Below, piece by piece: positions 1 to 64,000 of a stretch of 64,000 bases of DNA. Location: positions 12,750-76,749 of the forward strand of contig CANPZU010000002.1 of the NCBI GenBank assembly GCA_947588825.1, in the 5' to 3' direction. Origin of the DNA: an uncultured Clostridia bacterium. GTDB lineage: Bacteria > Bacillota > Clostridia > Oscillospirales > CAG-272. Position 1 is the stretch's first letter. Each line of letters opens with the position of its first letter. The translations under genes were made by a program, and so were the position numbers. Below the pieces are notes generated by a model, which was not told the DNA's origin, ran no database searches, and saw nothing but the letters and a program-made list of their open reading frames with translations.

Positions 1-145
1 TGCTCGCATCCGTCATACCGGCATTCTCGCTTTGAAAGAGCTTCATCGTGACTCCTATGCAGTCATAGCCCCTCTCGGTCATTAAATACGCCGCGACGGC
101 GGAATCCACTCCCCCGCTCATGGCGATCAACGCTTTTTTACTCAT
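1..145 (-). CDS. mnmA: tRNA 2-thiouridine synthase MnmA, N-terminal fragment (gene runs off window start)
   Basis: Minus-strand ATG at 145 translates to [37 protein letters not shown]. The SGGxDS PP-loop is present. The gene lies downstream of nifS-nifU. Confidence 0.75.
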
Positions 146-161
146 TATTGCCTATAAATAT

Positions 162-208
162 GGGGGACTTTTATAAAAAACGTCCCCCGTATCCCTTCAA
201 AAATTTTA
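162..208 (+). repeat. Diverged copy of repeat module A (hairpin GGGGGAC-N13-GTCCCCC plus GTATCCCTTCAAAAATTTT tail)
   Basis: Colinear with GGGGAGC..GCCTCCCCGAACCCCTGCAAAAACTTT at 6186, 12804 and 57172. The stem changes are compensatory. Confidence 0.5.
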
Positions 209-261
209 TTGCGGCAGATTATACATTGATAAAATGAAAGAACTTGCCCGGCTGAAAAAAC

Positions 262-837
262 TTATCCTGCAAAGCTGTTGTATGTATCCTCGCAGCTGCG
301 CATTGCGAGGATAGTTCTTTCAATGAGATCATCAAGCTCCCATGAGAGCATCTCAGCGCCGCGTGCAATGACATCTCTTGAGCATCCCGCCGCAAAGTTC
401 GGCGTTTTGAACTTCTTTTTCACCGATTTCAGCTCAAGGTCGCTCACGCTCTTGGAGGGACGCATGATGGCGACCGCTCCGATAAGCCCGGTCAGCTCAT
501 CGACCGCGTAAAGCACCTTCTCCATTTCATGCCTCGGCTCAATATCAACGGTCAGCTTGTATCCGTGGCTTGCGGCGGCGCGTATAATGCGCTCGTCGAT
601 CCCCATTGACCTCATTATCTCCTGCTCTTTTATGCAATGCTGCTCGGGATAAAGCTCAAAATCAAGGTCATGCAGCAGTCCTACAATACCCCAAAACTCC
701 TCTTCCTCGCCATACCCCAGCTCTCTTGCAAAATAGCGCATAACGCCCTCGAGTATAACGGCGTGCTTTAGGTGAAAAGGCTCCTTGTTGTACTTGCAAA
801 GCAGCTCCCACGCCTGTTCCCGCGTAAATTCGGCCAT
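262..837 (-). CDS. HD-domain metal-dependent phosphohydrolase
   Basis: 191-aa ORF with an ATG start. The motif H..GLLHDLD fits the HD superfamily. Confidence 0.7.
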   Translation of the reverse strand: MAEFTREQAWELLCKYNKEPFHLKHAVILEGVMRYFARELGYGEEEEFWGIVGLLHDLDFELYPEQHCIKEQEIMRSMGIDERIIRAAASHGYKLTVDIEPRHEMEKVLYAVDELTGLIGAVAIMRPSKSVSDLELKSVKKKFKTPNFAAGCSRDVIARGAEMLSWELDDLIERTILAMRSCEDTYNSFAG

Positions 838-848
838 TTTTCCCTCCG

Positions 849-1292
849 TCAGATCTCGCAGCCGCCGTCAGAGCAGTGCGCGCATGAGTCGCAGTCGGGA
901 AACAGACTGTGATCGTACTCTATACCGTTTTTGTCGTAATAATCCTTGATAGCCGCCTTTACGGCCTCCTCGGCGAGAACCGAGCAGTGAATCTTGTGAG
1001 GGGGAAGTCCGTCAAGCGCCTCTACCACCGCCTTGTTTGTAAGCTCAAGCGCCCTGTCAAGAGGCTGTCCCTTGATCATCTCAGTTGCCATAGAGCTTGA
1101 CGCTATGGCGCTCCCGCATCCGAAGGTATTGAACTTGACGTCGGCTATGACGTTGTTTTCAATCTTCAGGTAAATCTTCATGATATCGCCGCACTTGGCG
1201 TTACCCACCTCTCCGACGCCGTCGGCGTCCTCAATTACTCCCACATTGCGCGGGTGCATAAAATGGTCCATTACCTTTTCACTGTATAACAT
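849..1292 (-). CDS. nifU: Fe-S cluster assembly scaffold NifU/IscU
   Basis: MLYSEKVMDHFMHPRNVG..GNAKCGD..FGCGSAIASSS is the canonical IscU/NifU N-domain. It overlaps the nifS stop by 14 nt. Confidence 0.9.
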   Translation of the reverse strand: MLYSEKVMDHFMHPRNVGVIEDADGVGEVGNAKCGDIMKIYLKIENNVIADVKFNTFGCGSAIASSSMATEMIKGQPLDRALELTNKAVVEALDGLPPHKIHCSVLAEEAVKAAIKDYYDKNGIEYDHSLFPDCDSCAHCSDGGCEI

Positions 1293-2469
1293 ATTTCTTC
1301 TTACCCTCCTGTAAATCTCTCCAAACGGGCGACATATCCCTTAAATAGCTCACCGTGTCTTTGACTGATTTTATAATGTATTCGACTTCCTCCATGGTGT
1401 TCTCCTCTGAAAGAGAAAGTCTCAGCGAACCGTGCGCCACGTCGTGCGGCCTGCCTATTGCGAGCAGAACATGGCTCGGGTCAAGAGAACCCGACGTGCA
1501 TGCCGACCCGGAGGAAGCGCATATTCCCTTTGAGTCAAGCAGCAAAAGAAGCGATTCTCCCTCGATTCCTTCAAAACAGACGTTGACGTTGCCGGGAAGA
1601 CGGCGCACGGAATCCCCGTTCAGGATCGTGTGGGGAATCTGCATTATGCCGTTTATAAGAGCGTCTCTTAGAACCGTAAGCTTTTTCGAGCTCTCGTCTA
1701 TGCGCGAGACGGCGTCCTCAAGCGCTGCCGCAAGCCCCATTATGGCCGGAATATTCTCCGTGCCGGCGCGCTTTCCTCTTTCCTGCGCGCCTCCTTCAAT
1801 AAGATTTGTAATGCTCACTCCACGCCTTGCATACAGCACTCCGACCCCCTTGGGACCGTAAAACTTGTGCGCGGACAGGGAAAGCATGTCTATGTTGTCC
1901 TTGACTACGTCAACCTTTATATGTCCGATTGCTTGGACCGCGTCGGTGTGAAAGAGCACTCCCTTTTCCCTGCATATGCCGCCTATTTCGGCAATCGGCT
2001 GAATGGAGCCTATCTCGTTGTTTGCGTACATCACACTGACAAGACAAGTGTCGGGGCGTATCGCACTTTTAAGTTCATCCGTCCTCACAATGCCGTTTTC
2101 ATGCGCGTCAAGCAAAGTGATCTCAAATCCGTTTTTTTTCAGCTTGTCAAGGGTGTGAAGCACCGCGTGATGCTCAATGGCGGTAGATATTATGTGCTTT
2201 TTGTTTTTTCTCGCACCTATCGCCGCCGCCGAAAGAATCGCCTGATTGTCCGACTCGCTTCCGCCTGAGGTAAAGTATATCTCTCTCGGAGTGCAGCCAA
2301 GCGCGCCCGCCACCCTTTCCCGCGCGCTTGCGAGCGCTTCGGCGGCCCGTTGTCCCACACTGTGCAAACTTGATGGGTTACCGTATACCTGATCGAGATA
2401 TGGGAGCATGGCCTCTATCGCCCTTTTGCTCATCTTGGTAGTCGCCGCATTATCGGCATATACGTTCAT
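1279..2469 (-). CDS. nifS: Cysteine desulfurase NifS/IscS (PLP-dependent)
   Basis: 396 aa with ..SLSAHKFYGPKGVG.. (PLP lysine) and ..SSGSACTSG.. (active-site Cys loop). Confidence 0.9.
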   Translation of the reverse strand: MNVYADNAATTKMSKRAIEAMLPYLDQVYGNPSSLHSVGQRAAEALASARERVAGALGCTPREIYFTSGGSESDNQAILSAAAIGARKNKKHIISTAIEHHAVLHTLDKLKKNGFEITLLDAHENGIVRTDELKSAIRPDTCLVSVMYANNEIGSIQPIAEIGGICREKGVLFHTDAVQAIGHIKVDVVKDNIDMLSLSAHKFYGPKGVGVLYARRGVSITNLIEGGAQERGKRAGTENIPAIMGLAAALEDAVSRIDESSKKLTVLRDALINGIMQIPHTILNGDSVRRLPGNVNVCFEGIEGESLLLLLDSKGICASSGSACTSGSLDPSHVLLAIGRPHDVAHGSLRLSLSEENTMEEVEYIIKSVKDTVSYLRDMSPVWRDLQEGKKKYVIQ

Positions 2470-2549
2470 TTTATATATCCTCCTGCCGGCCGCGTACGCA
2501 AAAAAGTATACGCGGCCATGTATAATTACAGCCTTAAAGCGTTATGTCC

Positions 2550-3842
2550 TCAATCGCCGAGCGCTCTTGAAAGGTCGGCAATGATGTCGTCTATGTGCTC
2601 GGTGCCTATCGAAAGACGAATCGTGTTGCGCTTTATCCCCTGATCAAGAAGCTCTTTGTCGGTGAGCTGTGAGTGAGTGGTGGTCGCGGGGTGGATAACA
2701 AGACTTTTGACGTCGGCGACGTTTGCAAGCAGCGAAAACACGCAAAGCTTGTCGATAAACTCATGCGCCTCCTTTTGACCGCCCTTTATCTCAAATGTAA
2801 ATATCGACGCGCCGCCGTTCGGAAAATACTTCTTGTAAAGCTCATGGTCGGGATGGTCCGGCAGAGAGGGATGGTTGACCTTCTCCACCTTGGGATGCTT
2901 TGTGAGAAATTCCACAACCTTTTTTGTGTTCTCAACATGACGGTCAATACGCAAAGAGAGTGTTTCAACGCCCTGAAGAAGCAAAAACGCGTTAAAGGGA
3001 GATATCGCGCCGCCCATGTCGCGCAGAAGTATCGCGCGTACATATGCCGCAAAAGCGCCCGGCCCCACGCTGTCGGCAAAGGACACGCCGTGATAACTGG
3101 GATTCGGCTCGGCAATCGGCGCATATTTTCCGCTCGCCTTCCAATTGAATTTTCCCGAGTCGACAATAACTCCTCCAAGCGTCGTACCGTGTCCTCCGAT
3201 AAACTTTGTCGCGGAGTGCACCACTATGTCCGCTCCGTGCTCTATCGGACGAATGAGATATGGGGTTCCGAAAGTGTTGTCAATGACAAGCGGCAAACCG
3301 TGTTTGTGAGCGATCTCTGCTATCTTGTCAATGTCGGGAATGTCGCTGTTCGGATTGCCCAGCGTTTCAAGATATATTGCCTTTGTGTTGTCCTTTATCG
3401 CCCCTTCGACCTCTCCTATATCATGAGCGTTAACAAACGTGGTCTCCACTCCGAACTGCGCAAGAGTGTGCGCAAGAAGGTTATATGTGCCGCCGTATAT
3501 GGTCTTCTGCGCCACTATGTGATCGCCTTTCTGCGCGAGCGCCTGAATCGTGTAGGTTATTGCCGCCGCTCCCGACGCGGTCGCAAGTGCGGCCACACCT
3601 CCTTCAAGAGCCGCTATGCGGGTTTCAAAAGCTTCCTGCGTTGAATTGTTGAGCCTGCCGTAAATATTGCCGGGCTCCTCAAGCGAAAAACGGGCAGCGG
3701 CATGCGCCGAATTTTTAAATACGTATGAAGTGGTCTGATAAATAGGCACCGCTCTTGCGTCTGAAGCCGGGTCGGGCGTCTCTTGCCCCGCGTGAAGCTG
3801 TATCGTTTCAAATTTAAAATTATTGTCGTATGTATATCTCAT
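2550..3842 (-). CDS. metY: O-acetylhomoserine sulfhydrylase (Cys/Met-metabolism PLP enzyme)
   Basis: Homology begins at [21 protein letters not shown].. (ATG at 3842) and includes ..[11 protein letters not shown].. The 76 upstream codons of the tracked ORF look non-coding. Confidence 0.85.
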
Positions 3843-4096
3843 ATTATTTAATACCTCGTATAATTTATTTAATTTCTCTATTTGTTTTCTTGTTGTCGGC
3901 TTTGGAACAATATTAGCAGTATCAATATCTCCTCTTGCCTGAATATTATTGTCTTTTTGCCTCGCGGTTATGTGCGAGCGTGCAAAAGTCACATTCGACC
4001 GTTGCGGAAATTGTGCCTGAGCGCTGTTTGTACTAAATAATTCATATAAACGCCGCCTTTCATAAAACACTAAATGCCTATCTGTTTGGTATGTAA

Positions 4097-4125
4097 ATTA
4101 TATCGAATACATCGTGCTTTGTCAA
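4097..4125 (-). promoter_or_regulatory. Sigma-A-type promoter for metY (TTGACA-17-TATAAT)
   Basis: The minus strand reads TTGACAaagcacgatgtattcgaTATAAT. This leaves a leader of about 245 nt before the metY ATG. Confidence 0.55.
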
Positions 4126-4226
4126 GAGCATATTTGTAAAAAAGTAAAATTTTTTTTGAACGCCCTGAGCGCGGCGCCCCGGAACGCTTTTTTAAACTGT
4201 CACGGTAAAATACCGTAAACCCCTGC

Positions 4227-4265
4227 CTCTTTTCGGCCGCTCTTTTCTGCCGCTCTTTTCGGTGT
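4227..4265. repeat. 13-bp tandem repeat x3 (CTCTTTTCGGCCG-like)
   Basis: ctcttttcggccg / ctcttttctgccg / ctcttttcggtgt read directly in the metY-cysK divergent region. Confidence 0.6.
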
Positions 4266-4299
4266 GCCAAAGGCCCTTTGACCTCCCTTTAGAAAGCGT

Positions 4300-4354
4300 A
4301 TTTTTATAAGATTTTTATAAGATTTTTATAAGATTTTTATATGGTTTTTATAAT
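4300..4354. repeat. 11-bp tandem repeat, about 5 copies (ATTTTTATAAG), with phased T5 tracts
   Basis: Three exact units at 4300, 4311 and 4322, followed by two degenerate units. The 11-bp phasing of T-tracts is read directly. Confidence 0.8.
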
Positions 4355-4478
4355 AAGGACGTTTCATCCCTCGCTAAGCGCGACAAAAGTCCCCTCCTCT
4401 TGCCTTCTACGTTTCATAAGCGGAAAACATGCCTGCATGCCCTTTGTGCGAAAAATTTTATTTTTTTGCAGTTTCCCC

Positions 4479-4507
4479 TTGACATATTCTTTAATCGGTG
4501 ATATAAT
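4479..4507 (+). promoter_or_regulatory. Sigma-A-type promoter for cysK (TTGACA-17-TATAAT)
   Basis: TTGACAtattctttaatcggtgaTATAAT lies about 60 nt upstream of the cysK ATG. Confidence 0.6.
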
Positions 4508-4568
4508 GCCTATAAAACCTATAGGCGTTTAAAAAAACAACAAAAAAGGAAAAAAGGAGAGAACCAAA

Positions 4569-5498
4569 ATGAAAGTATACAACAGCATCACCGAGCTGAT
4601 AGGACATACTCCTCTTTTAAGGCTCGTAAATTTCATTAAGGAAAACAATATAGAAGCTGACATTCTCGCAAAACTTGAGTACTTCAACCCCGCCGGAAGC
4701 GTTAAAGACCGCATTGCAAAGGCAATGATCGACGACGCCGAGGCAAAGGGCGCCTTAAAGCCGGGGGCTGTCATTATCGAACCTACCAGCGGAAACACCG
4801 GTATAGGTCTCGCCGCTGTCGCCTCCTCAAAAGGCTACAGAGTTATTCTCACCATGCCCGAGACGATGAGCGTCGAAAGACGCAACCTGCTTCGTGCATA
4901 CGGGGCTGAACTTGTGCTCACCGAAGGGGCAAAGGGCATGAAGGGCGCTATCGATAAGGCAAACGAACTCGCCGCCTCAATCAAAGGAAGCTTTATACCA
5001 GGTCAGTTCGTTAACCCCGCTAACCCCGCTGCCCATAAGGCCGCAACCGGCCCCGAAATATGGGAGGATACCGAGGGTATGGTCGACATATTCGTCGCGG
5101 GCGTCGGCACCGGCGGCACTCTCTCCGGCGTCGGCGAATATCTCAAAAGCAAAAAGCCCGGTGTCAGAGTAATCGCCGTGGAACCCGCCTCCTCCCCCGT
5201 GCTCTCAAAGGGTACCCCCGGACCGCATAAAATCCAGGGCATTGGAGCCGGTTTTGTTCCCGATACGCTCAATACCTCAATATATGACGAAATTATTACG
5301 GTAGACAGCGAAGACGCCTTTAAAATGGGCAAAACCCTCGCAAGAAAAGAAGGACTCCTCGTTGGTATCTCCTCAGGCGCCGCATTGGCAGCCGCCGCAA
5401 AACTCGCAAAACGCCCCGAAAACAAGGGCAAAACAATCGTCGTCCTTATGCCCGATACCGGAGAAAGATATCTCTCTACCCCTATGTTCTCCGACTGA
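4569..5498 (+). CDS. cysK: Cysteine synthase A (O-acetylserine sulfhydrylase)
   Basis: 309 aa with ..[11 protein letters not shown].. (PLP lysine) and ..[10 protein letters not shown].. RBS is AAGGAGAG. Confidence 0.92.
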
Positions 5499-5522
5499 AA
5501 ATAATTAAAACTAATTTTAAAT

Positions 5523-5567
5523 GGCTGATGCTGACACGGTTGCCTGCATCAGCCGCCCTTTTTTTCG
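5523..5567 (+). terminator. Intrinsic terminator after cysK
   Basis: GGCTGATGC-N14-GCATCAGCC followed by GCCCTTTTTTT. It lies between convergent cysK and the Rrf2 gene. Confidence 0.7.
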
Positions 5568-5596
5568 CTTTTGTTTTTTGCTTTCTTTATATTCTT

Positions 5597-6034
5597 TTAT
5601 ATCACATAATTGTTCATGTATTTTTCACGCTGCTGGTCGAGTATGTCTTGAAGTGTAATTGAATCAAGATACTCGTTTATAACCTTGTAAAGCCCTTGCC
5701 ATACCGGAAGCGTCGCACAGTCGGCACTCCTCTCACATTCCATTTCCCCGTTTCCAAGACACGCAACAGGCGATAGACTTCCCTCCGTAAGACGCAGTAT
5801 GTCGCCCACTGAGTATTTGTCGGGAGATCTTGAAAGCCGATACCCTCCCTGAAATCCTCTGTTCGTTTTTAAAAAATCGCCTTGGTTGAATAAAGGAACA
5901 ATCTGCTCAAGATATTTTTTCGATATGTTCTGACGCTGCGCTATCTCCTTGAGCGATACGTATCCCGCACTTTGATGCTCGGCAAGGTCAATAAGCATCC
6001 GTAACGCATATCGACCTTTTGTGGAAATCATCAT
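5597..6034 (-). CDS. Rrf2-family transcriptional regulator (CymR/IscR-like)
   Basis: MMISTKGRYALRMLIDLAEH..SLKEIAQRQNISKKYLEQI.. is the typical Rrf2 wHTH. Start placed at the ATG after a GGGGAG RBS. Confidence 0.85.
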   Translation of the reverse strand: MMISTKGRYALRMLIDLAEHQSAGYVSLKEIAQRQNISKKYLEQIVPLFNQGDFLKTNRGFQGGYRLSRSPDKYSVGDILRLTEGSLSPVACLGNGEMECERSADCATLPVWQGLYKVINEYLDSITLQDILDQQREKYMNNYVI

Positions 6035-6185
6035 TTTTATCACAACTCCCCACATATTTTTTCACTTTATGATAACATATTTTTTTCCGCCTTTCAAGCC
6101 TTTATACGAAAATTTGTGACCAATATTCATCTCCCGCACCGTCGGATGAAAAAACGTCCCGTTGGTCAAAATATATCGCCCTTTC

Positions 6186-6263
6186 GGGGAGCTTTTTGAA
6201 AAAAGCCTCCCCGAACCCCTGCAAAAACTTTAAAACTATAAAGACAGCCGCGTTTGTGCGACC
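6186..6263 (+). repeat. Repeat module A, copy 1
   Basis: GGGGAGCTTTTTGAAAAAAGCCTCCCC hairpin, GAACCCCTGCAAAAACTTTAAAACT, then a CCGCGTTTGTGCG hairpin. Near-identical at 12804, 57172 and, inverted, at 21245 and 21337. Confidence 0.85.
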
Positions 6264-6270
6264 TTTTCTG

Positions 6271-6453
6271 CTTTATAAACCTTAGAGTGGAATCTTCATT
6301 AGCGCGGACGCTCTGCCGCCCTTCGGGCGTGCAGAGTCAGGAGAAAGGGGTACGGCGTCGGGGGAAAGCGAGCTTTCACCGAGTCGTCGTACCCCTTTCT
6401 CCTGACCTTGCGGGGCAAAGCCCCGCAAGGCCCGCCGCGCCGCACTACGGTTT
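6271..6453 (+). repeat. Repeat module C, copy 1 (three consecutive stem-loops)
   Basis: CTTTATAAACCTTAGAG...CGCACTACGGTTT. Homologous to 57257-57440 (+) and 21056-21239 (-). Confidence 0.85.
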
Positions 6454-6466
6454 CTTTATTTAATTT

Positions 6467-6690
6467 GTTTCCCCGGCTTTTCAAAAGCCGGCGGGTCGAG
6501 GGCAGAGCCCCGTCGCGCCCGCAGGCGCGAAAGGCCCTTAAATAAGCGATGCACGCAAATAAGGCATCCGTGCCGCGCTGCGGTTTACTTTGTTTGTTTC
6601 CCCGGCTTTTTATAAAGCCGGCGACGGTCAAGGGCGAGGAGCCCTTGTCGCGCCCGCAGGCGCGAAAGGCCCATTAATAAGCGATGCGTA
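6467..6690 (+). repeat. Repeat module B, two tandem units
   Basis: Each unit has a CCGGCTTTT.AAAAGCCGG hairpin, a GGGC..GCCC hairpin and a CGCGCC-CGCA-GGCGCG hairpin. Unit cores lie at 6467-6533 and 6596-6668. Confidence 0.85.
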
Positions 6691-6696
6691 CAAAAT

Positions 6697-6740
6697 AAAA
6701 GCAAGAGCGCTCATCCTTACAGACGGGCGTTCCTGCATTT
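6697..6740 (-). terminator. Probable intrinsic terminator after pnp
   Basis: The minus strand reads GCAGGAACGC-N16-GCGCUCUUGC followed by UUUUAUUUUG. The stem is imperfect. Confidence 0.45.
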
Positions 6741-6755
6741 TAAGCAATATAGCAA

Positions 6756-8978
6756 TTATTCCTCATCGTTTCTATCGCCGCCTCTGCGCGAGGGGAAGCG
6801 AGGACCGCGTTTTTTATCACTGCCGCGATCAAACGAGCGAGGTTTTCTATCCTCATGGCCTTCGGGTTTAGGAAGAGAGGCCTTAACGGAGAGGTTAATT
6901 CTACCCTTATCATCCACGCCGAGGTACATAACGGTGACGATATCGCCCTCGTTAACGACGTCCTCGACCTTTTCGACAAAGCTATAGGAGAGGTCTTTGA
7001 TATGGCACATACCCTCTTTACCGGGGGCGAACTCGATGAAAGCGCCGATAGGGATAATTCTTGTGACCTTACCGGTATAAATAGCGCCAATTTCCGGTTC
7101 GAAGCAGATATCGTCTATCATTTTCTTTGCTGCCAATGCGCCGTCGCGGTTAACGGAAGCGATATAGATAGTACCGTCCTCTTCGATATCGATTTTAGCT
7201 CCGGTATCGGCGGTAATTTTTTGGATAACCTCGCCGCCCTTACCGATGACCTCGCGAATTTTTTCCGTCTTAATATGCATAGTGATCATCTTAGGAGCGT
7301 TTTCAGCGACCTCAGCTCTCGGCTCAGGGATACATTTAGTGATTATTTCGTCGATAATATATTCTCTGCCGCGGCGAGTTTTATCGAAGGCGGACCTGAT
7401 TATTTCAGGTGTAAGGCCGTCGATTTTAAGATCCATCTGAATAGAGGTTATACCCTTATGGGTACCGGCGACCTTAAAATCCATATCGCCGTAAAAGTCC
7501 TCGACGCCCTGGATATCGATCATTGTATCCCAGCTTCCGTCCTCAGCGGTTATAAGGCCGCAGGAGATACCGGCTACAGGGGCTTTAATCGGGACGCCTG
7601 CTGCCATAAGTGCGAGAGTGGAGCCGCAGACGGAGGCCTGAGAGGTGGAGCCGTTAGAGCTAATGACCTCAGAGACAAGGCGAATGGCGTAAGGAAATTC
7701 TTCAACAGAGGGAAGAACGGGGAGCAATGATCTTTCGGCGAGTGCGCCGTGGCCTATTTCTCTTCTTCCGGGGCTGCGCACTGCCTTAGCCTCGCCGGTA
7801 GAAAAGCCGGGCATATTATAATGGTGCATATATCGTTTAGAGGTTTCCTCATCGATGGTATCGAGTTCTTGCGCGTCGGATATTATACCGAGTGTAGCGA
7901 CGGTGAGAACCTGAGTTTGACCTCTGGTAAACATACCCGAGCCATGGACTCTGGGCAGCAGGTCGACCTCCGCCGCGAGCGGGCGAATGGTATCCATACT
8001 TCTTCCGTCAACTCTTTTTTTATCGACAAGAAGCCATCTGCGCACTATTTTCTTTTGGATTTTATATACGAGTTCGGGCATCATTGCCTCAAGTCCCTCG
8101 TACTTTTCGGAAAATTCAGCAAGGATTGCATCCTGTATCGGCACCATACGGGCGTCTCTTACCGTCTTATCATCGGTATCCATGGCGTACATGACGTCCT
8201 TTTCGCAGAAGGCAAATATCTCGTCGAACATATCGTGATCCAACTCGCAAGAGGGGTACTCGAACTTAGGCTTGCCGACCTCGCTCACAATACCGTCGAT
8301 AAAGGTACAAAGTGTTTTTATCACCTCGTGGGCCTTCATTATAGCGTCGAACATTGTATCGTCGTCCACTTCATTTGCGCCCGCCTCGATCATTACCACT
8401 TTTTCATGCGAACCGGCAACGGTGAGCTGAAGATCGGACCTCTTTCTCTGTTCGGAGGTAGGATTGACTACAAGCTCATTGTCGACAAGGCCCATGAAAA
8501 CGCCGGCGATAGGGCCGTTCCACGGGATATCGGATATTGAAAGGGCGATGGACGTACCGATCATAGCGGTTATTTCGGGCGAGCAATCGTGATCCACGCT
8601 GAGAACCATAAGATTGATTGCGACGTCGTTACGAAGGTCTTTGGGAAATAGGGGTCTTATGGGGCGGTCGATCACGCGGCTTGTCAATATTGCCTTTTCG
8701 CTGGGTCTTCCCTCGCGGCGGGTATAGCCGCCGGGAATTCTGCCGACAGCGTACATTTTTTCATCGAAATCCACCGAAAGGGGGAGAAAATCGATACCGT
8801 CTCTCGGCTTTGCGGAAGCTGTGGCGGTGGCGAGGATAACTGTTTCCCCATAGCTCACAAGGCAAGAGCCGTTTGCAAGGCCGGCCATCTTACCCGTCTC
8901 AACTTTAAGCGTTCTTCCCGCTAAAGTTGTTTCAAACACTCGATAGTTTTTAAACTGCATTATTTCTGACATTGCCAT
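6756..8978 (-). CDS. pnp: Polyribonucleotide nucleotidyltransferase (PNPase)
   Basis: Full-length PNPase architecture by eye: two RNase PH-like regions, then KH and S1 at the C-terminus (..GKVTRIIPIGAFIEFAPGKEGMCHIKDLS..). The start is ambiguous among ATGs at 8978, 8972 and 8960. Confidence 0.92.
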   Translation of the reverse strand: MAMSEIMQFKNYRVFETTLAGRTLKVETGKMAGLANGSCLVSYGETVILATATASAKPRDGIDFLPLSVDFDEKMYAVGRIPGGYTRREGRPSEKAILTSRVIDRPIRPLFPKDLRNDVAINLMVLSVDHDCSPEITAMIGTSIALSISDIPWNGPIAGVFMGLVDNELVVNPTSEQRKRSDLQLTVAGSHEKVVMIEAGANEVDDDTMFDAIMKAHEVIKTLCTFIDGIVSEVGKPKFEYPSCELDHDMFDEIFAFCEKDVMYAMDTDDKTVRDARMVPIQDAILAEFSEKYEGLEAMMPELVYKIQKKIVRRWLLVDKKRVDGRSMDTIRPLAAEVDLLPRVHGSGMFTRGQTQVLTVATLGIISDAQELDTIDEETSKRYMHHYNMPGFSTGEAKAVRSPGRREIGHGALAERSLLPVLPSVEEFPYAIRLVSEVISSNGSTSQASVCGSTLALMAAGVPIKAPVAGISCGLITAEDGSWDTMIDIQGVEDFYGDMDFKVAGTHKGITSIQMDLKIDGLTPEIIRSAFDKTRRGREYIIDEIITKCIPEPRAEVAENAPKMITMHIKTEKIREVIGKGGEVIQKITADTGAKIDIEEDGTIYIASVNRDGALAAKKMIDDICFEPEIGAIYTGKVTRIIPIGAFIEFAPGKEGMCHIKDLSYSFVEKVEDVVNEGDIVTVMYLGVDDKGRINLSVKASLPKPEGHEDRKPRSFDRGSDKKRGPRFPSRRGGDRNDEE

Positions 8979-9120
8979 AATTAATTTACTGCCTTTCATT
9001 ATTTTTTCACAACGCACAAGCCGGAATAGGAATAGTAGACGTCAAAAAAGCTTTTTTTGACATTTATTATTCATATTCTCTTGCAAGTGCGCCGGGCTAA
9101 GCTGTATTTTGTCGTGCGTC

Positions 9121-9161
9121 GAAAAGCAACAAGCGGGTTGCCGCAAATAAAGCGGCAACCC
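9121..9161 (-). terminator. Hairpin/terminator between rpsO and pnp
   Basis: GGGTTGCCGC-N7-GCGGCAACCC followed on the minus strand by GCUUGUUGCUUUUC. Confidence 0.6.
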
Positions 9162-9174
9162 TATCCCGTGTTTT

Positions 9175-9441
9175 TTACTTTCTGAGTCCGAGTTTTTCGA
9201 TTATCGCACGGTAGCGCTCGATGTCCTTGTCCTGAAGGTACTTGAGCAGGTTACGCCTTTTACCGACCATTTTTAACATTCCGCGGCGGCTGTGGTGGTC
9301 CTTTTTATTGACTTTAAGGTGCTCTGTCAGCTCGTTTATTCTCTTTGTGAGAATCGCGATCTGCACCTCGGGGGAACCGGTGTCGCCCTCGTGGATGGCG
9401 TATGTGGTAATAATTTCTTGTTTGACTTCCTTTTGCAGCAT
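9175..9441 (-). CDS. rpsO: 30S ribosomal protein S15
   Basis: 88 aa with ..[32 protein letters not shown].. Classic rpsO-pnp arrangement. Confidence 0.95.
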
Positions 9442-9527
9442 TTTTGTTCACCTCATAAAAATTTCGGACGGCACAGCAGGCGGCGGGTGAACGAACAAAC
9501 GTCTTATATCCGTCAGCCGAGCTGCCG

Positions 9528-9566
9528 ATAAAATAAATGTACTTTGCCTCGCGCTGTGAGGCAAGC
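9528..9566 (-). terminator. Probable terminator after the lipoprotein gene
   Basis: The minus strand reads CUUGCCUC-acagcgc-GAGGCAAG followed by UACAUUUAUUUUA. Confidence 0.5.
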
Positions 9567-9628
9567 TAAATTATTTTACCACATTCATTATTAAAATGAA
9601 ATATATTTTTTTAATGTTTACACTTAAT

Positions 9629-10774
9629 TTACAATCGTGTTGAGCTATCTATATAGAAATCGGAAAATATGCGATCAAGCATGAGCGCAAAGGCGTTATC
9701 CTGAACATATGAGAGATAATGCTCCTTGGCCGCCTTGACATTTTCGCCGTACCCGGCGGCTCCCAGCGCGCTTGCCACAAGAGAAGTGCATTTATCAAAA
9801 GCGGCGTTTGTGGGATAGAAAAACACCTGCAGCTCGCTTACGGGAATGTATGCCCTCTCCTCCGGGTCAGATGACAAAGGCAGAGCCATGCCTCCCACTC
9901 CGAATGACATCTTCGCGGAAAGCTCCTCTATCGCACTTATTTTGTCGATCAGCATGAGGGCGCCTCCCTGCCTGAACAGATCGGTATCCTCGCCCGTAAC
10001 CGCGCCACGAAGCGACTCGGGCAGCGCGACGGCGCTGACCAGCCCGTACTTTTGCGCTATCGCAAAATCAAAGCCCCCCGCCTCAAGCTCGCTCGCTCCT
10101 TCAAGCGTCTTGTTGTAAAAAAGACAGCACATGTCGTCGGGACTGTAAAGCGCGTCGCAGTAAAGAGCGTACAGCCCGTTGTATCCTTCGTTCAGCTTGC
10201 CGTTTACCTCCGAGTCAAAATACGGTCGCTCCTCCACAAAAAACGGCTTGGTCCTGAAATTCTGAATAAGCCCCTTTTCATAAAGAAGAGGCATGTAGCT
10301 GTATGGCAAATCGAGCAGATCGGCATAGTACTCGCCGGCAAGATCGCTGCTCTCAATGTATTTGAGCAGCGCCGGCTCATCCATCGCCTTCTCGTAAAGC
10401 TTTATGTTGTACTTTTCCTCGACCTTTTGGTTTCTCTCGTACGAGGAAGAGGCAATGTACGACGTTTCCTCGGGGAAAATCGCGTTTTTTCCCGAAAGGG
10501 TTATGACCGTAAAGTACATCTCATCAAAATTGTCGATCGGAAGCTCGTCAAGAAGATCGTCGGGATCATACTCGGGCTCTTTTTCCTCCTTCGCCGTCGG
10601 AACGCGCGGGATATTTACATCCTTGACGCTAATCGACTCAAAGGTCTGCTCGCTCGGCCGATCGTCCACGTCGTAAAAACCGACCACCCCGCACGAGGAC
10701 ATCAGAATGGAGGATATGATAAGACACAGCGCCGCAGCCCATCTCGGTACGGATTTTAAAATTCTTACTGCCAC
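9629..10774 (-). CDS. Putative lipoprotein (solute-binding-protein-like, function unknown)
   Basis: The signal peptide ends in lipobox ..ILMSSCG. Start placed at GTG 10774. The KERKERKER upstream part of the tracked ORF is a translated simple repeat. Confidence 0.45.
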   Translation of the reverse strand: MAVRILKSVPRWAAALCLIISSILMSSCGVVGFYDVDDRPSEQTFESISVKDVNIPRVPTAKEEKEPEYDPDDLLDELPIDNFDEMYFTVITLSGKNAIFPEETSYIASSSYERNQKVEEKYNIKLYEKAMDEPALLKYIESSDLAGEYYADLLDLPYSYMPLLYEKGLIQNFRTKPFFVEERPYFDSEVNGKLNEGYNGLYALYCDALYSPDDMCCLFYNKTLEGASELEAGGFDFAIAQKYGLVSAVALPESLRGAVTGEDTDLFRQGGALMLIDKISAIEELSAKMSFGVGGMALPLSSDPEERAYIPVSELQVFFYPTNAAFDKCTSLVASALGAAGYGENVKAAKEHYLSYVQDNAFALMLDRIFSDFYIDSSTRL

Positions 10775-10793
10775 CCGTCTTTTCCTTTCTATC

Positions 10794-10824
10794 CTTTCTT
10801 TTCTTTCTTTTCTTTCTTTTCTTT
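10794..10824. repeat. 9-bp tandem repeat x3.5 (CTTTCTTTT)
   Basis: Read directly, immediately upstream of the lipoprotein start. Confidence 0.6.
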
Positions 10825-10868
10825 GTAATAGGCTTATAGATGTATTATATCCCCTAATTGTGAATAAA

Positions 10869-12704
10869 TCAAACAAATTCTACGTCAAATATATCACACC
10901 ACGATGAAAATTGATAAAGCCACGCCATAAGCTGCGGCCTTGACATAAGCTGACCGAACCATGTGACATTTTCCCCGCCGTTTTCAATAAGCGAGTATAC
11001 CTTGCTTTTGTCGATAAGCTCGCAAAACAAATTGTCCTTGTCAAGACAGGAAGAAAGCAGCTTTTTAACCTCTTTCTCGTATTCGGGAGAGTGCGTCTTG
11101 GGGTAAGGACTCTTCTTTCTGTAAAGAATGTTGTCCGGCAGAAGATTTTTAAGCCCCGCTCCTTTGCGAAGCAGCGCTTTCTCTACCCCGCCTTCAAATT
11201 TTATCTCCCACGGTACGTTGTATACGTACTCTATTATTCTGTGATCTGCAAATGGTACCCTTACCTCCAAAGAGGACGCCATGCTCATCCTGTCCTTGCG
11301 GCAGAGCAAATGCTGCATGAAAAAAGCAGTCGATAAAACCGTAGCTCGCCTTGCCACCTTCGTTTCCTCACTGTCCGTATCAAGACAGGGCGCGCTTTCA
11401 ACGGTCTTTTTGTAGAGCGCCGACATGTAATCGTACCCTTCCCTTGAGCAAACCGCCTCCTCGCGAAAAAGCCTGCTTCTCGCATAAGGATCGTGTATCC
11501 ACGGGAAAAAGTCTCGCTCAAGCATCTCTCTGCGGTAAAACCACGGGTACCCGCCGAATATCTCGTCGCTGCATTCGCCTGAAAGAGCAACCGTGTGTCT
11601 TTTCCTGACAAGCGAACAGTAGTAAAGCAGCGAAGAATCTATGTCCGCTTGACCGGGATAGTCCCTTGCAATTACCGCGCCGTATAAACAGTCGGCAACC
11701 GCTTTGTTTGAGGCGGTCAGAACCGTGTGCTCGGTTCCGAGCTCTTTTGCAAGATCCTTTGCGTACTCGTCGTCACTCGCCGGCTGAAATAAAGTGTTCT
11801 TAAAGTTTTCTTTGTTGTTTTCATACTCGAATGAGTAACTTGACAGCTTCTCTCCTCTCTCGCCTAAAATCCGTGCGCCGATCGACGTGATTACAGATGA
11901 ATCAAGTCCGCCCGAAAGGAACGTGCACAGCGGTACGTCACTCACAAGCTGCCTCTTCACCGCATCCCATAATAACTCTATCGTCTTTTCCGCAGCATCC
12001 TTCGCATTGTCCCTGTTCTCCTTCGCCTCAAGCTGCCAGTACTTCCATATCCGCATGCCGCACCTGTCAATAACGGCATTCTCCCCCGGCGCTATCTCCT
12101 TTATGTCTCTGAAAATATCACTGCCGGGAATCGTCGAAGGCGATAAAAACAAAAGCTGCCATATACCCCTTTTGTCTACCTTCGGCTTTATCACTCCCCC
12201 TTTTATAAACGCCTTGCTCTCCGACGCAAAGTATACTTTGTCCCCGGTCCTTGCATAAAACAACGGCTTTACCCCAAGCCTGTCACGACTGAGATATACC
12301 TTGTTCTCGGCTTTGTCATATACCGCAAACGCATATATCCCGTTGAGTAAACGCGAACATAACTCCTTGTGCAAAATGTACGCCCATAATACTACCTCCG
12401 TGTCACACTCGGTACGAAAAATCGCGCCAAGCTCCTTAAACGCTCTGCGCAGCTCGGGCGCATTGTATATCTCTCCGTTGTATACTATCGTGTATTCCCT
12501 GCCTCTGAAGCTCACGCTCATCGGCTGAGAACCGTTCTCAATGTCAATTACGGCAAGACGGTTGTGCGCTAAACATACATTGCCATCCTCATAAATGCCT
12601 TTGGCGTCCGGCCCTCGGTGACACATCGTCTCACTCATCCGCAAAACCGACTCCCTCACGGCCGCCCCGCCGCTGATGTCGTATGATCCGCATATCGAAC
12701 ACAT
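10869..12704 (-). CDS. asnB: Asparagine synthase (glutamine-hydrolysing)
   Basis: Start set at MCSICG (N-terminal Cys nucleophile, ATG 12704). The PP-loop ..FLSGGLDSS.. is present. Confidence 0.88.
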   Translation of the reverse strand: MCSICGSYDISGGAAVRESVLRMSETMCHRGPDAKGIYEDGNVCLAHNRLAVIDIENGSQPMSVSFRGREYTIVYNGEIYNAPELRRAFKELGAIFRTECDTEVVLWAYILHKELCSRLLNGIYAFAVYDKAENKVYLSRDRLGVKPLFYARTGDKVYFASESKAFIKGGVIKPKVDKRGIWQLLFLSPSTIPGSDIFRDIKEIAPGENAVIDRCGMRIWKYWQLEAKENRDNAKDAAEKTIELLWDAVKRQLVSDVPLCTFLSGGLDSSVITSIGARILGERGEKLSSYSFEYENNKENFKNTLFQPASDDEYAKDLAKELGTEHTVLTASNKAVADCLYGAVIARDYPGQADIDSSLLYYCSLVRKRHTVALSGECSDEIFGGYPWFYRREMLERDFFPWIHDPYARSRLFREEAVCSREGYDYMSALYKKTVESAPCLDTDSEETKVARRATVLSTAFFMQHLLCRKDRMSMASSLEVRVPFADHRIIEYVYNVPWEIKFEGGVEKALLRKGAGLKNLLPDNILYRKKSPYPKTHSPEYEKEVKKLLSSCLDKDNLFCELIDKSKVYSLIENGGENVTWFGQLMSRPQLMAWLYQFSSWCDIFDVEFV

Positions 12705-12803
12705 ATATAGCAAATTTCCTTTCAAATAGTATTCCTTCTCAGTATATGCCGTATCCGACCGTCGGGATACATTTCGAAAAAACGGATCGCTCGGTTTTTT
12801 TTC

Positions 12804-12917
12804 GGGGAGCTTTTTGAAAAAAGCCTCCCCGAACCCCTGCAAAAACTTTAAAACTGCTAATACGGCCGCGTTTGTGCGGCCCCTTCGCGCCCGCAGGCGC
12901 GAAATCCCCTAAATAAG
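12804..12917 (+). repeat. Truncated repeat element: module A joined directly to the last hairpin of module B
   Basis: 12804-12881 matches module A. 12882-12917 reads CCTTCGCGCCCGCAGGCGCGAAATCCCCTAAATAAGG, which is the B 3' end. Confidence 0.8.
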
Positions 12918-12948
12918 GCTTCATACAAAAGCGCGGTGTCGAATTATA

Positions 12949-14505
12949 TTAAAGCTCAGATCCTGTATACCAATCGAACTTAAAGAGCTCGTCGTTGATC
13001 ATATATTCAGAGGGGAGGCTGTTATATGTTGCGTCGAGGACCGAAAGCTTATCAAGGCCTTTTGAAGCCGTTTCGAAAAGCGATTGAAAGAGCGGTTTAT
13101 CCTCGGGCGGCATACTGTCATAGGCGCAAGAGATAAAGAAAGGAGAAGCGCTTTTTGCGAGCAAGGTTGCCCACTGCAAATTGAGATTTTTATCGATTTT
13201 ACCGGGGATGATGCCGACGCAGTCGGCGTCGGCGGCGTAAAATGTATTATTTTGGCAAGATCGGAAGGCGAGAGTATTCACGCCCATTTTTCTTGTTCGT
13301 TTCCAATCGGTGCCGCTTGTATCGTCGCCGGTTCTATTAGCGTGGACGAGGCCGGCGGCGAGGTGTGAGATGCAGTTACAACCGAGGATCATCGCCTTAT
13401 TATGAGTGGCGTCGAGTATAGTTTTATAGAAATATTTAATTATTTCGGCGCTTGTTTTACTCTCGTCGGAGAAGGACCAATTTCCGTCGCAGAGGAGTTT
13501 ATTGCACTGAAAACCCCATTTACCGAAAATATCGAATGTTGAATAATCGTGTTTAATCAATTCATAGCCCCAATCGAGGACGAACTTTTCGGTATCCTTT
13601 TTAACAAAGTCAAGCACTTCCGATTCGGAAGGGTCAAGGGGGAGTTTCAGAAAATCGCTTGAATCCTGCGGTATATTATTTTTGTTAAGGCGCCAATGAG
13701 GGGGGATATTTTTTCTTTCGTCTCTGAGGTATCGGACCCAAAGGCCGGGTCGGACTCCGAGTTTTTTAAACTCATCGGCGATTTTTTTCATATCCTTAAA
13801 GCGTTCGTTAACCTGCCAGGGGCCGGCGCAGGGATTAAGCTGCCAGCCGTCGTCAACGACCATAAACGGGCGGTTTACAAGGCCGCTTGCGAGTTCGGCC
13901 TGAAGCTTTGCGTCCTTTATTATCTGCTCATAGGAGCTGTTGCCGTAGGCATAATACCAATTGTTTCCGCCATACAGAGGTTTATCGGGGAGAAGCGGGA
14001 GCGGGCACATAAGTCTGCAAAAGAGAGCGGAGGCTTCGGAGAAACTAAGGCCCGAGTATGCAGCGCTCACGACCGTACAGAGGCAGAGGGTTCTGCCCTG
14101 AAGACGCACGCCCTTACACCCGCATCTTGTGTCAAGAAAGAGGGATATACCCTTTTCGTCGTATCTCCAGCACGCCATAGCGTCGGGCAAGGTCATGACG
14201 CCGTATCCCGCAAAGACGTCTTCATGTTTTGCAAAGAAGTACCAGGGCATATATTGGCTGCCGTTCATGCTTTTAAAACCGAGGTCTCCGTACCCTCTTT
14301 CCCAGGCGTCGGAGAGAACGAGAGTATCCTTTTCACTTTGGCCGTACCAGCGCAAAAGTACGCTTTTAGGGCGACTGTTAACGGCGGTGAGGGTCACGCC
14401 GAGCATACCGAAATAAGGTTTTATTGTGAGCTTGCAGTCGTTTTCGGACGACTCATCTTCAAGCTCGATATGAGTAAAGTCAGGCATACGGTTAATATTT
14501 ACCAT
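12949..14505 (-). CDS. Putative glycoside hydrolase, alpha-galactosidase-like (clan GH-D type DDGW motif)
   Basis: 518 aa with ..GGNNWYYAYGNSS.. and ..FMVVDDGWQ.. reminiscent of GH27/GH36. The family assignment is tentative. Confidence 0.45.
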   Translation of the reverse strand: MVNINRMPDFTHIELEDESSENDCKLTIKPYFGMLGVTLTAVNSRPKSVLLRWYGQSEKDTLVLSDAWERGYGDLGFKSMNGSQYMPWYFFAKHEDVFAGYGVMTLPDAMACWRYDEKGISLFLDTRCGCKGVRLQGRTLCLCTVVSAAYSGLSFSEASALFCRLMCPLPLLPDKPLYGGNNWYYAYGNSSYEQIIKDAKLQAELASGLVNRPFMVVDDGWQLNPCAGPWQVNERFKDMKKIADEFKKLGVRPGLWVRYLRDERKNIPPHWRLNKNNIPQDSSDFLKLPLDPSESEVLDFVKKDTEKFVLDWGYELIKHDYSTFDIFGKWGFQCNKLLCDGNWSFSDESKTSAEIIKYFYKTILDATHNKAMILGCNCISHLAAGLVHANRTGDDTSGTDWKRTRKMGVNTLAFRSCQNNTFYAADADCVGIIPGKIDKNLNLQWATLLAKSASPFFISCAYDSMPPEDKPLFQSLFETASKGLDKLSVLDATYNSLPSEYMINDELFKFDWYTGSEL

Positions 14506-14622
14506 GGCGGATTCTCCTTATTAGATATAAAAAAATAAATTCACGCATGAATATAGAATTATAATAATTTTATCACGGCGAGCGGGCATTTTCAACAGTC
14601 GAATAAAAATTTAAAAAAACTG

Positions 14623-14651
14623 TTTACAAATTGCGCCGAGTGTTGTATAAT
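14623..14651 (+). promoter_or_regulatory. Sigma-A-type promoter of the cysE-cysS T-box leader (TTTACA-17-TATAAT)
   Basis: TTTACAaattgcgccgagtgttgTATAAT. Confidence 0.6.
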
Positions 14652-14657
14652 GATTAC

Positions 14658-14923
14658 TAAGATTTAAGATTATAGATTAAAGGCAAAGACCGGGAAGGTC
14701 GGCATTCCGCCGCTGACAGAGAGAGTCGCCGCAGGCTGAGAGCGACAGAGCGCAAAGGGGGGATGTCGGGTGCGCCCGCGAGCCGCGAGAGCCAAAAGCG
14801 TTTTTTTGCTTAGTAGCCCCCGACGTTCGGCCGCGTTAAGGCTTCGAGTGAGAAAGCAGAGTGGAACCGCGTTTACACGCCTTTGTATCCCGCGTGGGAT
14901 ATAAAGCGTGTTTTTGTTTTTTT
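14658..14923 (+). promoter_or_regulatory. T-box riboswitch leader, cysteine-specific (candidate specifier UGC at 14771-14773), with intrinsic terminator
   Basis: Stem I shows CAGAGAGAG..GGCTGAGAG. The T-box motif AGCAGAGTGGAACCGCG lies at 14855-14871. The terminator ACACGCCTTTGTATCCC/GGGATATAAAGCGTGT plus a T-run spans 14875-14923, upstream of cysE-cysS. Confidence 0.8.
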
Positions 14924-15141
14924 GCGGCGCTCGTCCTTATCTTATTTGTTATTTTATTATTTACTTTATTTTGTTTTACTTTTTTATTTTATCATTTTAT
15001 CTAATCATTTTATCTAACACAGGTGCAGAAATTATGATCATATCGTTAAGCTTCGGGCAAAAGTCAATTATAAACAGCCCGTACCAAAACAAAAGCGAGA
15101 GTGAGCGACCCGAGCGTCGCTTTTCAAAGGAGCTTGATACC

Positions 15142-15837
15142 GTGAGTGAGAGGATAAAATCGCTCTCCCGCGACATAACCGAAATAATAAAAGAGCTTCG
15201 CGCCGCCTCAAATGATATAAAATACGACATAAATCAGATACGCGAGCGTGATCCTGCCGCGTCCGGCAATCTTGAGGTCATGCTTTTGTATTCGGGATTT
15301 CACGCTTCCCTGGCGCACAGAGTGTCGCACGCGCTCCATTTAAGAGGGTACACGATCACCGCGCGTGCGATAAGCCAGCTTGCCAAGTTCCTGACGGGCA
15401 TTGAGATACATCCCGCCGCTACCATAGGCAAAGGACTGTTTATCGACCACGGTTCAGGAGTTGTAATCGGCGAGACCGCAGTTATCGGAGACGACTGCAC
15501 GATATATCAGGGCGCGACCTTAGGCGGCACGGGCAAGCACGTCGGCAAAAGGCATCCGACGATAGGAAACAATGTAATGATCGGCGCGGGGGCGAAGGTC
15601 CTCGGTCCCTTCAAGGTGGGAGACAACGCGAAAATCGCCGCCGGAGCGGTCGTGCTGAGCGAGGTCCCCGAAAACTCAACGGCCGTCGGCATTCCCGCAA
15701 GGATCATAAAAAAATCCTGCGACTCGCGTACTCAGGACCTCGATCAGATCCACATCCCCGATCCGATCGCAAAGGAAATAATCGAGCTCAGCAAACGTCT
15801 TTGCGAGCTTGAGAGAGTCCTTACCTTAAATTCTTAA
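15142..15837 (+). CDS. cysE: Serine O-acetyltransferase
   Basis: ..RERDPAA..LLYSGFHA..IHPAATIG.GLFIDHG.GVVIGETA.IG.. (hexapeptide repeats). Start placed at GTG 15142, 9 nt after AAGGAG. An alternative ATG is at 15034. Confidence 0.85.
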   Translation: MSERIKSLSRDITEIIKELRAASNDIKYDINQIRERDPAASGNLEVMLLYSGFHASLAHRVSHALHLRGYTITARAISQLAKFLTGIEIHPAATIGKGLFIDHGSGVVIGETAVIGDDCTIYQGATLGGTGKHVGKRHPTIGNNVMIGAGAKVLGPFKVGDNAKIAAGAVVLSEVPENSTAVGIPARIIKKSCDSRTQDLDQIHIPDPIAKEIIELSKRLCELERVLTLNS

Positions 15838-15902
15838 GCAAGAGCGGCAGCCCTGTTTTGCCGCAAGTCATAAAAACGTATTAGAAATATAGGAAATAAA
15901 AT

Positions 15903-17351
15903 ATGAAACTGTATAATTCACTGACAAGACAAAAGGAAGAATTCACGCCAAAGGACCCCGAGCATGTCGGCATGTACACCTGCGGTCCCACCGTCTATCA
16001 CTTTGCCCACATAGGCAACCTGCGCAGCTACATCATGGAGGATATTCTCGACAGGTATATAAGATATCTCGGCTACGGACTTAAAAGAGTGATGAACATT
16101 ACCGACGTCGGACACCTCTCAAGCGACGGCGATACCGGCGAGGACAAAATGTTAAAGGGCGCAAAACGCGAGCACAAAAGCGTTATGGACATTGCATCCT
16201 TCTACACCAAGGCGTTTTTTGAGGACTGTGCCAAACTGAATATCAGAAAGCCCGACGTAATCGAACCTGCCACCGCGTGTATTGGCGACTTTATCAAGGC
16301 GATAAAAATCCTTGAGCAAAAGGGCTACGCCTATCAGGCGGGCGGAAACATCTATTTTGACACCTCAAAGCTTGAAAAATACTACGTCTTCAACGATTTT
16401 TCGCAGGAAGACCTTGCAATCGGCGTTCGCGAGGGCGTCGAGGCCGACGCAAATAAGAAAAACCCGGCTGATTTTGTCCTGTGGTTCACCAAATCCAAGT
16501 TTGAGGACCAAGAGCTGAAATGGAACAGTCCTTGGGGGCTCGGCTATCCCGGTTGGCATATAGAATGCTCCTGCATAAGCATGAAGCACCTTAAAGACCA
16601 CCTTGATATCCACTGCGGAGGCATAGACAACGCTTTTCCTCACCACACAAATGAAATAGCCCAAAGCGAGGCGCTGATCGGACACAAATGGTGCGATCTT
16701 TGGTTCCACGTGCATCACCTTAATACAGGCGGCGGCAAAATGAGCAAATCCTCCGGCGAGTTTCTGACCGTCTCGCTTCTTGAAGAAAAGGGATTCGACC
16801 CGCTTGCATATCGCTTTTTCTGCCTTCAGTCGCATTACCGCAAATCGCTCCTCTTTACATGGGAAAACCTTGAAAACGCGGCAAACGCCTACTCAAAGCT
16901 TGTAACGAAGGTCGCCTCCCTGCTTGAGCAACAACCAAATGCCGAAAAGATGAACGTCCTTAGCGATAAAGCCGCAAAAGACCCCGCATTTATCGCCTGC
17001 CGCGCCGCCTTCACCGACGCTCTTGATAACGACCTTAACACATCCCTGGCCGTGACCGCGCTTTACGACGTGTTTAAATCCGACGCCTCCCCCGAGATAA
17101 AGCTTGCCCTTAGCTGTGACTTTGACAGGGTGCTCGCGCTTGACCTTGTTCCCCACGCCCAAAAGCTTTTGCTCGACAAGGCAGCCGAACATGTCGACAA
17201 ACAGTGGGTAGAGGAGCTTATACAAAAACGTAACGACGCTAAAGCGGAAAAAAATTACGCCGCCGCCGACGCAATTCGCGCCGAGCTGCTTAAAAACAAT
17301 ATCGTCCTTCAGGATACGCCAAACGGCACAAAATGGTCTGTTAAGGCTTAA
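15903..17351 (+). CDS. cysS: Cysteine--tRNA ligase
   Basis: 482 aa with a HIGH-type motif (FAHIGNLRSY) and KMSKS (GKMSKSSG). Confidence 0.95.
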   Translation: MKLYNSLTRQKEEFTPKDPEHVGMYTCGPTVYHFAHIGNLRSYIMEDILDRYIRYLGYGLKRVMNITDVGHLSSDGDTGEDKMLKGAKREHKSVMDIASFYTKAFFEDCAKLNIRKPDVIEPATACIGDFIKAIKILEQKGYAYQAGGNIYFDTSKLEKYYVFNDFSQEDLAIGVREGVEADANKKNPADFVLWFTKSKFEDQELKWNSPWGLGYPGWHIECSCISMKHLKDHLDIHCGGIDNAFPHHTNEIAQSEALIGHKWCDLWFHVHHLNTGGGKMSKSSGEFLTVSLLEEKGFDPLAYRFFCLQSHYRKSLLFTWENLENAANAYSKLVTKVASLLEQQPNAEKMNVLSDKAAKDPAFIACRAAFTDALDNDLNTSLAVTALYDVFKSDASPEIKLALSCDFDRVLALDLVPHAQKLLLDKAAEHVDKQWVEELIQKRNDAKAEKNYAAADAIRAELLKNNIVLQDTPNGTKWSVKA

Positions 17352-17429
17352 TCATAAGATTTTTTGAAAAAATCCACGCCTTAAAACCTTTGCAGCAATA
17401 ACAAAGCCAAATCAAAGCCAAAAAACAAA

Positions 17430-17463
17430 GCTCAGCCTTTTTCGGTTGAGCCTTGTTTTTTTG
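17430..17463 (+). terminator. Intrinsic terminator after cysS
   Basis: GCTCAGCC-tttttc-GGTTGAGC followed by CTTGTTTTTTTT. Confidence 0.6.
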
Positions 17464-17539
17464 ACAGACCGTTTAATCTGCCTTTTATCTTTTATATGAA
17501 GAATCCGTTAAAATACGTCTATGATCGACGCTTATAACT

Positions 17540-18982
17540 TCAACGGTTTGCTCTTCTCTTTGTAGCGACCACGGCAAGACCGAGAGTCGATACAAGCGCG
17601 AGAACGATTATTGCAAGAGAAGCGTCGCCTGTTTCTGCGGGGCCTTGGCCGCCTGTACCTGTGCCTTCACCGCCTGTACCTGTGCCTTCGCCGCCTGTAC
17701 CTGTGCCTTCACCGCCTGTGGTGGGAGGAGTGATGGTATAAGCCGTTCCGTTATACTCTACACCGTCTGCGAGCGCGTCATATGTCACGTCACCGGTAAA
17801 CATAGCTATCTCACTAATCTGGAAGTAGCCGCCGTTGCCTTTGTTGGCAGTGATTTCTATGGTGTAGTAAGCGTAAGCCTTCGTAGCGTTCAGATTGAAA
17901 ATGAAATACATTTCACTAACAGCACTAATCTTAGCGTCGGTTGTTTCGAACACCTTAACGCCTTTTTCGGTCGCGGAGTCGGAGCCGTAAACTGTAAATG
18001 CTTTGGGAGCTCTGCCCGGGTAATCTTTATCATCGTGAGTTCCAAAGGCTATGTACTTCGGAGCACCCGCGGCAGTATCGGCCTTGAAGGTGATTGTAAC
18101 ACCCGCTTCAGGGAAATTACCCTCAATCTTTTTGGAGAGATCGCCGTCAAACAAAACCTTTCTGTCTTTATCTTTATCGAATTTGTCCGTTGTGCCGGTA
18201 GTAACTACTTCTGCATCGGACAGAGTCACCTTGGTACCATTTTTAGGAGCAAAGACAGTGGAAGAATTGATTGTCGCTGAAAAGCAGGTAGCGTTGTCGT
18301 TTGCGTCGGTATAAGTGAACTCAAGCAGAGAATAAGTTGTAACATAGTTTTCAGCCTTAAATATGTACAGCTTATCGCCGGCGTCGGTAGTCTTTATGTC
18401 GTCTACAACAAACTGGCCCTGATTGTCCCTATCTGATCTACCCTTTTTGCATTCGTCGTGAGTTTCGCCAACGACCGTCGTGCCTTTGGCAAGCTTGGGA
18501 TCGGTGTTGAAGATAATCTCGGCGGTTACGGTTTTGGCCTTGGTGTCAGCCGTTACCTTTGCATACTTTGTTCCCCATGCGGCATATTGAGAGGTAAATG
18601 TTTTCTCATAAACCTCGCCGTTGGGCATTGTAAGCTTAAGCTTGTTTTGGTCGTCCTTGGTCAAATCGGCGCCGACAATACCAAGCTGCAAAGAACTCTT
18701 GGTAATGTTATTATTGTCTCTGAGCTGGCAATGCGCGTAGCCGAGGTAACCGATATTCCAATACGCGGGTTTGCCGTTTACTTCGACCTTGATGTCCTCG
18801 AGCTTTTCGGCAATGGTCTTGTTAAAGTGCACGTCGCCCTCGACAAATCCGTGGTCTGCCTTGACGTTCTCGCTTGTGGGTGCAAGAGCGGGATCGTCAG
18901 CGGCAAACGCTGAAAGCGCACAAGGAACAATCATGATACATGCAAGAAGCATAGCAAGAATTGTTTTGAATGATCTTTTCAT
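17540..18982 (-). CDS. Secreted cell-surface protein with C-terminal sortase-type anchor (PAETG + TM + KRRANR)
   Basis: The N-terminal signal peptide is MKRSFKTILAMLLACIMIVPCALSAFA. The C-terminus is (GGEGTGT)x3..GPAETGDASLAIIVLALVSTLGLAVVATKRRANR. The central region resembles a discoidin/F5-8-type-C carbohydrate-binding module (tentative). Confidence 0.6.
   Translation of the reverse strand: MKRSFKTILAMLLACIMIVPCALSAFAADDPALAPTSENVKADHGFVEGDVHFNKTIAEKLEDIKVEVNGKPAYWNIGYLGYAHCQLRDNNNITKSSLQLGIVGADLTKDDQNKLKLTMPNGEVYEKTFTSQYAAWGTKYAKVTADTKAKTVTAEIIFNTDPKLAKGTTVVGETHDECKKGRSDRDNQGQFVVDDIKTTDAGDKLYIFKAENYVTTYSLLEFTYTDANDNATCFSATINSSTVFAPKNGTKVTLSDAEVVTTGTTDKFDKDKDRKVLFDGDLSKKIEGNFPEAGVTITFKADTAAGAPKYIAFGTHDDKDYPGRAPKAFTVYGSDSATEKGVKVFETTDAKISAVSEMYFIFNLNATKAYAYYTIEITANKGNGGYFQISEIAMFTGDVTYDALADGVEYNGTAYTITPPTTGGEGTGTGGEGTGTGGEGTGTGGQGPAETGDASLAIIVLALVSTLGLAVVATKRRANR
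17649..17720 (-). repeat. In-frame 21-bp tandem repeat x3 encoding GGEGTGT
   Basis: ccgcctgtacctgtgccttca repeated at 17649, 17670 and 17691. Confidence 0.85.
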
Positions 18983-19193
18983 ATCATCTTATCCTCCTTA
19001 AATTCAGACGGGCGGATACACTTTTGCCCGTCTCGGTTAGCTTTATTTTATAAGATAATTAACAAAAAGTCAATACTTTTGCAAAATAATTCTACTTTGC
19101 GCTCCAAATTCCGCATTTTAAACAAAAGTGAAGAATGGTTTTTGTGCATTATTACCATAGACAGGGAAAAAGGCAAACAGAACGGCCGATCAA

Positions 19194-19205
19194 GAACATT
19201 TGTTC
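19194..19205. promoter_or_regulatory. LexA (SOS/Cheo) box GAACATTTGTTC
   Basis: Perfect GAAC-N4-GTTC palindrome upstream of lexA. Confidence 0.75.
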
Positions 19206-19239
19206 ACAAAATGTTTACACAAATTGCTTAGAAAGAGGA

Positions 19240-19251
19240 GAACAACTGTTT
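19240..19251. promoter_or_regulatory. Second, degenerate LexA box GAACAACTGTTT overlapping the lexA -35
   Basis: GAAC-N4-GTTT. It overlaps the TTGAAA -35 hexamer. Confidence 0.5.
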
Positions 19252-19278
19252 GAAATTTTTTTTAAAGTGTGCTACAAT
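19250..19278 (+). promoter_or_regulatory. lexA promoter (TTGAAA-17-TACAAT)
   Basis: TTGAAAttttttttaaagtgtgcTACAAT. Confidence 0.5.
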
Positions 19279-19363
19279 TAGGTTAAACGACGCGGAACGC
19301 TCCTTAAGAGAGCGTACTTTAGTAAATTCGCGCGTCTTTGGAATGAAAGGCAGGTAAAACGCC

Positions 19364-19984
19364 ATGGCGCAGCTGACGTCCACAGAAAAGAAAATATACG
19401 AATATATATCCGAAACCATTCGCCGCGAGGGCTATCCCCCGACGGTGCGCGATATCCAACAGTCGCTTTCTATCCGCTCGACCTCAACGGTGCACTCCTA
19501 CCTTGAAAAGCTGGAGGCAAAAGGCGTCATAACCCGCCGGTCGGGAAAAAGCCGCTCAATGAGACTCAGCAGCGAAACGGGCGAAGAGAAAAAAACCGCT
19601 AAGGTGCCCGTCGTCGGAACGGTCGCCGCCGGAACTCCTATACTTGCCGAGGAAAACATCGAATCTTATATCGAATTTCCCCTTGTAAAAAGATCCTATA
19701 ACGCCTCCTCCCTCTTCGCACTCAGGGTAAAAGGAGAAAGCATGATCGAGGCCGGTATTATGGATGGAGATACCGTCGTCGTGGAACGCTGCTCAGTCGC
19801 TCAAAACGGCTCCATCGTCGTCGCCCTTGTCGACGAGGTCGACGGACCTTCCGCAACCGTCAAGACTTTTTATAAGGAAAATAACCACTACAGACTGCAG
19901 CCCGAAAACAGCGAGATGGACCCTATTATCGTAAGCGACGTTACCGTGCTCGGCAGAGTAATATCCGTCATGAGATTTTATTGA
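19364..19984 (+). CDS. lexA: LexA repressor (SOS regulator, S24 autopeptidase)
   Basis: MAQLTSTEKKIYEYI..GYPPTVRDI.. (wHTH), ..VAAG.P.. cleavage region, and ..GESM..GI.DGD... Confidence 0.92.
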   Translation: MAQLTSTEKKIYEYISETIRREGYPPTVRDIQQSLSIRSTSTVHSYLEKLEAKGVITRRSGKSRSMRLSSETGEEKKTAKVPVVGTVAAGTPILAEENIESYIEFPLVKRSYNASSLFALRVKGESMIEAGIMDGDTVVVERCSVAQNGSIVVALVDEVDGPSATVKTFYKENNHYRLQPENSEMDPIIVSDVTVLGRVISVMRFY

Positions 19985-20011
19985 TATATCGGTCTATAAT
20001 ATAGATATAGT

Positions 20012-20824
20012 ATGAAAAATAAAAAACCTGTCCGTACTTTCAAAAATGAGGCTTCCCGGTTCTGCAAAAAGAGCGTGTACCTGCTCTCCTTTGCCTCTTC
20101 CGCAATACTTTTGCTTCTGTCCGATCTGTATCTGCTCTTTATAGCTAACTTCGGCACAACCTCGGTTTTTATAACAATATATTATTACTTTACCCAACTT
20201 TTGTCCGTCTCTGCGTTTTTCGCCCTCGTCTCAATATCGATATATACCTACTTCGCGGGTAATATGCCCGCCTTCGCACATTCGCTCACAATGAACGCCC
20301 TCTCCTCGGTCTTCGTCTCCGTCCTCGCAAACTCGCTTATCATCTGGCTCCTTGCCTTCGCCGATCAAAACCTCGACCTCCCCTTTTCCGTCAGTAACTA
20401 TTCTTTGACCGAGCTTAACGAAAACGGCCTTATCTATATTATGTCTATGTCCTTCATGAGCGTTCTCTCTCTCTTTCTCGTCGTTCTTGTCTCGTTTCTC
20501 ATTTTAAGAACGGTTAAACGTAAATACGTCAAAAATTATACCGACCTCTCACTTGACGCCCTTGCAAACAGCTCCAGTCCTGATTTCCCCTTGAAAACCC
20601 CCGCCGCCGTCTTTGCCGGCTGCTTCGCACTCGTCAGCTTTCTCTTTCAGGCCCTCGATACCTTGACAACCGTAACCGATATCGGAACCCCTGAATACGT
20701 AAACGACTATATTTACCTCATGACTCCTTACTTTATGTTGGTTATATATACCCTCGCGGGTTACTTCGTCATGCAGTACTTTATAAACTACTTCGCTAAA
20801 AAAACGCTCGACCTTTCAAAATAA
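20012..20824 (+). CDS. Hypothetical polytopic membrane protein (27 nt downstream of lexA)
   Basis: 270-aa ORF with several long hydrophobic segments. No recognisable family, and no clear RBS before the ATG at 20012. Confidence 0.45.
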   Translation: MKNKKPVRTFKNEASRFCKKSVYLLSFASSAILLLLSDLYLLFIANFGTTSVFITIYYYFTQLLSVSAFFALVSISIYTYFAGNMPAFAHSLTMNALSSVFVSVLANSLIIWLLAFADQNLDLPFSVSNYSLTELNENGLIYIMSMSFMSVLSLFLVVLVSFLILRTVKRKYVKNYTDLSLDALANSSSPDFPLKTPAAVFAGCFALVSFLFQALDTLTTVTDIGTPEYVNDYIYLMTPYFMLVIYTLAGYFVMQYFINYFAKKTLDLSK

Positions 20825-20839
20825 CGGCCGGGCGCTTTT

Positions 20840-21055
20840 GTTTGTAGCTGCAAATATGAGATTTCGCGCCTGCGGGCGCGACGGGGCTCTGCCCTCGACC
20901 CGCCGGCTTTTGAAAAGCCGGGGAAATAAATAGAACAAACCGTAGTGCAGCGCGCATGTCGCTTGTTGAGGAATCTTTCGCGCCTGCGGGCGCGACAAGG
21001 GCTCCTCGCCCTTGACCGTCGCCGGCTTTTAAAAAGCCGGAGAAATAAATAGAGT
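20840..21055 (-). repeat. Repeat module B, two tandem units (inverted orientation)
   Basis: TTTCGCGCCTGCGGGCGCG..CCGGCTTTTGAAAAGCCGG at 20862-20927 and 20976-21045 is the reverse complement of 6467-6690. Confidence 0.85.
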
Positions 21056-21239
21056 AAACCGTAGTGCGGCGCGGCGGCCTTGCGTGGGCAAAGCCTACGC
21101 AAGGTCAGAGCAGGAGGGTACGGCGTCGGGGGAAAGCGAGCTTTCACCGAGTCGCCGTACCCTTCTGCACTGACTCTGCACGCCCGAAGGGCGGCAGAGC
21201 GTCCGCGCTAATGAAGATTCTGCTCTAAGGTTTATAAAG
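21056..21239 (-). repeat. Repeat module C, inverted copy (with flipped hairpin loops)
   Basis: Reverse complement of the 6271-6453 and 57257-57440 flanks. The central loops are in the same + strand orientation as the direct copies. Confidence 0.85.
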
Positions 21240-21244
21240 TGAAG

Positions 21245-21322
21245 GGCCGCACAAACGCGGCCGTCTTAGTAGTTCTGAAGTTTTTGAAGGGGTTCGGGGA
21301 GGCTTTTTTCAAAAAGCTCCCC
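21245..21322 (-). repeat. Repeat module A, inverted copy a
   Basis: GGCCGCACAAACGCGGCC..GGGGAGGCTTTTTTCAAAAAGCTCCCC. Confidence 0.85.
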
Positions 21323-21336
21323 GAGAAGAGCAAAGA

Positions 21337-21415
21337 GGCCGCACGAACGCGGCCGTCTTGGCAGTTTTGAAGTTTTTGAAGGGGTTCGGGGAGGCTTTTT
21401 TTCAAAAAGCTCCCC
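21337..21415 (-). repeat. Repeat module A, inverted copy b (abuts the ldh stop codon)
   Basis: GGCCGCACGAACGCGGCC..GGGGAGGCTTTTTTTCAAAAAGCTCCCC. It ends 8 nt from the ldh stop. Confidence 0.85.
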
Positions 21416-21422
21416 GAGACGA

Positions 21423-22376
21423 TCAAAGTTTAAGTCCGGCGAAGGTATCTCTAAGGAGGGTACAGGAGCGGTCGAACTTATCGAGTTCAGACTGAGTCAT
21501 AGAGATAGGGAGGACTTTTTGAGCGCCGTTACGGCTGACTATTGTCGGGACACCGACAAAGACGCCGCCCGACTGGCCGAACTCGCCGCGGAGCATTGAG
21601 GAGACGGTGAGGATACTGCGTTCATCGCCGAAAATAGCGCGAGTGATTCTAACGAGTGACATACCGATACCGTAATAGGTAGCCTTTTTAGCGTCGATGA
21701 TTTTTTGAGCGGCGGAGCGGACTTCAAAGGCAATATTTTCAAGGTCGTCTATACTGAAGTTACTGATTTCGGTTGTATACTCAAGCACGGGTTTAGTAGC
21801 GATAAGGGCCTGTGACCAAGGCACGAACTCGCTGTCACCATGTTCGCCCATCACATAGGCGTGTACGTTACGCGGGTCGACCGAGAAGAAGTCGCCGAGG
21901 AGGTAGCGCAGTCTTGCGGTATCGAGGGTAGTACCTGAGCCGATCACATGTTTAGGATTAAAGCCGGAGAGCTCGCAGGTAATGCGGGTCATTATATCAA
22001 CGGGGTTAGTAGCGACGAGAAAGATACCGTTAAAATCAGAATCCACCACGGGGTTCACGACCGAGCGAAACACCTCGGTATTGCGCTGAAGCAAATCAAG
22101 GCGGGACTCGCCCGGTTTTTGAGCCACGCCGGCGCAGATAACGACGATATCGGCGTCCGCGCAGTCGCTGTACTTACCCGCGTAAATTTTCATATGCGAG
22201 CCTGAAAACGCGAGGCCGTGGCTTAGGTCCATAGCCTCTCCGGCGGCTCTTTTTTCATCTATATCGATAAGCACAAGTTCATCGCACGCGTTCTGATTGA
22301 GCAGTGCGTAAGCGTAGCTCATACCGACCATACCCGCGCCGACCAAAACCACTTTTCTGTTATCTCTTGACATCAT
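21423..22376 (-). CDS. ldh: L-lactate dehydrogenase
   Basis: ..KVVLVGAGMVGMSYAYAL.. (Rossmann GxGxxG), ..ATNPVD.., ..GEHGDSE... Confidence 0.92.
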   Translation of the reverse strand: MMSRDNRKVVLVGAGMVGMSYAYALLNQNACDELVLIDIDEKRAAGEAMDLSHGLAFSGSHMKIYAGKYSDCADADIVVICAGVAQKPGESRLDLLQRNTEVFRSVVNPVVDSDFNGIFLVATNPVDIMTRITCELSGFNPKHVIGSGTTLDTARLRYLLGDFFSVDPRNVHAYVMGEHGDSEFVPWSQALIATKPVLEYTTEISNFSIDDLENIAFEVRSAAQKIIDAKKATYYGIGMSLVRITRAIFGDERSILTVSSMLRGEFGQSGGVFVGVPTIVSRNGAQKVLPISMTQSELDKFDRSCTLLRDTFAGLKL

Positions 22377-22603
22377 ATTTTCCTACTCTTTTTAAATTTT
22401 TACAGTTTTAATAGTTTTCATATAAATAAAATACACAAACACATAACATATATAATAATTGTGTACAGACGCGCAAAAAACATGCAGAACAGTAAGCAGG
22501 ATTTTTGCGGTCACTCACGATGGCGCAAGGGCGGCACACACAATCATACAAACAAAACAAATCGGCGCGGCAGAGCGCGTCGATTTGCGAAGCGGTGCAC
22601 CGA

Positions 22604-23233
22604 TCAATCCTTATCTATATCGAGCGGAGTGATATCGGTGTTCTTTTTATCCTCTTTAGGTTTGACAGGTGTTCTTGGCGTTTTCTTACGTCCGGCGTTA
22701 AAGTACATATATATATTGAGGAAAAGGCCGACTGCTCCGTCGATAATGAGCATGACATAGGTGAACTTTTCCCAAACCGAGCGATCTCTAAACGGATTTA
22801 TCAGGATGAGAAACGACATAGCAATAAAAGCGACTGCCACAGACATAACGGCGATCCATGTTCTGTTTCCGACGCTGAGAAGCTGAATAGCGTTTTGCAG
22901 TTTAATGACGGAGGTGAGCATAATGCCGATTCCGAGGCAGACCGTAAAGCCGGAGGCGACGTCGTTCACTCGGGTCATTATGATTATGCCGAGGAACACG
23001 AGAAGCACGCCGCCCGTGAAGCCGTAAGAGCTGTAGTTAAGATAGGATTTTGACAGAAAATATTTTATAACCATAGCCGCCCCCGTGATGACCAGTCCCA
23101 CGCCGAGCAGAGAAGCGAAAACCTTTGTATTGATGCCGTTGTCAAACAGCAAGATTGCGCCGACTATGATATAAACAATAGGAAGCAATATCATCATCAC
23201 GGCGTTGCGTTCGGGTGAATTTGTTAGTTTCAT
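22604..23233 (-). CDS. HdeD/DUF308-like small multi-pass membrane protein
   Basis: Start placed at ATG 23233 after a GGGAGG RBS. Repeated TM hairpins resemble DUF308. The C-terminus is a basic tail. Confidence 0.45.
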   Translation of the reverse strand: MKLTNSPERNAVMMILLPIVYIIVGAILLFDNGINTKVFASLLGVGLVITGAAMVIKYFLSKSYLNYSSYGFTGGVLLVFLGIIIMTRVNDVASGFTVCLGIGIMLTSVIKLQNAIQLLSVGNRTWIAVMSVAVAFIAMSFLILINPFRDRSVWEKFTYVMLIIDGAVGLFLNIYMYFNAGRKKTPRTPVKPKEDKKNTDITPLDIDKD

Positions 23234-23455
23234 ACATACCTCCCGTAAATTCAATCCTGAGGCCGGGCACGGTAAGCGTGTCTTACATCCTCTTAAATAA
23301 TTTTATCACTTTTTTGCTAATATGTCAAGCGTGAAATGAACCTGCCGCCGTTTACCGTTTATATTTTTATATTTTTTGAGCGCGCGCTCAACTCAGCGGT
23401 GATAAAAAGGCGGGTCGGGAAAAGCGTTTGGCGCGTGAAAAACTTTTCCTGACTG

Positions 23456-23484
23456 TTGACGGCGAAGAAAAAATGTTATATAAT
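23456..23484 (+). promoter_or_regulatory. Promoter of the MBL-SDR-DUF362 cluster (TTGACG-17-TATAAT)
   Basis: TTGACGgcgaagaaaaaatgttaTATAAT. Confidence 0.55.
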
Positions 23485-23555
23485 TGATTCGGACCCTGAT
23501 ATAAAATAAACAAATAAATAATGAAGAAGCAAACGGCAAGCGCGAGCCGTACTTT

Positions 23556-23583
23556 GCATTAAGCATTAAGCATTAAGCATTAA
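23556..23583. repeat. 7-bp tandem repeat x4 (GCATTAA) in a 5' UTR
   Basis: Four exact units ending 3 nt before the RBS AGGAAGGGAG. Confidence 0.85.
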
Positions 23584-23600
23584 GAGGAAGGGAGAAAATC

Positions 23601-24890
23601 ATGAACGAATTTTTTGACAATATACCCGAATACGGCAAAGGCGTTCTTTCCCCTTACGTATACAACGTAGGGTGCGGGATGGAGAGCGACCTTGAACCCG
23701 ACAACGCGGCAGACTCCGACTGTTTTTTGCGTATTGTAAGCGACACGAATGAGAAAGAGTACCTTGAGTATATAAAAAGGCTCAAAGAAGCGGGATATAA
23801 GATCGTATATGAAAACAAAATAGGGAGCAACCTTTACACGGAGCTTTTAGGGGATTACCATCTATATGTGTACTACACTGCCCCGCGCGGCGAGGTACGC
23901 ATAATAATCGATCGGTGTTCTTCGCTCCTTTCCTCTTTCTCGTATTCTCTTCCGGACAGCAAGGACGCTCAGATATACCAGTACGCGCTCTTTTACGACC
24001 CTCAAAACGGGCACTCACCAACGACCACAAACTGCGGAATGCTCTTTATCGTGCGCCTTTGCGACAACAGCCTGTACATGTACGACGGAGGGGACCTGCT
24101 CCAATGCTCAAACGAAGCAATAAACGGCATGATATCCTTTATGCACGAGATAACCTCCACACAAAAGGGTGAAAAGATAAGAATTGCCGCATGGCACATC
24201 TCGCACGCTCACAACGACCACATGGACGGCTGCTCGAAACTGATAAACCGATTTCACGACGAACTTGATATAAAGCGGTTTATGTTCAACTTCCCTTCGA
24301 GCTCGGTAAGAAAGCCGGACAGCCGCTGCGGCACGTTCAAGGAAACAATAAACAAATACTGTCCCGACGCTTTGTTTATAAAGCCGCACACAGGTCAAAA
24401 GATACGGCTTGCAAACGCGAGCTTTGAGGTTCTTTACACTCATGAGGACGCGATACGTCCAAACCTTGAGAGCGCGTACCCGTTTAGGGACTACAATTGC
24501 ACCTCAACGATTCTGAAAATGACAGTTGGGGAAAACAGCGTCATGTGGCTTGGAGATACCAACACCGAGACTGAAGAGACGGTCGCGCGAAACTTCCCGA
24601 CAAGCATTTGGAAGTCGGACGTCGTGCAGGTCGCCCACCACTGCTTTAACTATCTGAGCACTCTTTACTCTTACATTGACGCGCCGCACGCCATGCTCCC
24701 CAACAGCTATTTCGGCGCTCACACGCCCGAGAATCTGCCCAAGCTTGACGATGTGTTGAAATGCCTGAGCGACCCGGACAACATCTCATATTCCGATACC
24801 ACCTCGGGCTTTGCCTTTATCGACGGCGAGTACTCAAAGATACTTGAGCGCGAAAGGGTGGGTAACGACTACGATTTTTCGGGCTTTTGA
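23601..24890 (+). CDS. Metallo-beta-lactamase-fold protein with N-terminal extra domain
   Basis: 429 aa with HISHAHNDHMDG (HxHxDH motif). Confidence 0.6.
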   Translation: MNEFFDNIPEYGKGVLSPYVYNVGCGMESDLEPDNAADSDCFLRIVSDTNEKEYLEYIKRLKEAGYKIVYENKIGSNLYTELLGDYHLYVYYTAPRGEVRIIIDRCSSLLSSFSYSLPDSKDAQIYQYALFYDPQNGHSPTTTNCGMLFIVRLCDNSLYMYDGGDLLQCSNEAINGMISFMHEITSTQKGEKIRIAAWHISHAHNDHMDGCSKLINRFHDELDIKRFMFNFPSSSVRKPDSRCGTFKETINKYCPDALFIKPHTGQKIRLANASFEVLYTHEDAIRPNLESAYPFRDYNCTSTILKMTVGENSVMWLGDTNTETEETVARNFPTSIWKSDVVQVAHHCFNYLSTLYSYIDAPHAMLPNSYFGAHTPENLPKLDDVLKCLSDPDNISYSDTTSGFAFIDGEYSKILERERVGNDYDFSGF

Positions 24891-24947
24891 GCTGCAAAAC
24901 AAAAAACACCGCACAATAGCAAAACAGCAAAGGAAAAAGGCTGAAAA

Positions 24948-25670
24948 ATGGAAGAACAGACATACAAATTCAAGGACAAGGTAGCAATAGTCACGGGAGG
25001 CGCAAGGGGGATCGGTCGGTGCATTGCCGAGGAATTCGGCAAAGAAGGCGCTAAGGTTGGAATCATCGATCTGCTTGACAATAATTATTTTATCGGCGAT
25101 ATATCAAAAAAAGAAACTCTCGATGAGTTTGCAAAAAAGGTTATAGAAGACTTCGGACATGTCAATTATATAATAAACAACGCCGCGCCGATTATGCTTG
25201 GGATAGACGAATGCTCATATGAAGAGTTTGAATATGCGCAGCGGGTCGGGGTCACCGCTCCGTTCTACCTCACCAAGCTTTTAAAGGACCATCTCGCGCC
25301 GGGTGCATGCGTGATAAACATTTCCTCAAGCCGCGACCGAATGAGTCAGCCTCAGACAGAAAGCTACAGCGCCGCCAAAGGCGGCATTTCGGCGCTCACG
25401 CACGCAATGGCGATAAGCCTTGCGGGCAGAGCGAGGGTAAACTCAATATCCCCGGGGTGGATAGACACAGGCCGTTCCCGGTACGAAGGGCCGGACGCCC
25501 TGCAGCATCCGGCAAAAAGGATCGGAGACCCCCTTGACATAGCCAATGCGGTGCTTTTTCTCTGCTCGGACAAGGCTTCCTTTATCACGGGGGAAAACAT
25601 CTGCATCGACGGAGGTATGACAAGGCTCATGATATATCACGGTGATAACGGCTGGAAGCTTGACACATAA
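24948..25670 (+). CDS. SDR-family oxidoreductase
   Basis: ..VAIVTGGARGIGRCIA.. (TGxxxGxG) and ..YSAAKGG.. (YxxxK). Confidence 0.85.
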   Translation: MEEQTYKFKDKVAIVTGGARGIGRCIAEEFGKEGAKVGIIDLLDNNYFIGDISKKETLDEFAKKVIEDFGHVNYIINNAAPIMLGIDECSYEEFEYAQRVGVTAPFYLTKLLKDHLAPGACVINISSSRDRMSQPQTESYSAAKGGISALTHAMAISLAGRARVNSISPGWIDTGRSRYEGPDALQHPAKRIGDPLDIANAVLFLCSDKASFITGENICIDGGMTRLMIYHGDNGWKLDT

Positions 25671-25714
25671 ACCGATACGTAATTTATTTAATCGTAATTT
25701 ATAAGGAGACTGCC

Positions 25715-26584
25715 ATGAAATCAAAGGTGTATTTCAGCAAAATAATAACCCCCGAAAAGGTCCTTGACCTTTACAAAACACTTGGGACAAATCTTCCCGG
25801 AAGAGTAGCCATAAAGGTGCACTCGGGCGAGGTTGGCAATCAGAACTTCCTGCGTCCCGATTTTTGGAAAAGCATCGTCGAATATGTCGGCGGAACCGTT
25901 ACCGAGTGCAACACCGCCTATGACGGCGAAAGAAACACGACCCCAAAGCATTTAAGAACGATAGAGCGCCACGGCTGGAACGACTTTTTCAAGGTCGATC
26001 TGCTTGACGCCGAGGGGCCCGACATGGTGCTGAACATCCCCGAGGGCAAGGTGATAAAGAAAAACTACGTCGGCAAAAATCTTGCAAACTACGACTCGCT
26101 GCTTGTGCTCTCGCACTTTAAAGGTCACCCGATGGGAGGATACGGCGGCGCGCTCAAGCAGCTCTCAATAGGACTTGCTTCATCCTACGGCAAGGCGTAT
26201 ATTCACGGCGCAGGAGCGCCCGAAGATATATGGACGGCCGATCACGACAGCTTTCTTGAGGCAATGGCCGACGCGGCCTCTTCGATAGTAAAATATTTTA
26301 ACAAAAGAGCGGTCTATGTCAACGTCATGAAAAACATGTCTGTCGACTGCGACTGTTGCGCCGTAGCGGAGGACCCGTGCATGAAGGACATAGGCATCCT
26401 TATCTCAAACGACCCGGTGGCAATAGACCGCGCCTGCGTGGATTTGATATACGCCGCCAAGGACGATCCCGGGCGTGAGCATCTGCTCGAGCGTATCAAA
26501 AGCCGAAACGGCGAGCATACCATCGACGCCGCCGAAAAGCTCGGCGTCGGTTCCAAGGATTATGAGCTCACGCTCCTGCCGTGA
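25715..26584 (+). CDS. DUF362-domain protein
   Basis: 289 aa. ..LSHFKGHPMGGYGGALKQLSIG.. and a C-terminal Cys cluster (DCDCC) resemble DUF362. Confidence 0.55.
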   Translation: MKSKVYFSKIITPEKVLDLYKTLGTNLPGRVAIKVHSGEVGNQNFLRPDFWKSIVEYVGGTVTECNTAYDGERNTTPKHLRTIERHGWNDFFKVDLLDAEGPDMVLNIPEGKVIKKNYVGKNLANYDSLLVLSHFKGHPMGGYGGALKQLSIGLASSYGKAYIHGAGAPEDIWTADHDSFLEAMADAASSIVKYFNKRAVYVNVMKNMSVDCDCCAVAEDPCMKDIGILISNDPVAIDRACVDLIYAAKDDPGREHLLERIKSRNGEHTIDAAEKLGVGSKDYELTLLP

Positions 26585-26617
26585 GCATACAAAAGAATAT
26601 CATAATCAATGACAAAC

Positions 26618-26656
26618 GGCGGCAAAAGCTAAATCTTATGCCGCCCTATTTATATT
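26618..26656 (+). terminator. Probable terminator after the DUF362 gene
   Basis: GGCGGCA-N14-TGCCGCC followed by CTATTTATATT. Confidence 0.5.
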
Positions 26657-26696
26657 CATCCGCCCTGTTATGTGCTAAGAGCGCTTCGGACATTTT

Positions 26697-26732
26697 CTTT
26701 TGCTTTAAAATGCTCTTTTGCTTTAAAATGCT
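26697..26732. repeat. 18-bp direct repeat x2 (CTTTTGCTTTAAAATGCT)
   Basis: Two exact adjacent units. Confidence 0.8.
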
Positions 26733-26821
26733 CAAAGGCACAGCAGTTCTTTTTACTGCTCCTCAAATGCGGATTATGCGCTTAAAATAAATTCATGGCG
26801 CTTTGAAATCCGAAGGGGGAA

Positions 26822-26875
26822 GGCGCCTCCAAAGCAAAACGCACCCAAAAGGGTGCATTTTGCTTTGGAGGCGCC
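26822..26875 (-). terminator. 25-bp hairpin at the end of the tRNA operon; one arm includes the last 10 nt of tRNA-Cys
   Basis: The minus-strand RNA reads GGCGCCUCCAAAGCAAAAUGCACCC-UUUU-GGGUGCGUUUUGCUUUGGAGGCGCC. The single non-Watson-Crick position is U.G only on the minus strand. Confidence 0.6.
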
Positions 26876-26939
26876 ACCCGGAATCGGACCGGGGATAAAG
26901 GTTTTGCAGACCTCTGCCTTACCGCTTGGCTATGGCGCC
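26866..26939 (-). tRNA. tRNA-Cys (GCA), CCA-encoded, discriminator U73
   Basis: GGCGCCATAGCCAAGCGGTAAGGCAGAGGTCTGCAAAACCTTTATCCCCGGTCCGATTCCGGGTGGCGCCTCCA. Cloverleaf read by eye. Confidence 0.9.
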
Positions 26940-26978
26940 TTTTTTGACAAGAACCACGCAACGCGTGGTTCTTAAAAA

Positions 26979-27054
26979 TGGAGCGGATTACGGGGCTCGA
27001 ACCCGCCACCTCCACCTTGGCAAGGTGGCGCTCTACCAAATGAGCTAAATCCGC
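26979..27054 (-). tRNA. tRNA-Gly (GCC), CCA-encoded
   Basis: GCGGATTTAGCTCATTTGGTAGAGCGCCACCTTGCCAAGGTGGAGGTGGCGGGTTCGAGCCCCGTAATCCGCTCCA. Confidence 0.9.
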
Positions 27055-27092
27055 ATAAGACAGCCGTCGCGCGTCTTAATGACCGCAAACGG

Positions 27093-27168
27093 TGGTGCCT
27101 CCGGTCGGAATCGAACCAACGACACGGGGATTTTCAGTCCCCTGCTCTACCAACTGAGCTACAGAGGC
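27093..27168 (-). tRNA. tRNA-Phe (GAA), CCA-encoded
   Basis: GCCTCTGTAGCTCAGTTGGTAGAGCAGGGGACTGAAAATCCCCGTGTCGTTGGTTCGATTCCGACCGGAGGCACCA. Confidence 0.9.
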
Positions 27169-27196
27169 ATAGAAGTTAAATCTGCTAAAACAAAAA

Positions 27197-27273
27197 TGGC
27201 GACCCGGATGGGGCTCGAACCCACGACCTCTAGCGTGACAGGCTAGCGCTCTAACCAACTGAGCTACCAGGCC
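27197..27273 (-). tRNA. tRNA-Asp (GTC), CCA-encoded
   Basis: GGCCTGGTAGCTCAGTTGGTTAGAGCGCTAGCCTGTCACGCTAGAGGTCGTGGGTTCGAGCCCCATCCGGGTCGCCA. Confidence 0.9.
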
Positions 27274-27279
27274 ATATTA

Positions 27280-27355
27280 TGGTGGGAACAATAGGGCTCG
27301 AACCTATGACCCTCTGCTTGTAAGGCAGATGCTCTCCCAGCTGAGCTATGCTCCC
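27280..27355 (-). tRNA. tRNA-Val (TAC), CCA-encoded
   Basis: GGGAGCATAGCTCAGCTGGGAGAGCATCTGCCTTACAAGCAGAGGGTCATAGGTTCGAGCCCTATTGTTCCCACCA. Confidence 0.9.
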
Positions 27356-27386
27356 GAACGACCCGCGTTTTTCTGCGGCGAATGTT

Positions 27387-27415
27387 ATTATAACACACGC
27401 TTTTACCTTTGTCAA
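27387..27415 (-). promoter_or_regulatory. Promoter of the tRNA operon (TTGACA-17-TATAAT)
   Basis: The minus strand reads TTGACAaaggtaaaagcgtgtgtTATAAT, about 30 nt upstream of tRNA-Val. Confidence 0.65.
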
Positions 27416-27532
27416 TACCTTTAATATATTTTTTTAAATTTTTGGCCGACCTTTTTGCAGCCGTCCGAGTTTTATAAAGACGGTTTATAAAAGGGGGCAC
27501 ACGCCGTGAAACGCACGCCCGGGCGGGAAAAC

Positions 27533-28426
27533 TCAGTCTTTTTTCTCTTCGCTTTCTTTTATTTTGCGATAGTGCTCCACGTCGGCGGCGGTAAAGCGGT
27601 ACTTCATATTGCAGAAGCTGCAGCAAAGCTCAGCTTCCTTCTGCTTTGAAAAAATATCAAAAAGCTCATACGGGCCGAGGGTGCAAAGCGCCTTACCCAT
27701 TCTGTCTCTTGAACAGTCGCACTTATATGTCACCTCATACTGATCAAAAATATCGTAAGGTATCCCCTCAAAGGCGACGGAAGCGATCTCGCTGTTTGTC
27801 ATGCCGCTGTCAAAGAGCGCCGAGGGGCTGCTTATCTTTGCCACATTGCCTTCGATTTTGGATATCGTCTCCTCAAGCGCGAAGGGCAAAAGCTGAATGA
27901 GTATGCCTCCGGCCGCGCGGCAGCTTCCGTCTCCTGAAATCAGCACGCCGAGCGCACAGACTGTCGGTATCTGTTCGCTTTCGGCAAAATACGCGGTTAT
28001 ATCCTCGGCTATCTCGCCGCTCGTTATATCCACAATGCCCACATACGGTTCCTTTTCACCGACATCCTTTACAACGTTAAGAGTCCCTTTGCCCACAGCG
28101 GCTGAAACGTCAAGTTTTCCGTTTGCTTTTCTCGGCAGATCGACGCCGGGATTTTGCACGTATCCCTTTACATTTCCCTTATAGTCGGCGACGGCAAGAA
28201 TATGCCCGCAGGGGCCGTCCCCTCTGAAATTTACCGTTATACTGTTGCCCTTGTCCTTGAGAGACGAGCCCATCATGGAAGCCGCGCTGAGCACCCTTCC
28301 CATGGCGGCTGAGGCGGTGGGACTGCTTTTATGATAATCCATTGCCTTTGCAACTATGTCCTTTGAATTCAAGATCAGCATTTGCGCGGAGCCGTCGCGG
28401 GACATGGCCCGAAGAAGCTTTCCCAT
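27533..28426 (-). CDS. hslO: Redox-regulated chaperone Hsp33
   Basis: 297 aa. The C-terminal zinc centre CDCS..CSFC and the N-terminal ..LRAMSRDGS.. are typical of HslO. Confidence 0.9.
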   Translation of the reverse strand: MGKLLRAMSRDGSAQMLILNSKDIVAKAMDYHKSSPTASAAMGRVLSAASMMGSSLKDKGNSITVNFRGDGPCGHILAVADYKGNVKGYVQNPGVDLPRKANGKLDVSAAVGKGTLNVVKDVGEKEPYVGIVDITSGEIAEDITAYFAESEQIPTVCALGVLISGDGSCRAAGGILIQLLPFALEETISKIEGNVAKISSPSALFDSGMTNSEIASVAFEGIPYDIFDQYEVTYKCDCSRDRMGKALCTLGPYELFDIFSKQKEAELCCSFCNMKYRFTAADVEHYRKIKESEEKKD

Positions 28427-28488
28427 ACTTTATATGTCCTTTCGCGGATCAAAGACCCTTATTACTTATTACTTTTATTTATTATTTA

Positions 28489-29874
28489 TTATCCCTTTTC
28501 AAGCTCGGCTATTAGAGCAAGGCCGACCTTATAAACGTCCCCCGCTCCCATGGTCAGGACAAGGTCGCCCTCCTTAGCCTGCCCGGCGATATGCTTTGCT
28601 ATATCTTCAAAGCTGTCAAATGAAAGTGCCCCGATATCCTGCGCCAGCTTTTGGGAACTGATACCCAAGGTGTCGGTCTCGCGCGCCGCGTATATCCTTG
28701 CAAAAATCACCTTGACACCCTTGTTTACCGCCTCCTTGAAAGTCGACTCAAAGCCCTCGAGAAGGTCACGGGTTCTTGAATAGGTGTGCGGCTGAAAAAC
28801 GCAGTAAATATCATTGTACCCGAGACTCTCGGCGGCCTCAAGCGTGGAGCGGCACTCGGACGGGTGATGCGCGTAATCGTCGAAAATCGAGACGCCCTTT
28901 ATCTCGGCTCTTTTCTCAAAACGTCTTGCCGCCCCCGTAAAGTTTGCCAGCGCCGCCGATATGACCTGCCCGGAAACGCCGTGAGAGTACGCCACCGCGG
29001 CCGCACAGAGAGAATTGTAGACATTGAACCGTCCTATAACCGGCAGATGTATAAGGCAGATCGGTTCTCCCCTGTAAAAGAGCCGATAGCTTCCGCAGCC
29101 GTGATAATAATCAAGCTCCTTTGCCACAAAATCGGCGCTGTCATCCTTAAGAGAAACGGTCACTGTTTCTTTGTCAAAGTCCTTAAGCGCCTTCATGGCG
29201 TTTGCGCTGTCCTTGTTGACAAAAACCCGCCCGGCGTGCGATATCGCCTTTGAAAAAGAATCGATAATATGCTCTAATGACCGAAAATAATCGGTGTGAT
29301 CGAGCTCTATGTTGGTTATAACCGCGTCGGTCGGACAAAAGGAAAGGAAGGAGTCTTTATACTCGCACGCTTCATACACGAATTTTTCCTTGCCGCCCGC
29401 ATGATACGCCCCGCCTATTTCCGGCAGCATCGCACCGCTGGCGATCGTGGGGTCAAGCCCCGCCGTAAGGAAAATGTGCGATATCATGCCTGTGGTGGTC
29501 GTCTTGCCGTGAGTGCCCGACACGCCTATTCTCTCCGTGTAATCGCTCATTATGTACCCGAGATATCTTCCCCTCGGTACAGTCGGTATCCCGAGCTCCC
29601 TTGCTCTTATTAACTCGGGGTTGTCATCTCCCAGGGCCGCCGTGTAAATAAGAAGGTCGCAGGACGGACTTATATTGTCGGGCGAGTGATCGGGGTTTAT
29701 CTTCACGCCCATTTTTTCAAGCCGTATCACGTTTTCATTTCTGCTCCTGTCCGAACCGCTTACCAGACACCCCCGCTCAAGAGCGAAGGCGGCGATAGTG
29801 GACATGCTGATACCGCCTATGCCGGCAAAATACAGCTCCCTGCACTTCGACAGAAATTCATTCGTTAGAGACAT
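28489..29874 (-). CDS. murC: UDP-N-acetylmuramate--L-alanine ligase
   Basis: ..YFAGIGGISMS.., ..GVSGTHGKTTTTGM.. (P-loop), ..DDYAHHP... Confidence 0.93.
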   Translation of the reverse strand: MSLTNEFLSKCRELYFAGIGGISMSTIAAFALERGCLVSGSDRSRNENVIRLEKMGVKINPDHSPDNISPSCDLLIYTAALGDDNPELIRARELGIPTVPRGRYLGYIMSDYTERIGVSGTHGKTTTTGMISHIFLTAGLDPTIASGAMLPEIGGAYHAGGKEKFVYEACEYKDSFLSFCPTDAVITNIELDHTDYFRSLEHIIDSFSKAISHAGRVFVNKDSANAMKALKDFDKETVTVSLKDDSADFVAKELDYYHGCGSYRLFYRGEPICLIHLPVIGRFNVYNSLCAAAVAYSHGVSGQVISAALANFTGAARRFEKRAEIKGVSIFDDYAHHPSECRSTLEAAESLGYNDIYCVFQPHTYSRTRDLLEGFESTFKEAVNKGVKVIFARIYAARETDTLGISSQKLAQDIGALSFDSFEDIAKHIAGQAKEGDLVLTMGAGDVYKVGLALIAELEKG

Positions 29875-30054
29875 ATAATTATTCCTAATGCCTTTCCCAG
29901 TGTATTTGATTGTATAAGATTGTGTAAAGTACGATTTTATTTACAAAATAACTACAGCAAGTTAATGGAAACTTTATATTTCATTTGTTTATATGGGATA
30001 AAATTGATTTATAATTGATCTTAAACGCATGCAAACTAATAAGGAGCAAATAAA

Positions 30055-30345
30055 ATGCAGATAACAGACGTCAAAATAAGGAGACTTTTCATCGGGCGCG
30101 GCGCTCTCAAGGCTTTAGTGTCTGTCACGCTTGATTGGCAGCTTGCCATACATGAAATAAAGATCGTATATGCAAATGACAGATATTTTGTAGTCATGCC
30201 CAGCAAGACGCTCGGCAAAGGCGAACACATAAATTACGTTCATCCCATAAACAGTCAATTCAGAAACCAGCTTGAGGAAACAATCATTGCAGAATACCGT
30301 AGGGCGCTCGATTCATCGATGCAAAACACGGGCACGGGCGATTGA
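30055..30345 (+). CDS. spoVG: Septation protein SpoVG
   Basis: MQITDVKIRRL...LKALVSVTLD..LAIHEIKIV......FVVMPS... RBS is AAGGAG. Confidence 0.9.
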   Translation: MQITDVKIRRLFIGRGALKALVSVTLDWQLAIHEIKIVYANDRYFVVMPSKTLGKGEHINYVHPINSQFRNQLEETIIAEYRRALDSSMQNTGTGD

Positions 30346-30418
30346 GACGCTTAAAAAGGGGATCTTGTCGCTTAAAAAGATTGCCAAAGCCAAGGTCTGC
30401 AAAAAAATATGAGCGCAC

Positions 30419-31945
30419 TCATTCGGCCATGCAGTAAACATTCCATCCTATTCCCTCAGTATATGCGCAGATAACTCCGCTTGACACATCCGAGATGTGC
30501 GTATAGACAAAAGGAAGAACTATATTTCCCTCGGTGTCTATCATTCCCATTGTCCCGTCCTTATAGCCCACCGCCGCGAGTCCCTGAACAAACGGGCGCG
30601 CATAGTCGTATATCGGTTGGGCAATCCAATATCCGTTTATGCTGTAATAGCCGTAAAGGCCGTCCTTTGAAAGAAGGAGCACTCCGTTTGAATAGCCCTC
30701 AAGGGTGTATCCCTCGGGGATATCAAAATACTCTCCCTCCTCGTTTATCAGCTTTGAGACGTCGTTTGCCACGGTATCGTACGAGTTGCTCATTCGGCTG
30801 AGAGCGCGCACGCGTATTCTGAGCCATCCGTTGTCAAAGCCCGAGCTGCCTATTGATTCTATGCCCAAGGTGTCGGGAAGCGCGAAAAAATACTGAACGT
30901 ACATATTGGTTCCGGGAAAAATGTGCCACGCGGTTGAGGCGAGCTGCGACCTTGCCGAGGTGTTTATTATCCTCACCGTGTTGTTTGTGGTGAGCATCAC
31001 TACCGCAAGTCCGTTCTCGGAAAAATTAAAAGCAAAGGCATAGCGCGCGTTTATAAAGCTGCCGCCGTTTTTATAGTTCTCAAAGCGGTACTGATTGTAG
31101 TTTGGCAGGTATCTTACCTCGGTCTTGCCGTTAAAGCGCGCAAGAGGGGAAGCCGGGTAATCGTAAAACAGCTCAACTCTTATCGTGTTTTGCTTGATTG
31201 AGCTGAATTTTTCGCCGTCGAAGGAGTAAAAATTTGAATCCGAGTCTACAAATACCGGCAAATTGTCATAGTTTCTCGCATAATACGGCCTTTTGTCCCC
31301 TATATCGCTTATTATCTCTTTGCCGTCGCAGCCGTGAAGCGCCAAATGAAGCGTCCCTTCCTGGTCAAGACTGCCGACAAGGAGGTATCCCATATACGGC
31401 ACGACCTTAAAGCGCGCGCGAATCTCCTTAGTGCTGTGGGTCACATACGAACCGTCGTCCCGGCTGTACGCTTTGCTGTACGACGTGACAATCTCCGTCC
31501 CTTCGGTAAACTCGTCATAAAGTCCTTTCTTTACGAGCTTTATGACGTTCTTTTCACGATCGTACACTCCCGAGGCGCTTATCTTGTCCGTTTGAGGGTC
31601 ATATGAGGGAACGCTCCCCGCAAGCTTTTCATAAAGTTCAACTCTGCTTTGAAGCGACACCGGGCCTCTGTTTTTGACAAGTCCCTCTATATCGCTGAAA
31701 ATAAGCGCGTCGCGCAGAGAGCTAAGATACCCGTTTTCCTTGCTTGGAGTGTTATTGACATCCGGGTCCTTTGCAGTCGTTGTACCTTTCTCATCGGTTT
31801 CCAAAAGGCTGTCAACCTTGCTTGTGCCGTCTTGATTGTGCTTTTGGTCAAAAAGAGAAACGTATCCCCCGGCCGTAAAAAGCGTAAAAAGGGATGCGGC
31901 AAAAAATAATACGACTGAAACCAAGGATATTACTGTTTTCTTCAC
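30419..31945 (-). CDS. WG-repeat-containing membrane-anchored protein
   Basis: GTG start and an N-terminal TM segment. C-terminal repeats ..GLYGYYSINGYWIAQPIYDYARPFVQGLAAVGYKDGTMGMIDTEGNIVLPFVY.. are WG/KWG-type. Confidence 0.6.
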   Translation of the reverse strand: MKKTVISLVSVVLFFAASLFTLFTAGGYVSLFDQKHNQDGTSKVDSLLETDEKGTTTAKDPDVNNTPSKENGYLSSLRDALIFSDIEGLVKNRGPVSLQSRVELYEKLAGSVPSYDPQTDKISASGVYDREKNVIKLVKKGLYDEFTEGTEIVTSYSKAYSRDDGSYVTHSTKEIRARFKVVPYMGYLLVGSLDQEGTLHLALHGCDGKEIISDIGDKRPYYARNYDNLPVFVDSDSNFYSFDGEKFSSIKQNTIRVELFYDYPASPLARFNGKTEVRYLPNYNQYRFENYKNGGSFINARYAFAFNFSENGLAVVMLTTNNTVRIINTSARSQLASTAWHIFPGTNMYVQYFFALPDTLGIESIGSSGFDNGWLRIRVRALSRMSNSYDTVANDVSKLINEEGEYFDIPEGYTLEGYSNGVLLLSKDGLYGYYSINGYWIAQPIYDYARPFVQGLAAVGYKDGTMGMIDTEGNIVLPFVYTHISDVSSGVICAYTEGIGWNVYCMAE

Positions 31946-32006
31946 TGAGAATCACACTTTCAAATTCAAATTTCAAATAATGAAATAAATAATAAAACAA
32001 CCGATT

Positions 32007-32432
32007 TTACTTGTGGTACTTTCCGCCCTTTATGATGGTAAACGCCCGATATACCTGCTCAAGAAGTATGACGCGCATGAGCTGATGCGGAAAGGTCATT
32101 TTTGAAAAGGAGAGGCGAAGGTCGCACGCGCTCTTGACGCTCTCGGGCAGTCCCTGCGACTCGCCGATTATAAAGCATATTTCGCTTTTTCCGGATACGG
32201 CGATATTTTCGATAAGACCGGCAAGCTCCGGGGAAGAAAGCTCCTTTCCCTCGATGCACAGGGCGATATTGTATGCCGATTTGTCAATGTGCGGGAGCAT
32301 CGGGGCGCCTTCCTTGAGCTCTTTTATTTTGATATTAGCGTAGGCTGTGAGCCTTTTGCCGTATTCCGCGCACGCCTGTCTTAGGTAGCTTTCCTTCAGA
32401 TTTCCGGCGCACAGCACCTTTACCGTAAGCAT
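32007..32432 (-). CDS. rlmH: 23S rRNA (pseudouridine1915-N3)-methyltransferase RlmH
   Basis: 141 aa, SPOUT fold with ..IGESQGLPESV.. and the ..KGGKYHK C-terminus. Confidence 0.88.
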   Translation of the reverse strand: MLTVKVLCAGNLKESYLRQACAEYGKRLTAYANIKIKELKEGAPMLPHIDKSAYNIALCIEGKELSSPELAGLIENIAVSGKSEICFIIGESQGLPESVKSACDLRLSFSKMTFPHQLMRVILLEQVYRAFTIIKGGKYHK

Positions 32433-32462
32433 TTTTCTCCTTGCCGCCTTGTTATTTTACTT

Positions 32463-33245
32463 TTATGTATTGACAAGCAGACTGGGAGAATTTCTGTTTG
32501 CCACAAGCACCCTTGTGCTTATATGCCTGTCGCTCAAGTACTTTTTCACCGTCTTCAGCGCACGGTCGGGAGTGTTGTTGTGCGCGCTCAAATGGGCGAG
32601 CAGGAAGGTGTCCGTTCCTCCCTCAAGCACAAGATACGCGATTATTTTTGCGCACTCGGTATTCTCAAGGTGCCCGTCGGAGGAATTTATCCTCTTTTTT
32701 AAATACATGGGATACGGCCCGTTCTCAAGCATGCTTTTTTCGTAGTTTGCCTCGATGACGATCTTTTCGCAGCCGCAAAGGGACCTTACTATATTTTCGG
32801 TGACATGCCCGATATCGGTCGCCACACCGAATTTACGTTCTCCGATTTTAAAGGTATACCCGACGCTTGCGGCGCTGTCATGCGGAGTTGCAAAGGCCGT
32901 TATCTCTATGTCCTTGATCCTGAGCGAAAATCCCCCGTCGCTCATGCCGAAGATAAGCGAGCGATCGATTTCAGGCGAGAGATACCTCACGCAGCTCTCG
33001 GGCATGTAAACCGGGATCCTGCGGCGCTTTTGTATAACCTCAAGTCCTTTTATATGATCCGTGTGCTCGTGAGTTATAAGTATCGCGTCAATTTTGTCAA
33101 GAGAGGAGCCTACCTCGCAAAGCAGCCTTTCGGTCGCCCTTGCGGAAACTCCCGCGTCGACAAGCAGAGACGTGTCCCCCGAGCTTACGTAAACGCAGTT
33201 GCCGGAGGAGCCGCTTGACAGTGTGTATATTTTGGGTGAGATCAA
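32463..33245 (-). CDS. MBL-fold metallo-hydrolase (YycJ/WalJ-like)
   Basis: ..ILITHEHTDHIKG.. (HxHxDH). 260 aa with a TTG start. Confidence 0.8.
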   Translation of the reverse strand: MISPKIYTLSSGSSGNCVYVSSGDTSLLVDAGVSARATERLLCEVGSSLDKIDAILITHEHTDHIKGLEVIQKRRRIPVYMPESCVRYLSPEIDRSLIFGMSDGGFSLRIKDIEITAFATPHDSAASVGYTFKIGERKFGVATDIGHVTENIVRSLCGCEKIVIEANYEKSMLENGPYPMYLKKRINSSDGHLENTECAKIIAYLVLEGGTDTFLLAHLSAHNNTPDRALKTVKKYLSDRHISTRVLVANRNSPSLLVNT

Positions 33246-33328
33246 TGCAGTTTCTCGCTTTCAATAGTTATTGCGGCGCATGTACGCTTATTTGCCGTAC
33301 TCTTTTGCCTTGCGTTCTTTATTTTGGG

Positions 33329-33700
33329 TCACAAATTCAGATCCTTAAGCCAAAAAAGGTATATAACATCTATCATGACCACCACAAGCATGGGCAAAAG
33401 CAGAATGATTATCGATTTTGCGAGCTTTTTGCCCTTCACTATGGCGGCAATAAATTTTTGCTTTTTCTGCTCCGACCAGCTGTCTCGAAGCATCTCGGGG
33501 GTCGGTATGTCCTTATTGAGTCCCCCGTTTAAAATGACGCAGGCAATAAGCAGCAAGCCGGTAAGGGAATAGAAGACCGTCATTCCTATCATGCTTTGCG
33601 CCCTTATTATAAGAATATACACGCCAATTACCACGATAAAGGAGATAACAAGCTTTATAAGAGTGCCGGTCGCTTGCTTTGAAGGCTTTGTCATTTTCAT
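33329..33700 (-). CDS. Hypothetical small membrane protein
   Basis: 123 aa with three hydrophobic segments. No recognisable family. Confidence 0.4.
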   Translation of the reverse strand: MKMTKPSKQATGTLIKLVISFIVVIGVYILIIRAQSMIGMTVFYSLTGLLLIACVILNGGLNKDIPTPEMLRDSWSEQKKQKFIAAIVKGKKLAKSIIILLLPMLVVVMIDVIYLFWLKDLNL

Positions 33701-33730
33701 AATATCAATATCACCTTTTTAATTCTCAAT

Positions 33731-33770
33731 GTTCAAAAATGTTCAAAAACGTTCAAAAACGTTCAAAAAC
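33731..33770. repeat. 10-bp tandem repeat x4 (GTTCAAAAAY), phased A5 tracts
   Basis: gttcaaaaat, then gttcaaaaac x3. On the minus strand each unit carries TTGAAC, 30-70 nt upstream of the 33700 start. Confidence 0.85.
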
Positions 33771-33790
33771 ACGCTCAATCCGAGTACGTT

Positions 33791-35077
33791 TCACAGGGTG
33801 CATATCGCCCCTTCGGGACGTATGCGAAGTATGTGAGTGCTTCCCTTTCCGAACACCGGGTCGATAAGCTCACGCAGCCCGACGCAATAGCTCTCCGGCA
33901 CAAAGACCTGTATGGTCCCCGCAAAGCCTCCGCCGTGCACCCGGCAGGCGCAGGGCTCCTTTACGGTTTTCAAATATTCCTCGCTGAGCGCCAGGGCCAG
34001 GGAAAGTCCCTGCTCTTTTATATTCTTTACGGTGTACACATTTTGCAAATATTTAAAGGAGCTGTTGCCCGAAGCGACGATTCCTTCAAAAAACTTTTGT
34101 ATGTTTCCCTCTTCGAGCGCCTTGTAAATGGCGTCGACCCTGTCGTTTTCGGTTATAAAATGCAGCGCACGAAGCAGAGCGCGATCTCCGAGCTTCCGGC
34201 GTATCTCGGGAATACAGGAGTAAAGCTCCTTGTAATCGGTCTGTCTCAGCACCTCTTTGCCAAGTAACGCCGCAACGGCTTTCATTTCGGCGGGAATGGA
34301 GGCATAGTCCTCGTTGAGGTCGGCGTGATTTCCGCCCGTGTCGATTATGCAGAGCGAATATCCTTTTGCCGAAAGGTCAAAATCTATTTTTTTGACGATC
34401 GGATTCTTCGGATCCTCAAAATCGATGCCGATAAAGCCTCCCACGGCGCAGGCCATTTGGTCCATCAGTCCGCACGGCTTGCCGAAGAAAACGTTTTCGG
34501 CGTATTGAGCTATCTTCGCTATCTCGATATCGGAAATGTCGTTTTCATACAGCGTGCGCATGATGTTGCCGACCATAACCTCGAACGCCGCGGAGGAGGA
34601 AAGACCGCTTCCCTTGAATACGTTTGAGGTGGTATAGGCGCAGAAGGGGCCCGACTTATATCCGTTTTTAATAAAGCCGTCGTACATGCCGCCTATCACG
34701 GCGTATGAGGTAAAATACCTCTCGGGATCGACCTTGATATCGCAAATACGCACCTCGTCCTCGGGAAAGCCCTCGCTCTTGATCCTTATAAAGTCTCCGC
34801 CATCCTCCTTTGCGGCGACGGCGATTATATCAAGGTTTATAGAGGCGGCAAGCACCTTGCCGTGATTGTGGTCGGTATGATTGCCTGAAACCTCGGTCCT
34901 TCCCGGCACCGAGAAGAGTCTTACACCCTCCCTGTCGCCGTAATGGTGTATAAAGCCCTCGGCCGCCTTTATATAACGTTCCCTTTGGGATAAAACGCCG
35001 TCCCAGCCGTAAAGAGCGGCAAGCGTATTGTCAAGCTCTCCGCGTGAAATATAGGATATAAGCTCGGTAGTTTTCAT
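33791..35077 (-). CDS. galK: Galactokinase
   Basis: ..PGRTEVSGNHTDHNHG.. and ..GSGLSSSAA.. (GHMP kinase motif). Confidence 0.9.
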   Translation of the reverse strand: MKTTELISYISRGELDNTLAALYGWDGVLSQRERYIKAAEGFIHHYGDREGVRLFSVPGRTEVSGNHTDHNHGKVLAASINLDIIAVAAKEDGGDFIRIKSEGFPEDEVRICDIKVDPERYFTSYAVIGGMYDGFIKNGYKSGPFCAYTTSNVFKGSGLSSSAAFEVMVGNIMRTLYENDISDIEIAKIAQYAENVFFGKPCGLMDQMACAVGGFIGIDFEDPKNPIVKKIDFDLSAKGYSLCIIDTGGNHADLNEDYASIPAEMKAVAALLGKEVLRQTDYKELYSCIPEIRRKLGDRALLRALHFITENDRVDAIYKALEEGNIQKFFEGIVASGNSSFKYLQNVYTVKNIKEQGLSLALALSEEYLKTVKEPCACRVHGGGFAGTIQVFVPESYCVGLRELIDPVFGKGSTHILRIRPEGAICTL

Positions 35078-35262
35078 ATTATTGTAACCTTTCAGTCATT
35101 TATATTTTGCAAGCAGTTGAATATTTTATGTATTTTGAGCCGACATGAGCAGACAAGATTCACTTTTTCGTCCGCCCGGCAGGCCGTATCACCGATTTAT
35201 TGTATCATAAATTATAATAAAACAATTGGTTTATATAATAAACTTTCTGTAAATAATGCGCC

Positions 35263-35772
35263 TTATGAGAGATTCCACGGCAGCTTTACTCTCTTTATTG
35301 CCACCGCCGAAAGAATACCCACGAGCGTCCCGCTTATAAGTCCGCTTATCATGAGCGCCGGCAGATAGCCGACAAGCAAAGCGGTATCTGTGACGGCAAG
35401 CGCGAGAGCAAGTTGACCGGCGTTGTGAAAAATGCCGCCGCAGATGCTTGTCCCCGTGACGCCGAGCAATTCGGTTTTTTTTACGAAAGTCATGAGCGCA
35501 AGCGAAAGCAGCGCACCGCAAAGCGCGTAAAGACTTGCAAAAAGTCCGCTGAAGGCAAAGCCTGCAAGTATCACTCTCGCAAGGGATATAAAAAGCGCGT
35601 CCCTTGCTCCCAGTCTGTATAGGGCGAACACGGTCACAATATTTGCAATTCCCGCCTTCACTCCGGGGACCGCCGTGAAAACAGGCAGCAGACTTTCAAG
35701 AAAAGAGAGGATAAAAGCAAGACAGACAAGCATACCGACAGTGGCGACACGCGCCGTTTTACCGTTTTTCAC
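35263..35772 (-). CDS. Gx transporter family protein (heptaprenyl-diphosphate-synthase component I-like membrane protein)
   Basis: 169 aa, GTG start after GGGGGAG. ..LESLLP...PG.K.G.ANI.. is typical of this family. It is commonly linked to ApbE/Rnf. Confidence 0.6.
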   Translation of the reverse strand: MKNGKTARVATVGMLVCLAFILSFLESLLPVFTAVPGVKAGIANIVTVFALYRLGARDALFISLARVILAGFAFSGLFASLYALCGALLSLALMTFVKKTELLGVTGTSICGGIFHNAGQLALALAVTDTALLVGYLPALMISGLISGTLVGILSAVAIKRVKLPWNLS

Positions 35773-35781
35773 AAGCTCCCC

Positions 35782-36156
35782 CTATCCGATCACTATATCG
35801 TCCGCAAAGTCGCTTGAGTCGTCCTCAATGACAACAATCACACGATTCGGCAGACAGATGATACTCTGCCCGACCCTTGATATTTTTCCTTGCTTAACAC
35901 AGGTCTTGTCCGGACAGCGGGCGCTTTCCATATACACAGAGCCCGAAGAGATTATAAGTCGGTTGGAATCACCTATGTCTATAGAGGCGTCGGTATCAAG
36001 CAAATAGCGGCCGTAAAGCTCGCCGTTGACCTCCACCCTCACGTATTTTCCCTGCCTTCCCGAGGACGCAAATAAAAGCAGCAAAAGAATTGAAATAAAG
36101 AGCAGCAGAGAAAAAAGAATTATGTCGTTCCTTGTTTTTTTGCTAACCTTTATCAT
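35782..36156 (-). CDS. NusG domain II-containing protein (DUF1312)
   Basis: 124 aa with an N-terminal TM segment and ..CPDKTCVKQGKISRVGQSIICLPNRVIV... Confidence 0.6.
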   Translation of the reverse strand: MIKVSKKTRNDIILFSLLLFISILLLLLFASSGRQGKYVRVEVNGELYGRYLLDTDASIDIGDSNRLIISSGSVYMESARCPDKTCVKQGKISRVGQSIICLPNRVIVVIEDDSSDFADDIVIG

Positions 36157-36159
36157 AAA

Positions 36160-37209
36160 TCATAAAGTAAGCTCCTTTGCCCTTTCGTTTTTGAAGACCT
36201 TATTGTCGGGCGTCACCCATATAACGGCGACTCCGAAGGAATCGGCGATTTGCTCTCCCTTTTCAAGATCGGTGACAAAAAGCGCGGTAGAGAGCGCGTC
36301 GCCCAAAAGCGGGCTTTCGGCGATGACTGTCACCTGAGTAAAATTCCTGCCCGGGTACATCGTACTCGGGTCGATTATGTGGTGATACTTCACCCCGTTC
36401 ACAAGGTAGTATCTTTGATAATCCCCGCTTGTGACCGCAGAAAGATCGCTGCATTTAAAGCTCAAAAGCTCTCCCTTATCAAACGGAGAATTCACTCCTA
36501 TGCTCCAGTCTCCCCCGCCGTTCGGCTTTTTGCCGTATACGGCAACGTTTCCGCCGAGGTTTATCACCGCTGCCGATATTTCGGTATCCGGCATCAGCGC
36601 CAGTACGCGCTCGCAAGCGTACCCCTTTGCAATCGCGCCGACGTCAAGGCTCATAAGTTTATCCTCGATATACACCGTGCTTTGGTCGTGATCGATCACA
36701 AGAGAATCGATGGACGAATGCAGCCTCGCCTGCGCGAGCTCCTCTTTTTCGGGAAGAACCTCCTCTGCCCTATCACGGTACTCTTTCCAAATGTCAAGAA
36801 GCGCTCCCATTGAGATATCAAGCGCCTTATCAGTCTTATCGTACATAAGCTTTGCGTACTCAAGAAGCTCAATCACCCTTTGGTCGGTCTTGACATTTGA
36901 GATACCGGCATTTTTGTTCACGGTGCGCAGATTGTTTATCCCCTCGTACTCGTTGTAAATGTCAAAAAGGCGATGACAGGTAAGGAGCTCTTCGTATATC
37001 ATATCGCAGCCCTTTTGAAAGTCGTCGGCGCTTGAAGCGTACCCTCTTATCACCGTCGCCGTGTCAAAAAGGTCGTAATAGGACGTCTCGTACATGGGAG
37101 TCTCAAAAGCGCAGGAGGCAAAAAAGAAAGGCAAAGAAAGGCAAAAAGCCAAAAGTGCTGCAAAGCCTCTTATATTACCGTTACCGTTACGCCTCATTTT
37201 GCAAAACAA
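36160..37209 (-). CDS. apbE: FAD:protein FMN transferase ApbE (lipoprotein)
   Basis: Lipobox ..FFASC and ..DVGAIAKGYA.. The start is ambiguous: TTG 37209 or ATG 37197, both overlapping the rnfB 3' end. Confidence 0.85.
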   Translation of the reverse strand: MFCKMRRNGNGNIRGFAALLAFCLSLPFFFASCAFETPMYETSYYDLFDTATVIRGYASSADDFQKGCDMIYEELLTCHRLFDIYNEYEGINNLRTVNKNAGISNVKTDQRVIELLEYAKLMYDKTDKALDISMGALLDIWKEYRDRAEEVLPEKEELAQARLHSSIDSLVIDHDQSTVYIEDKLMSLDVGAIAKGYACERVLALMPDTEISAAVINLGGNVAVYGKKPNGGGDWSIGVNSPFDKGELLSFKCSDLSAVTSGDYQRYYLVNGVKYHHIIDPSTMYPGRNFTQVTVIAESPLLGDALSTALFVTDLEKGEQIADSFGVAVIWVTPDNKVFKNERAKELTL

Positions 37210-38002
37210 AAGAGGAGATGACCTTTGAAGGGCACTTATTCGCGCAGGTCATACAACCGCTGCAAAGGGAGAGATCCACCGACGGGAGATTGTTTTCCAT
37301 TTTTATCGCCTTTTCGGGGCAGAGCTTTTCGCATATTCCGCAGCCTATACAGCCCGCGCCGCAGACGTTCTTCACGTCCTTGAGCCTGTCGCGCGAGACG
37401 CAGCTTACAAGAGGCATCTTTTTGTAATCGACTATCTCGATTATTCCCTTCGGGCAGACCCTGGCGCATTCGCCGCATCCGCGGCATTTGTCGGCATCTA
37501 TCCTTGCCAGTCCGTCTATTACCTTTATTCCGTTAAAAGAGCAGACCTCGACGCAGCTTCCGAACCCTATGCACCCGTAGTAACAGCCCTTTCCGCCCGC
37601 CGAGGGCGAAAGAGCGGCAACGCGGCAGTCTCGCACGCCGACATAGTCGGCGGTCCGTTTTGCCACGTCGCAGCTTCCCAAGCATTTGACGTGCGCGACC
37701 CTGCGCACGCTTTTTTCCGCTTTTTTGCCAAGTATCTGCGCGATGCTCTCGGCAACCGCGTCGCCCCCGACGACGCAGGCGTTCACGGGCGCGTTTCCGA
37801 GGGCTATTTCCTTTGCAAGCGCATCGCAGGAGGCGTATCCGCAGCCGCCGCAGTTGTTGGAGGGCAGACACTCTCTCACCTTTGATTCAAGCTCGTTGGC
37901 GGGCACCTTCAAAAATATTCCCGAAATTCCGAGAAAGAGGCCGACAAGCAGGCCCACGGCGCCTACAAGACCCGCAGTTATCAGTATCGAAACCATATCC
38001 AT
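37187..38002 (-). CDS. rnfB: Rnf electron-transport complex subunit B (polyferredoxin)
   Basis: N-terminal TM segment, ..LP..NCGGCGY..C.. and several CxxCxxCxxxCP motifs. Confidence 0.88.
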   Translation of the reverse strand: MDMVSILITAGLVGAVGLLVGLFLGISGIFLKVPANELESKVRECLPSNNCGGCGYASCDALAKEIALGNAPVNACVVGGDAVAESIAQILGKKAEKSVRRVAHVKCLGSCDVAKRTADYVGVRDCRVAALSPSAGGKGCYYGCIGFGSCVEVCSFNGIKVIDGLARIDADKCRGCGECARVCPKGIIEIVDYKKMPLVSCVSRDRLKDVKNVCGAGCIGCGICEKLCPEKAIKMENNLPSVDLSLCSGCMTCANKCPSKVISSFVLQNEA

Positions 38003-38034
38003 TCTTAGTTTCCCCGTTTTTGATCAAAATTTCA

Positions 38035-38077
38035 TTTCAATATTATTTCAATATTTCAATATTTCAATATTTCAATT
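38035..38077. repeat. 8-bp tandem repeat x5 (TTTCAATA) inside the rnfA-rnfB spacer
   Basis: Units at 38035, 38046, 38054, 38062 and 38070, read directly. Confidence 0.8.
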
Positions 38078-38098
38078 TTTCATTTAAATATTTCAAAA

Positions 38099-38677
38099 TT
38101 ACAGATTGATGCCCGAAAACCCGAAAAACGCCATAGCCATAAGTCCCGAAACAAGAAGCGTCAGCGGCATTCCGCGAAAGCTTTCGGGAACCTTTGTAAG
38201 ATCAAGGCTTTCTCTGATGGCGGCCATTATAATAATGGCAAGCGCGAAGCCGCAGGCGGTTCCAAAGCCCGAAAGAGTGCTCATAAGCAGTCCGTATCCG
38301 TTTTGAACGTTGGTAAGGGCGACGCCAAGCACCGCGCAGTTGGTGGTAATCAGAGGCAGGTAAACTCCGAGCGCCTCATAAAGCGGGCGCGAAAACTTTT
38401 TAAGGAACATCTCGATAAACTGGACAAGCGCGGCGATTATGAGAATGAACACTATGGTTGAAAGATATGTAAGCCCAAGCGTCTCGAGCACATAAGTGTA
38501 TATCAAAGAGGAGAGCGCCGAAGATACGGTTATAACAAATATGACGGCGATTCCCATGCCGTTTGCCGTTTTCAGATACCTCGACACGCCGAGAAAGGGA
38601 CAAAGTCCCAAAAACTGACTGAGCACCACGTTGTTTACAAGTATTGTGGTAAACAGCACAAGAAGGAGGTTCGTCAT
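38099..38677 (-). CDS. rnfA: Rnf complex subunit A
   Basis: 192 aa with ..NNVVLSQFLGLCPFLGVS.. as in canonical RnfA/NqrE-like proteins. Confidence 0.92.
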   Translation of the reverse strand: MTNLLLVLFTTILVNNVVLSQFLGLCPFLGVSRYLKTANGMGIAVIFVITVSSALSSLIYTYVLETLGLTYLSTIVFILIIAALVQFIEMFLKKFSRPLYEALGVYLPLITTNCAVLGVALTNVQNGYGLLMSTLSGFGTACGFALAIIIMAAIRESLDLTKVPESFRGMPLTLLVSGLMAMAFFGFSGINL

Positions 38678-39372
38678 GCCTTTTCATCCTCCTTTTTTTC
38701 GCTCTTTTCAAGGTTTTTTGAGCAGAGGTTGCAGCCTATGCACTGACCGACGCAGCTGTCGGCGCTGATTTTTTCCCGCTTTTTCCTTGACACGAGCCTG
38801 TTTCTCAGCGCGACGAGCATAGCAAGCACGAAGAACGCTCCTGGAGCCAGCACTATCATGGCAATAGGCTCGTACCACGAGGGCATAACGTTTATTCCGA
38901 AGACGCTTCCGTTGCCGAGCAGCTCACGTATGCAGCCTATTACGGTAAGCGCCATTGTGAAGCCGAGCCCCATTCCTATTCCGTCAAAAACCGACAAAAG
39001 AACGGGATTTTTACCCGCGTAAGCCTCCGCACGGCCGAGAATGATGCAGTTGACGACAATCAGCGGTATGTAAATTCCCAGCGCCGAGTAAATGGAACGC
39101 ACATATGCCTGAAGCAGCAGCTCAAGCACCGTTACAAGCGAAGCAACTATCACGATGTAGGCGGGGACCCTCACACCCGAGGGTATAACCTTTCGAAGGA
39201 GCGAGATTATAAAGTTTGACATTATGAGCACTGCGGCCGCCGAAAGTCCCATTCCGAGGCCGTTTATCGCGCTTGTGGTGACGGCGAGCGTCGGGCACAT
39301 GCCAAGCAGCAGCACAAAGGTGGGATTTTCCTTTATAATGCCGTTGTAAAGCCGTTCGCTTACTTTATTCAT
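38674..39372 (-). CDS. rnfE: Rnf complex subunit E
   Basis: ..ENPTFVLLLGMCPTLAVT.. as in canonical RnfE/NqrD-like proteins. It overlaps rnfA by 4 nt. Confidence 0.92.
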   Translation of the reverse strand: MNKVSERLYNGIIKENPTFVLLLGMCPTLAVTTSAINGLGMGLSAAAVLIMSNFIISLLRKVIPSGVRVPAYIVIVASLVTVLELLLQAYVRSIYSALGIYIPLIVVNCIILGRAEAYAGKNPVLLSVFDGIGMGLGFTMALTVIGCIRELLGNGSVFGINVMPSWYEPIAMIVLAPGAFFVLAMLVALRNRLVSRKKREKISADSCVGQCIGCNLCSKNLEKSEKKEDEKA

Positions 39373-39426
39373 ATGTAACTACCTGCCTTTCCTACTTACT
39401 TAAAACTCTTAAAACCGCTTCGCGCC

Positions 39427-40017
39427 TTATTTCTCGGAAGGCATAAGCAGCGTGTGAGCGAGGTCTATCCCGCAGTTGACCGCTTCAAGAACGGCGTTTG
39501 TCGTAAAGGTCGCTCCGCTTATCGCGTCGATTTCTCCCTCGGCCGACTTGCCGTCCTTAACGGCAACTATACTGCCGACCCCTATCCCGACAAACTGCTC
39601 CTGAAAATCATCCGAGGTGCACTTTGCGCCAAGGCCGGGCGTCTCGCTCATAGACAGCACCGTCATGCCCTGCAGAATCCCTTGCTCGGATATCCCCAAG
39701 GCGAGGGTTATGTCGCCGACGTACCCGCTTTTTGAAGTCAGCTTCATGACCCAGCCTAAAGTCTCTTTGTCCTTGCTCAGCGCAATCTTTACCTCGTCTA
39801 CCGTTACGTTCTCGGGCGCCTTGTAGGCGCTTATGTCACTTGTCAATTCCTCAAAAGAGTCAGCTTCGTTATATACCGCGCGGTATGCCTCAAGAGCCGC
39901 CTCTTCCTGCGCGCGCTTTATCGGCTCTTTCGTGATATCATGCACGAAAGCAAGGGAGAGTCCCGCGATAAGAGTGATGGCAAGCAGTATCAATGCGTTT
40001 TTTATTATCGATTTCAT
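39427..40017 (-). CDS. rnfG: Rnf complex subunit G (FMN-binding)
   Basis: N-terminal TM segment plus ..IDAISGATFTTNAV.. (FMN-binding S/T site). Confidence 0.85.
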   Translation of the reverse strand: MKSIIKNALILLAITLIAGLSLAFVHDITKEPIKRAQEEAALEAYRAVYNEADSFEELTSDISAYKAPENVTVDEVKIALSKDKETLGWVMKLTSKSGYVGDITLALGISEQGILQGMTVLSMSETPGLGAKCTSDDFQEQFVGIGVGSIVAVKDGKSAEGEIDAISGATFTTNAVLEAVNCGIDLAHTLLMPSEK

Positions 40018-40040
40018 GTCTTTTACCTACCCGCCTTTTC

Positions 40041-41039
40041 TCAAGCGTTTTCAAACGGTATCGGCTTGCTTCTCTTTCCGAAATACGAGGGAGTCAGCAG
40101 CCGGTCAATGAGGGGAGAGAGCATATTGCCGATTATTATGGCATAGGAAACTCCCTCCGCGCTGCCGCTAAGCAGCCTTATTATCGCGGTGATAAGTCCG
40201 AGCAGCACGGCGAATATAAACTGTCCCAGGGGGGTCGACGGGTTTGTGACATAGTCGGTCGCCATGAAAAAGGCGCCGAGCAGCAGTCCGCCACCGCATA
40301 TCTGAGCCACCATGTAGTCAATCGTTATAAGCTCCGCATCCCCTTTTATTATAAGAATCAACGCTATGAATACAGCGCTTGAAATTATATAGGTAAAGGG
40401 TATACGAGCAGCTATCGTTCGACGTATCAGCAGATAAGCGGCGCCTATTAATATCGCGATAACCGAAGCCTCGCCTATACAGCCCGTATGCATGTCGGTA
40501 AGCATCGTGAACCAGTTAATGCTTTCGCCGCTTGCCACAGACTTCAGGGGAGTCGCCTCGCTCGTGACCTTTGTGAAAGTGGAAATCAGCCTCACCGTCG
40601 AAGGATAAGTGGTCATTATACCTGCAAAGGATATAAGAAGGAAAACTCTTGCCGAGAGAGCGGGGTTCATAAAGTTATGCCCCAAGCCTCCAAAGAGCAT
40701 CTTCGTGATTATAATCGCAAATGCCGAGCCGAGCACCGGGACCCAAAGAGGTACGGTCGCGGGCAGATTTATGGCAAGTATCGCGCCGGTCACCGCCGCC
40801 GACAAATCGCCCACCGTCAAAGGCTGCCTTGTCAGCTTTTCGTACAAAAGCTCAAAGCCTATGCAGCTTATGATGCTTATCAGTATTATAAGCAAGGCCC
40901 TGATACCGAAGGCAAACACTCCGGCGCCGCACACGGGTATGAGAGCGATGAGCACGTCGAGCATTATACCCCTTGTGGTCAGCTTCCCGCGCAGATGAGG
41001 CGAGCTCGATATGGCAAATCTTGTTTCGGATTCATTCAT
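40041..41039 (-). CDS. rnfD: Rnf complex subunit D
   Basis: ..SSSPHLR.., a polytopic membrane protein, and ..GGLLLGAFFMATDYVT.. (flavinylation site region). Confidence 0.92.
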   Translation of the reverse strand: MNESETRFAISSSPHLRGKLTTRGIMLDVLIALIPVCGAGVFAFGIRALLIILISIISCIGFELLYEKLTRQPLTVGDLSAAVTGAILAINLPATVPLWVPVLGSAFAIIITKMLFGGLGHNFMNPALSARVFLLISFAGIMTTYPSTVRLISTFTKVTSEATPLKSVASGESINWFTMLTDMHTGCIGEASVIAILIGAAYLLIRRTIAARIPFTYIISSAVFIALILIIKGDAELITIDYMVAQICGGGLLLGAFFMATDYVTNPSTPLGQFIFAVLLGLITAIIRLLSGSAEGVSYAIIIGNMLSPLIDRLLTPSYFGKRSKPIPFENA

Positions 41040-42349
41040 TTCTTTTTCCTAACCTCCGATTTTCCGTAGCGAATTGTCTGCACAAGAGGCCGCTTGGCAG
41101 GGCAAATATAAGCGCAGCTGCCGCACTCTATGCACTCAAGCCCTCCGTATTTGGTGAACAGCTCAAGGTTATTTGAATTCACCGCAAAGGCAAGTCTTGT
41201 GGGAAAGAGCCGTTCGGGACACACGTTGGCGCATTTGCCGCACCTTATGCACTCGGTCATATTCGAATCCTCGATATCATCGCGCAGCAGCGCGACATAC
41301 GCCGAGGAGGTCTTGTATACGGGAATGTCGGTCGAGGAAAGGGAAACTCCCATCATCGGTCCTCCCGAGAGAAGCTTTCTTGTCTTCGGGCTTATTCCGC
41401 CCGCCGCCTCAAGCAGCTCGGAAAGCATCATCCCCAGCGGGACCTCGAGATTGCAGGGCGAGTTGGCGCCCTCTCCCGTTACTGTGACTATTCTGCTTGT
41501 CACGGGTCTGCTCTCATACAAAGCGTCGTATACGGCGACGGCGCTCGAAACGTTCAAAACTATGCATCCCTTGTCGGCGGGCAGCAGCTTTGAATTCAGC
41601 TTCATGCCGGTGAGCGCGTAGATAAGCATCCTCTCGCCGCCCTGCGGATATTTTGTCCTGAGCGGCTTTACCGCAACAGTCGGCTCGTCGCACGCGAGAG
41701 CACTCATGTGCTCTATCGCGTCGGGCTTGTTTGCTTCAATTCCGATAAGCACCCGAGAACCGGGAAAAATGCGGCTGAGAGCCAGCGTTCCCTTAATGAT
41801 CTTTTCGCCCCTTTCGAGCATAAGACGGTGGTCGCACGTTATGTAGGGCTCGCATTCCGCGGCGTTTACTATTATGTATTTTATTTTCTGCGTCGGCTTT
41901 GGACTCAGCTTTACCGCAAGCGGAAAACCCGCGCCGCCCATTCCTATTATACCGCTGTCCGCTATTATTTGCTTTATTTGTTCGGGAGAAAGAGAGGCAA
42001 TGTCGCGAGGCGTACCGTATCCTTGCTCAACCTCGTCCGTTTTGTCGTTTTCTATCACTATCGACATGATTTTAGAATTGTTGTCGGTAAGGCGGGGCTC
42101 TATCGCTTTGACCTTTCCCGAAACCGAAGAGTGAATGTTCTCTCCGACAAAACCGCCCGCCTTGGCAATCAGGGTGCCGATTTTTACCCTTTGACCAACC
42201 TCGACCGCCGGCAGCGAAGGCGCGCCTATGTGTTTTGAAAGCGGAAACACAAGGATGTCTTTGGCGCTGACCTTTCGTATGGGAGCGTCAGATGATAATC
42301 CCTTGCCGTCGGGCGGATGTACTCCGCCTATAAATGTCTTTGTTTTCAT
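41036..42349 (-). CDS. rnfC: Rnf complex subunit C
   Basis: Start at ATG 42349, 13 nt after AAGGAGG. ..GIIGMGGAGFP.. and two CxxCxxCxxxCP clusters are present. Confidence 0.92.
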   Translation of the reverse strand: MKTKTFIGGVHPPDGKGLSSDAPIRKVSAKDILVFPLSKHIGAPSLPAVEVGQRVKIGTLIAKAGGFVGENIHSSVSGKVKAIEPRLTDNNSKIMSIVIENDKTDEVEQGYGTPRDIASLSPEQIKQIIADSGIIGMGGAGFPLAVKLSPKPTQKIKYIIVNAAECEPYITCDHRLMLERGEKIIKGTLALSRIFPGSRVLIGIEANKPDAIEHMSALACDEPTVAVKPLRTKYPQGGERMLIYALTGMKLNSKLLPADKGCIVLNVSSAVAVYDALYESRPVTSRIVTVTGEGANSPCNLEVPLGMMLSELLEAAGGISPKTRKLLSGGPMMGVSLSSTDIPVYKTSSAYVALLRDDIEDSNMTECIRCGKCANVCPERLFPTRLAFAVNSNNLELFTKYGGLECIECGSCAYICPAKRPLVQTIRYGKSEVRKKK

Positions 42350-42447
42350 TTTGTCAAGCGCTTCCTCCTTAGTGCCGCAGCTCCCGAAAATTGTCATATT
42401 ATGTCTTGCTTTCGGGAAAAGGCGGTCCGTTATGCTTTTATGATTAT

Positions 42448-42476
42448 ATTATAGCAGACTTTTTCGAATTTGTCGA
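42448..42476 (-). promoter_or_regulatory. rnf operon promoter (TCGACA-17-TATAAT, with TGC just upstream of the -10)
   Basis: The minus strand reads TCGACAaattcgaaaaagtctgcTATAAT. Confidence 0.55.
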
Positions 42477-42576
42477 TATGATTTTGATTTTTCTATAATT
42501 TTATACAAAAGGCGGGTTTTTGTTCGACGCTCGTTATTTGTCATGAAAAGTTTACAATTGAAATTTTGCAAAGCTA

Positions 42577-42605
42577 TTGACAAGGGCAGGCAAAAGAATT
42601 ATAGT
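42577..42605 (+). promoter_or_regulatory. Promoter of the polyamine-operon leader (TTGACA-17-TATAGT)
   Basis: TTGACAagggcaggcaaaagaatTATAGT. Confidence 0.55.
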
Positions 42606-42611
42606 ATGCTT

Positions 42612-43043
42612 TGGATACAGATTTGACATAGAGTCTTATCCGAGTGATTATCGGGACCGCTCTTAGCTCTTAACTTAAAAAAGACGCTGAGAGCCACGGT
42701 AATAAAACAGCCGGGTCCCTTTTCTGCCAATCGGCGGTCTTTCCGCCTTTATTGATTGAGTTAAAAGCTCGATTTTATAAGCTGCGGTTATCATTGTCAT
42801 TATTAATTATCATTTAATTTATATGATAACCCGAATGTGCGCTATGCGCAGACTTGTGAAGTGGTCAATAAAGAGTAGTAAAAGTATCATTGCTATATAG
42901 ACTCTATGCACCGATCATCCGTTCATTACCGCCTACAATAAAAACCGTGTTATATAAGCGGTTCGCGGCTTTTTGCCGCCGCCGTAGGCGTATCATAAAT
43001 CGGACGTTTTTCACAGGCTGCAAACGCAGTCTGTTTTTTGTTT
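42612..43043 (+). promoter_or_regulatory. Long structured 5' leader (candidate cis-regulatory RNA of unknown class) ending in an intrinsic terminator
   Basis: No ORF >=60 aa in the supplied track across this interval. Long-range pairings are 42627-42636/42899-42908, 42747-42755/42865-42873 and 42786-42793/42824-42831, plus local hairpins. The terminator CAGGCTGC-aaac-GCAGTCTG+TTTTTT is at 43014-43043. Confidence 0.4.
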
Positions 43044-43130
43044 ACCAAGGGCTGCAATTATGATTTTGCAGTATTTTATGTAAAAAATTTATGCATTTTC
43101 CGCCGCTCACGGCAGAAACGGAGAAATACA

Positions 43131-44597
43131 ATGGCAATGAGTGAAGAATCTCTCGCTTTAGACCAAAACAGGGCGCCGATATACGAGGCGCTTCAAACCT
43201 TCAGGCAGATGAGGGTGGTTCCCTTTGACGTTCCCGGGCATAAGCACGGCAGGGGCAACCCGGAGCTTACCGCCTTTCTCGGTTCGCAGTGCGTCAGCAT
43301 CGACGTAAACAGCATGAAGCCGCTTGACAACCTGTGCCACCCGGTTTCGGTGATACGGGAGGCGGAGCTTCTCGCATCCGACGCCTTCGGCGCCGCCTAC
43401 GCCTTTTTAATGGTGGGCGGAACGACAAGCTGCGTTCAGAGCATGGTGCTTTCCACCTGCAAGCGCGGAGATAAGATAATACTTCCCCGCAACGTGCACA
43501 AAAGTGTGATAAACGCTTTGGTGCTCTGCGGCGCGATACCTGTATACGTCAACCCCGAGGTCGACCGACGGCTCGGTATATCGCTTGGAATGAAGCGTGA
43601 ACACGTGGCAAAGGCGATAGAGGAAAATCCCGACGCCGTCGCGGTGCTGGTAAACAACCCGACCTATTACGGAGTTTGCAGCGATATCAAGGAGATAGTC
43701 AAAATGGCGCACGACGCGGGAATGTACTGTCTTGCCGACGAGGCGCACGGCACGCACTTTTATTTTGGGGCGGGGCTGCCGGTTTCGGCAATGGAAGCGG
43801 GAGCGGATATGGCCTCGGTGTCTATGCATAAGAGCGGGGGAAGTCTCACACAGTCGAGCTTTCTGCTGATAGGTCCCAAAATGAACAAAGGTTATGTGCG
43901 CCAGATAATAAATTTGACTCAAACAACCTCCGGCAGCTATCTGCTGATGTCAAGCCTTGATATAAGCCGAAGAAATCTCGCGCTGCGCGGCAAGGAAATT
44001 TTTTCAAAGGTCGTGAGAATGGCGGACTACGCAAGGGAGGAGATAAACGCCATCGGAGGTTACTATGCCTTCGGGCGCGACATTGTAAACGGCGATTCGG
44101 TCTTTGACTTTGACCTTACGAAGCTGAGCGTGCACACAAGAGATATCGGCCTTGCGGGTATCGAGGTCTACGACCTGCTCAGAGACGAGTACGACATACA
44201 AATAGAGTTCGGCGACATCGGCAACATCCTTGCCTATCTGTCTATAGGGGACAGACCGCAGGAGCTCGAACGGCTGGTCAGCGCCCTCGCCGAGATACGG
44301 CGCAGATATCAAAAGGACAGCAGCGGCCTCATGAGCCAGGAGTATATTGAACCGCAGGTGGTGACAAGTCCGCAGGAGGCGTTTTATTCAAAAAAGAAAA
44401 GCCTGCCGCTTGACTTATGCGTCGGGCAGGTGTGCAGCGAGTTTGTCATGTGCTATCCTCCCGGAATACCGATTCTCGCGCCGGGAGAGCGCGTCACAAA
44501 GGAGATACTTGAGTACATAAAATACGCTAAAGCGAAGGGGTGCTCCATGACCGGCCCCGAGGACCCCGATATAAACAGCATAAACGTTTTGGCCTGA
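43131..44597 (+). CDS. speA: Orn/Lys/Arg decarboxylase-family PLP enzyme (probable arginine decarboxylase)
   Basis: Start at ATG 43131 after GGAGAAA. ..DVPGHKHG.. and ..SMHKSGGSLTQSS.. (PLP lysine). The substrate is inferred from the agmatinase neighbour. Confidence 0.75.
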   Translation: MAMSEESLALDQNRAPIYEALQTFRQMRVVPFDVPGHKHGRGNPELTAFLGSQCVSIDVNSMKPLDNLCHPVSVIREAELLASDAFGAAYAFLMVGGTTSCVQSMVLSTCKRGDKIILPRNVHKSVINALVLCGAIPVYVNPEVDRRLGISLGMKREHVAKAIEENPDAVAVLVNNPTYYGVCSDIKEIVKMAHDAGMYCLADEAHGTHFYFGAGLPVSAMEAGADMASVSMHKSGGSLTQSSFLLIGPKMNKGYVRQIINLTQTTSGSYLLMSSLDISRRNLALRGKEIFSKVVRMADYAREEINAIGGYYAFGRDIVNGDSVFDFDLTKLSVHTRDIGLAGIEVYDLLRDEYDIQIEFGDIGNILAYLSIGDRPQELERLVSALAEIRRRYQKDSSGLMSQEYIEPQVVTSPQEAFYSKKKSLPLDLCVGQVCSEFVMCYPPGIPILAPGERVTKEILEYIKYAKAKGCSMTGPEDPDINSINVLA

Positions 44598-44638
44598 GTC
44601 TTGATTTATTTTAATAAAGCTTTCGGGAGGAGATTAAA

Positions 44639-45529
44639 ATGAACGAAATGTACGAGGCGCCCACGCCGTCCGAAATGGAGCTGTGGTTCGGCGAATTTCA
44701 CACCCCGGACGTCAAGCACAGCATAAGAGTGAACCGACATTTGTATTCGCAAAGGAGCGACTACCAGCAAATCGACATATTCGACACCCCGGAATTCGGC
44801 AGAGTGCTTACCTTGGACGGCAGCGTGATGCTGACCGAACGGGACGAGTTTATATACGACGAGATGATGACCCATGTTCCTATGTCGGTGCATCCGTGCA
44901 TAAAGGATATCCTCGTAATCGGCGCGGGAGACGGAGGGGTCGTAAAAGAGCTGGCGCGGTATGACTGCGTGCGGCGGATAGACCTTGTCGAAATGGACCC
45001 TCAGGTGGTGGAGGCGTGCAGAATGTACCTGCCCGAGAATGCGTCCCGACTCGACGACAGCAGGGTGCATATATACTTTGATAACGCCCTTCGTTTCATA
45101 AGGAGGTGCAGCGAACGGTACGACCTCATCATCGTCGACTCCACCGACCCCTTCGGACCCTCCGAGGGCTACTTCACAAAGGAATTTTACGGTATATGCT
45201 ATAATGCTCTTCGCGAGGACGGGATAATGGTAAACCAGCAGGGCAGCCCGTTTTACAGGCACGACGCGGAGGCGATGCAGCGCAGCCACAAACGAATAGC
45301 AAGCACCTTTCCGATAAGCAGAGTGTATCAGGCGCATATACCGACCTACGCCGCGGGCTACTGGCTGTTCGGCTTTGCCAGCAAAAAGTATCACCCGATA
45401 GACGACCTTGACGCAAAAAGATGGCTTTCTCTGAATATCGGGACGAGATACTACACGACAAAGCTGCATATCGGAGCGTTCTATCTGCCCGCGTTTCTTG
45501 AAAAAATGCTTATGGAGGTAGAAAAATAA
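44639..45529 (+). CDS. speE: Polyamine aminopropyltransferase (spermidine synthase family)
   Basis: ..YQQIDIFDT.EFGRVLTLDG..M.TERDEFIYDEMM.H.. and ..VLVIGAGDGG... Confidence 0.88.
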   Translation: MNEMYEAPTPSEMELWFGEFHTPDVKHSIRVNRHLYSQRSDYQQIDIFDTPEFGRVLTLDGSVMLTERDEFIYDEMMTHVPMSVHPCIKDILVIGAGDGGVVKELARYDCVRRIDLVEMDPQVVEACRMYLPENASRLDDSRVHIYFDNALRFIRRCSERYDLIIVDSTDPFGPSEGYFTKEFYGICYNALREDGIMVNQQGSPFYRHDAEAMQRSHKRIASTFPISRVYQAHIPTYAAGYWLFGFASKKYHPIDDLDAKRWLSLNIGTRYYTTKLHIGAFYLPAFLEKMLMEVEK

Positions 45530-45532
45530 ACC

Positions 45533-46411
45533 ATGCTCAAACCAAATATAGAGACCTTTATCGCTTGCGGATCCGAGTACGAAAACGCAGACATCGTGCT
45601 GTTTGGCGCGCCCTTTGACTCAACGGCAAGCTACCGCCCGGGCGCGCGTTTCGGTCCGAGCGCCATAAGGCACGAAAGCTTCGGGATTGAAAGCTACAGC
45701 CCGTATCAGAATATGGACCTTTGCGAATGCTCTGTCTTTGACAGCGGAGACCTTGAGCTCTCCATCGGCAGAGCCGAGCTTGCGCTTGGGCAGATAGAGT
45801 CCCGCACAGGGACGATCCTTCAAGAGCGTAAGCTTCCGCTTATGATCGGAGGAGAGCATCTTGTCACGCTCGGTGCAATAAGGAGCGCGATCGGCTTTTT
45901 CCCCAATCTACATATAATCCATTTTGACGCCCACGCCGACCTCAGGCAGGAATACTTAGGAGCAAGCCTCAGTCACGCCTGCGTGATGCGCCGCTGCCAC
46001 GAGCTTGTGGGGGATTCGAGGATACACCAGTTTTGCATACGCAGCGGCGACAAAAGCGAATTCGAGTTTGCAAGAGAGCACACCGACCTTCATCTTTTTA
46101 ATTTCGACGGGCTTTCTCACCTTGTAAACGAGCTTAAAAAGAAGAAAACTCCGATATACCTTACAATAGACCTTGACTGTCTTGATCCCTCCGCCCTTCC
46201 GGGAACCGGCACGCCGGAGGCAGGGGGCGTAACCTTTATTGAACTGCTTTCTGCGACGCTTGAACTCGGCGGTACAAATATAGTGGGCGCGGATATAAAC
46301 GAGCTTGCTCCCTCGCTCGATCAAAGCGGCGCCTCCACGGCGCTTTCCTGCAAGCTCCTTCGCGAGCTCATCCTCGTTCTTTCAAAAAACATAATTAAAA
46401 AAACAAAGTAA
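45533..46411 (+). CDS. speB: Agmatinase / ureohydrolase family
   Basis: ..GGEH..T.., ..IHFDAHADLR.., ..LTIDLDCLDPS..PGTGTPE.GG.. (Mn-binding arginase-fold motifs). Confidence 0.88.
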   Translation: MLKPNIETFIACGSEYENADIVLFGAPFDSTASYRPGARFGPSAIRHESFGIESYSPYQNMDLCECSVFDSGDLELSIGRAELALGQIESRTGTILQERKLPLMIGGEHLVTLGAIRSAIGFFPNLHIIHFDAHADLRQEYLGASLSHACVMRRCHELVGDSRIHQFCIRSGDKSEFEFAREHTDLHLFNFDGLSHLVNELKKKKTPIYLTIDLDCLDPSALPGTGTPEAGGVTFIELLSATLELGGTNIVGADINELAPSLDQSGASTALSCKLLRELILVLSKNIIKKTK

Positions 46412-46439
46412 ATCAGTATTAAAAATCAAGGAGATAAAA

Positions 46440-47702
46440 ATGAGCAGAGTTTTGGTTATCGGCTGCGGCGGAGTCGCCTCCGTCGCCATAAAAAAGTGCT
46501 GTCAGGTAAGCGATGTCTTTTCCGAACTGTGCATAGCAAGCAGAACAATATCAAAGTGCGAGGCGCTTGCATCCGAGCTTCAAAGCCGCACAAGCACAAA
46601 AATAACTACGCGTCAGGTGGACGCCGACGACCTTGGTCAGCTTATAAGCCTTATAAATAGTTATAAGCCCGATCTTGTTATGAACATTGCCCTTCCCTAT
46701 CAGGATCTCACAATCATGGAAGCCTGTCTTGCCTGCGGCGTAAACTATATGGATACGGCAAACTACGAGCCCGAGGACACAAACAACCCCGAATGGCGAA
46801 AAATATATGAAAAAAGGTGCAAAGAAAAGGGCTTTTCGGCATACTTTGACTACAGCTGGCAGTGGGCGTACGAGGAGAAATTCAAAAAGGCGGGACTTAT
46901 CGCGCTGCTCGGCTGCGGTTTTGACCCCGGCGTCACCCAGGCATACTGCGCTTACGCAAAAAAGCACGAGTTTGACCTTATTGACACAATCGATATTCTC
47001 GACTGCAACGGAGGAGAGCACGGTTATCCGTTTGCCACCAATTTCAACCCCGAAATAAACCTCAGAGAAGTAAGCGCGCCCGGCAGCTATGTGGAAAACG
47101 GCAGGTGGGTCGAGGTCCCCGCGATGAGTATTAAAAGCCGTTACGATTTTGACGGGGTGGGCATAAAGGACATATACCTGCTCCATCACGAAGAGCTTGA
47201 GTCGCTTGCGAAAAACATACCCGAGGCACGGCGTATCCGCTTTTTCATGACATTCGGCGAAAGCTATCTCACTCATATGCGCTGCCTTGAAAACGTCGGA
47301 ATGCTCTCAACCACCCCCGTTCGCTTTGAAGGACGGGACATCGTTCCGATTCAATTTTTAAAGGCGCTCCTGCCCGATCCGGCAAGCCTTGGCCCTCGCA
47401 CGTACGGCAAAACCAATATCGGCTGTATTTTCACGGGCGAAAAGGACGGCAAAGGTAAAACTTATTATATTTACAACGTATGCGACCACCAGCAGTGCTA
47501 TAGGGAAACCGGGAGCCAGGCGATAAGCTACACGACGGGCGTTCCGGCAATGTGCGGCGCGCTTATGCTTCTTACCGGCAAATGGAACACGCCGGGCGTG
47601 CATACCGTCGAAGAATTTGATCCCGACCCCTTCCTCGTCGCGCTCGATAAATACGGTCTGCCTTACAAGGAAAACCGTTCTCCCGCCATTGTTTGCTTAT
47701 GA
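46440..47702 (+). CDS. Saccharopine-dehydrogenase-family enzyme (carboxynorspermidine/carboxyspermidine dehydrogenase type)
   Basis: 420 aa with ..VLVIGCGGVASV.. (Rossmann). The size and the nspC neighbour match CANSDH. Confidence 0.75.
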   Translation: MSRVLVIGCGGVASVAIKKCCQVSDVFSELCIASRTISKCEALASELQSRTSTKITTRQVDADDLGQLISLINSYKPDLVMNIALPYQDLTIMEACLACGVNYMDTANYEPEDTNNPEWRKIYEKRCKEKGFSAYFDYSWQWAYEEKFKKAGLIALLGCGFDPGVTQAYCAYAKKHEFDLIDTIDILDCNGGEHGYPFATNFNPEINLREVSAPGSYVENGRWVEVPAMSIKSRYDFDGVGIKDIYLLHHEELESLAKNIPEARRIRFFMTFGESYLTHMRCLENVGMLSTTPVRFEGRDIVPIQFLKALLPDPASLGPRTYGKTNIGCIFTGEKDGKGKTYYIYNVCDHQQCYRETGSQAISYTTGVPAMCGALMLLTGKWNTPGVHTVEEFDPDPFLVALDKYGLPYKENRSPAIVCL

Positions 47703-48922
47703 GCACTTTAACCTTAAAAGATGCAAGAGCGCCCTTTGCGCTGCTGTCTGAACAAAATGCGGCTCTCTTCTCAGAGCTTGCCACCCCCTGCTACGTCATA
47801 GACGAGCGCGCCCTTATCCGCAACTGCGATATTCTCGCCTCTCTTGCCAAAAACACGGGAGCAAAGATCCTGCTCGCTCAAAAGGCGTTCTCAAATTACG
47901 ACTTTTACCCCCTCCTCTCAAACTATCTTGCGGGCACCGAGGCAAGCGGTCTTTATGAAGCAAGGCTCGGCGCCGAACAGATGAAGGGCAAAGAGACGCA
48001 CGTCTTTTGCGCCGCATACGGCGAAAAAGAATTTGATGAAATACTTAAATACGCCGACCACATAGTCTTCAACTCGCCCGCAGAGCTGAAAAGGTTCGGT
48101 CCGGCCGCAAAAAGCGCAAAAAAAAGCGTGGGGCTCCGCATAAATCCCGAGTGCTCGACCCAAAAAAGCGCTCACGCGATTTATGACCCCTGCGCCGTCG
48201 GAAGCCGCCTCGGCGTTACGCTGAAAAATTGGCGTGAGCAAATGAGCGAATCGGAAGTACGTTTGCTCGACGGGCTCCATTTTCATACCCTTTGCGAACA
48301 GGATTCAATAGACCTTGAGATCACTCTTCGCGCCGTTGAGGAAAAATTCGGCTTCGTACTTTCGGACATGAAATGGCTCAATATGGGCGGCGGACACCAT
48401 ATTACCCGCCCGGGATATGACATAAAAAGACTTGAAAATTGCATTACCCGCGTAAAGGAGCGCTATAATGCAGAAGTCTACCTCGAACCCGGCGAGGCGG
48501 TCGCGCTTAACGCCGGATATCTGCTCTCCCGCGTGCGCGATATCGTAAAGAACGGCGGGTACGACACAGCCATCCTTGACACAAGCGCGGCATGCCATAT
48601 GCCCGACGTACTCGAGATGCCCTACACTCCCCCGCTTTACGGAGCGTGTGAGGAAAAGCCCGCCTTTGTATACCGCCTCGCCGGCCCGACCTGCCTTGCC
48701 GGCGACGTTATCGGAACCTACGGCTTTGATCGCGAGCTGCGTCGGGACAGCCTGCTCATATTCGGAGATATGGCAATATACACCACATGTAAAAACAATA
48801 CCTTTAACGGAATGCCCCTGCCCGATATCTGGCGCCTCGGCGAAAACGGCGCGCTCTTTCGACTCACGTCCTTTTCTTACGAGGACTTTAAGTCAAGACT
48901 CGGACGCCGTGACACAATTTGA
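47699..48922 (+). CDS. nspC: Carboxynorspermidine/carboxyspermidine decarboxylase
   Basis: ATGA overlap with the upstream gene. ..TPCYVIDE..L..N.., ..AQKAFS.. and ..LNMGGG.. fit an alanine-racemase-fold decarboxylase. Confidence 0.8.
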   Translation: MSTLTLKDARAPFALLSEQNAALFSELATPCYVIDERALIRNCDILASLAKNTGAKILLAQKAFSNYDFYPLLSNYLAGTEASGLYEARLGAEQMKGKETHVFCAAYGEKEFDEILKYADHIVFNSPAELKRFGPAAKSAKKSVGLRINPECSTQKSAHAIYDPCAVGSRLGVTLKNWREQMSESEVRLLDGLHFHTLCEQDSIDLEITLRAVEEKFGFVLSDMKWLNMGGGHHITRPGYDIKRLENCITRVKERYNAEVYLEPGEAVALNAGYLLSRVRDIVKNGGYDTAILDTSAACHMPDVLEMPYTPPLYGACEEKPAFVYRLAGPTCLAGDVIGTYGFDRELRRDSLLIFGDMAIYTTCKNNTFNGMPLPDIWRLGENGALFRLTSFSYEDFKSRLGRRDTI

Positions 48923-48924
48923 AA

Positions 48925-48958
48925 GGACGGCCGCGCAAACGCGGCCGTCCCGATTTTT
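48925..48958 (+). terminator. Intrinsic terminator after nspC
   Basis: GGACGGCCGCG-caaa-CGCGGCCGTCC followed by CGATTTTT. Confidence 0.8.
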
Positions 48959-49057
48959 GACACAATATACAATATAATATAAAGAAAAATCCGCCAAACA
49001 GGATATTCACCGGCGTTTGTACAAAGAAAAGCCGCCCTTTGCAAGCTGCAAAACGCT

Positions 49058-49900
49058 TCACATTTCAGACAAAATATAATCAATATACTCTCCGGCGACG
49101 TTTATGTCGGTATTTGCGTAGACCATGCGCGAACCCACGACGTCTTCCACTTCGTTAAATACGGCGCGCTCAAAATCATAGACAAAATCGACGCCGACAA
49201 AATCGGGCTCAAGCGCGTCGCAGAGCTTTTGCACGGCGATATGCTCCTCGGCGGAGAGGGTATGGGGTACGGCGCGACCTCCAAGACAAAAATTACTGCG
49301 AAAATCAGTATCCGAGACGCGGGTAAACGAGCACAGGATTCTTTTGCCCATGACGTATACACGGGTATCTCTGCCGACCCTTGAGGCGCATTTTTGGATA
49401 AGCATGTCTCTTCCCGCAAAATGCGGAAGTAATTTTTCGTATTCGGACGGGTCCCTTGCGAGAAAAACCTTTTCGCCTCCCTTGCCGTCGATAGGCTTAA
49501 GCACGCAGGGAAAGAAGGGCGACATGGGAAAAGGCGAGTTTTTTTTGACGAAAATGGTATCCATAACCGGGAGATTCAGGCTCAGGGCGAGCTGATAGGT
49601 CAGCATTTTATCGCCGCACACACGAGAGACTCTTGAGCTGTTGAAAACTCTCATACCCATAAGCTCAAGGTGATGCGAGAGAATGTAATTTTGCGCGCGC
49701 ACGACGGCAAAGTCGGCCGCGCCGAGCACTCTGCCGTTACAAAGCAAGACGAAAGCGCCTCCTGACAGAGCGGGGGTCAATTCTTCCTCAATCAAAAGAG
49801 TCATAATTACACTGCGCTTATTTGCTTGAGATATAAGTTCATTTATAAACCAGGCGTTTCTTTGCGCCTCTTTTTTGCTGTATATCAGATACGCGGTCAT
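49058..49900 (-). CDS. RimK-family ATP-grasp ligase (paralog 1)
   Basis: 280 aa with ..RVFNSSR...GDK.., ..VLKPIDGKGG..V.., ..DFRSNFCLGG.. and ..DFVGVDFV.. (RimK-like). Confidence 0.7.
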   Translation of the reverse strand: MTAYLIYSKKEAQRNAWFINELISQANKRSVIMTLLIEEELTPALSGGAFVLLCNGRVLGAADFAVVRAQNYILSHHLELMGMRVFNSSRVSRVCGDKMLTYQLALSLNLPVMDTIFVKKNSPFPMSPFFPCVLKPIDGKGGEKVFLARDPSEYEKLLPHFAGRDMLIQKCASRVGRDTRVYVMGKRILCSFTRVSDTDFRSNFCLGGRAVPHTLSAEEHIAVQKLCDALEPDFVGVDFVYDFERAVFNEVEDVVGSRMVYANTDINVAGEYIDYILSEM

Positions 49901-49942
49901 TTTAGTCCTCGGCGGGCGTCCTTCTGTCCTTTTTCTTTCGGT

Positions 49943-50866
49943 TTATTTATTATTTATATTTACGTTATTTGCGATATGCTCGATAATGCAATCGGCAACA
50001 TTGACTCCGGTGCAGGAGAAAATATTTACAAAATGAGCGTTTGAATTCACCTCGCAGAGAAAGACTCTGCCCTGTGTGTCGACGAGCAGGTCGACTCCCG
50101 CGAAATCGAGTCCGATCTTCCGGCATGCTTTAAGCGCCGTCTCTTTTTCTTCGTTTGACGGAGAATACAAAGACATAATCCCCCCGTTTGTGATATTCGC
50201 CCTGAAATCCCGGGGATTTTCCCTCGCCATGGCGGTCACAACCCGATCGCCGACGACATGAAGGCGCAAATCGCGTCCGCCGATACCGTGTTTTACGGTG
50301 GTGATGAACTCCTGAAAGATCAGCGGCTTTGGAGAAAGCTCCCGGATAAGCTTTGCAAGACTGTCGCGATCCTTTGCAAGATAGACCTGATAACCGAAGG
50401 AGCCAAAGCACTCTTTTACCACAATCGGGTAGGAGAGCTCTTTTTCAAGGGATGAAATAAAATTGTCGGGATAATCGGGGGGAAAGTCTTTCGGAGTATA
50501 AAACATCATCGGCGAAAAGGCGGTTTTGGGCATGGGTATGCCGCTTTGGCAGAGACTTAAATACATAAGCGACTTGTCGTCGCATATCTCAATTGCGCGC
50601 GAGCTGTTAAACACTCTTGCCCCGAGCGCCTCAAGGTAAGCGGCAAGGCGAACGTCCTTATCCCAAAAGAGCACAAAATCCGCCTCCTCGCGCGCTAAGG
50701 ACTCACGCGCGGCGGCGTACGGCAGGGAAAGCAGGTTTATCATCTGACAGTTTGTATAATGCGTCAGGGTGATACCGTGTCTTTGCGCGCTTTTCATAAA
50801 AAATAAAACCAAGTCGTCAAATTTTTTTCCCGAAAGGAAGTGGTTTGTAACAAGTATGCCCTTCAT
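49943..50866 (-). CDS. RimK-family ATP-grasp ligase (paralog 2)
   Basis: Start at ATG 50866 after GGAGGG. ..RVFNSSR...DDK.., ..DFRANITNGG.., ..DFAGVDLL... Confidence 0.7.
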   Translation of the reverse strand: MKGILVTNHFLSGKKFDDLVLFFMKSAQRHGITLTHYTNCQMINLLSLPYAAARESLAREEADFVLFWDKDVRLAAYLEALGARVFNSSRAIEICDDKSLMYLSLCQSGIPMPKTAFSPMMFYTPKDFPPDYPDNFISSLEKELSYPIVVKECFGSFGYQVYLAKDRDSLAKLIRELSPKPLIFQEFITTVKHGIGGRDLRLHVVGDRVVTAMARENPRDFRANITNGGIMSLYSPSNEEKETALKACRKIGLDFAGVDLLVDTQGRVFLCEVNSNAHFVNIFSCTGVNVADCIIEHIANNVNINNK

Positions 50867-51008
50867 ACGATTCTTTGCCCTCCGAAGGCGGTAAAATTGA
50901 TTTTTCTTCGTCCAAATAAGCATAAATAAGCATAGCACAACCGCTTGAGTTTTTCAAGCGCTTCCCTTTAAAATGCCCCGGAAAATGAAGAATTTCTTAA
51001 AAACGCCC

Positions 51009-51037
51009 TTGACAGGAGGGAAAAAGTATTGTATAAT
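51009..51037 (+). promoter_or_regulatory. zur-znu promoter (TTGACA-17-TATAAT)
   Basis: TTGACAggagggaaaaagtattgTATAAT. Confidence 0.6.
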
Positions 51038-51038
51038 A

Positions 51039-51059
51039 ATTTGCGAATTTTTCGCAAAT
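51039..51059. promoter_or_regulatory. Perfect 9-3-9 palindrome ATTTGCGAA-TTT-TTCGCAAAT, candidate Zur/Fur-family operator
   Basis: It starts 2 nt after the -10 hexamer, in front of a Fur-family gene and a zinc ABC transporter. Confidence 0.6.
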
Positions 51060-51088
51060 CGTTTTATCGGTTTTGAAAGGGCAAAAAT

Positions 51089-51499
51089 TTGGGAAGGTAC
51101 AACACAAATCAAAGAAAGGCGCTCGCGGATTTTTTCAAAGAGCACCGCGACACATATTTTTCGACCGACGAGATAGTGAACAGCCTGTGCAGCCGGGGCG
51201 ACATAAGCAAAAGCGCAATATACCGCAACATTGACAAGCTGGTGCGGGAGGGCTCTCTTCAAAAGAGCGCCGAGGAGGGCAGCCGCAAATTCTTGTACAG
51301 ATATGTAAACGACGATCGGTGCGGTTCTCATCTTCATCTTAAATGCCTGCTTTGCGGAAGTGTTTATCACATGGACGACCGCCAGACGCAGATAGTGCTG
51401 AGCGCGGCAAAGGGCAGCTCCTTTGTTATCGACGAGAAGAGAACGGTGCTTTACGGCATGTGCGAAAGATGCCGCCCCGAAACGGGCGAAAAAGGGTAA
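51089..51499 (+). CDS. zur: Fur-family metalloregulator (Zur-like)
   Basis: TTG start. ..NTNQRKALADFF.., ..HLHLKCLLCGSV.. and ..GMCERC.. (two CxxC pairs). First gene of a zinc-uptake operon. Confidence 0.8.
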   Translation: MGRYNTNQRKALADFFKEHRDTYFSTDEIVNSLCSRGDISKSAIYRNIDKLVREGSLQKSAEEGSRKFLYRYVNDDRCGSHLHLKCLLCGSVYHMDDRQTQIVLSAAKGSSFVIDEKRTVLYGMCERCRPETGEKG

Positions 51500-51508
51500 A
51501 ATCGGATC

Positions 51509-52486
51509 ATGAAAATAAAAAAAACCGTATGCTCCCTTGTCGCCTTTATAACTCTTGCGGCCTCTCTTGCACTCTTGCTTTCGGGCTGCGGCGCGGCGCG
51601 GCCTCCAAAAGAGGAAAACACGCTTAATATACTGTGCACCGGCTTTGCCGCGTACGACTGGACGCGGCAAATAACAAAGGGCTCAAATTCCGTCTCGGTA
51701 GAACTGCTCGCAAAAAGCGGAATCGACATACACAATTACAGCCCTTCGGCATCGGACGTCGCCTCTATCGCCTCAAGTGACATAATAATATATGTAGGCG
51801 CCGCCTCCGAGGAATTTATAGAAGAAACGGCGGGCAAGGACGCCGAGCTTATAAATCTGCTTTCCGTTTTGGGGGAGGGGGCGCTCGCGGTGCCGGAGTC
51901 GGTGTCAAAGCACGCCGAGCACAATCACATAAACCCGCATTCTCACGAATACGACGAGCATGTGTGGCTTTCCCTCAAAAATGCGCGTCTTTTTTGCTCT
52001 CGCATATGCGAAAGCATAATAAAAAAGGACGCGGCAAATGAAAAGCTGTACAAAGACAACTGCGCCGCGTACACAAACGAGCTTGAAAAGCTGGAGACCT
52101 CCTTTTACGAGACGGCGCGAAACGGCCGTGTAAATTCTATGCTTTTTGCCGATCGTTTTCCTTTTGCCTATCTGATGAACGATTGCAATGTAAGCTGTGT
52201 CTGCGCTTTTGACGGCTGTTCAAGCGAAAGCGACGCAACCTTTGAAACGGTCGCCCTTCTTTGCAAGCGCCTTTCCTCTTCTGACCTTTCCTATATTGTA
52301 ATCAGCGAATCGGGCGATACAGAGCTTGCAAGGACGGTAATCGAGGCTTCGGGCAAGCAGGGGGAGTGCGGCGTCGTGGTTATGAACTCGATAAGCTGTC
52401 TTTCAAAAAGGCAGATAGATGAGGGCGTCAGCTATATCGACATTATGAAAGAAAATCTCATTTCTTTTGAAAAGGCTCTGAGCTGA
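51509..52486 (+). CDS. znuA: Metal (zinc) ABC transporter substrate-binding lipoprotein
   Basis: Lipobox LLSGCG. ..DEHVWLS.. and a His-rich loop (HAEHNHINPHSHEYDEH) are typical of ZnuA/AdcA. Confidence 0.85.
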   Translation: MKIKKTVCSLVAFITLAASLALLLSGCGAARPPKEENTLNILCTGFAAYDWTRQITKGSNSVSVELLAKSGIDIHNYSPSASDVASIASSDIIIYVGAASEEFIEETAGKDAELINLLSVLGEGALAVPESVSKHAEHNHINPHSHEYDEHVWLSLKNARLFCSRICESIIKKDAANEKLYKDNCAAYTNELEKLETSFYETARNGRVNSMLFADRFPFAYLMNDCNVSCVCAFDGCSSESDATFETVALLCKRLSSSDLSYIVISESGDTELARTVIEASGKQGECGVVVMNSISCLSKRQIDEGVSYIDIMKENLISFEKALS

Positions 52487-52510
52487 GCTTTTTAGATTTG
52501 ACGGTGTAAA

Positions 52511-53218
52511 ATGGAATTGTTGAGATGTGAAAATCTGACTCTCGGTTACGAAAAAAAGGCGGTTGTCCGAGAGCTGAGCTTTATTGTAAACGAGGGAGAC
52601 TACCTCTTTATACTTGGAGAAAACGGGTCGGGAAAGACCACTCTTATGAGGACTATACTCGGCCTTTCAAAGCCGCTTTCGGGAAAAATAACCTTTGGCG
52701 GCGGACTGCGTCCCGGTGAGGTCGGCTACCTCCCGCAGCAGACCGACATCCAGCGCGACTTTCCCGCCTCGGTGTGGGAAATCGTCCTTTCAGGCTGTCT
52801 CGGGCGGCGCGCCTTTTCCCCTTTTTACGGCGGAAAGGAAAAAAGCAGAGCGAAAGATATAATGAATCACCTTGGGATATCCGAAATAGAAAGAGCCTCC
52901 TACAGAGAGCTCTCGGGCGGACAGCAGCAAAGAGTGCTGCTTTGCCGGGCGTTTTGCGCCGCCTCTCGTCTCATCGTGCTCGACGAGCCCACCTCGGGAC
53001 TCGACCCGTCCGCCGCGGAAAAAATGTATGAGATCATAAAAATGCTCAACGATAATAAAATGACCGTCATGATGATTTCACACGATCTTGACGCGGCGAT
53101 AAAGTACGCAAGTCATATCCTGCACATAGGCGAAACTCCTCTCTTCTTCGGAAAAAAAGAGGATTACCTTGACAGTCAGGTCGGCAAAAATTATCTCGGC
53201 CGCCGTGCGTGCGACTAA
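52511..53218 (+). CDS. znuC: Metal ABC transporter ATP-binding protein
   Basis: Walker A GENGSGKTT, signature LSGGQQQR, Walker B LIVLDEP. Confidence 0.88.
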   Translation: MELLRCENLTLGYEKKAVVRELSFIVNEGDYLFILGENGSGKTTLMRTILGLSKPLSGKITFGGGLRPGEVGYLPQQTDIQRDFPASVWEIVLSGCLGRRAFSPFYGGKEKSRAKDIMNHLGISEIERASYRELSGGQQQRVLLCRAFCAASRLIVLDEPTSGLDPSAAEKMYEIIKMLNDNKMTVMMISHDLDAAIKYASHILHIGETPLFFGKKEDYLDSQVGKNYLGRRACD

Positions 53219-53241
53219 AAAAAGTACCAAGGTGCATAATA

Positions 53242-54129
53242 ATGAATGTATTTGAAACTCTTGTATATTATTTTAGCTTCGGGTATGTAAGAAACGCTTT
53301 TATCGTCTGCGTGCTTGTCGCCATGTGTTCCTCTCTTTTGGGAGTCATACTCGTAATGAAGCGTCTTTCCTTTATCGGTGACGGGCTTTCACACATTGCT
53401 TTCGGCGCAATGGCAGTCTCTTCTGCCGTAAGCGCGCTTTTGCAAATGACGCTCAAAGAAGGGCACGATATCGCGCTTGACACCCTCATTGTCCTGCCCG
53501 TAACACTGCTTGCGGCGGTGCTGCTTTTGCGCTCGGGGCCCAACTCAAAAATAAAGGGAGACGCGCTTATCGCCGTCATCTCGGTCAGCGCGCTTGCGAT
53601 AGGTTATCTTATAATGAATATGTTCTCCCTTTCCTCGAACGTTTCGGGAGACGTCTGCTCGGCGCTTTTCGGCTCCTCGTCGATAATCACGCTCACCTTT
53701 CGGGACGTGTGCTTCTCGCTTGCCGTTTCGGCAGTCGCGCTTGTTATATTTTTGCTGCTTTATAACCGACTTTTCTCGGTGACCTTTGACGAGTCGTTCG
53801 CACGGGCGACAGGCCTCAGAACAGACGCGTACAATCTGCTTATCGCCTGCCTTATCGCTTTTATCGTGGTGATAGCAATGGAGCTCGTCGGTTCGCTTTT
53901 GATATCGGCTCTCGTGGTCTTCCCGGCGCTTTCGGCGATGCGAGTGGCCAAAAGCTTCAGGGCCGTGGTTCTTATTTCTCTTGTCTGCTCGGTCTGCTGC
54001 GCGGCTTTGGGCGTCGTCCTTTCGGTGCTGCTCAGCACGCCCGTCGGAGCGACGGTTGTAATACTCGATCTTGCCGCGTTTGCCGCTTTTTCGGCGGCGG
54101 GAAAGCTGCGGCGCTTTGCAAGTAATTAA
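53242..54129 (+). CDS. znuB: Metal ABC transporter permease
   Basis: Start at ATG 53242 after AAGGTG. Polytopic protein of ZnuB/TroC type. Confidence 0.82.
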   Translation: MNVFETLVYYFSFGYVRNAFIVCVLVAMCSSLLGVILVMKRLSFIGDGLSHIAFGAMAVSSAVSALLQMTLKEGHDIALDTLIVLPVTLLAAVLLLRSGPNSKIKGDALIAVISVSALAIGYLIMNMFSLSSNVSGDVCSALFGSSSIITLTFRDVCFSLAVSAVALVIFLLLYNRLFSVTFDESFARATGLRTDAYNLLIACLIAFIVVIAMELVGSLLISALVVFPALSAMRVAKSFRAVVLISLVCSVCCAALGVVLSVLLSTPVGATVVILDLAAFAAFSAAGKLRRFASN

Positions 54130-54175
54130 ATGGCCGAATGCCAATGAAATATATGCAAAAAAGGAGGCTCTTTTG

Positions 54176-54379
54176 ATGGCGGTGCGTTTGAATGAAGATG
54201 AGGAAATCGTCAAAACTGTACGGGAAGGGCTCAAAAGAAGAGGCGGATACTGCCCCTGCCGCGTGCAGAAAAAAGAAGAGTATAAATGTATATGCAAGGA
54301 GTTTCGCGAGCAGATAGCCGACCCCGAATTCGAAGGGTATTGCCACTGCAAGCTGTACTACAAGAGCAAAGACAAATAA
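54176..54379 (+). CDS. Ferredoxin-thioredoxin-reductase catalytic-subunit-like small Cys-rich protein
   Basis: Start at ATG 54176 after AAGGAGG. 67 aa with a CPC..CIC..CHC arrangement. Confidence 0.6.
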   Translation: MAVRLNEDEEIVKTVREGLKRRGGYCPCRVQKKEEYKCICKEFREQIADPEFEGYCHCKLYYKSKDK

Positions 54380-54423
54380 AAATTACTATAACGGATTAAA
54401 AAATTGAAAAGGAGTATGTTATT

Positions 54424-54732
54424 ATGTCTTCGGTAAAAATCAATGAAGCAAATTTCAAAAAAGAGGTCATGGAAAGCGATAAGCCGGTCCTTTTGGACTT
54501 TTACGCGGAATGGTGCGGACCGTGCAAAAGCATCGCTCCCGTGGTGGAGGAGATCGCTTCACAGCGCAAGGATATTAAAGTATGCAAGGTGAATGTCGAT
54601 GAAAACGTCTCGCTTGCCGAAAAATATTCGGTGGAGAGCATTCCCACCCTCATGGTAATAAAGAACGGCAAGGTCGTAAACAAGGTCGTCGGCGCTGTTT
54701 TGAAAGCCACAATCGAGCAAATGCTCGATTAA
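54424..54732 (+). CDS. trxA: Thioredoxin
   Basis: ..VLLDFYAEWCGPCK... Confidence 0.93.
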   Translation: MSSVKINEANFKKEVMESDKPVLLDFYAEWCGPCKSIAPVVEEIASQRKDIKVCKVNVDENVSLAEKYSVESIPTLMVIKNGKVVNKVVGAVLKATIEQMLD

Positions 54733-54858
54733 AAAGAAGGTTAAAAAGAAGGCAAAAAAGAAAAAGAGCAAATTCACGGCGAAAAGATTAAAACGGATAA
54801 GTTGCGGTAATAATCTAATCGGATCAAATGATCAAATTTTATTATCGGAGGAACTTAT

Positions 54859-55332
54859 ATGCAGCTTACACAAAAGGAAACCCTTCTTCTTAAAGACCTT
54901 AAGGATGAGGAAAAGCTTTGCACCGAAAAATACACAAAGCATTCCTCGGCCGCCACCGACCCGCAGCTTAAAAACCTCTTTTCGCAGATCGCTCAAATCG
55001 AGCAGGGACATTTGAAAATGATCGAGGAGCTTGAACGCGGCACCGTCCCGGACATCTCTTCAAAGTCCTCCTCAAATACGCCGAATATAGCAAATATGCA
55101 ATTTGAGGCATATTACGACCAAAACCCCAGCCCCAACAAACAGGAGGACAGCTATTTCTGCAGCGACGTCCTCGCCGTTGAAAAACACGCCTCAAGTCTT
55201 TATAACACCTGCGTATTCGAGTTCAAGGACGAAAATGCCAGAAATGTGCTGAGCCATATCCAAAAGGAAGAACAGGACCACGGAAAGGCTATCTACGACT
55301 ATATGCAGACAAACAGCATGTACGGATCATGA
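54859..55332 (+). CDS. Spore coat protein F-like (ferritin-like four-helix) protein
   Basis: ..LTQKETLLLKDLKDEEKLCTEKY...A.DPQLKNLF..I...E..H.. is typical of the CotF family. Confidence 0.65.
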   Translation: MQLTQKETLLLKDLKDEEKLCTEKYTKHSSAATDPQLKNLFSQIAQIEQGHLKMIEELERGTVPDISSKSSSNTPNIANMQFEAYYDQNPSPNKQEDSYFCSDVLAVEKHASSLYNTCVFEFKDENARNVLSHIQKEEQDHGKAIYDYMQTNSMYGS

Positions 55333-55399
55333 AAAAAGAAGTATAAGACACATAAAAATACGTGATTAAATTTAATAAAAAGGCGACGCGATGTGCGGC

Positions 55400-55431
55400 G
55401 CCTTTTTGCCTTTTTGCCTTTTTGCCTTTTT
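55400..55431. repeat. 8-bp tandem repeat x4 (GCCTTTTT) next to the cotF-like/bioY convergent terminator
   Basis: Four exact units read directly. They are preceded by the hairpin AGGCG..CGCCT. Confidence 0.8.
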
Positions 55432-55445
55432 GTTTTACGGACGTT

Positions 55446-56024
55446 TCAGTATTTTTTCAAAACCGCCTTGCTTATTCTGCCGCTCAAAGTTAGAGCAAGC
55501 AGCATTTTGACGGCGTCCGGAATTATAAAGGGAAGCACGCAGACGGCAAAGGCGGCGCCAATGCCCACAGGAGCGCCGCTTTTCACACTAAGTATCACAT
55601 ACCAAACCGTCCCGAAAATGTACATAATGAGCGTGCCCGCCGTAAGCGACATGACCTTGACCCACGGCTTTTTTGAAATGAGCTCGGTAAAAGCAAGATA
55701 TGAAAGCGCGACAAATATAAAACCTACTATGTACCCGCCCGTAGTCTGAAAAAGCACGCCGATGCCTCCCCTAAAGCCCGTGAAAATCGGAAGCCCCGCC
55801 GCGCCGAGCGCTATATAAGCAAGTATGCAGACAAGACCGCGCCTGCCGCCGAGAAAGGACAGCGCAAAATATATCCCAAATGTCTGCATCGTGAAGGGAA
55901 TCGCAGACGGAACCGTAATAAACGTGCATAAACATATTATCGCCGTGCAAAACGCGCAAAGCGTCAAATTCTTTATTTTGTTTTCTTTCGCTCCCGATAT
56001 GTTCTTTGATCTGTATGCGCTCAT
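55446..56024 (-). CDS. bioY: Biotin transporter BioY
   Basis: ..IPFTMQTFGIYFALSFLG.. and ..TGGYIVGF... Confidence 0.88.
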   Translation of the reverse strand: MSAYRSKNISGAKENKIKNLTLCAFCTAIICLCTFITVPSAIPFTMQTFGIYFALSFLGGRRGLVCILAYIALGAAGLPIFTGFRGGIGVLFQTTGGYIVGFIFVALSYLAFTELISKKPWVKVMSLTAGTLIMYIFGTVWYVILSVKSGAPVGIGAAFAVCVLPFIIPDAVKMLLALTLSGRISKAVLKKY

Positions 56025-57013
56025 ACGCAGTCCCCCCTTTCTCTTATGCTTATCTCGCCCGCGGACAAAAACTCTCTCTCGCCGTCCTCATCGTATTCCA
56101 CCTCAAGACGGCATTCGTCATCTATCGAAAGCGCCGTCGCGGGACGCGAAATTCCTCCCGATATGACGTTTATTTTCTTGCCTACCGTGAAGTTGTACTT
56201 TCTGTAGAGCTCTGCCGCGTTTTGCCGGCTTTCATCCTTGTATAGGGTGTAAAAGTGCGAAAGAAAACGACCGATTATCCGACTCTTCGCAAACGATACG
56301 GCACTTTTCGCAAGACTCCCCGCAATCGGGGCGACTCCCTCGGGAAAACCGCCCGAAGGTTCGTAAACGTTCACCCCTACGCCGAGCACTATGTAATCGA
56401 CCGCCTTGGTCTCAAGATCCAGCACCGCCTCGGTCAGTATCCCGCATATCTTCTTGCCTTCGTAGTATACGTCGTTAACCCATTTAATTTCAGCGTTTGC
56501 CGAAAATGTCTCCCTCGCGGCAAGACATACGGCCGCCGCCGCCGCCGTCGTGACAAATACCGCTTGCTCTGCAGTGAGCTTCGGCCGAAGTAAAAGACTT
56601 AAATATACCCCGCTTTCCTTGGGAGAGTAAAAGGAACGCCCCATTCGCCCCCTGCCCTCGCTCTGCGAAAGCGCAATGAGCACCTTGCCTTCACTCTCGC
56701 CGCTCGCACCTTCCTCCTTGAGCACGGTGTTTGTCGAAGTTACCCTGTCCCGTATCTCTATTCTGTAAAAACTCCTTTTGTCAAAATCTATCGCATTCGT
56801 TATCCCCGTTTTCGATATGACATCCTCACATCCTGAAAGCATGTACCCGCGCCTTGGAACACTGCTTATCTCATGCCCCGCCTCACAAAGCGCCTTTACC
56901 GCCTTCCATACCGCATTCCGGCTCACTCCCAGTAATCCGGCAATCTCCTCGCCCGAAATGTATTCCCCCGCCCTTCTTTCAAGCTGCTCAAGTACCTTTT
57001 CCGTCGTTTTCAT
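56021..57013 (-). CDS. birA: Bifunctional biotin-[acetyl-CoA-carboxylase] ligase / biotin operon repressor
   Basis: N-terminal wHTH (..ISGEEIAGLLGVSRNAVWKAVKAL..) plus ..SQSEGRGRMGR.. (GRGRxGR biotin-binding loop). It overlaps bioY by 4 nt. Confidence 0.9.
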   Translation of the reverse strand: MKTTEKVLEQLERRAGEYISGEEIAGLLGVSRNAVWKAVKALCEAGHEISSVPRRGYMLSGCEDVISKTGITNAIDFDKRSFYRIEIRDRVTSTNTVLKEEGASGESEGKVLIALSQSEGRGRMGRSFYSPKESGVYLSLLLRPKLTAEQAVFVTTAAAAAVCLAARETFSANAEIKWVNDVYYEGKKICGILTEAVLDLETKAVDYIVLGVGVNVYEPSGGFPEGVAPIAGSLAKSAVSFAKSRIIGRFLSHFYTLYKDESRQNAAELYRKYNFTVGKKINVISGGISRPATALSIDDECRLEVEYDEDGEREFLSAGEISIRERGDCV

Positions 57014-57040
57014 AACCCCTCCGTATTTTTAAACGTAACT

Positions 57041-57069
57041 ATTGTAACATACGACGCCTTTATTGTCAA
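57041..57069 (-). promoter_or_regulatory. birA-bioY promoter (TTGACA-17-TACAAT)
   Basis: The minus strand reads TTGACAataaaggcgtcgtatgtTACAAT. Confidence 0.55.
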
Positions 57070-57094
57070 CCCTAAAATTAAAACGGGTGACAAT
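57062..57094. promoter_or_regulatory. Candidate BirA operator: inverted repeat ATTGTCAACCC-N11-cGGGTGACAAT overlapping the -35
   Basis: TGTCAACC/GGTGACA half-sites are of the bioO type seen in Firmicutes. Confidence 0.6.
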
Positions 57095-57137
57095 TATTAT
57101 AAAAAAATGAAGCTCAAAACGCTTTGAGCCCGATAAA

Positions 57138-57251
57138 CCGGCCGCGTTTGCGCGGCTCCTTCGCTCTTCTCGGGGAGCTTTTTGAAAAAAGCCTCCCCGA
57201 ACCCCTGCAAAAACTTTAAAACTGCCAAGACGGCCGCGTTTGTGCGGCTCC
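57138..57251 (+). repeat. Repeat module A, copy 4 (preceded by an extra GCCGCG-TTTG-CGCGGC hairpin)
   Basis: Near-identical to 6186-6263 and 12804-12881. Confidence 0.85.
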
Positions 57252-57256
57252 TTCGT

Positions 57257-57440
57257 TTTATAAACCTTAGAGCAGAATCTTCATTAGCGCGGCGAATGCT
57301 CTGTGCCCTTCGGGCGCAGAGTCAGGGCAAAAGGGTACGGCGTCGGGGGAAAGCGAGCTTTCACCGAGTCGCCGTACCCTTTTGCCCTGACCTTACGGCG
57401 GCAAAGCCGCCGCAAGGCACGCCGCGCCGCACTACGGTTT
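57257..57440 (+). repeat. Repeat module C, copy 4
   Basis: TTATAAACCTTAGAGCAGAATCTTCATTAGCGCGG...CGCACTACGGTTT. Confidence 0.85.
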
Positions 57441-57449
57441 ATACAGTTT

Positions 57450-57656
57450 GTTTCCCCCGCTTTTCAAAAGCCGGCGGGTCGAGGGCAGAGCCCCGTCGCG
57501 CCCGCAGGCGCGAAACACTCCTTAACAAGCCACGTGCGCGGTGCACTACGGCTTGTCTGATTTGTTTCCCCGGCTTTTCAAAAGCCGGCGGGTCGAGGGC
57601 AGAGCCCCGTCGCGCCCGCAGGCGCGAAACACTTTTTAACAAGCGACGTGCGGCGG
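57450..57656 (+). repeat. Repeat module B, two tandem units
   Basis: Cores at 57450-57515 and 57564-57630 are nearly identical to each other and to 6467-6533. Confidence 0.85.
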
Positions 57657-57689
57657 CAAACGCACAAAGTCCGCCCATACGGGGCAGAC
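57657..57689 (-). terminator. Intrinsic terminator after hsp20
   Basis: The minus strand reads GUCUGCCC-cgua-u-GGGCGGAC followed by UUUGUGCGUUU. Confidence 0.6.
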
Positions 57690-57700
57690 TTTGAGAAAGC

Positions 57701-58135
57701 TTATTCGATCTCGATATTTTGAGGTGCTTCGACCTTCTTTTCGATTTTAGGCATACTCACTCTGAGGACGCCGTCGACATAGGAAGCCTTAATATTTTCG
57801 CTTTCGATACCCGAGATATCGAAGCTGCGAGAATATTTACCGTAAGAGCGTTCGATATGGGTATAACCTTTTTTCTTTTCGTTCTCCTCGTTTTCGCTTT
57901 TTCTTTCGGCGCTTATAGTAAGAAGGCCGCCTTCAACGCATATTTTTATATTTTCCTTTTTAAAGCCGGGAAGATCGGCGACAAGGACGTATTCATCTTC
58001 TTTTTCTCTGATATCGGTGCGGAACTCAGCGAGGGCGCGTCTTCTGTCGGTAAAGTTCCTTTCAAACTCATCAAAGAAAGCGAAAGGATCGTACGCTGAA
58101 TTATTTCTGTATCCGAAGGGTACAAGTTCAAACAT
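57701..58135 (-). CDS. Hsp20/alpha-crystallin small heat-shock protein
   Basis: 144 aa with ..DIREKEDEYVLVADLPGFKKENIKI.. and ..GVLRVSMPK... Confidence 0.9.
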   Translation of the reverse strand: MFELVPFGYRNNSAYDPFAFFDEFERNFTDRRRALAEFRTDIREKEDEYVLVADLPGFKKENIKICVEGGLLTISAERKSENEENEKKKGYTHIERSYGKYSRSFDISGIESENIKASYVDGVLRVSMPKIEKKVEAPQNIEIE

Positions 58136-58333
58136 AAAATTACCTTGCCCGTGACGTTTTCAAGACGTCGAAGGGCATCCTTTCTGCTGATTTTAGCTGA
58201 TTTCTGATTTAATTTTGTTTAATGTTTAATTATGATTTAAAATGATTGATATAAATAAAATAAAGCCGTCGAGTGGCGACGGTTTTATTTTACGCATTTT
58301 TGCGACAATTATAAATAAAATCAAAAATCGATA

Positions 58334-59623
58334 TTAAATACGGGCGCCCTGTTTTTTCAATTTTTCCTGCAGGGCTTTGACATCAACAAGGCGAGAATCG
58401 GCATTCACATCGCAAGCGAGTGCTGCGGCGACGCCCGCCGCCTGACCGGTGATGAAGCATCCGGGCATAACTCTGACGGAGGACTGCATACGTCTATCGC
58501 TTCCGATGCATCTGCCGGCGACAAGCACGTTTGAAAGTCCCTTTGGGATAAGCGAGCGGTAAGGGATGCCATAGGATTCACCCTTTTTATAACGGTATTT
58601 GCTTTGGTATTCCTGCTTAGCCCTTTCGAAAGCCTGCCTGTCGGCGTTTTCGACATGCACATCCACGGGATAGCAATATCTTCCGATTTCGTCCTCAAAG
58701 CTTCTTCTTGCCGTAAAATCGTCGATATTAAGCATATAGTCACAGCATATTCTGCGCGACTCGCGCACGCCGAGCATTCCTGCGCTGCATACCAGTGTGG
58801 AATTTTCATATCCCGAAAGGTAGTGCGTATAATATTTTACGTACTCTGTCAGTATTTGGCGTCCCTTTACCATAGCTTTTGTAAGGCATTGTTCGTCGGT
58901 CGGGTCGTCAAGCGACACATGGCCGATATTACCGCCGCCCACGCCTCTGCCGGCGTCCGCGCGGTAGATACCGGGAAGATGGCGATCAGGCGTTTCAAAC
59001 ACTTTATCCTCTATTGCCTTTTCGAGATATTTAGCGTCATAATCGGCGTGGGAAAAGTCGATATTAGCCCAAACAGAGCAAAGGGTTGCGGGCATTACCT
59101 TACCCTTTTCATCGCCCTGTTCAAACGGTGCGCCCGCAAGGGCGCATAGGTCGCCGTCCCCGGTGCAATCGACATAAACCTTGGCCTTAACGGCGAATAA
59201 GCCGCTTTTTGCGGAGAGGATTACATGTTCCACTCTGCCCGATCCATCGGTAACGGCATCGCACAGAGTGGTAAAAAAGCTGTACTTTACACCGCTTTCC
59301 TCAATTATACAGTCATATGCGCGCCGAAGCTCCTCGATATTTATCGGGCTCCAAGTTGACTCAATCGGAAAGTCGCGCGAGACCTTTTTTCTTATCTCAA
59401 GACCTATACCCGAGCAAAGTATTTCCTCGCCGTTGCCAAACGCGGCAAAAGCGGGGACAAACCCTGCCGTTGCCAAGCCGCCGAAAAAGCCCTGAGACTC
59501 GGCGATAAAGACGCTCTTGCCGCAGCGGGCGGCTGCCACGGCGGCACAAACGCCCGCGGGTCCGCCTCCGGCGACAAACACATCAACGGCATACCGAAGT
59601 TCGACATCTCTTTCGTATTTCAT
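58334..59623 (-). CDS. FAD-dependent oxidoreductase
   Basis: ..DVFVAGGGPAGVCAAVAAARCG.. (GxGxxG). 429 aa. Confidence 0.75.
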   Translation of the reverse strand: MKYERDVELRYAVDVFVAGGGPAGVCAAVAAARCGKSVFIAESQGFFGGLATAGFVPAFAAFGNGEEILCSGIGLEIRKKVSRDFPIESTWSPINIEELRRAYDCIIEESGVKYSFFTTLCDAVTDGSGRVEHVILSAKSGLFAVKAKVYVDCTGDGDLCALAGAPFEQGDEKGKVMPATLCSVWANIDFSHADYDAKYLEKAIEDKVFETPDRHLPGIYRADAGRGVGGGNIGHVSLDDPTDEQCLTKAMVKGRQILTEYVKYYTHYLSGYENSTLVCSAGMLGVRESRRICCDYMLNIDDFTARRSFEDEIGRYCYPVDVHVENADRQAFERAKQEYQSKYRYKKGESYGIPYRSLIPKGLSNVLVAGRCIGSDRRMQSSVRVMPGCFITGQAAGVAAALACDVNADSRLVDVKALQEKLKKQGARI

Positions 59624-59750
59624 AACACTGCGCCTCTTTTGGCCCGCGGGCGAGCGTGCTCTCCCGCGGGCAATGTTTATTTAAATTTTATACCCGCTTC
59701 CGATTTCAAAGAGATAGCGCGGGAGAGCGGCAGAGCGGGAAAGCGAAGAA

Positions 59751-61076
59751 TCAGTTTTTCTCCCAATCGGTCTTCATGAGAGCAATAGCCATCATAAGCG
59801 CGTCCTTATCAAGATCGTTATCCCGCTCCCATCTTTCAAAAGCAAGTCCGTCCTGACCGCAAGGGGTATAATTTACGAAAAAGCTGTTGTAATTTGAAAA
59901 ATAGTCGCCGGGAGTCATCACTATATCGTTGTAAAGGTAGCTTCCTTCGTTCACCATAACGTTTTCGTCGTTTTCATTGACACTGGCGGTTGTTGTGACC
60001 GACTCGCTGAACACAATGCTGCTTTCAAGGACGTTCTTCTTTTTTGTGACCATACACACTTTCTTTTCGCTGTAATTTGATGAATAGGAGGCATAGATGC
60101 CGATGAGATAATAGCTTTTTGTCTTTTTGTCCTCGCTTTCAAGCTGGTAAACGTTCCAGCTTCCGCGCGGATTGCCCGCGTACGAATTTGTGTCAAGGGT
60201 AAGAGCCGGGTTTACCGAGTCAAGAAGATAGACGTTTATATACGCCCTCAAATCCTTTACAAAATACTCGAGCAATTCGGGCTCTCCGTCCCTATCCATG
60301 TCGGCAAGGGCGAATCTTTCGGTGTTGTCGGTCGCTATCTTGGATATCATTTGCGAGAGCTTTTCAACCGTTTCGCTCTGCACGCCGTAAATAAACCATT
60401 CTTCCCCTATCATAACGGCGCTGACATCAAAGGTCTTGCCGTTCACCGTTACGGTGTAGACGAGCTTGCCGTCGTCTTCCTTTTTAAGGCCTTCCACCTT
60501 CCAAACCGGTTCCTTGCCGAACTCCTTTTCTATCTGCGGGCCCTGCATGTATTCGCTCAACGCGTGATATCCGTCGCTTCCCACTATTCTGAGCGAATTG
60601 ACGGCAAAAACGATCACAATTATTCCAATGACCGAGAAAAGCAGAATAAGAGTCACCTTTCTCATCGTGTTGTTTCCCTTTTTCATGCCCGGAGCCTCGC
60701 TGCTCTTGTATTCCGTGACGCAAGTCAGAGCAAGGCTGTCCCCGAGCGTGTCGTATCCCGCAAGGATCATGAGAATCTCGACGGGAAAGAGCAAGAGCGC
60801 GAAATTTCTGCGCAGCTTCTGAAATGGGCGCGCCGCCTTGCCGTCCCATGTGACGATTTTCAGTTTAAAGAGCTTTTTACCGATGCTTCTGTCGGTAAAA
60901 TCGCGAAACAGAAAGAAGATAAAAGTCATAACGACGCCAAGGATAAGCATCGCGCTTTTTCCGAGGCGGAAGCCCGACGCAAAATACGCGGGCAGCACCG
61001 ACACAAGAAGAGCGCCGATAGCGCACAAAATAAGATCGACGGCATCGGAGGCAAGTCTGCGAACTCTGAATTTCAT
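59751..61076 (-). CDS. RDD-family membrane protein fused to a large extracytoplasmic domain of unknown function
   Basis: The N-terminal part (about 120 aa) looks like an RDD-type TM pair (..FRDFTDRSIGKKLFKLKIV..). An extra TM segment and a C-terminal region of about 280 aa follow. Confidence 0.5.
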   Translation of the reverse strand: MKFRVRRLASDAVDLILCAIGALLVSVLPAYFASGFRLGKSAMLILGVVMTFIFFLFRDFTDRSIGKKLFKLKIVTWDGKAARPFQKLRRNFALLLFPVEILMILAGYDTLGDSLALTCVTEYKSSEAPGMKKGNNTMRKVTLILLFSVIGIIVIVFAVNSLRIVGSDGYHALSEYMQGPQIEKEFGKEPVWKVEGLKKEDDGKLVYTVTVNGKTFDVSAVMIGEEWFIYGVQSETVEKLSQMISKIATDNTERFALADMDRDGEPELLEYFVKDLRAYINVYLLDSVNPALTLDTNSYAGNPRGSWNVYQLESEDKKTKSYYLIGIYASYSSNYSEKKVCMVTKKKNVLESSIVFSESVTTTASVNENDENVMVNEGSYLYNDIVMTPGDYFSNYNSFFVNYTPCGQDGLAFERWERDNDLDKDALMMAIALMKTDWEKN

Positions 61077-61309
61077 TTTTCACCCATCCTTTTTCAAAGC
61101 GTGAGAATCCCGATAAAACAAGAACCCAAGGCTTCACGTCCTTTTAGATTTATTATACCTCTCTCTCACTTTTTCGTCAATAGTGTTAATTAAAATTAAC
61201 AAAACGTTCGACGTATCGTTTTATCTTTATATCTTATATTTTATCATCAAAGGGACCCTTTTTAAAGGTCCCTTTGATCTGACGCGCTGCGGCGCGCCTT
61301 GTTTCATTG

Positions 61310-64000
61310 TCAGGGCAGCGGATATTCCTGCGGGAAATAGACGTACATCAGCAAATAGATGGCGTCGTCCTCGTTTGTCTCTCCGTTGCCGTCAAAATCG
61401 CAGTCGACTAAAAGCGGGTATTCCTCAGGAAAATAGGTGTACATCATAAGATATACCGAATCGGAATCGTCAACCTTGTAGTTTTGATCGACGTCCCCCG
61501 CAAGATATTCAAGCTTTTCAACATAGGTGTCGCGGTAAGAGAGGCGGCAGTCGGGACAACTGTGAAGAGTGTAGCCTTCCTCCCAAAGAGTGGGCGGCAC
61601 AACCGTGCTTTCAAAGCTATGACCCCGCGCGGCTGTCTTCATCGCCTCAAAATAATCGCAGCCTTCCTCTTGGCACTGCCTTATCAGCACGCCGTTTTCG
61701 GTGCAGCCGACATTTTGAAGGATGATCGGGTCTGACAGGTCGTGATCACTTGAGCTTACAAAGATTTCAATTTCACCGTACATGCTTTCATCGTTTTTCT
61801 CGTAAAAGCGCACCTTCACGTATCCAAAGGAAACGCCGGTCAGTAGACCGTCATCGCTCAAATTCGCGCTGCCGGTCATGTTTTTGCACTCCCAAACATA
61901 TTTCTTGTCGGGGTCGGCCCCTTCCACGCTTATTTGTATGCTTTGCTCCGTTTTTACGGTATCGGATTCTGCATAAAGAGTGTAGCCGCCGGCATTCTTA
62001 CTTTCGCCCGCATAAAAGTCAAGCGACAAAGGTGCAAGGTCGCATACTACGCTGTTTCCCGCCTTGTCGGCAAGGTCAAGCGATGTAAGGCTCCACTTTC
62101 CCGACGCGCTGCCCTTTGGCAGGGTAAAGCTTATGTTATATAACCTCCACTCGCTCGCATTACCCTCAAAATACTCGGTATAGCTGTTTTCATGGTAAAT
62201 ACTGAGATAGTGCTCCTTGCCCGTCGGGTCGAGCAGACCGAGCGTCATTTTTTCAAGCCCGGACGCGTCGTCCCGCACAAAGAAGCCGATAGTCACGTCG
62301 GTCTGCGTTCCTCTCGGGTTCAAGCTTGAGCTGAACGCGCCGAGAATAATGTTTTCTCTTGAAAGCTCGGGCGCTTCGCTATCCGAGTACTCGCTCTCAA
62401 ACTCAAAGCTCGGCGCATTTTGCGAAAGGTCATCTGAAACGAAGGTGATCTCGGATTCGTTGCCGGCCATGTCACGTAAAACAAGACGATCTACTATGTA
62501 TTCACCCGATCTCATGTATTTTGTGAACGTGAAAGTGATTACTCCCTCTCCCGTTTCATTGTCAAATTCGCCGTACGCGCCAAAATGGTAGGCGGGGTCA
62601 TCGGCTTTTGATATCTCGCAGTACGCCTCGCTTATCCCCATGTCGTCAAATCCCTTGAAGCGCACATGAACATAAGTGAGCTCGTCCGTTTCTTCCCCTT
62701 CTTGCGTTTCTTCTCCTTCTTGCCCTTGAGTTTCTTCTCCCTCTTGAGTTTCTTCTCCTTTTGTACCGGCCTTTTCACTCGTCACCGTCAGGGAAGAGCT
62801 TTCGTATTCGGGAGCGTTTGTGTCATAAAGTAAATTGTCAATGTACAGCTCCCAGCCAAAGCCGTCGGAAGATACGGTCATTTGACTCTCGTCCTCGCAG
62901 CTAAGCTCGATCTCTTCACAGTGCCAGTAGCCCTTGCAGCTGTATCTGCTGAGCGTAATAACACCGCGCAGCACTAAATCTTCCCCGTCTGCGGGTGAAA
63001 GCCGCAGATCGTAAAACGTGTCGGCATCGCTGAATATCCTTATATACGCGCCGTCTACAAGATCGGCGCCGTTTGCCCGCGAGTCAAGCGTCAGAGTCAA
63101 TGTGACCTGCTTGTTCTCCTCCGGCGCTCCCGCGACCTTTATATCAAGTCCCGCAATAACGCTGCGTAAAGCAAGATCGGGATACAGGGAATAAACCTCA
63201 ACCTCGCCGCTTGAGCTTTCTTTGGTGCCGTATGCCCCGCCGTTCATTATAAAATCCTCGACAAAAGCGTATTTGTCGGGCGAGATCGCCTTAAGCTTGT
63301 TTGGCAGCATCACATAACACGCCATGGCGTTTGCAATATCCTCTGCGGGAGTTTGAACGTCGGAATACTCCTCTATAAGCTCACCCTCACTCGTCCATAT
63401 AAGCTCGTTCCCTTCTCCCCGCTCGCTGCGCCAGTGGCCGAGAGCTTGCCATTCTTCTTTGAAACTTTCCGAGAAAGTGTGCGCCCAAAACGCAATTGAT
63501 TTCAAATACAGCAAGTACCCAAGGCTTTCGTTTGAAGTAAGACCGCCGCCCTCAAAAGAAAGATCGCAAAATTCCATGTATCCCTGCTCGGCATACATGT
63601 AAAAAACAAACGGCTCGTCGGGATAAAGCGGATTTTGACCTCCGCTTGCCCTGCGCACAAGATATTTGAGATTCGGCGTCTCGTGAAAACCTTCGCTCTC
63701 CCTTGCAAAGAGCTCGAGAATCGCAAGCAGCTCTTGTGGCTTGAACTGCCCAAAGCAAATATCGCTCTCCTGCGTCGTGTCAGCCGTAAGGCTTTCATAA
63801 TCCTCGACTTTTATCGAGCAGCCGTACTTTATTTTAAGTAACTCGTCTATAAAGGAAATGTCCTCGCCGTATTTTGACGCGTAACGTATCAGCGCACCGT
63901 ACAGACCGCTTGAAAAATATTCGCCCTTCGGTGTCTCAAACACGCCCGCCCGCCGCGGCGCCTCCTCAAAAGCCGACGCGCTTATCTTTATAAGATCGAC
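61310..64000 (-). CDS. Large secreted protein with C-terminal dockerin-like duplicated Ca-binding segment (partial; open to window end)
   Basis: The C-terminus reads ..GDVDQNYKVDDSDSVYLMMYTYF..DFDGNGETNEDDAIYLLMYVYF.. The frame has no stop between 63943 and 64000, and the tracked 'M' is a GTG with no signal peptide. The true N-terminus therefore lies outside the window. Confidence 0.6.
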   Translation of the reverse strand, partial: VDLIKISASAFEEAPRRAGVFETPKGEYFSSGLYGALIRYASKYGEDISFIDELLKIKYGCSIKVEDYESLTADTTQESDICFGQFKPQELLAILELFARESEGFHETPNLKYLVRRASGGQNPLYPDEPFVFYMYAEQGYMEFCDLSFEGGGLTSNESLGYLLYLKSIAFWAHTFSESFKEEWQALGHWRSERGEGNELIWTSEGELIEEYSDVQTPAEDIANAMACYVMLPNKLKAISPDKYAFVEDFIMNGGAYGTKESSSGEVEVYSLYPDLALRSVIAGLDIKVAGAPEENKQVTLTLTLDSRANGADLVDGAYIRIFSDADTFYDLRLSPADGEDLVLRGVITLSRYSCKGYWHCEEIELSCEDESQMTVSSDGFGWELYIDNLLYDTNAPEYESSSLTVTSEKAGTKGEETQEGEETQGQEGEETQEGEETDELTYVHVRFKGFDDMGISEAYCEISKADDPAYHFGAYGEFDNETGEGVITFTFTKYMRSGEYIVDRLVLRDMAGNESEITFVSDDLSQNAPSFEFESEYSDSEAPELSRENIILGAFSSSLNPRGTQTDVTIGFFVRDDASGLEKMTLGLLDPTGKEHYLSIYHENSYTEYFEGNASEWRLYNISFTLPKGSASGKWSLTSLDLADKAGNSVVCDLAPLSLDFYAGESKNAGGYTLYAESDTVKTEQSIQISVEGADPDKKYVWECKNMTGSANLSDDGLLTGVSFGYVKVRFYEKNDESMYGEIEIFVSSSDHDLSDPIILQNVGCTENGVLIRQCQEEGCDYFEAMKTAARGHSFESTVVPPTLWEEGYTLHSCPDCRLSYRDTYVEKLEYLAGDVDQNYKVDDSDSVYLMMYTYFPEEYPLLVDCDFDGNGETNEDDAIYLLMYVYFPQEYPLP
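62686..62766 (-). repeat. In-frame acidic tandem repeat (about 18 bp) encoding (G)EETQEG units
   Basis: gtttcttc[ct]cc[ct]tcttg is repeated about 4 times. The protein reads TKGEETQEGEETQGQEGEETQEGEETDE. Confidence 0.75.

Follow-up and report, generated by a model that had tools for sequence, protein, structure and literature searches.

A modular, hairpin-dense intergenic repeat in an uncultured gut Clostridia genome and its likeness to REP/BIME elements

Layout of the repeat loci

The window analysed here, a 64-kb stretch of the genome of an uncultured Clostridia bacterium, holds five loci of a repeated element and one solitary hairpin. At three of the loci the element is a composite of modules in the order A-C-B-B, which lies on the + strand at 6184–6695 and 57138–57656 and is inverted at 20840–21417. 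The initial annotation had placed these copies at 6186–6690, 57138–57656 and 20840–21415, and the sequence there is as it described, with the hairpins of A, C and the tandem B located exactly where it put them. All five of its loci were confirmed, and the solitary hairpin (48929–48946) is added as a sixth site. The repeats occur far above chance: the module A 20-mer AAAAGCCTCCCCGAACCCCT is found 5 times in the window (0.01 expected), the B hairpin 20-mer TCGCGCCCGCAGGCGCGAAA 7 times exactly (0.03 expected), and the GGCCGCG..CGCGGCC hairpin 7 times (0.13 expected). Every module family was also recovered by repeat finding on the window.

Module A is about 90 nt long, C about 185 and B about 115, giving a composite of roughly 520 bp with about ten hairpins. 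A is present in one or two copies, C in one and B in one to three, with tandem B periods of 114, 119 and about 135 nt. In a four-way alignment the module order is identical and identity across the module junctions is 85–95%; since these junctions are conserved between loci, the roughly 520-bp composite appears to be copied as one unit.

In copy 1, module A (6184–6270, + strand) begins with hairpin A-hp1 (6186–6212; GGGGAGC-T5-G-A6-GCCTCCCC), followed by the linker GAACCCCTGCAAAAACTTTAAAACT and a degenerate A-hp2 (6246–6263). In module C (6271–6454, +) the helix TTTATAAACCTTAGAG ... GCACTACGGTTT encloses three hairpins, namely C-hp1 (6311–6336, with a TTCG loop), C-long (6336–6406, a 22-bp stem plus inner stems) and C-hp3 (6406–6430). 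Two tandem B units (6455–6695, +) then carry hp1 at 6472–6491 and 6601–6621, hp2 at 6496–6512 and 6628–6647, and hp3, TCGCGCC-CGCA-GGCGCGA, at 6513–6530 and 6648–6665, after which comes a tail with TAAATAAGCGATGC.

Copy 2, also on the + strand, starts with an extra half-A (57138–57166) made up of an A-hp2-type hairpin (57140–57157) and a CCTTCGCTCTTC linker. The module A that follows (57167–57256) has A-hp1 at 57172–57198 and, at 57232–57249, a terminator-like A-hp2 with a T-rich tail. Its module C (57257–57446; C-hp1 57299–57321, C-long 57321–57391, C-hp3 57391–57417) is closed by 15 nt of inverted complementarity between 57259–57273 and 57429–57443, and its two tandem B units (57447–57656; hp3 at 57496–57513 and 57610–57627) are 95% identical with a 114-nt period. 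Past the A end comes an ordinary intrinsic terminator on the - strand (57110–57131; GGGCTCAAAGCGTTTTGAGCTT plus CATTTTTTT), which is situated directly upstream of the birA promoter (57069–57041) and marks the outer limit of the element. Between hsp20 and the B end lies the native hairpin that follows the hsp20 stop (57666–57692, - strand; AAAGTCTGCCCC-GTAT-GGGCGGACTTT, then GTGCGTTTG).

Copy 3 is on the - strand. Its two tandem B units (20840–21076; hp3 at 20864–20881 and 20978–20995) have a 119-nt period. In module C (21077–21240) the loops of both C-long (21104–21174) and C-hp3 (21078–21104) are flipped relative to the module's own flanks, and they read on the + strand of the window as in copies 1 and 2. 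Module A had been reported as duplicated in this copy, and it is indeed a tandem double (21241–21417) with a 92-nt period, A-hp2 lying at 21245–21262 and 21337–21354 and A-hp1 at 21296–21322 and 21388–21415.

The form first described as truncated, at 12804–12917, is a hybrid that spans 12802–12935 on the + strand: a complete A (A-hp1 12804–12830, A-hp2 12864–12881) is fused directly to a B-type hp3 (12885–12902) and its tail. A-hp2 here takes the place of B-hp2, and a covariance model of the B core scores 34 bits at this site. The diverged module A seen at 162–208 (+ strand) comprises the hairpin GGGGGAC-TTTTAT-AAAAAAC-GTCCCCC at 162–188, with compensatory changes in its stem, and a linker remnant, CCCTTCAAAAATTTTAT. 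The solitary hairpin is of the A-hp2 type and sits within 48925–48958 (+ strand) as GGACGGCCGCG-CAAA-CGCGGCCGTCC, then CGATTTTTG; it forms a canonical intrinsic terminator directly after the stop of the gene at 47693–48922.

Additional copies exist outside the window. A protein-level search, with a query translated from a spurious ORF that crosses the element, found P0001, an ORF called through a C-B copy on another NCBI contig. Short-read contigs from the same species that carry the flanking hsp20 or ldh end within the element in 22 of 22 cases, and the element is thus multi-copy. The gene-to-A and gene-to-B junctions are reproduced in independent ENA and Logan assemblies.

We found no terminal inverted repeats in the composite, the A end and the B end showing no complementarity, and no target-site duplication, the aligned flanks of the four copies having no direct repeat in common. 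The left flanks read CTT, TTC, GTC and TTT, with no conserved target tetranucleotide or fixed target sequence. The initial annotation's statement that such features are lacking thus stands for the composite, but module C by itself is closed by the inverted complementarity described above.

Gene context

Every copy is intergenic and non-coding; the ORFs called inside them had already been judged unlikely to code. Each element has the 3' end of a gene on one side and, on the other, the next promoter or a convergent 3' end. The intergenic location and 3'-end siting given in the initial annotation are therefore correct, although some of its gene labels are not: the gene beside the diverged A (162–208) has no Pfam match, and its designation as an HD gene is not confirmed. 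On its A side copy 2 is adjoined by a gene for a BirA-type biotin ligase/repressor. The 59 ORFs of the window are all either housekeeping genes or without a Pfam match, and no RAYT, IS200-like or other transposase is among them, as first noted. At four of four window loci the B end faces the 3' end of the gene, in the same relative orientation, although with n=4 this is not significant.

The A-hp2 hairpin (GGCCGCG-NNNN-CGCGGCC) is flanked by A-rich sequence on its 5' side and T-rich sequence on its 3' side, and in several copies a U-tract follows it as in an intrinsic terminator; apart from A-hp2, no terminator-like site follows the ldh stop (21423). U-tracts are absent from the remaining hairpins of the composite, about eight in number: A-hp1, the C hairpins and hp1 to hp3 of B. 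No promoter-like site was found inside the elements.

Folding and stem conservation

The element folds far better than shuffled sequence on both strands (z about -9), the two strands folding equally well, and the C core reaches z = -11.5. Scores for the hairpins range from -2.3 to -11.5, with GC-rich stems such as CGCGCC/GGCGCG and GGCCGCG/CGCGGCC. C-long has four double substitutions among its three copies, all compensatory. The window hairpins show no strand asymmetry in G.U pairs (4 versus 5). On its 5' side hairpin hp3 adjoins G/C-T and on its 3' side AAA, and no GTAG is present.

Database searches and relatives

Rfam at the gathering score identified five tRNAs only over the window, and at E<=10 over 6100–6800 it returned far-sub-threshold noise only. 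A blastn search of the composite against plasmids and phages gave no similarity, neither the A core nor the C core is present in viral contigs, and a literature search with a hairpin 16-mer and keywords found no description of the family. Together with the negative results for terminal repeats, target-site duplications and a transposase, these searches support the initial annotation's view of a modular intergenic repeat of variable copy number, of the BOX, REP or ERIC type. Its claim that the family is undescribed holds in that no known family was matched, in Rfam or elsewhere, but module B is not private to this genome (see below).

Two other identities were considered and dropped. A type I-C CRISPR repeat was rejected for hp3, which has no match to a CRISPR-DR model, periods (92–135 nt) that are wrong for such a repeat, and no cas genes; an integron attC site was rejected because the neighbours are core housekeeping genes and not cassettes.

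Among 185,579 species genomes, the module A 20-mer has only two matches, both by chance and both in Chitinophagaceae MAGs. The composite was not found in relatives with PNPase 87–93% identical. One relative (PNPase 89%) carries a single B-like unit in which the three stems have all covaried, with the CGCA loop and the tail conserved. By covariance model the window contains 7 B cores in its 64 kb, against 1 in about 88 kb from relatives. Downstream of pnp the closest relative has a plain terminator, and the diverged A sequence (162–208) is absent from its orthologous gap. Judged from these sequences, the expansion of the element is lineage-specific. Gene order differs at the element junctions in the relatives found via PNPase and in those found via the FAD oxidoreductase beside hsp20, and with synteny broken at the element loci the insertion boundaries are not readable by comparison of orthologous sites.

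A wider family sharing the B core

Repeats related to the B core, which consists of a covarying hairpin and the near-invariant CGCGCC-CGCA-GGCGCG hairpin together with conserved tails, occur on at least 120 contigs from metagenomes, human gut being the source of many. In the alignment of this wider family 98.3% of cells pair, versus 85.3% in shuffles; double changes are seen in 12 of 15 pairs, and none of 500 shuffles reaches the observed value. Its units are often arranged as head-to-head doublets, of which about 10 are non-redundant; the two units, 22–90 nt apart, are of two hairpin variants, and the doublets fold as about 260-nt hairpins in other gut Clostridia. Direct tandems occur too. 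Conserved flanks are T...AAA at hp3 and, in the wider family, AAAyCCCTGC. A proposed P1 helix pairing the GAAGGGG leader with the CCCTGC tail was rejected because the tail does not covary with leader variants.

The hp2 loop of the wider family, GAYCGSAAA, is conserved, and there are variants with an extra hairpin inserted in that loop. Wobble pairs are one-sided, with 13 G.T versus 0 A.C, perhaps representing 5 independent events. The conserved loop and the one-sided wobbles hint at a strand-specific, single-stranded function, which could be that of an RNA. Relative to the upstream genes of this window, the strand favoured by the wobbles is the antisense one.

With spurious ORFs through the repeats masked, wider-family units lie beside gene 3' ends 43 times and beside 5' ends 23 times; 18 are in sense orientation to the gene and 25 antisense, with no strand preference. 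No transposase was found near family members: clustering of 1132 ORFs near the metagenome matches gave only orthologous housekeeping neighbours, and ORFs bracketed by units were assigned by Pfam to ThrRS, RhaA or RbfA or had no match, with no RAYT among them. Loci of the wider family have no Rfam match.

Comparison with known repeats

The REP, BIME and REPIN elements of E. coli and Pseudomonas offer a close comparison. REP/BIME sequences are extragenic, lie preferentially where gene ends converge, influence the stability of mRNA and have RAYTs as their proposed mobilising enzymes (PMC3184786). Like them, the element described here consists of GC-rich imperfect palindromes in extragenic DNA at gene 3' ends or between convergent genes, clusters as a mosaic with specific linker motifs, keeps its stems by compensatory change, and lacks terminal inverted repeats, target-site duplications and an internal transposase; a secondary role in termination or mRNA 3' stability is likely in both (PMC3184786). 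The inverted doublets of the related gut-Clostridia units resemble the Y and Z REPs in BIMEs and the REP doublets in REPINs. In contrast to classical BIMEs, in which inverted REPs alternate, the B and A units in the window are direct tandems. There is also no sequence similarity, no GTAG-type 5' tetranucleotide, and the host is a Gram-positive anaerobe; a REP is 35 nt and a REPIN roughly 100 nt, whereas the composite is 520 bp with about ten hairpins. Clostridia do have Group 1 RAYTs (PMC5581495).

BOX elements of Streptococcus pneumoniae (boxA-boxB(n)-boxC) share a Firmicutes host, three modules and variable copy number, and are likewise intergenic, highly structured and without coding capacity of their own, although the likeness is one of layout only. 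BOX modules are 59, 45 and 50 nt long, versus about 90, 185 and 115 nt here. The end modules of BOX, unlike the A and B ends of our element, are mutually complementary, and an IS transposase is the presumed mobilising agent of BOX (PMC3184786). Ordinary intrinsic terminators resemble A-hp2, although copy 2 is flanked on both sides by separate native terminators. The RIME elements of Rhizobium and the enterobacterial ERIC/IRU elements are 100–130-bp intergenic repeats with large palindromes and conserved loops, restricted to their lineages and not known to have a transposase. They belong to other phyla, have other sequences and consist of a single module, whereas ours is a three-module composite with tandem sub-units.

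Nature and spread of the element

With moderate confidence we read the element as a mosaic repeat of the REP/BIME kind, neither coding nor autonomous, whose expansion took place in this single Clostridia (Ruminococcaceae-like) lineage. It is an undescribed example of the mosaic intergenic repeats long known in other bacteria, and the kind itself is not new. The three modules would each fold by themselves, A as a terminator-like hairpin pair in one or two tandem copies, C as a helix-closed three-hairpin domain and B likewise, in one to three tandem copies, and the composite would insert into intergenic DNA just past gene 3' ends. Both spread and maintenance of the stems would proceed at the DNA level, through hairpins extruded from single strands. 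A candidate agent is a single-copy HUH/Y1 enzyme, similar to RAYTs or to the TnpA of IS200/IS605, that acts in trans from a gene outside the window, and hairpin-mediated template switching with gene conversion is an alternative. With no transposase among the window ORFs or beside family members in the metagenome contigs, the mobilising agent is purely an inference. DNA-level processes of this kind would also explain the module duplications, the hybrid of A and hp3 and the flipped loops.

A rather doubtful alternative is that the modules are under selection as structured RNAs, either cis-acting 3'-UTR elements that stabilise or serve as processing sites for pnp, hsp20, ldh and other genes, or a multi-copy non-coding RNA, small or long, and that their repetition is secondary. 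B and C are each helix-closed multi-hairpin domains of RNA-like architecture, with strong covariation and with UNCG-type loops (TTCG in C-hp1 and C-UGCG-G in the reverse complement of hp3), and the conserved hp2 loop, the loop-inserted hairpins and the G.T-only wobbles on one strand of the wider family point the same way, as does the identical orientation to the upstream gene at four window loci. However, the covariation would be equally produced by maintenance of palindromes in DNA, the window hairpins lack the G.U asymmetry, and the strand that the wobbles favour is the one antisense to the upstream genes of the window. The 18 sense and 25 antisense units of the wider family show no preference in orientation; neither an internal promoter-like site nor an Rfam match, even at E<=1–10, was found, and the flipped loops of copy 3 would be intolerable to a strand-specific RNA unless only the chromosome strand matters.

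Transposon-based readings fare worse. It is improbable that the composite is a non-autonomous derivative of the palindrome-associated IS200/IS605 elements, with A-hp1 or A-hp2 as the subterminal hairpin that TnpA binds at one terminus, hp3 as its counterpart at the opposite terminus, and C as perhaps the remnant of a guide-RNA scaffold. Hairpins at both ends without terminal repeats or target-site duplications, the same orientation of three of four copies on what GC skew indicates to be the lagging strand, and wider-family behaviour that fits single-strand hairpin recognition are all as expected of such a derivative, but A-hp1 and hp3, the hairpins at the ends, have unrelated sequences, no target tetranucleotide is shared by the left flanks, and there is neither a TnpA or TnpB among the window ORFs nor an Rfam match to IS605-orfB, HEARO or other transposon-associated RNAs. 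Slightly more improbable still is a classical MITE or MITE nest, in which module C is an IS630/Tc1-type miniature inserted in a pre-existing hairpin cluster and mobilised by a resident IS transposase; the ends of the mobilising IS would match TATAAACCTTAGAG. The inverse complementarity of 57259–57273 to 57429–57443, the TA dinucleotides on both sides in copy 2 (TAAACC...GGTTTA) and the nested, modular look suggest it. Yet the right-hand 'TIR' stands before every B unit and so belongs to the B leader, and the TA flank on the right is missing in copies 1 and 3. C is never solitary and has the same neighbours in its three copies, which leaves no independent insertion of C to examine; terminal repeats and target-site duplications are lacking in the composite and a transposase in the window, and the C core is absent from viral contigs. 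An assembly artefact or chance cluster of ordinary terminators is effectively refuted. Repeats do break short-read assemblies and A-hp2 does resemble the genuine terminator at 48929–48946, but the flanking junctions recur in independent assemblies, most of the hairpins lack U-tracts, and three copies of about 520 bp with 85–95% identity and different unique flanks cannot be due to chance.

Beyond the preferred REP/BIME-like reading we can go only tentatively. The B core could be the recognition module of an undescribed REPIN-like replicator system that is widespread in gut Clostridia and depends on a hypothetical enzyme of HUH/RAYT or other type, and it would have been captured here into a 520-bp A-C-B-B 'super-element' that replicates as a unit. 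Alternatively, the core with its two hairpins may represent a new structured RNA or ssDNA motif that is strand-specific and has a function in the cell. That the core hairpin is on many gut metagenome contigs and forms REPIN-like doublets suggests that the system may be widespread. To our knowledge, REP/BIME/REPIN biology comes almost entirely from Proteobacteria, and a dense modular system of palindromic repeats in uncultured gut Clostridia would bring a major phylum of the gut into its scope. It would also provide a handle for finding the mobilising enzyme.

At their insertion sites the hairpins most likely terminate or insulate transcription of neighbouring genes, which the A-hp2 sites show in part, and probably also protect the 3' ends of those genes. 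The elements may serve as terminators and 3'-end stabilisers for the highly expressed pnp, ldh and hsp20. They also break short-read assemblies at every copy, contributing to fragmented MAGs and to spurious ORF calls such as P0001, so a model of the element would improve the assembly and annotation of gut Clostridia.

Layout and structure of the repeat in the window

The intergenic hairpin repeat that the initial annotation had placed at five positions was recovered both by direct reading and by mechanical repeat finding, and its core strings occur in the window much more often than chance predicts: the module A 20-mer AAAAGCCTCCCCGAACCCCT five times (0.01 expected), the B hairpin TCGCGCCCGCAGGCGCGAAA seven times exactly (0.03 expected), and the GGCCGCG..CGCGGCC hairpin seven times at up to three mismatches (0.13 expected). 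A four-way alignment gives a single kept order, A-C-B-B, with 85–95% identity continuing across the module junctions, in line with the composite originally proposed. Copy 1 (6184-6695, + strand) is A-C-B-B, copy 2 (57138-57656, + strand) has an extra half-A ahead of A-C-B-B, and copy 3 (20840-21417) is inverted, with A duplicated at a 92-nt period. The truncated form noted earlier, copy 4 (12802-12935), is a complete A joined directly to the last hairpin of B, and the reported diverged module A was found as a hairpin at 162-188 with compensated stem changes; it does not occur in the orthologous gap of the closest relative. The B units are tandem, with periods of 114, 119 and ∼135 nt. Because at least three B units stand at the same locus on a metagenome contig and one in a further copy, the general formula is A(1-2)-C-B(1-3).

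Module A comprises A-hp1 (GGGGAGC-T5-G-A6-GC-C-TCCCC) and, after an A/T-rich linker, A-hp2 (GGCCGCG-TTTG-TGCGGCC), which is flanked by A-rich sequence on the left and T-rich sequence on the right. The outer helix of module C (TATAAACCTTAGAGC with GCACTACGGTTTATA, plus GCGCGGCG with CGCCGCGC) surrounds three hairpins (C-hp1, C-long and C-hp3), the central one with a 22-bp stem and a 27-nt structured loop; the module folds at -56.6 kcal/mol as DNA (z = -11.5). In each B unit, closing helices (GCTTGT/ACAAGC and TGTTT/AAACA) lie around hp1 (CCGGCTTTT-C-AAAAGCCGG), hp2 (GAGGGC-AGA-GCCCC or CAAGGGC-GAGGA-GCCCTTG) and hp3 (CGCGCC-CGCA-GGCGCG). On both strands, the fold of the whole element is better than that of shuffled sequences by ∼9 standard deviations. 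Alignment and a check of end complementarity gave no terminal inverted repeats or target-site duplication for the composite, as the initial annotation had stated.

The single B unit found in relatives (contig L144, 13321-13402) has three stems that all differ from those of the window yet pair: hp1 is AAGCTTTT-TC-AAAAGCTT, hp2 is GGAAGGGC-AAA-GCCCTTCC and hp3 is CGCCTCT-CGCA-AGAGGCG. Its closing helix carries a compensatory change from TGTTT/AAACA to AGTTT/AAACT, and the CGCA loop and the tail AAAC.CTCCTTAAC are kept. Between the three C-long hairpins of the window there are four double substitutions, fully compensated. Together, the compensated L144 stems and the C-long substitutions indicate that the stems are actively maintained. 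In copy 3 (21078-21174) the C-long loop (27 nt) and the C-hp3 loop (AAA) are turned round with respect to their own flanks, and, read on the + strand of the window, both are identical among the three copies (the others at 6336-6430 and 57321-57417). This could be chance (1 in 4 at n = 3), or could reflect palindrome-arm recombination or a chromosome-strand-specific constraint.

Genomic context and probable cellular role

Pfam annotation of all 59 plausible window ORFs returned housekeeping genes or no match, and nothing else. The annotated genes include NifS/NifU, Cys/Met enzymes, Rrf2, S15, PNPase, AsnB, CysRS, LexA, Ldh, Hsp33, MurC, SpoVG, the Rnf complex, polyamine genes, ZnuABC, thioredoxin, CotF, BioY, BirA and Hsp20. 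The absence of a transposase reported earlier thus holds for these 59 ORFs, which also include no integrase or Y1/HUH protein. All copies are intergenic and lie by gene 3' ends, as first described, although the 'HD gene' named there found no confirmation: Pfam identifies the gene on the A side of copy 2 as BirA and matches nothing in the 191-aa gene next to the diverged A. At every copy the B end borders the 3' end of a gene (pnp, hsp20, a 270-aa membrane protein and a 518-aa GH-like protein), and the A end faces the promoter region of the next gene, except in copy 3, where it faces the ldh 3' end. Outside the element, good sigma-70-like promoters are present at 6097-6069 and 57069-57041.

The ORFs that run within the copies are spurious, as had been suspected. 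A public annotation contains a protein, P0001 (NCBI, 153 aa), that is the translation of another C-B copy running into flanking DNA on a different 59-kb NCBI contig, and it exemplifies the spurious gene calls that the element causes.

Judged from its sequence, A-hp2 resembles a terminator. No other structure of this kind follows the ldh stop, which is 7 nt from the element, and A-hp2 was also flagged after A of copy 2. A solitary hairpin of this type at 48929-48946, missed by the initial annotation, is a textbook terminator for another gene, which ends at 48922. Copy 2 has a native hairpin after hsp20 on one side (57666-57692) and a strong terminator before the birA promoter on the other (57131-57110), which places the element between terminator and promoter, in a 'safe' space. 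The element contributes at least termination or insulation, and by analogy with REPs (PMC3184786) it could plausibly stabilize upstream mRNAs.

In the relatives, a 382–391-aa gene lies between the 518-aa GH-like gene and asnB (L141 4961-6307, versus 12711-12948 in the window). By tblastn it has no counterpart anywhere in the window, and the truncated A+hp3 element occupies that place; a deletion or rearrangement associated with the repeat may account for this.

Copies beyond the window and distribution

Contigs from ENA and Logan short-read assemblies that carry the identical hsp20 (12/12) or the identical ldh (10/10) end inside the element, 13–350 bp from the gene, a pattern characteristic of repeats that make de Bruijn graphs collapse. 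We infer both the genome-wide copy number of the element and its mobility.

Names of PNPase homologues include 'MAG: Ruminococcaceae / Clostridia bacterium'. Five relatives were compared (L141, L144 and L146, with PNPases 93%, 89% and 87% identical, and two more), for a total of ∼88 kb. Neither module A nor module C is found in this DNA, and a B-core covariance model has only one match there versus seven in the 64-kb window; in the closest relative, a plain terminator lies 3' of pnp. Across 185,579 species-representative genomes, the only matches to the module A 20-mer are two chance ones; viral contigs contain no A or C core, and the composite has no match in plasmids and phages. We therefore conclude that the composite is a lineage-specific expansion.

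A wider family sharing the B core

The hp3 20-mer occurs on at least 120 metagenome contigs, many of them labelled human gut. Among the matches listed, none of these contigs carries A or C, and about half carry the two-hairpin core of B. This core is made up of a C-GAA-G mini-hairpin (on L072, for example, a longer hp1), a variable hp2 with a conserved loop (GAYCGSAAA), hp3, and the tail AAAyCCCTGC. All 23 distinct hp2 stems are complementary, and RNAalifold gives double changes at 11 of 15 pairs. In an alignment of 149 model matches (127 distinct), which is itself fitted to the model, 98.3% of cells pair versus 85.3% in shuffles, a level reached by none of 500 shuffles, and compensatory changes occur at 12 of 15 pairs, including hp3 in copies not chosen by the exact 20-mer. 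No Rfam family covers the wider-family loci.

Elsewhere, the units found in the model search are most often arranged as head-to-head inverted doublets, spaced 76–90 nt or 22 nt apart, which is the REPIN/BIME architecture. There are ∼10 non-redundant doublet loci, among them L062 (9598-9847) and L115 (1323-1567) from gut metagenomes; further loci are on L060, L036/L068, L098, L044, L018, L017, L026/L114 and L051. A doublet folds as a single ∼260-nt hairpin and joins the variants CGCCTC..GAGGCG and CGCGCC..GGCGCG. Direct tandems of up to three units also occur, with a 98-nt period. With spurious ORFs masked, 43 units lie beside gene 3' ends versus 23 beside 5' ends, and 18 are sense versus 25 antisense to the gene. 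The wider family has a 3'-intergenic preference and no strand preference, as do REPs (PMC3184786).

Two B-like three-hairpin units lie tail-to-tail on L072 (4847-4920, +; 5403-5479, -), separated by a 480-nt non-coding, GC-rich stretch of structured appearance with no Rfam match at E≤0.01. A second repeat family has only hp3 in common with B (L025, L029, L042, L089, L094, L120, L130 and ∼25 others). Its consensus is ..AAAAAGCCTCGCAGAG-TTCGCGCCCGCAGGCGCGAAA-..GATCGTTTTTTCyGrCGACATGyGCGTCrGAAAAAA..CTCGCGGAGCG, it often directly follows a gene's terminator, Rfam contains no match to it, and its leader AAAAAGCCTC is similar to module A.

DNA-level or RNA-level action

Weighing the DNA-level points against those specific to a single strand, we favour spread and maintenance in a REP-like way, based on ssDNA hairpins. 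The two strands fold equally well, G.U pairs in the window hairpins number four on one strand and five on the other, the wider family lacks an orientation preference, and no internal promoters were detected in the elements. Modules have moreover been duplicated, deleted and recombined at hairpin boundaries (A-A, half-A and the A+hp3 hybrid), and the C-long and C-hp3 loops are flipped in copy 3, such flips being the product of recombination or template switching between palindrome arms. An RNA-level role for the hairpins is a live rival. The wobbles of the wider family are all G.T on the TCGCGCC strand (13 versus 0, ∼5 independent events), the hp2 loop is conserved, and some members have an extra hairpin within it, all of which would fit a function of one strand, whether as RNA or as ssDNA.

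Relation to known repeats

The closest functional and architectural analogues of the REP-like element are REP/BIME/REPIN and pneumococcal BOX elements. Membership of REP/REPIN in the strict sense is not established, since no RAYT was found, the GTAG-type foot of those repeats is lacking here, and their inverted pairs were not seen in this genome. The RAYT search covered the window ORFs and the ORFs near or bracketed by family members in metagenome contigs; group 1 RAYTs occur in Clostridia (PMC5581495). A mobilizing enzyme is presumed. The composite lacks the defining features of a MITE and of an IS200/IS605 derivative. Rfam, literature string and keyword searches gave no match, in agreement with the earlier statement that the sequence was not recognized as any described family. 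The element itself is new and its kind, REP/BIME/REPIN- and BOX-like repeats, is already known; its interest lies mainly in the B core, through which a REPIN-like repeat family, widespread in gut Clostridia and apparently undescribed, comes to light, and in the visible fragmentation of metagenome assemblies by these elements.

Other repeats in the window

Two large ORFs, of 480 aa (17540-18982) and 877 aa (61310-63943) and both without a Pfam match, contain in-frame tandem repeats at 17642-17719 (a 21-nt unit, x3.7) and 62687-62758 (18/24-nt units), respectively. A 38-nt inverted repeat (26809-26888, 82% complementary) overlaps with its right arm the end of tRNA-Cys (26866-26939, minus strand), at the edge of a cluster of five tRNAs (Cys, Gly, Phe, Asp, Val; 26866-27355). 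Short AT-rich tandem repeats in intergenic or promoter positions (4227-4262, 4300-4353, 33731-33770, 38024-38100 and 55400-55432), such as ATTTTTATAAG x4.9 between a Cys/Met gene and cysK, GTTCAAAAAC x4 and GCCTTTTT x4, may be regulator binding arrays.

Follow-up and report, generated by a model that had tools for sequence, protein, structure and literature searches.

A modular intergenic hairpin repeat of an uncultured Clostridia bacterium, with covarying palindromes that are inverted in place in one copy

The window analysed here, a stretch of 64,000 nucleotides from an uncultured Clostridia bacterium, is ordinary chromosome that carries pnp, an Rrf2-family regulator gene, asnB, ldh, an rnf operon, polyamine genes, birA and hsp20. 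Four intergenic loci in these 64 kb hold copies of one composite element, which is a modular, hairpin-rich repeat of this Clostridia (Ruminococcaceae-like) organism (Table 1). The element is composed of four types of module: A, which spans about 92 nt, has two hairpins and is present once or twice; B, a conserved 36-nt core with one hairpin; C, a pair of adjacent near-perfect palindromes; and D, which spans 114-135 nt, has three hairpins and is present twice, in two subtypes. The number and presence of the modules vary among the loci, as in a mosaic, and three of the four loci contain the 71-nt hairpin of module C. Copy 3 lies between two convergent genes, the second of them ldh-like, and copy 4 between the hsp20 stop codon and a terminator plus promoter upstream of birA. 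All six element copies that we have seen (four in the window, one in the relative L025 and one at the end of contig L046) follow a gene and turn their D side towards its stop codon. As the D side comes first downstream of genes and the copy 4 element is situated between a stop codon and a terminator-like hairpin, the element is probably transcribed, and judged by this arrangement it would be part of a 3' UTR.

Table 1. Positions in the window of the composite element, its hairpins and other features, with units on other contigs and the scores of covariance model R1.
Feature	Position	Strand	Description
Composite element, copy 1	6181-6700	+	A, B, C, D1, D2; between pnp stop codon (6756) and Rrf2-family gene promoter
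Composite element, copy 2	12799-12931	+	Shortened: A joined directly to end of D unit, without module C
Composite element, copy 3	20830-21420	-	A, A, B, C, D1, D2
Composite element, copy 4	57117-57656	+	Partial A, A, B, C, D1, D2
Repeat of 83 nt, three copies	6331-6413; 21099-21181; 57316-57398		Returned by repeat finding
Central hairpin, copy 1	6336-6406	+	Arms 6336-6357 and 6385-6406
Foot GTCAG, copy 1	6336-6340		
Variable duplex, copy 1	6341-6348/6394-6401		
Inner stem, copy 1	6349-6357/6385-6393		
Interior, copy 1	6358-6384		27 nt
Central hairpin, copy 3	21104-21174	+	Interior 21126-21152
Central hairpin, copy 4	57321-57391	+	Arms 57321-57342 and 57370-57391
Variable duplex, copy 4	57326-57333 and 57379-57386		
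Neighbouring hairpin, copy 1	6406-6430	+	11-bp stem CCTTGCGGGGC/GCCCCGCAAGG, loop AAA
Neighbouring hairpin, copy 3	21078-21104	+	Arms CCTTGCGTGGGC/GCCTACGCAAGG, one G.T
Neighbouring hairpin, copy 4	57391-57417	+	12-bp stem CCTTACGGCGGC/GCCGCCGCAAGG, one A.C, loop AAA
Model R1, copy 1			+ strand 99.2 bits, - strand 58.4 bits
Model R1, copy 3			+ strand 99.0 bits, - strand 56.9 bits
Model R1, copy 4			+ strand 102.6 bits, - strand 65.1 bits
D units in the window	6431-6700; 20830-21078; 57418-57656		
D units on other contigs	L046:15488-15706; L007:1-200		
Related d2-d3 units	L025:13323-13420; L055:1280-1510; L059; L056-L058		
Locus of the L036 strain variant	57145-57535		A, B, C and D1 gone
Gene beside copy 3	20012-20824	+	Convergent with the ldh-like gene
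ldh-like gene beside copy 3	21423-22376	-	
Terminator-like hairpin at copy 4	57131-57110	-	
Near-consensus promoter at copy 4	57069-57041		Beyond the element
Open frames in the element	57182-57694	+	
Open frames in the element	6299-6631; 20788-21147	-	
Solitary hairpin GGACGGCCGCGTTTGCGCGGCCGTCC, then TTTC	48915-48950	-	Downstream of RimK-like gene 49058-49900
Imperfect inverted repeat, 17 nt	6107-6178		CGAAAATTTGTGACCAA / TTGGTCAAAATATATCG; predicted Rrf2-family gene promoter at 6097-6069
tRNA gene cluster	26869-27355	-	Five tRNA genes
Short in-frame tandem repeats and CTTT-rich run	17642-17719; 62688-62760; 10785-10824		Within or beside ORFs 17540-18982 and 61310-63943

Several smaller features of the element and its surroundings were recorded. 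The two D subtypes, …GGTCGAGGGCAGAGCCCCGTCG… and …GACGGTCAAGGGCGAGGAGCCCTTGTCG…, are distinguished by a compensated pair and by a bulge that is paired in, and at the copy 1 locus the second D unit differs between two contigs (L006 and L007). At the copy 4 locus, a strain variant (L036, Logan SRR27728183) joins GGCCGCGTTTGCGCGG to TGCACTACGG, a deletion across approximately 6-8 nt of microhomology that makes the presence of the inner modules polymorphic. The a2 hairpin was considered as the terminator of the upstream gene and rejected, its terminator-like orientation being on the other strand. The solitary hairpin downstream of the RimK-like gene is nearly the same as a2, and a2 may be derived from an ordinary terminator. 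An imperfect inverted repeat that may be an operator lies in front of the Rrf2-family gene, some 10-80 nt upstream of its predicted promoter. Elsewhere the window contains a cluster of tRNA genes, and short tandem repeats with periods of 21-24 nt together with a CTTT-rich run, associated with ORFs to which no function is assigned.

The central hairpin of module C, present in three copies, is 71 nt long and consists of 22-bp arms around a 27-nt interior. In copy 1 the arms read GTCAG-GAGAAAGG-GGTACGGCG / CGTCGTACC-CCTTTCTC-CTGAC, and the inner stem holds one G.T. The arms of copy 4 are complementary at 22 of 22 positions, with GGCAAAAG/CTTTTGCC as the variable duplex, and in copy 3 this duplex is AGCAGGAG/CTTCTGCA with one G.T and one A.A. 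The 5-bp foot GTCAG/CTGAC is identical in all three hairpins and the 9-bp inner stem is GGTACGGCG/CGYCGTACC. When the copies are aligned by loop polarity, foot, inner stem and interior together show 0-1 differences in 55 positions; the 8-bp mid-stem duplex shows 5-11 differences in 16, with the pairing kept. Four pairs of the central hairpin have both bases altered, including a swap of G:C to C:G, two are changed to G.U and one is broken, and 98.9% of the cells are paired in comparison to 39-48% when the partners are slid. Adjoining it is the neighbouring hairpin of 25-27 nt with the foot CCTT/AAGG, which in copy 1 has base 6406 in common with the central hairpin. Between the copies, two of its pairs are changed on both sides, and a symmetric 1-bp indel in both arms separates copy 1 from copies 3 and 4.

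These hairpins had been described in a sequence-only reading of the same DNA, and every hairpin sequence that it quoted was found where it had been placed. Its claims that the 8-nt segment of the central hairpin varies from copy to copy yet stays paired, and that the neighbouring hairpin behaves in the same way, are borne out by the counts given above. Similarly, it had observed that the wobbles and mismatches do not favour one strand, and we counted three G.T, one A.C and one A.A on the + strand of the window, a mixed polarity. Its caution that neither the polarity nor the molecule (RNA, or single-stranded or cruciform DNA) can be decided from these copies was upheld. As RNA or as DNA, either strand has a folding z-score of -7.5 to -11 relative to shuffles, and the complementarity of the arms within each copy is far above chance. 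The covariation score observed for the central hairpin was reached by 6 of 500 shuffles, which we estimate may be near the floor for three rows, and that of the neighbouring hairpin, also with three rows, by 74 of 500. As there are only three copies, covariation across copies cannot attain meaningful significance. Rfam at the gathering score returned tRNAs only and no match to the element, and by E-value the matches were limited to generic long-hairpin miRNAs (27-33 bits against cut-offs of 73-168). The earlier statement that the structure, rather than the sequence, is maintained thus stood in part: the arms do co-vary, and conserved blocks alternate with a block that only pairs, but the step from there to a selected structure is insecure with three copies and with the hairpins of copy 3 flipped.

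The opposite orientation of the composite element in copy 3 was absent from the earlier reading. For modules A, B and D of copy 3, an alignment with copies 1 and 4 is obtained on the - strand only; its 27-nt interior and the AAA loop of its neighbouring hairpin read as copies 1 and 4 on the + strand. Relative to the element, the interior of copy 3 is identical to the others at 27 of 27 positions as the reverse complement and at 10 of 27 otherwise. As the interior is identical to its own reverse complement at only 10 of 27 positions, point mutation does not explain the difference of copy 3. A covariance model (R1) was made from the loop-oriented alignment of the hairpin copies, and its scores on both strands are listed in Table 1. 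Immediately beyond the foot, the imperfect flanks (GCAGA ... CCTTGC) retain the orientation of the element in copy 3, so that the breakpoints of the inversion lie inside the perfectly paired arms. The neighbouring loop of copy 3 is AAA on the + strand and TTT in the orientation of the element. As this loop is inverted and the order of central and then neighbouring hairpin is unchanged, two separate in-place inversions have occurred, and each palindrome of copy 3 has been turned round where it stands while its flanks have not.

The same flipped state of copy 3 was found in two contigs from separate samples (L038, ERZ27059539; L039, ERZ27249221) that enter the locus from the D side. Copies 1 and 4 were also constant in other samples: module C of copy 1 is identical in L006-L008, and a contig from ENA (L035) equals copy 4. 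Heterogeneity of the flips within a population was not seen at any locus across the assemblies compared. Flips were likewise absent from the shorter or imperfect hairpins a1, a2, d1, d2 and d3 in the copies examined; only the central and the neighbouring palindrome, whose perfect arms are the longest (22 bp and 11-12 bp), are seen flipped. The flip of copy 3 excludes a fold that must keep one polarity with respect to the element around it.

Additionally, we searched for copies of module C beyond the window. Scans of the GTDB species representatives with two core patterns and of JGI metagenomes with one core pattern gave only chance matches in coding regions, pattern scans of IMG/VR gave no module C, only unrelated hairpins and distant D-like units, and blastn against plasmid and phage collections gave no match. 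Model R1 detected no diverged copies beyond the known ones across 219 kb of sequence, and neither a solitary module C nor a B-D junction without C was found. Relatives were reached through their PNPase homologues (L022, L025, L027 and L028, the last two being uninformative); the one with 94% PNPase identity (L022) showed no element in 22 kb, and the one with 88% (L025) showed one D-like unit; module C was absent from the pnp regions of these closest relatives. By its PNPase homologues, the organism belongs with uncultured MAGs of the Clostridia/Ruminococcaceae-like kind. Contigs of the same species gave the same four loci and one new contig end with D only (L046), and no new module C. The short-read metagenome contigs of this species (L006-L013, L029-L045) end inside the element, Logan unitigs where they meet their first hairpin of module A or D, and SPAdes contigs within C or D.

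Long open frames of 110-170 aa run through the element, and such frames have been deposited publicly as hypothetical proteins. The 170-aa ORF across copy 4, used as a protein query, had one match (P0001), the 110-aa minus-strand ORF matched P0123 in a representative protein library, and a concatenated six-frame protein query had no match. P0001 and P0123, both NCBI-derived, are translations of copies that are distinct from all copies in the window and are known at the protein level only. Read back from its amino acids, P0001 implies a putative unflipped copy with a further complementary variable duplex, approximately GGCAGGAA/TTCCTGCC. Orthology of P0001 to the copy 3 locus was considered and rejected, the tail alignment being weak and containing a stop. 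The translation of P0123 reads '...PCAGKAYARSGQKGTATR' and implies, with the same qualification, a flipped neighbour beside an unflipped central hairpin; such a mixed state would mean that the central and neighbouring hairpins flip independently.

Units related to d2-d3 (AAAGGGC…GCCCTTT GGTCGC-NNN-CGCA-NNN-GCGAAA) were found in a relative and in unrelated IMG/VR contigs (Table 1), sometimes arranged in tandem with a period of 101 nt. The stems of d3 covary around a conserved CGCA loop, and there is no Rfam match; d3 may resemble the hairpin of type I-C CRISPR repeats. As D-like units occur in L025 and in unrelated IMG/VR contigs, module D is part of a wider family that is unannotated.

On balance we consider it somewhat probable that copying of one arm from the other at the DNA level is the main reason why the arms stay complementary. 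During replication or repair the palindrome would fold back as a single-stranded DNA hairpin or a cruciform, and a polymerase that briefly switches template inside the palindrome would copy one arm from the other. Such copying would homogenise the arms and turn a point change or an indel into a 'compensated' pair or a symmetric indel in one event, and with both switch points within the arms the spacer would be inverted. The foot, the inner stem and the interior would be held by constraint at the level of the sequence or by concerted evolution between the copies, and the 8-bp segment would need only to pair. Template switching has been shown to give multi-base compensatory changes with loop inversions (PMC8794818) and homogenisation of the arms with spacer inversion (PMC8604942), and the footprints of template switches in quasi-palindromes comprise spacer inversion, joint compensatory changes and symmetric stem indels (PMC8794818; PMC8604942; PMC7202029). 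In copy 3, also in L038 and L039, the spacer is inverted, the breakpoints are in the complementary arms and the flanks are unflipped; this in-place inversion is the signature of arm copying and favours a strong DNA-level component. Like the quasi-palindromes in those studies, the hairpins described here also show joint compensatory changes, symmetric stem indels and a stronger effect with longer arms. However, those studies placed the events on phylogenies of rRNA, miRNA and yeast genes, whereas here they are read from paralogous repeat copies outside any tree, three known as DNA and two through their translations, and the double changes would be single events.

The turnover of the variable duplex is in line with arm copying. 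Its paired positions differ between copies at 5-11 of 16, as against 4-8 of 10 for the unpaired a2/B linker, with 0-2 differences in the neighbouring blocks; the variable pairs thus differ as much as the linkers, which is expected if pairs turn over near the rate of single sites. Some mismatches have remained (copy 3 has two, copy 1 and the neighbouring hairpin of copy 4 have one each), which indicates that homogenisation is not continuous. Against arm copying, the conserved blocks beside the variable block also fit purifying selection on a hairpin with a tip and foot that are recognised by a protein, and the uniform flip state of each locus in the assemblies compared counts against it too. 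Against a purely mutational account, all the hairpins have one polarity on the + strand; this polarity could be functional and the flips could have been selected. Selection for a hairpin of either polarity may well act on top of arm copying. For any role in the cell, what matters is probably that the hairpin is stable, in whichever polarity, and the candidates would be an RNA barrier in the 3' UTR or between cistrons, a processing or RNase III-type site, a DNA structure or a protein site. As arm-to-arm copying yields double changes and symmetric indels in single events, covariation alone is not proof of selection on RNA. The sequence-only reading had itself raised homogenisation by arm copying as an alternative; the signature of spacer inversion has now been found for it in copy 3, and selection and templated homogenisation are not discriminated.

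Classical selection for structure is a real possibility, though a rather unlikely one as the main cause. It would act on RNA hairpins (3' UTR or intercistronic) or single-stranded DNA hairpins that are compensated stepwise through wobble pairs, and the flip of copy 3 would be a rare neutral accident, tolerated since nothing but the stability of the stem counts. The four fully compensated central pairs with G.U intermediates at two pairs agree with this account, as do the very stable folding on both strands, the strong conservation of foot, inner stem and interior, the position of all six copies in the same orientation downstream of a gene with copy 4 probably transcribed, and the D-module hairpins of relatives, which keep their CGCA loops and differ in their stems. 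However, stems under such selection should evolve more slowly than linkers, and here the variable pairs differ as much. A matching indel in two arms together with two or three independent spacer inversions is improbable by point mutation. The mixed polarity of the wobbles and the missing Rfam family match also count against it, and three copies give no significance.

It is unlikely that the palindromes are a REPIN-like mobile unit that is handled as single-stranded DNA by a Y1 (HUH) transposase encoded elsewhere and that lands, or is re-synthesised, either way at the B/D junction, with the variable duplexes marking sub-lineages of the unit. The architecture is of REPIN type, with two inverted conserved arms, a spacer, a 71-nt hairpin and compensatory changes (PMC3116915), both hairpin orientations occur, copy 2 is without module C, and the element is a mosaic in which the presence of the A-B-C-D1 block differs between strains (L036). 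However, the ORFs checked in the 64-kb window yielded no transposase or recombinase, there is no GTAG-type motif at the foot, no solitary module C and no C-less B-D junction, and the scanned public collections do not contain the family. At the junctions the flanking sequence agrees base for base whichever way the hairpin points, a pattern better explained by inversion in place than by re-insertion. In favour of a mobile unit, the single chromosomal-strand polarity of the hairpins recalls the transposition of single-stranded DNA, which shows a replication-linked orientation bias.

The loop polarity on the + strand is the same in 3 of 3 central and 3 of 3 neighbouring hairpins, even though the element of copy 3 is inverted, and it would be shared with a chance of 1/16 if the orientations were independent. 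As GC skew is negative over the whole window, all copies lie in one replichore. That the chromosome strand, rather than the direction in which the host element points, fixes the polarity, with the palindromes as strand-specific functional units, we regard as distinctly unlikely. The palindromes might then be single-stranded DNA hairpins in replication-coupled transposition, or in processing by an undescribed HUH-type enzyme of Clostridia; the 8-bp hypervariable duplex would be a spacer that only has to pair, and the flips would be selected corrections.

A phase-variable inverton with a site-specific recombinase, or an assembly artefact at the palindromes, is very improbable: inverted repeats do flank an inverted segment, but spacers of 27 nt and 3 nt are too short for the synapsis of an invertase, no recombinase gene was found among the window ORFs checked, the state of copy 3 is the same in the window and two independent assemblies with copies 1 and 4 constant across samples, and assembly k-mers and reads are typically longer than the 22-bp arms. 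As candidate classes for the element, an inverton, an integron attC site and a CRISPR array were rejected as a poor fit on spacing, on the conserved 'spacers' and on the lack of associated genes.

In kind, the module C element is a mosaic repeat resembling REP, REPIN and BIME or BOX elements, and its membership of the RAYT-REPIN system is not established. Like the REPINs, REPs and BIMEs of Pseudomonas and E. coli (PMC3116915, PMC2817692), it is extragenic and multi-copy, with inverted conserved arms and a long hairpin, and by being extragenic and repeated, with inverted arms around a spacer and compensatory changes, it agrees with the definition of REP/REPIN hairpins, in which compensatory changes are common (PMC3116915). 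As in REPINs and BIMEs, a less conserved segment is kept paired by compensatory changes, and the units form mosaic clusters of variable unit number between genes and in 3' UTRs. Unlike REPINs, the host belongs to a Firmicutes/Clostridia lineage, no RAYT was seen within the 64-kb window, and four unrelated types of module (A-D) are combined in place of alternating REPs. The tip, the inner stem and the 5-bp foot are conserved here and the variable block is in the middle of the stem, which also differs from REPINs. REP palindromes carry a conserved GTAG-type tetranucleotide at the 5' foot, whereas the feet here are GTCAG/CTGAC in the central and CCTT/AAGG in the neighbouring hairpin. REPs and REPINs also go with a cognate single-copy Y1 (HUH) transposase gene that the repeats flank, and they number tens to hundreds per genome; the sequence covered here comprised the window and about 40 kb of contigs from the same species.

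Pneumococcal BOX elements have the arrangement boxA-boxB(n)-boxC. By description rather than by sequence comparison, the element resembles them as a modular, non-coding intergenic repeat of a Firmicute with variable internal modules and strong predicted structure, and differs from them in the number of modules and the set of hairpins. Two loop orientations within a perfect inverted repeat and unchanged flanks are also known from hairpin-loop inversions in non-coding chloroplast DNA and from the flip/flop of parvovirus ITRs. Those cases concern other replicons and mechanisms (ITRs depend on rolling-hairpin replication), and there is no sign of a terminal hairpin here. Taken as a whole, the element is a real but fairly ordinary REP/BIME-like repeat, and the view that its structure is maintained is partly supported, with the data unable to tell selected hairpins from templated homogenisation.

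For genome scans, these results are a caution that covarying stems in dispersed palindromic repeats do not by themselves amount to a selected RNA fold: DNA-level arm copying gives the same picture as covariation, so covarying stems are insufficient evidence, and the in-place loop inversions described here point to such arm copying taking place. If the polarity were indeed linked to the strand, it could point to a REPIN-like system, a counterpart of REPIN-RAYT, in Firmicutes and thus outside Proteobacteria, and a polarity pattern that held genome-wide would imply a strand-linked function. For the uncultured Clostridia lineage itself, a previously undescribed family of modular hairpin repeats is documented, one that fragments short-read assemblies and appears in public databases as spurious 'proteins'.

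Follow-up and report, generated by a model that had tools for sequence, protein, structure and literature searches.

In-place inversion of two hairpin spacers in an inverted copy of a modular intergenic repeat from an uncultured Clostridia bacterium, probably by template switching

The A-C-B composite repeat and its copies

The window, i.e., the whole stretch of 64,000 nucleotides that we have analyzed, has a G+C content of ~49% and belongs to an uncultured, gut-type, Ruminococcaceae/Oscillospiraceae-like bacterium, the closest named relative of its LDH being that of a Ruminococcaceae bacterium (74% identity). The GC skew stays negative or close to zero along the window, which thus lies within one replichore. 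Five tRNA genes are clustered within 490 bp on the minus strand (26869-27355). A composite repeat made of the modules A, C, and B is found at the following positions:

6183-6687, plus strand: composite repeat copy 1, with A (6183-6270), C (6271-6453), B (6454-6552), and B (6568-6687); neighbours are pnp (6756-9017, minus strand) and an Rrf2 regulator gene (5597-6055, minus strand)
12800-12930, plus strand: composite without C, in which module A is joined to the terminal hairpin of B alone
20862-21417, minus strand: composite repeat copy 2, inverted, with the minus-strand order A, A, C (21239-21056), B, B; neighbours are two convergent genes, a 270-aa gene of no known function (20012-20824, plus strand) and ldh (21423-22376, minus strand)
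57161-57646, plus strand: composite repeat copy 3, with A, C (57257-57440), B, B; neighbours are hsp20 (57701-58135, minus strand) and birA (56021-57013, minus strand)

All the composites are sited between open reading frames (ORFs), in the orders A-C-B-B, inverted A-A-C-B-B, A-C-B-B, and A plus partial B, and the genes flanking copies 1-3 are ordinary housekeeping genes. Since the composite at 12800-12930 contains A and a partial B but no C, C is an optional module. This shorter composite adjoins the start region of a long minus-strand ORF (10869-12842).

Module A comprises a GGGGAGC-T5-G-A6-GCCTCCCC hairpin plus a GGCCGCGTTTGTGCGGCC hairpin, module C extends over ~185 bp, and module B is present in one or two units. 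A motif similar to the 3' flank of C, GC(A/G)CT(A/G)CGG, usually followed by TTT, stands ahead of every full B unit, whether adjacent to C or not (6434-6453, 6553-6585, 20937-20956, 21056-21075, 57421-57440, and 57530-57550). At the C/B boundary as drawn in an earlier sequence-only reading of this DNA, the bordering motif may be part of B rather than of C.

In all three complete copies, C is embedded between A and B in constant relative order, and it carries three hairpins, i.e., H1, a 71-nt central hairpin, and H3:

6311-6336 and 57299-57321: H1 of copies 1 and 3, loop TTC on the plus strand
6336-6406: central 71-nt hairpin of copy 1, apical segment at 6358-6384
6406-6430: H3 of copy 1, loop AAA at 6417-6419
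21078-21104: H3 of copy 2, CCTTGCGTGGGC-AAA-GCCTACGCAAGG, loop at 21090-21092, reading TTT in the element orientation
21104-21174: central 71-nt hairpin of copy 2; the apical 27 nt sit on an outer stem of 21 positions, of which, on the plus strand, one is a G.T and one an A.A mismatch
21126-21152, plus strand: apical 27-nt segment of copy 2, reverse-complemented with respect to the rest of the element and read on the plus strand as in copies 1 and 3
21174-21199: H1 of copy 2, loop GAA on the plus strand, following the element orientation
57321-57391: central 71-nt hairpin of copy 3, apical segment at 57343-57369, outer stem perfectly paired
57391-57417: H3 of copy 3, loop AAA at 57403-57405

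The alignment of C with its own reverse complement revealed that the module as a whole is two-fold quasi-palindromic (6268-6458, 21052-21242, and 57254-57445), and thus its orientation rests on a few asymmetries only. Both ends are imperfect terminal inverted repeats, TATAAACC(T/G)TAG(A/T)GC (also given as TATAAACCKTAGWGC), H1 is similar to the reverse complement of H3, and a 13-nt insertion, AGAATCTTCATTA, lies in the left half. The junctions of C are T/A-rich, with no consistent target-site duplication in the three copies inspected.

The central 27-nt segment of copy 2 is reverse-complemented in place

The 27-mer TCGGGGGAAAGCGAGCTTTCACCGAGT occurs three times in the window, always on the plus strand and with 0 mismatches (6358-6384, 21126-21152, and 57343-57369), whereas no occurrence is expected in shuffled sequences; a search of the minus strand of the window with up to 3 mismatches gave no match. 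The sequence-only reading had reported this identical plus-strand reading in the three copies, and its coordinates and letters are exactly confirmed. The 5' flank GAATCTTCATTAGCGCGG, the 3' flank GCCGCGCCGCACTACGGTTT, and the modules A and B are oriented +, -, and + in copies 1, 2, and 3, respectively. When copies 1 and 3 were aligned with the reverse complement of copy 2, two discordant blocks appeared, the 27-mer and the H3 triloop. Therefore, in copy 2, the composite is inverted as a whole, and the 27-nt apical segment and the 3-nt H3 loop are additionally reverse-complemented in place. The flanks of copy 2, formerly described as an exact reverse complement of those of the other copies, are indeed of the same type, but they are not exact, since the stems of the C hairpins hold copy-specific differences that are mostly compensated.

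The 71-nt hairpin folds into an outer stem of 21-22 positions, a 2-nt bulge, 4 bp, a GG/A internal loop, 5 bp, and a CGAG tetraloop, with an RNA energy of about -50 to -55 kcal/mol (z about -9 to -11); the values for copy 2 are -49.7 kcal/mol on the plus strand and -45.5 on the minus strand (z about -9). The 27-nt segment makes up the apical third of this hairpin. It is asymmetric, as had been stated, but it is not the open loop that had been assumed, because it pairs internally (UCGG/CCGA and GAAAG/CUUUC, i.e., 4 bp + 5 bp, closed by the CGAG tetraloop). The asymmetry comes from the GU bulge, the GG/A internal loop, and the tetraloop, and since these three separate features flip as one block, the change amounts to the inversion of a segment rather than to point mutations or convergent substitutions. 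Nor is the flip a by-product of palindromy, since an ungapped comparison of the 27-mer with its reverse complement gives 17 mismatches (edit distance 10).

The segment is bounded by a perfect inner stem, GGGTACGGCG/CGCCGTACCC, of ~11 bp within the 21-22 bp stem, and the flip is an exact reverse complement that keeps the length and leaves the flanks collinear. The 47-nt core formed by the inner stem and the 27-mer is identical in all copies, and the outer arms are copy-specific.

The H3 triloop is flipped, but the other loops follow the element

In the element orientation, copies 1 and 3 have AAA as their H3 loop and copy 2 has TTT, and arms of 11-12 bp able to pair flank this loop. The earlier claim that this loop behaves like the 27-mer holds, AAA being found on the plus strand at all three sites. 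By comparing the remaining loops, we could also corroborate that the first C hairpin (TTC vs. GAA) and the loops of A and B simply follow the element: the hairpin loops of the five A and six full-length B copies all do so, and none of the other compared loops of the inverted composite (H1, two A, and two B units) is flipped. The proposal that two loops had been inverted between their palindromic arms agrees with these results, both being in-place reverse complements bounded by the arms. A single inversion spanning both hairpins would have altered the order H1-central-H3, which copy 2 retains, and was thus ruled out.

Across the stems of the C hairpins in the three copies (6311-6430, 21078-21199, and 57299-57417), five non-Watson-Crick positions are wobble pairs on one strand and mismatches on the other. 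According to a hand count, the G.T pair lies on the plus strand in four of them and on the minus strand in one, a sample too small to interpret.

A second assembly reproduces the flip

The ENA metaSPAdes contig L011 is 100% identical to the window over 17012-21164 and reproduces the flip at copy 2. Its path runs through the unique 270-aa gene, both B units, the 3' flank, the copy-2-specific H3, the copy-2 5' arm, and the plus-oriented 27-mer. Since this contig comes from the same strain as the window, it counts as a further assembly, but as a biological sample it is not independent. Copy 1 is spanned whole by L021, a second assembly of the window strain, and by L030, from a strain 99.6% identical to the window, and both agree with the window. 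To the left of the window start (~5 kb), L030 contains a toxin-antitoxin pair of the RelB/YafQ-ParE type (L030:11193-11740), which adjoins a PAPS-reductase/ParB-like gene pair.

An assembly or consensus artefact at a palindrome, which the sequence-only reading had named as a way in which the flip could lose its meaning, is hardly credible. It is true that the repeat is difficult to assemble: at each copy examined, the ENA metaSPAdes and Logan short-read assemblies (L005-L038 and L159-L165) stop within A, B, or C, the repeat family splits these assemblies into pieces of ~16 kb or less, and L011 shares its strain with the window. However, L011 joins the copy-2 H3 variant and the arm CAGAGCAGGAGGG to the plus-oriented 27-mer within tens of bases, i.e., less than a read or a large k-mer. 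In addition, the flipped segment is an exact reverse complement and not a noisy region, and the flipped H3 recurs at another locus in another strain (L161) and in an NCBI-derived ORF, both described below.

The same contigs bear on the possibility of a programmed inversion, i.e., an inverton or phase-variable switch in which a site-specific recombinase would act on the arms. Inverted repeats do bound the segment, which speaks for such a switch, but 27 bp or 3 bp are too short for the synapsis of two recombinase-bound sites. The known invertible promoter and shufflon segments measure at least tens to hundreds of bp, far longer than 27 bp. Moreover, the states are stable, copy 1 being the same in L021 and L030 and copy 2 the same in L011, the 27-bp and 3-bp segments contain no promoter-like site, and a promoter or coding consequence of the flip is not evident. 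We consider this explanation extremely improbable.

Two further copies separate the H3 flip from the central flip

A partial fourth copy of C was found on L161, ~1.1 kb past the right end of the window, in a contig of a strain with 99.83% identity to the window. The copy occupies L161:1-260 on the window minus strand, i.e., it is inverted like copy 2, and reads CCCTGA, CCTTGCGTAGGC-TTT-GCCCGCGCAAGG, 3' flank, B, B. The contig ends ahead of the central segment, whose state in this copy lies outside it; among the ENA contigs walked leftward, only B units were present at the contig end. The fourth copy is located upstream of a 1149-aa gene, the 3' part of which fills 61310-64000 of the window. 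The H3 hairpins of L161 and copy 2 are 1 nt apart, and both copies have the TTT loop, the GCGTAGGC arm, a 1-nt deletion, and the downstream spacer TTTACTCTATTT in common. Given that the flip is shared with the L161 copy, the H3 flip was inherited within a sub-family and not gained by copy 2 alone. Its presence in the sister copies 2 and 4, together with the fact that it breaks the left-right symmetry of C, suggests that the flipped H3 is the derived state.

The search of 5.8 billion proteins with the reverse-frame translation of the repeat yielded a sole match, P0121, an NCBI-sourced spurious ORF. The forward-frame translation of C gave no candidate in the protein search, and an exhaustive search of representative proteins found nothing related beyond P0121. 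The C-terminus of P0121, ...TVVRRGGPCAGKAYARSGQKGTATR-stop, and the minus-strand translation of copy 3, ...TVVRRGVPCGGFAAVRSGQKGTATR, are collinear. In the GKA of P0121 (GGN-AAR-GCN), which replaces the GFA of copy 3 in this frame, the H3 loop reads AAR from the side of the 3' flank and is thus flipped, and the stretch PCAGKAYAR is the exact translation of the L161 H3. Its GTATR-stop corresponds to GGTACGGCG-ACT-CGG-TGA, as on the minus strand of copy 3, and thus to a central segment that is not flipped. What is stated for this copy is deduced solely from back-translating the spurious ORF.

The comparison covers three complete copies, one partial copy, and one inferred from protein. If state I denotes a loop that follows the element and state II a flipped loop, the copies are as follows:

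Copies 1 and 3: H3 in state I, central segment in state I
Copy 2: H3 in state II, central segment in state II
Copy 4 (L161): H3 in state II, this being the one of the two loops that the contig covers
P0121 copy: H3 in state II, central segment in state I

The P0121 copy is discordant, with H3 flipped and the central segment not, and thus the aligned copies indicate that the two flips change independently and at different times.

Searches for the repeat elsewhere were negative within their respective scopes. The 5' flank 18-mer had 4 matches, all by chance, in 185,579 species genomes, a collection to which the present genome does not belong. Neither this 18-mer nor module A was found in viral contigs, the loop 22-mer was absent from viral contigs and JGI metagenomes, and the 3' flank 17-mer had 5 matches in viral contigs, all by chance and none real. 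The plasmid and phage collections gave no match to the repeat, and the 120 matches to a pattern of the stem alone, with 27 free spacer positions, were unrelated and of high GC. Among the LDH relatives with long contigs, the nearest ones (86% identity) differ in synteny and lack the element.

Are the flipped loops tied to a strand?

The sequence-only reading had also suggested that the two loops might be kept in a fixed absolute strand orientation, or be selected in minus-strand transcripts. In its general form, such a strand-specific constraint would demand that one or both loops read one way with respect to the transcribed strand or to the direction of replication, and flipped variants would be selected in inverted copies; in the case of the transcribed strand, an RNA loop would be recognized by a protein or by another RNA. 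The observed readings are those that a strand rule predicts, and they count against a template-switch origin: AAA of H3 lies on the plus strand in four of the four oriented copies (two forward and two inverted), and the central segment is identical on the plus strand in three of three. In addition, the whole window lies on one replichore, the plus-strand RNA fold is slightly better (-55.0 vs. -53.8 kcal/mol with perfect stems), and the wobble count given above, small as it is, leans to the plus strand (G.T in 4 of 5 positions, counted by hand). The three copies of the window are all downstream of minus-strand genes, as had been pointed out, but copy 2, located between convergent genes, is also downstream of a plus-strand gene.

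However, the P0121 copy contradicts any joint rule with one reference, whatever the orientation of that copy, and a fixed strand for both loops is therefore unsupported. The four-of-four agreement of H3 probably represents two lineages, because the H3 of copies 2 and 4 has a common origin, and the corresponding probability by chance is about 1 in 8. Neither H1 nor any of the A and B hairpin loops is strand-fixed. The two strands have equal DNA hairpin energies (-35.5 vs. -35.0 kcal/mol for the copy with the perfect stem, and -14.2 on both for H3 of copy 1), and thus there is no thermodynamic ground for a preferred orientation; an energetic explanation was ruled out on this basis. We have also ruled out a terminator explanation, since no canonical terminator includes these hairpins, and a known RNA family, since none matched, no Rfam family coming near its gathering score for the region.

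Taken together, these observations make a strand-specific constraint unlikely, and the agreement of both copy 2 flips with the forward copies on the plus strand is most likely a coincidence, the chance that both loops of copy 2 are flipped being about 1 in 4 for two independent two-state characters. These numbers are compatible with a constraint restricted to H3, which we likewise regard as unlikely. We give equally little credit to a genome-wide rule by which the H3 triloop, and possibly the central segment in most copies, would be fixed with respect to the replication or transcription strand. Under such a fixed-strand reading, the basis may be selection on a loop-specific interaction of RNA or single-stranded DNA, or a directional, hairpin-dependent flipping. 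Inverted insertions would then be 'corrected' by loop inversion, and an orientation-sensing feature would exist in an otherwise orientation-free repeat. Strand-fixed loops would imply a strand-specific function of the repeat hairpin, which the evidence does not favor.

Template switching or short-tract conversion

Short-tract gene conversion or templated repair would also explain an inverted spacer: an antiparallel copy, paired via the palindromic arms, would have donated its spacer in the opposite relative orientation. The uniform 47-nt core between copy-specific outer arms suggests an ongoing homogenization between copies, and the copies look mosaic, since in P0121 the H3 resembles that of copies 2 and 4 and the central arm that of copy 3. 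Against this stands the short homology available. The private arm variants of copy 2 are kept within 11 bp of the segment, and thus the antiparallel homology to a donor is only ~10 bp on each side of the 27-mer (11-12 bp for H3), whereas the parallel pairing of whole composites would extend over hundreds of bp and would flip nothing. Two separate events would be required as well. Conversion through the arms, which had been listed among the possible causes, is accordingly less likely, and we regard it as improbable, even if template switching and short-tract conversion are both compatible with these data.

The evidence favors another of the causes listed earlier, a template-switch or cruciform-mediated inversion, and we consider it probable that two independent inversions of inverted-repeat spacers took place by intra-hairpin template switching in this modular intergenic repeat. 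In this mechanism, the nascent strand would switch its template during replication from one hairpin arm to the other arm, or to itself, copy the spacer as its reverse complement, and then return, leaving the arms and the length unchanged. The comparison of the copies suggests that the H3 inversion would have come first, in an ancestor of the sub-family that holds copy 2 and its sister copy, and that the central segment would have been inverted later, in the lineage of copy 2 only. Both flips would be neutral. The copy-specific, largely compensated stems of the three C hairpins fit template switching, or else selection for pairing.

Bacterial rRNA hairpins are among the sites at which loops have been described to invert by template switching, and the documented inversions are mostly of 4-8 nt, a structured 27-nt spacer being at the long end (PMC8794818). 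The inversion of inverted-repeat spacers plus the homogenization of their arms has been described as well (PMC8604942).

The flips have consequences for the analysis of repeats. They mimic clusters of substitutions (17 mismatches in this case) and can mislead alignment-based dating or the classification of repeats into sub-families, and the hairpin tip alone is insufficient to call the 'orientation' of a palindromic repeat. The flip belongs to a known class of mutation, and a functional strand rule is not favored.

Related repeats and inversions

The BOX elements of Streptococcus pneumoniae, with the arrangement boxA-boxB(n)-boxC, and the BIME/REP mosaics of enterobacteria are modular repeats of comparable construction. 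Like them, the A-C-B repeat is built of short, hairpin-rich modules in fixed order, one repeated (here B) and one optional (here C), and it is strictly intergenic, present in both orientations, and mostly placed by the 3' ends of genes. Unlike them, it resides in an uncultured Clostridia lineage; no similarity was found to any Rfam family or to the plasmid, phage, and viral collections, and no associated transposase is known.

Module C taken separately resembles the bacterial MITEs, which include the Correia/NEMIS elements. It is small, multi-copy, and quasi-symmetric, with imperfect terminal inverted repeats and long hairpins when transcribed. It differs from them in that it was always found between A and B and has no known parent insertion sequence, and the junctions inspected show no consistent target-site duplication. 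As a working classification, we consider the repeat to be of the BOX/BIME type and C to be MITE-like; no described family was matched, and the A-C-B repeat family seems to be undescribed.

The flip/flop terminal hairpins of parvoviruses and the telomeres of poxviruses belong to linear replicons, at whose ends hairpin transfer generates them. As in copy 2, their hairpin isomers differ by the reverse complement of an asymmetric apical part, but the C hairpin is internal to a chromosome and shows no sign of nicking or terminal resolution.

The closest likeness is with the spacer inversions produced by template switching, and the 'minute inversions' at hairpins of plastid genomes are of the same kind. 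Here as there, the reverse complement arises in place between the arms, preserves the length, leaves the arms unchanged, and recurs at different hairpins. The differences are that the inversions described here lie between paralogous copies of a bacterial interspersed repeat and not between orthologues, that one of the spacers is structured and 27 nt long, and that the mechanism is inferred from the copies and not observed. The repeat thus offers a clean bacterial case of the inversion of inverted-repeat spacers, caught between paralogous repeat copies, which includes an unusually long spacer and in which two hairpins of one element appear to have flipped at different times.
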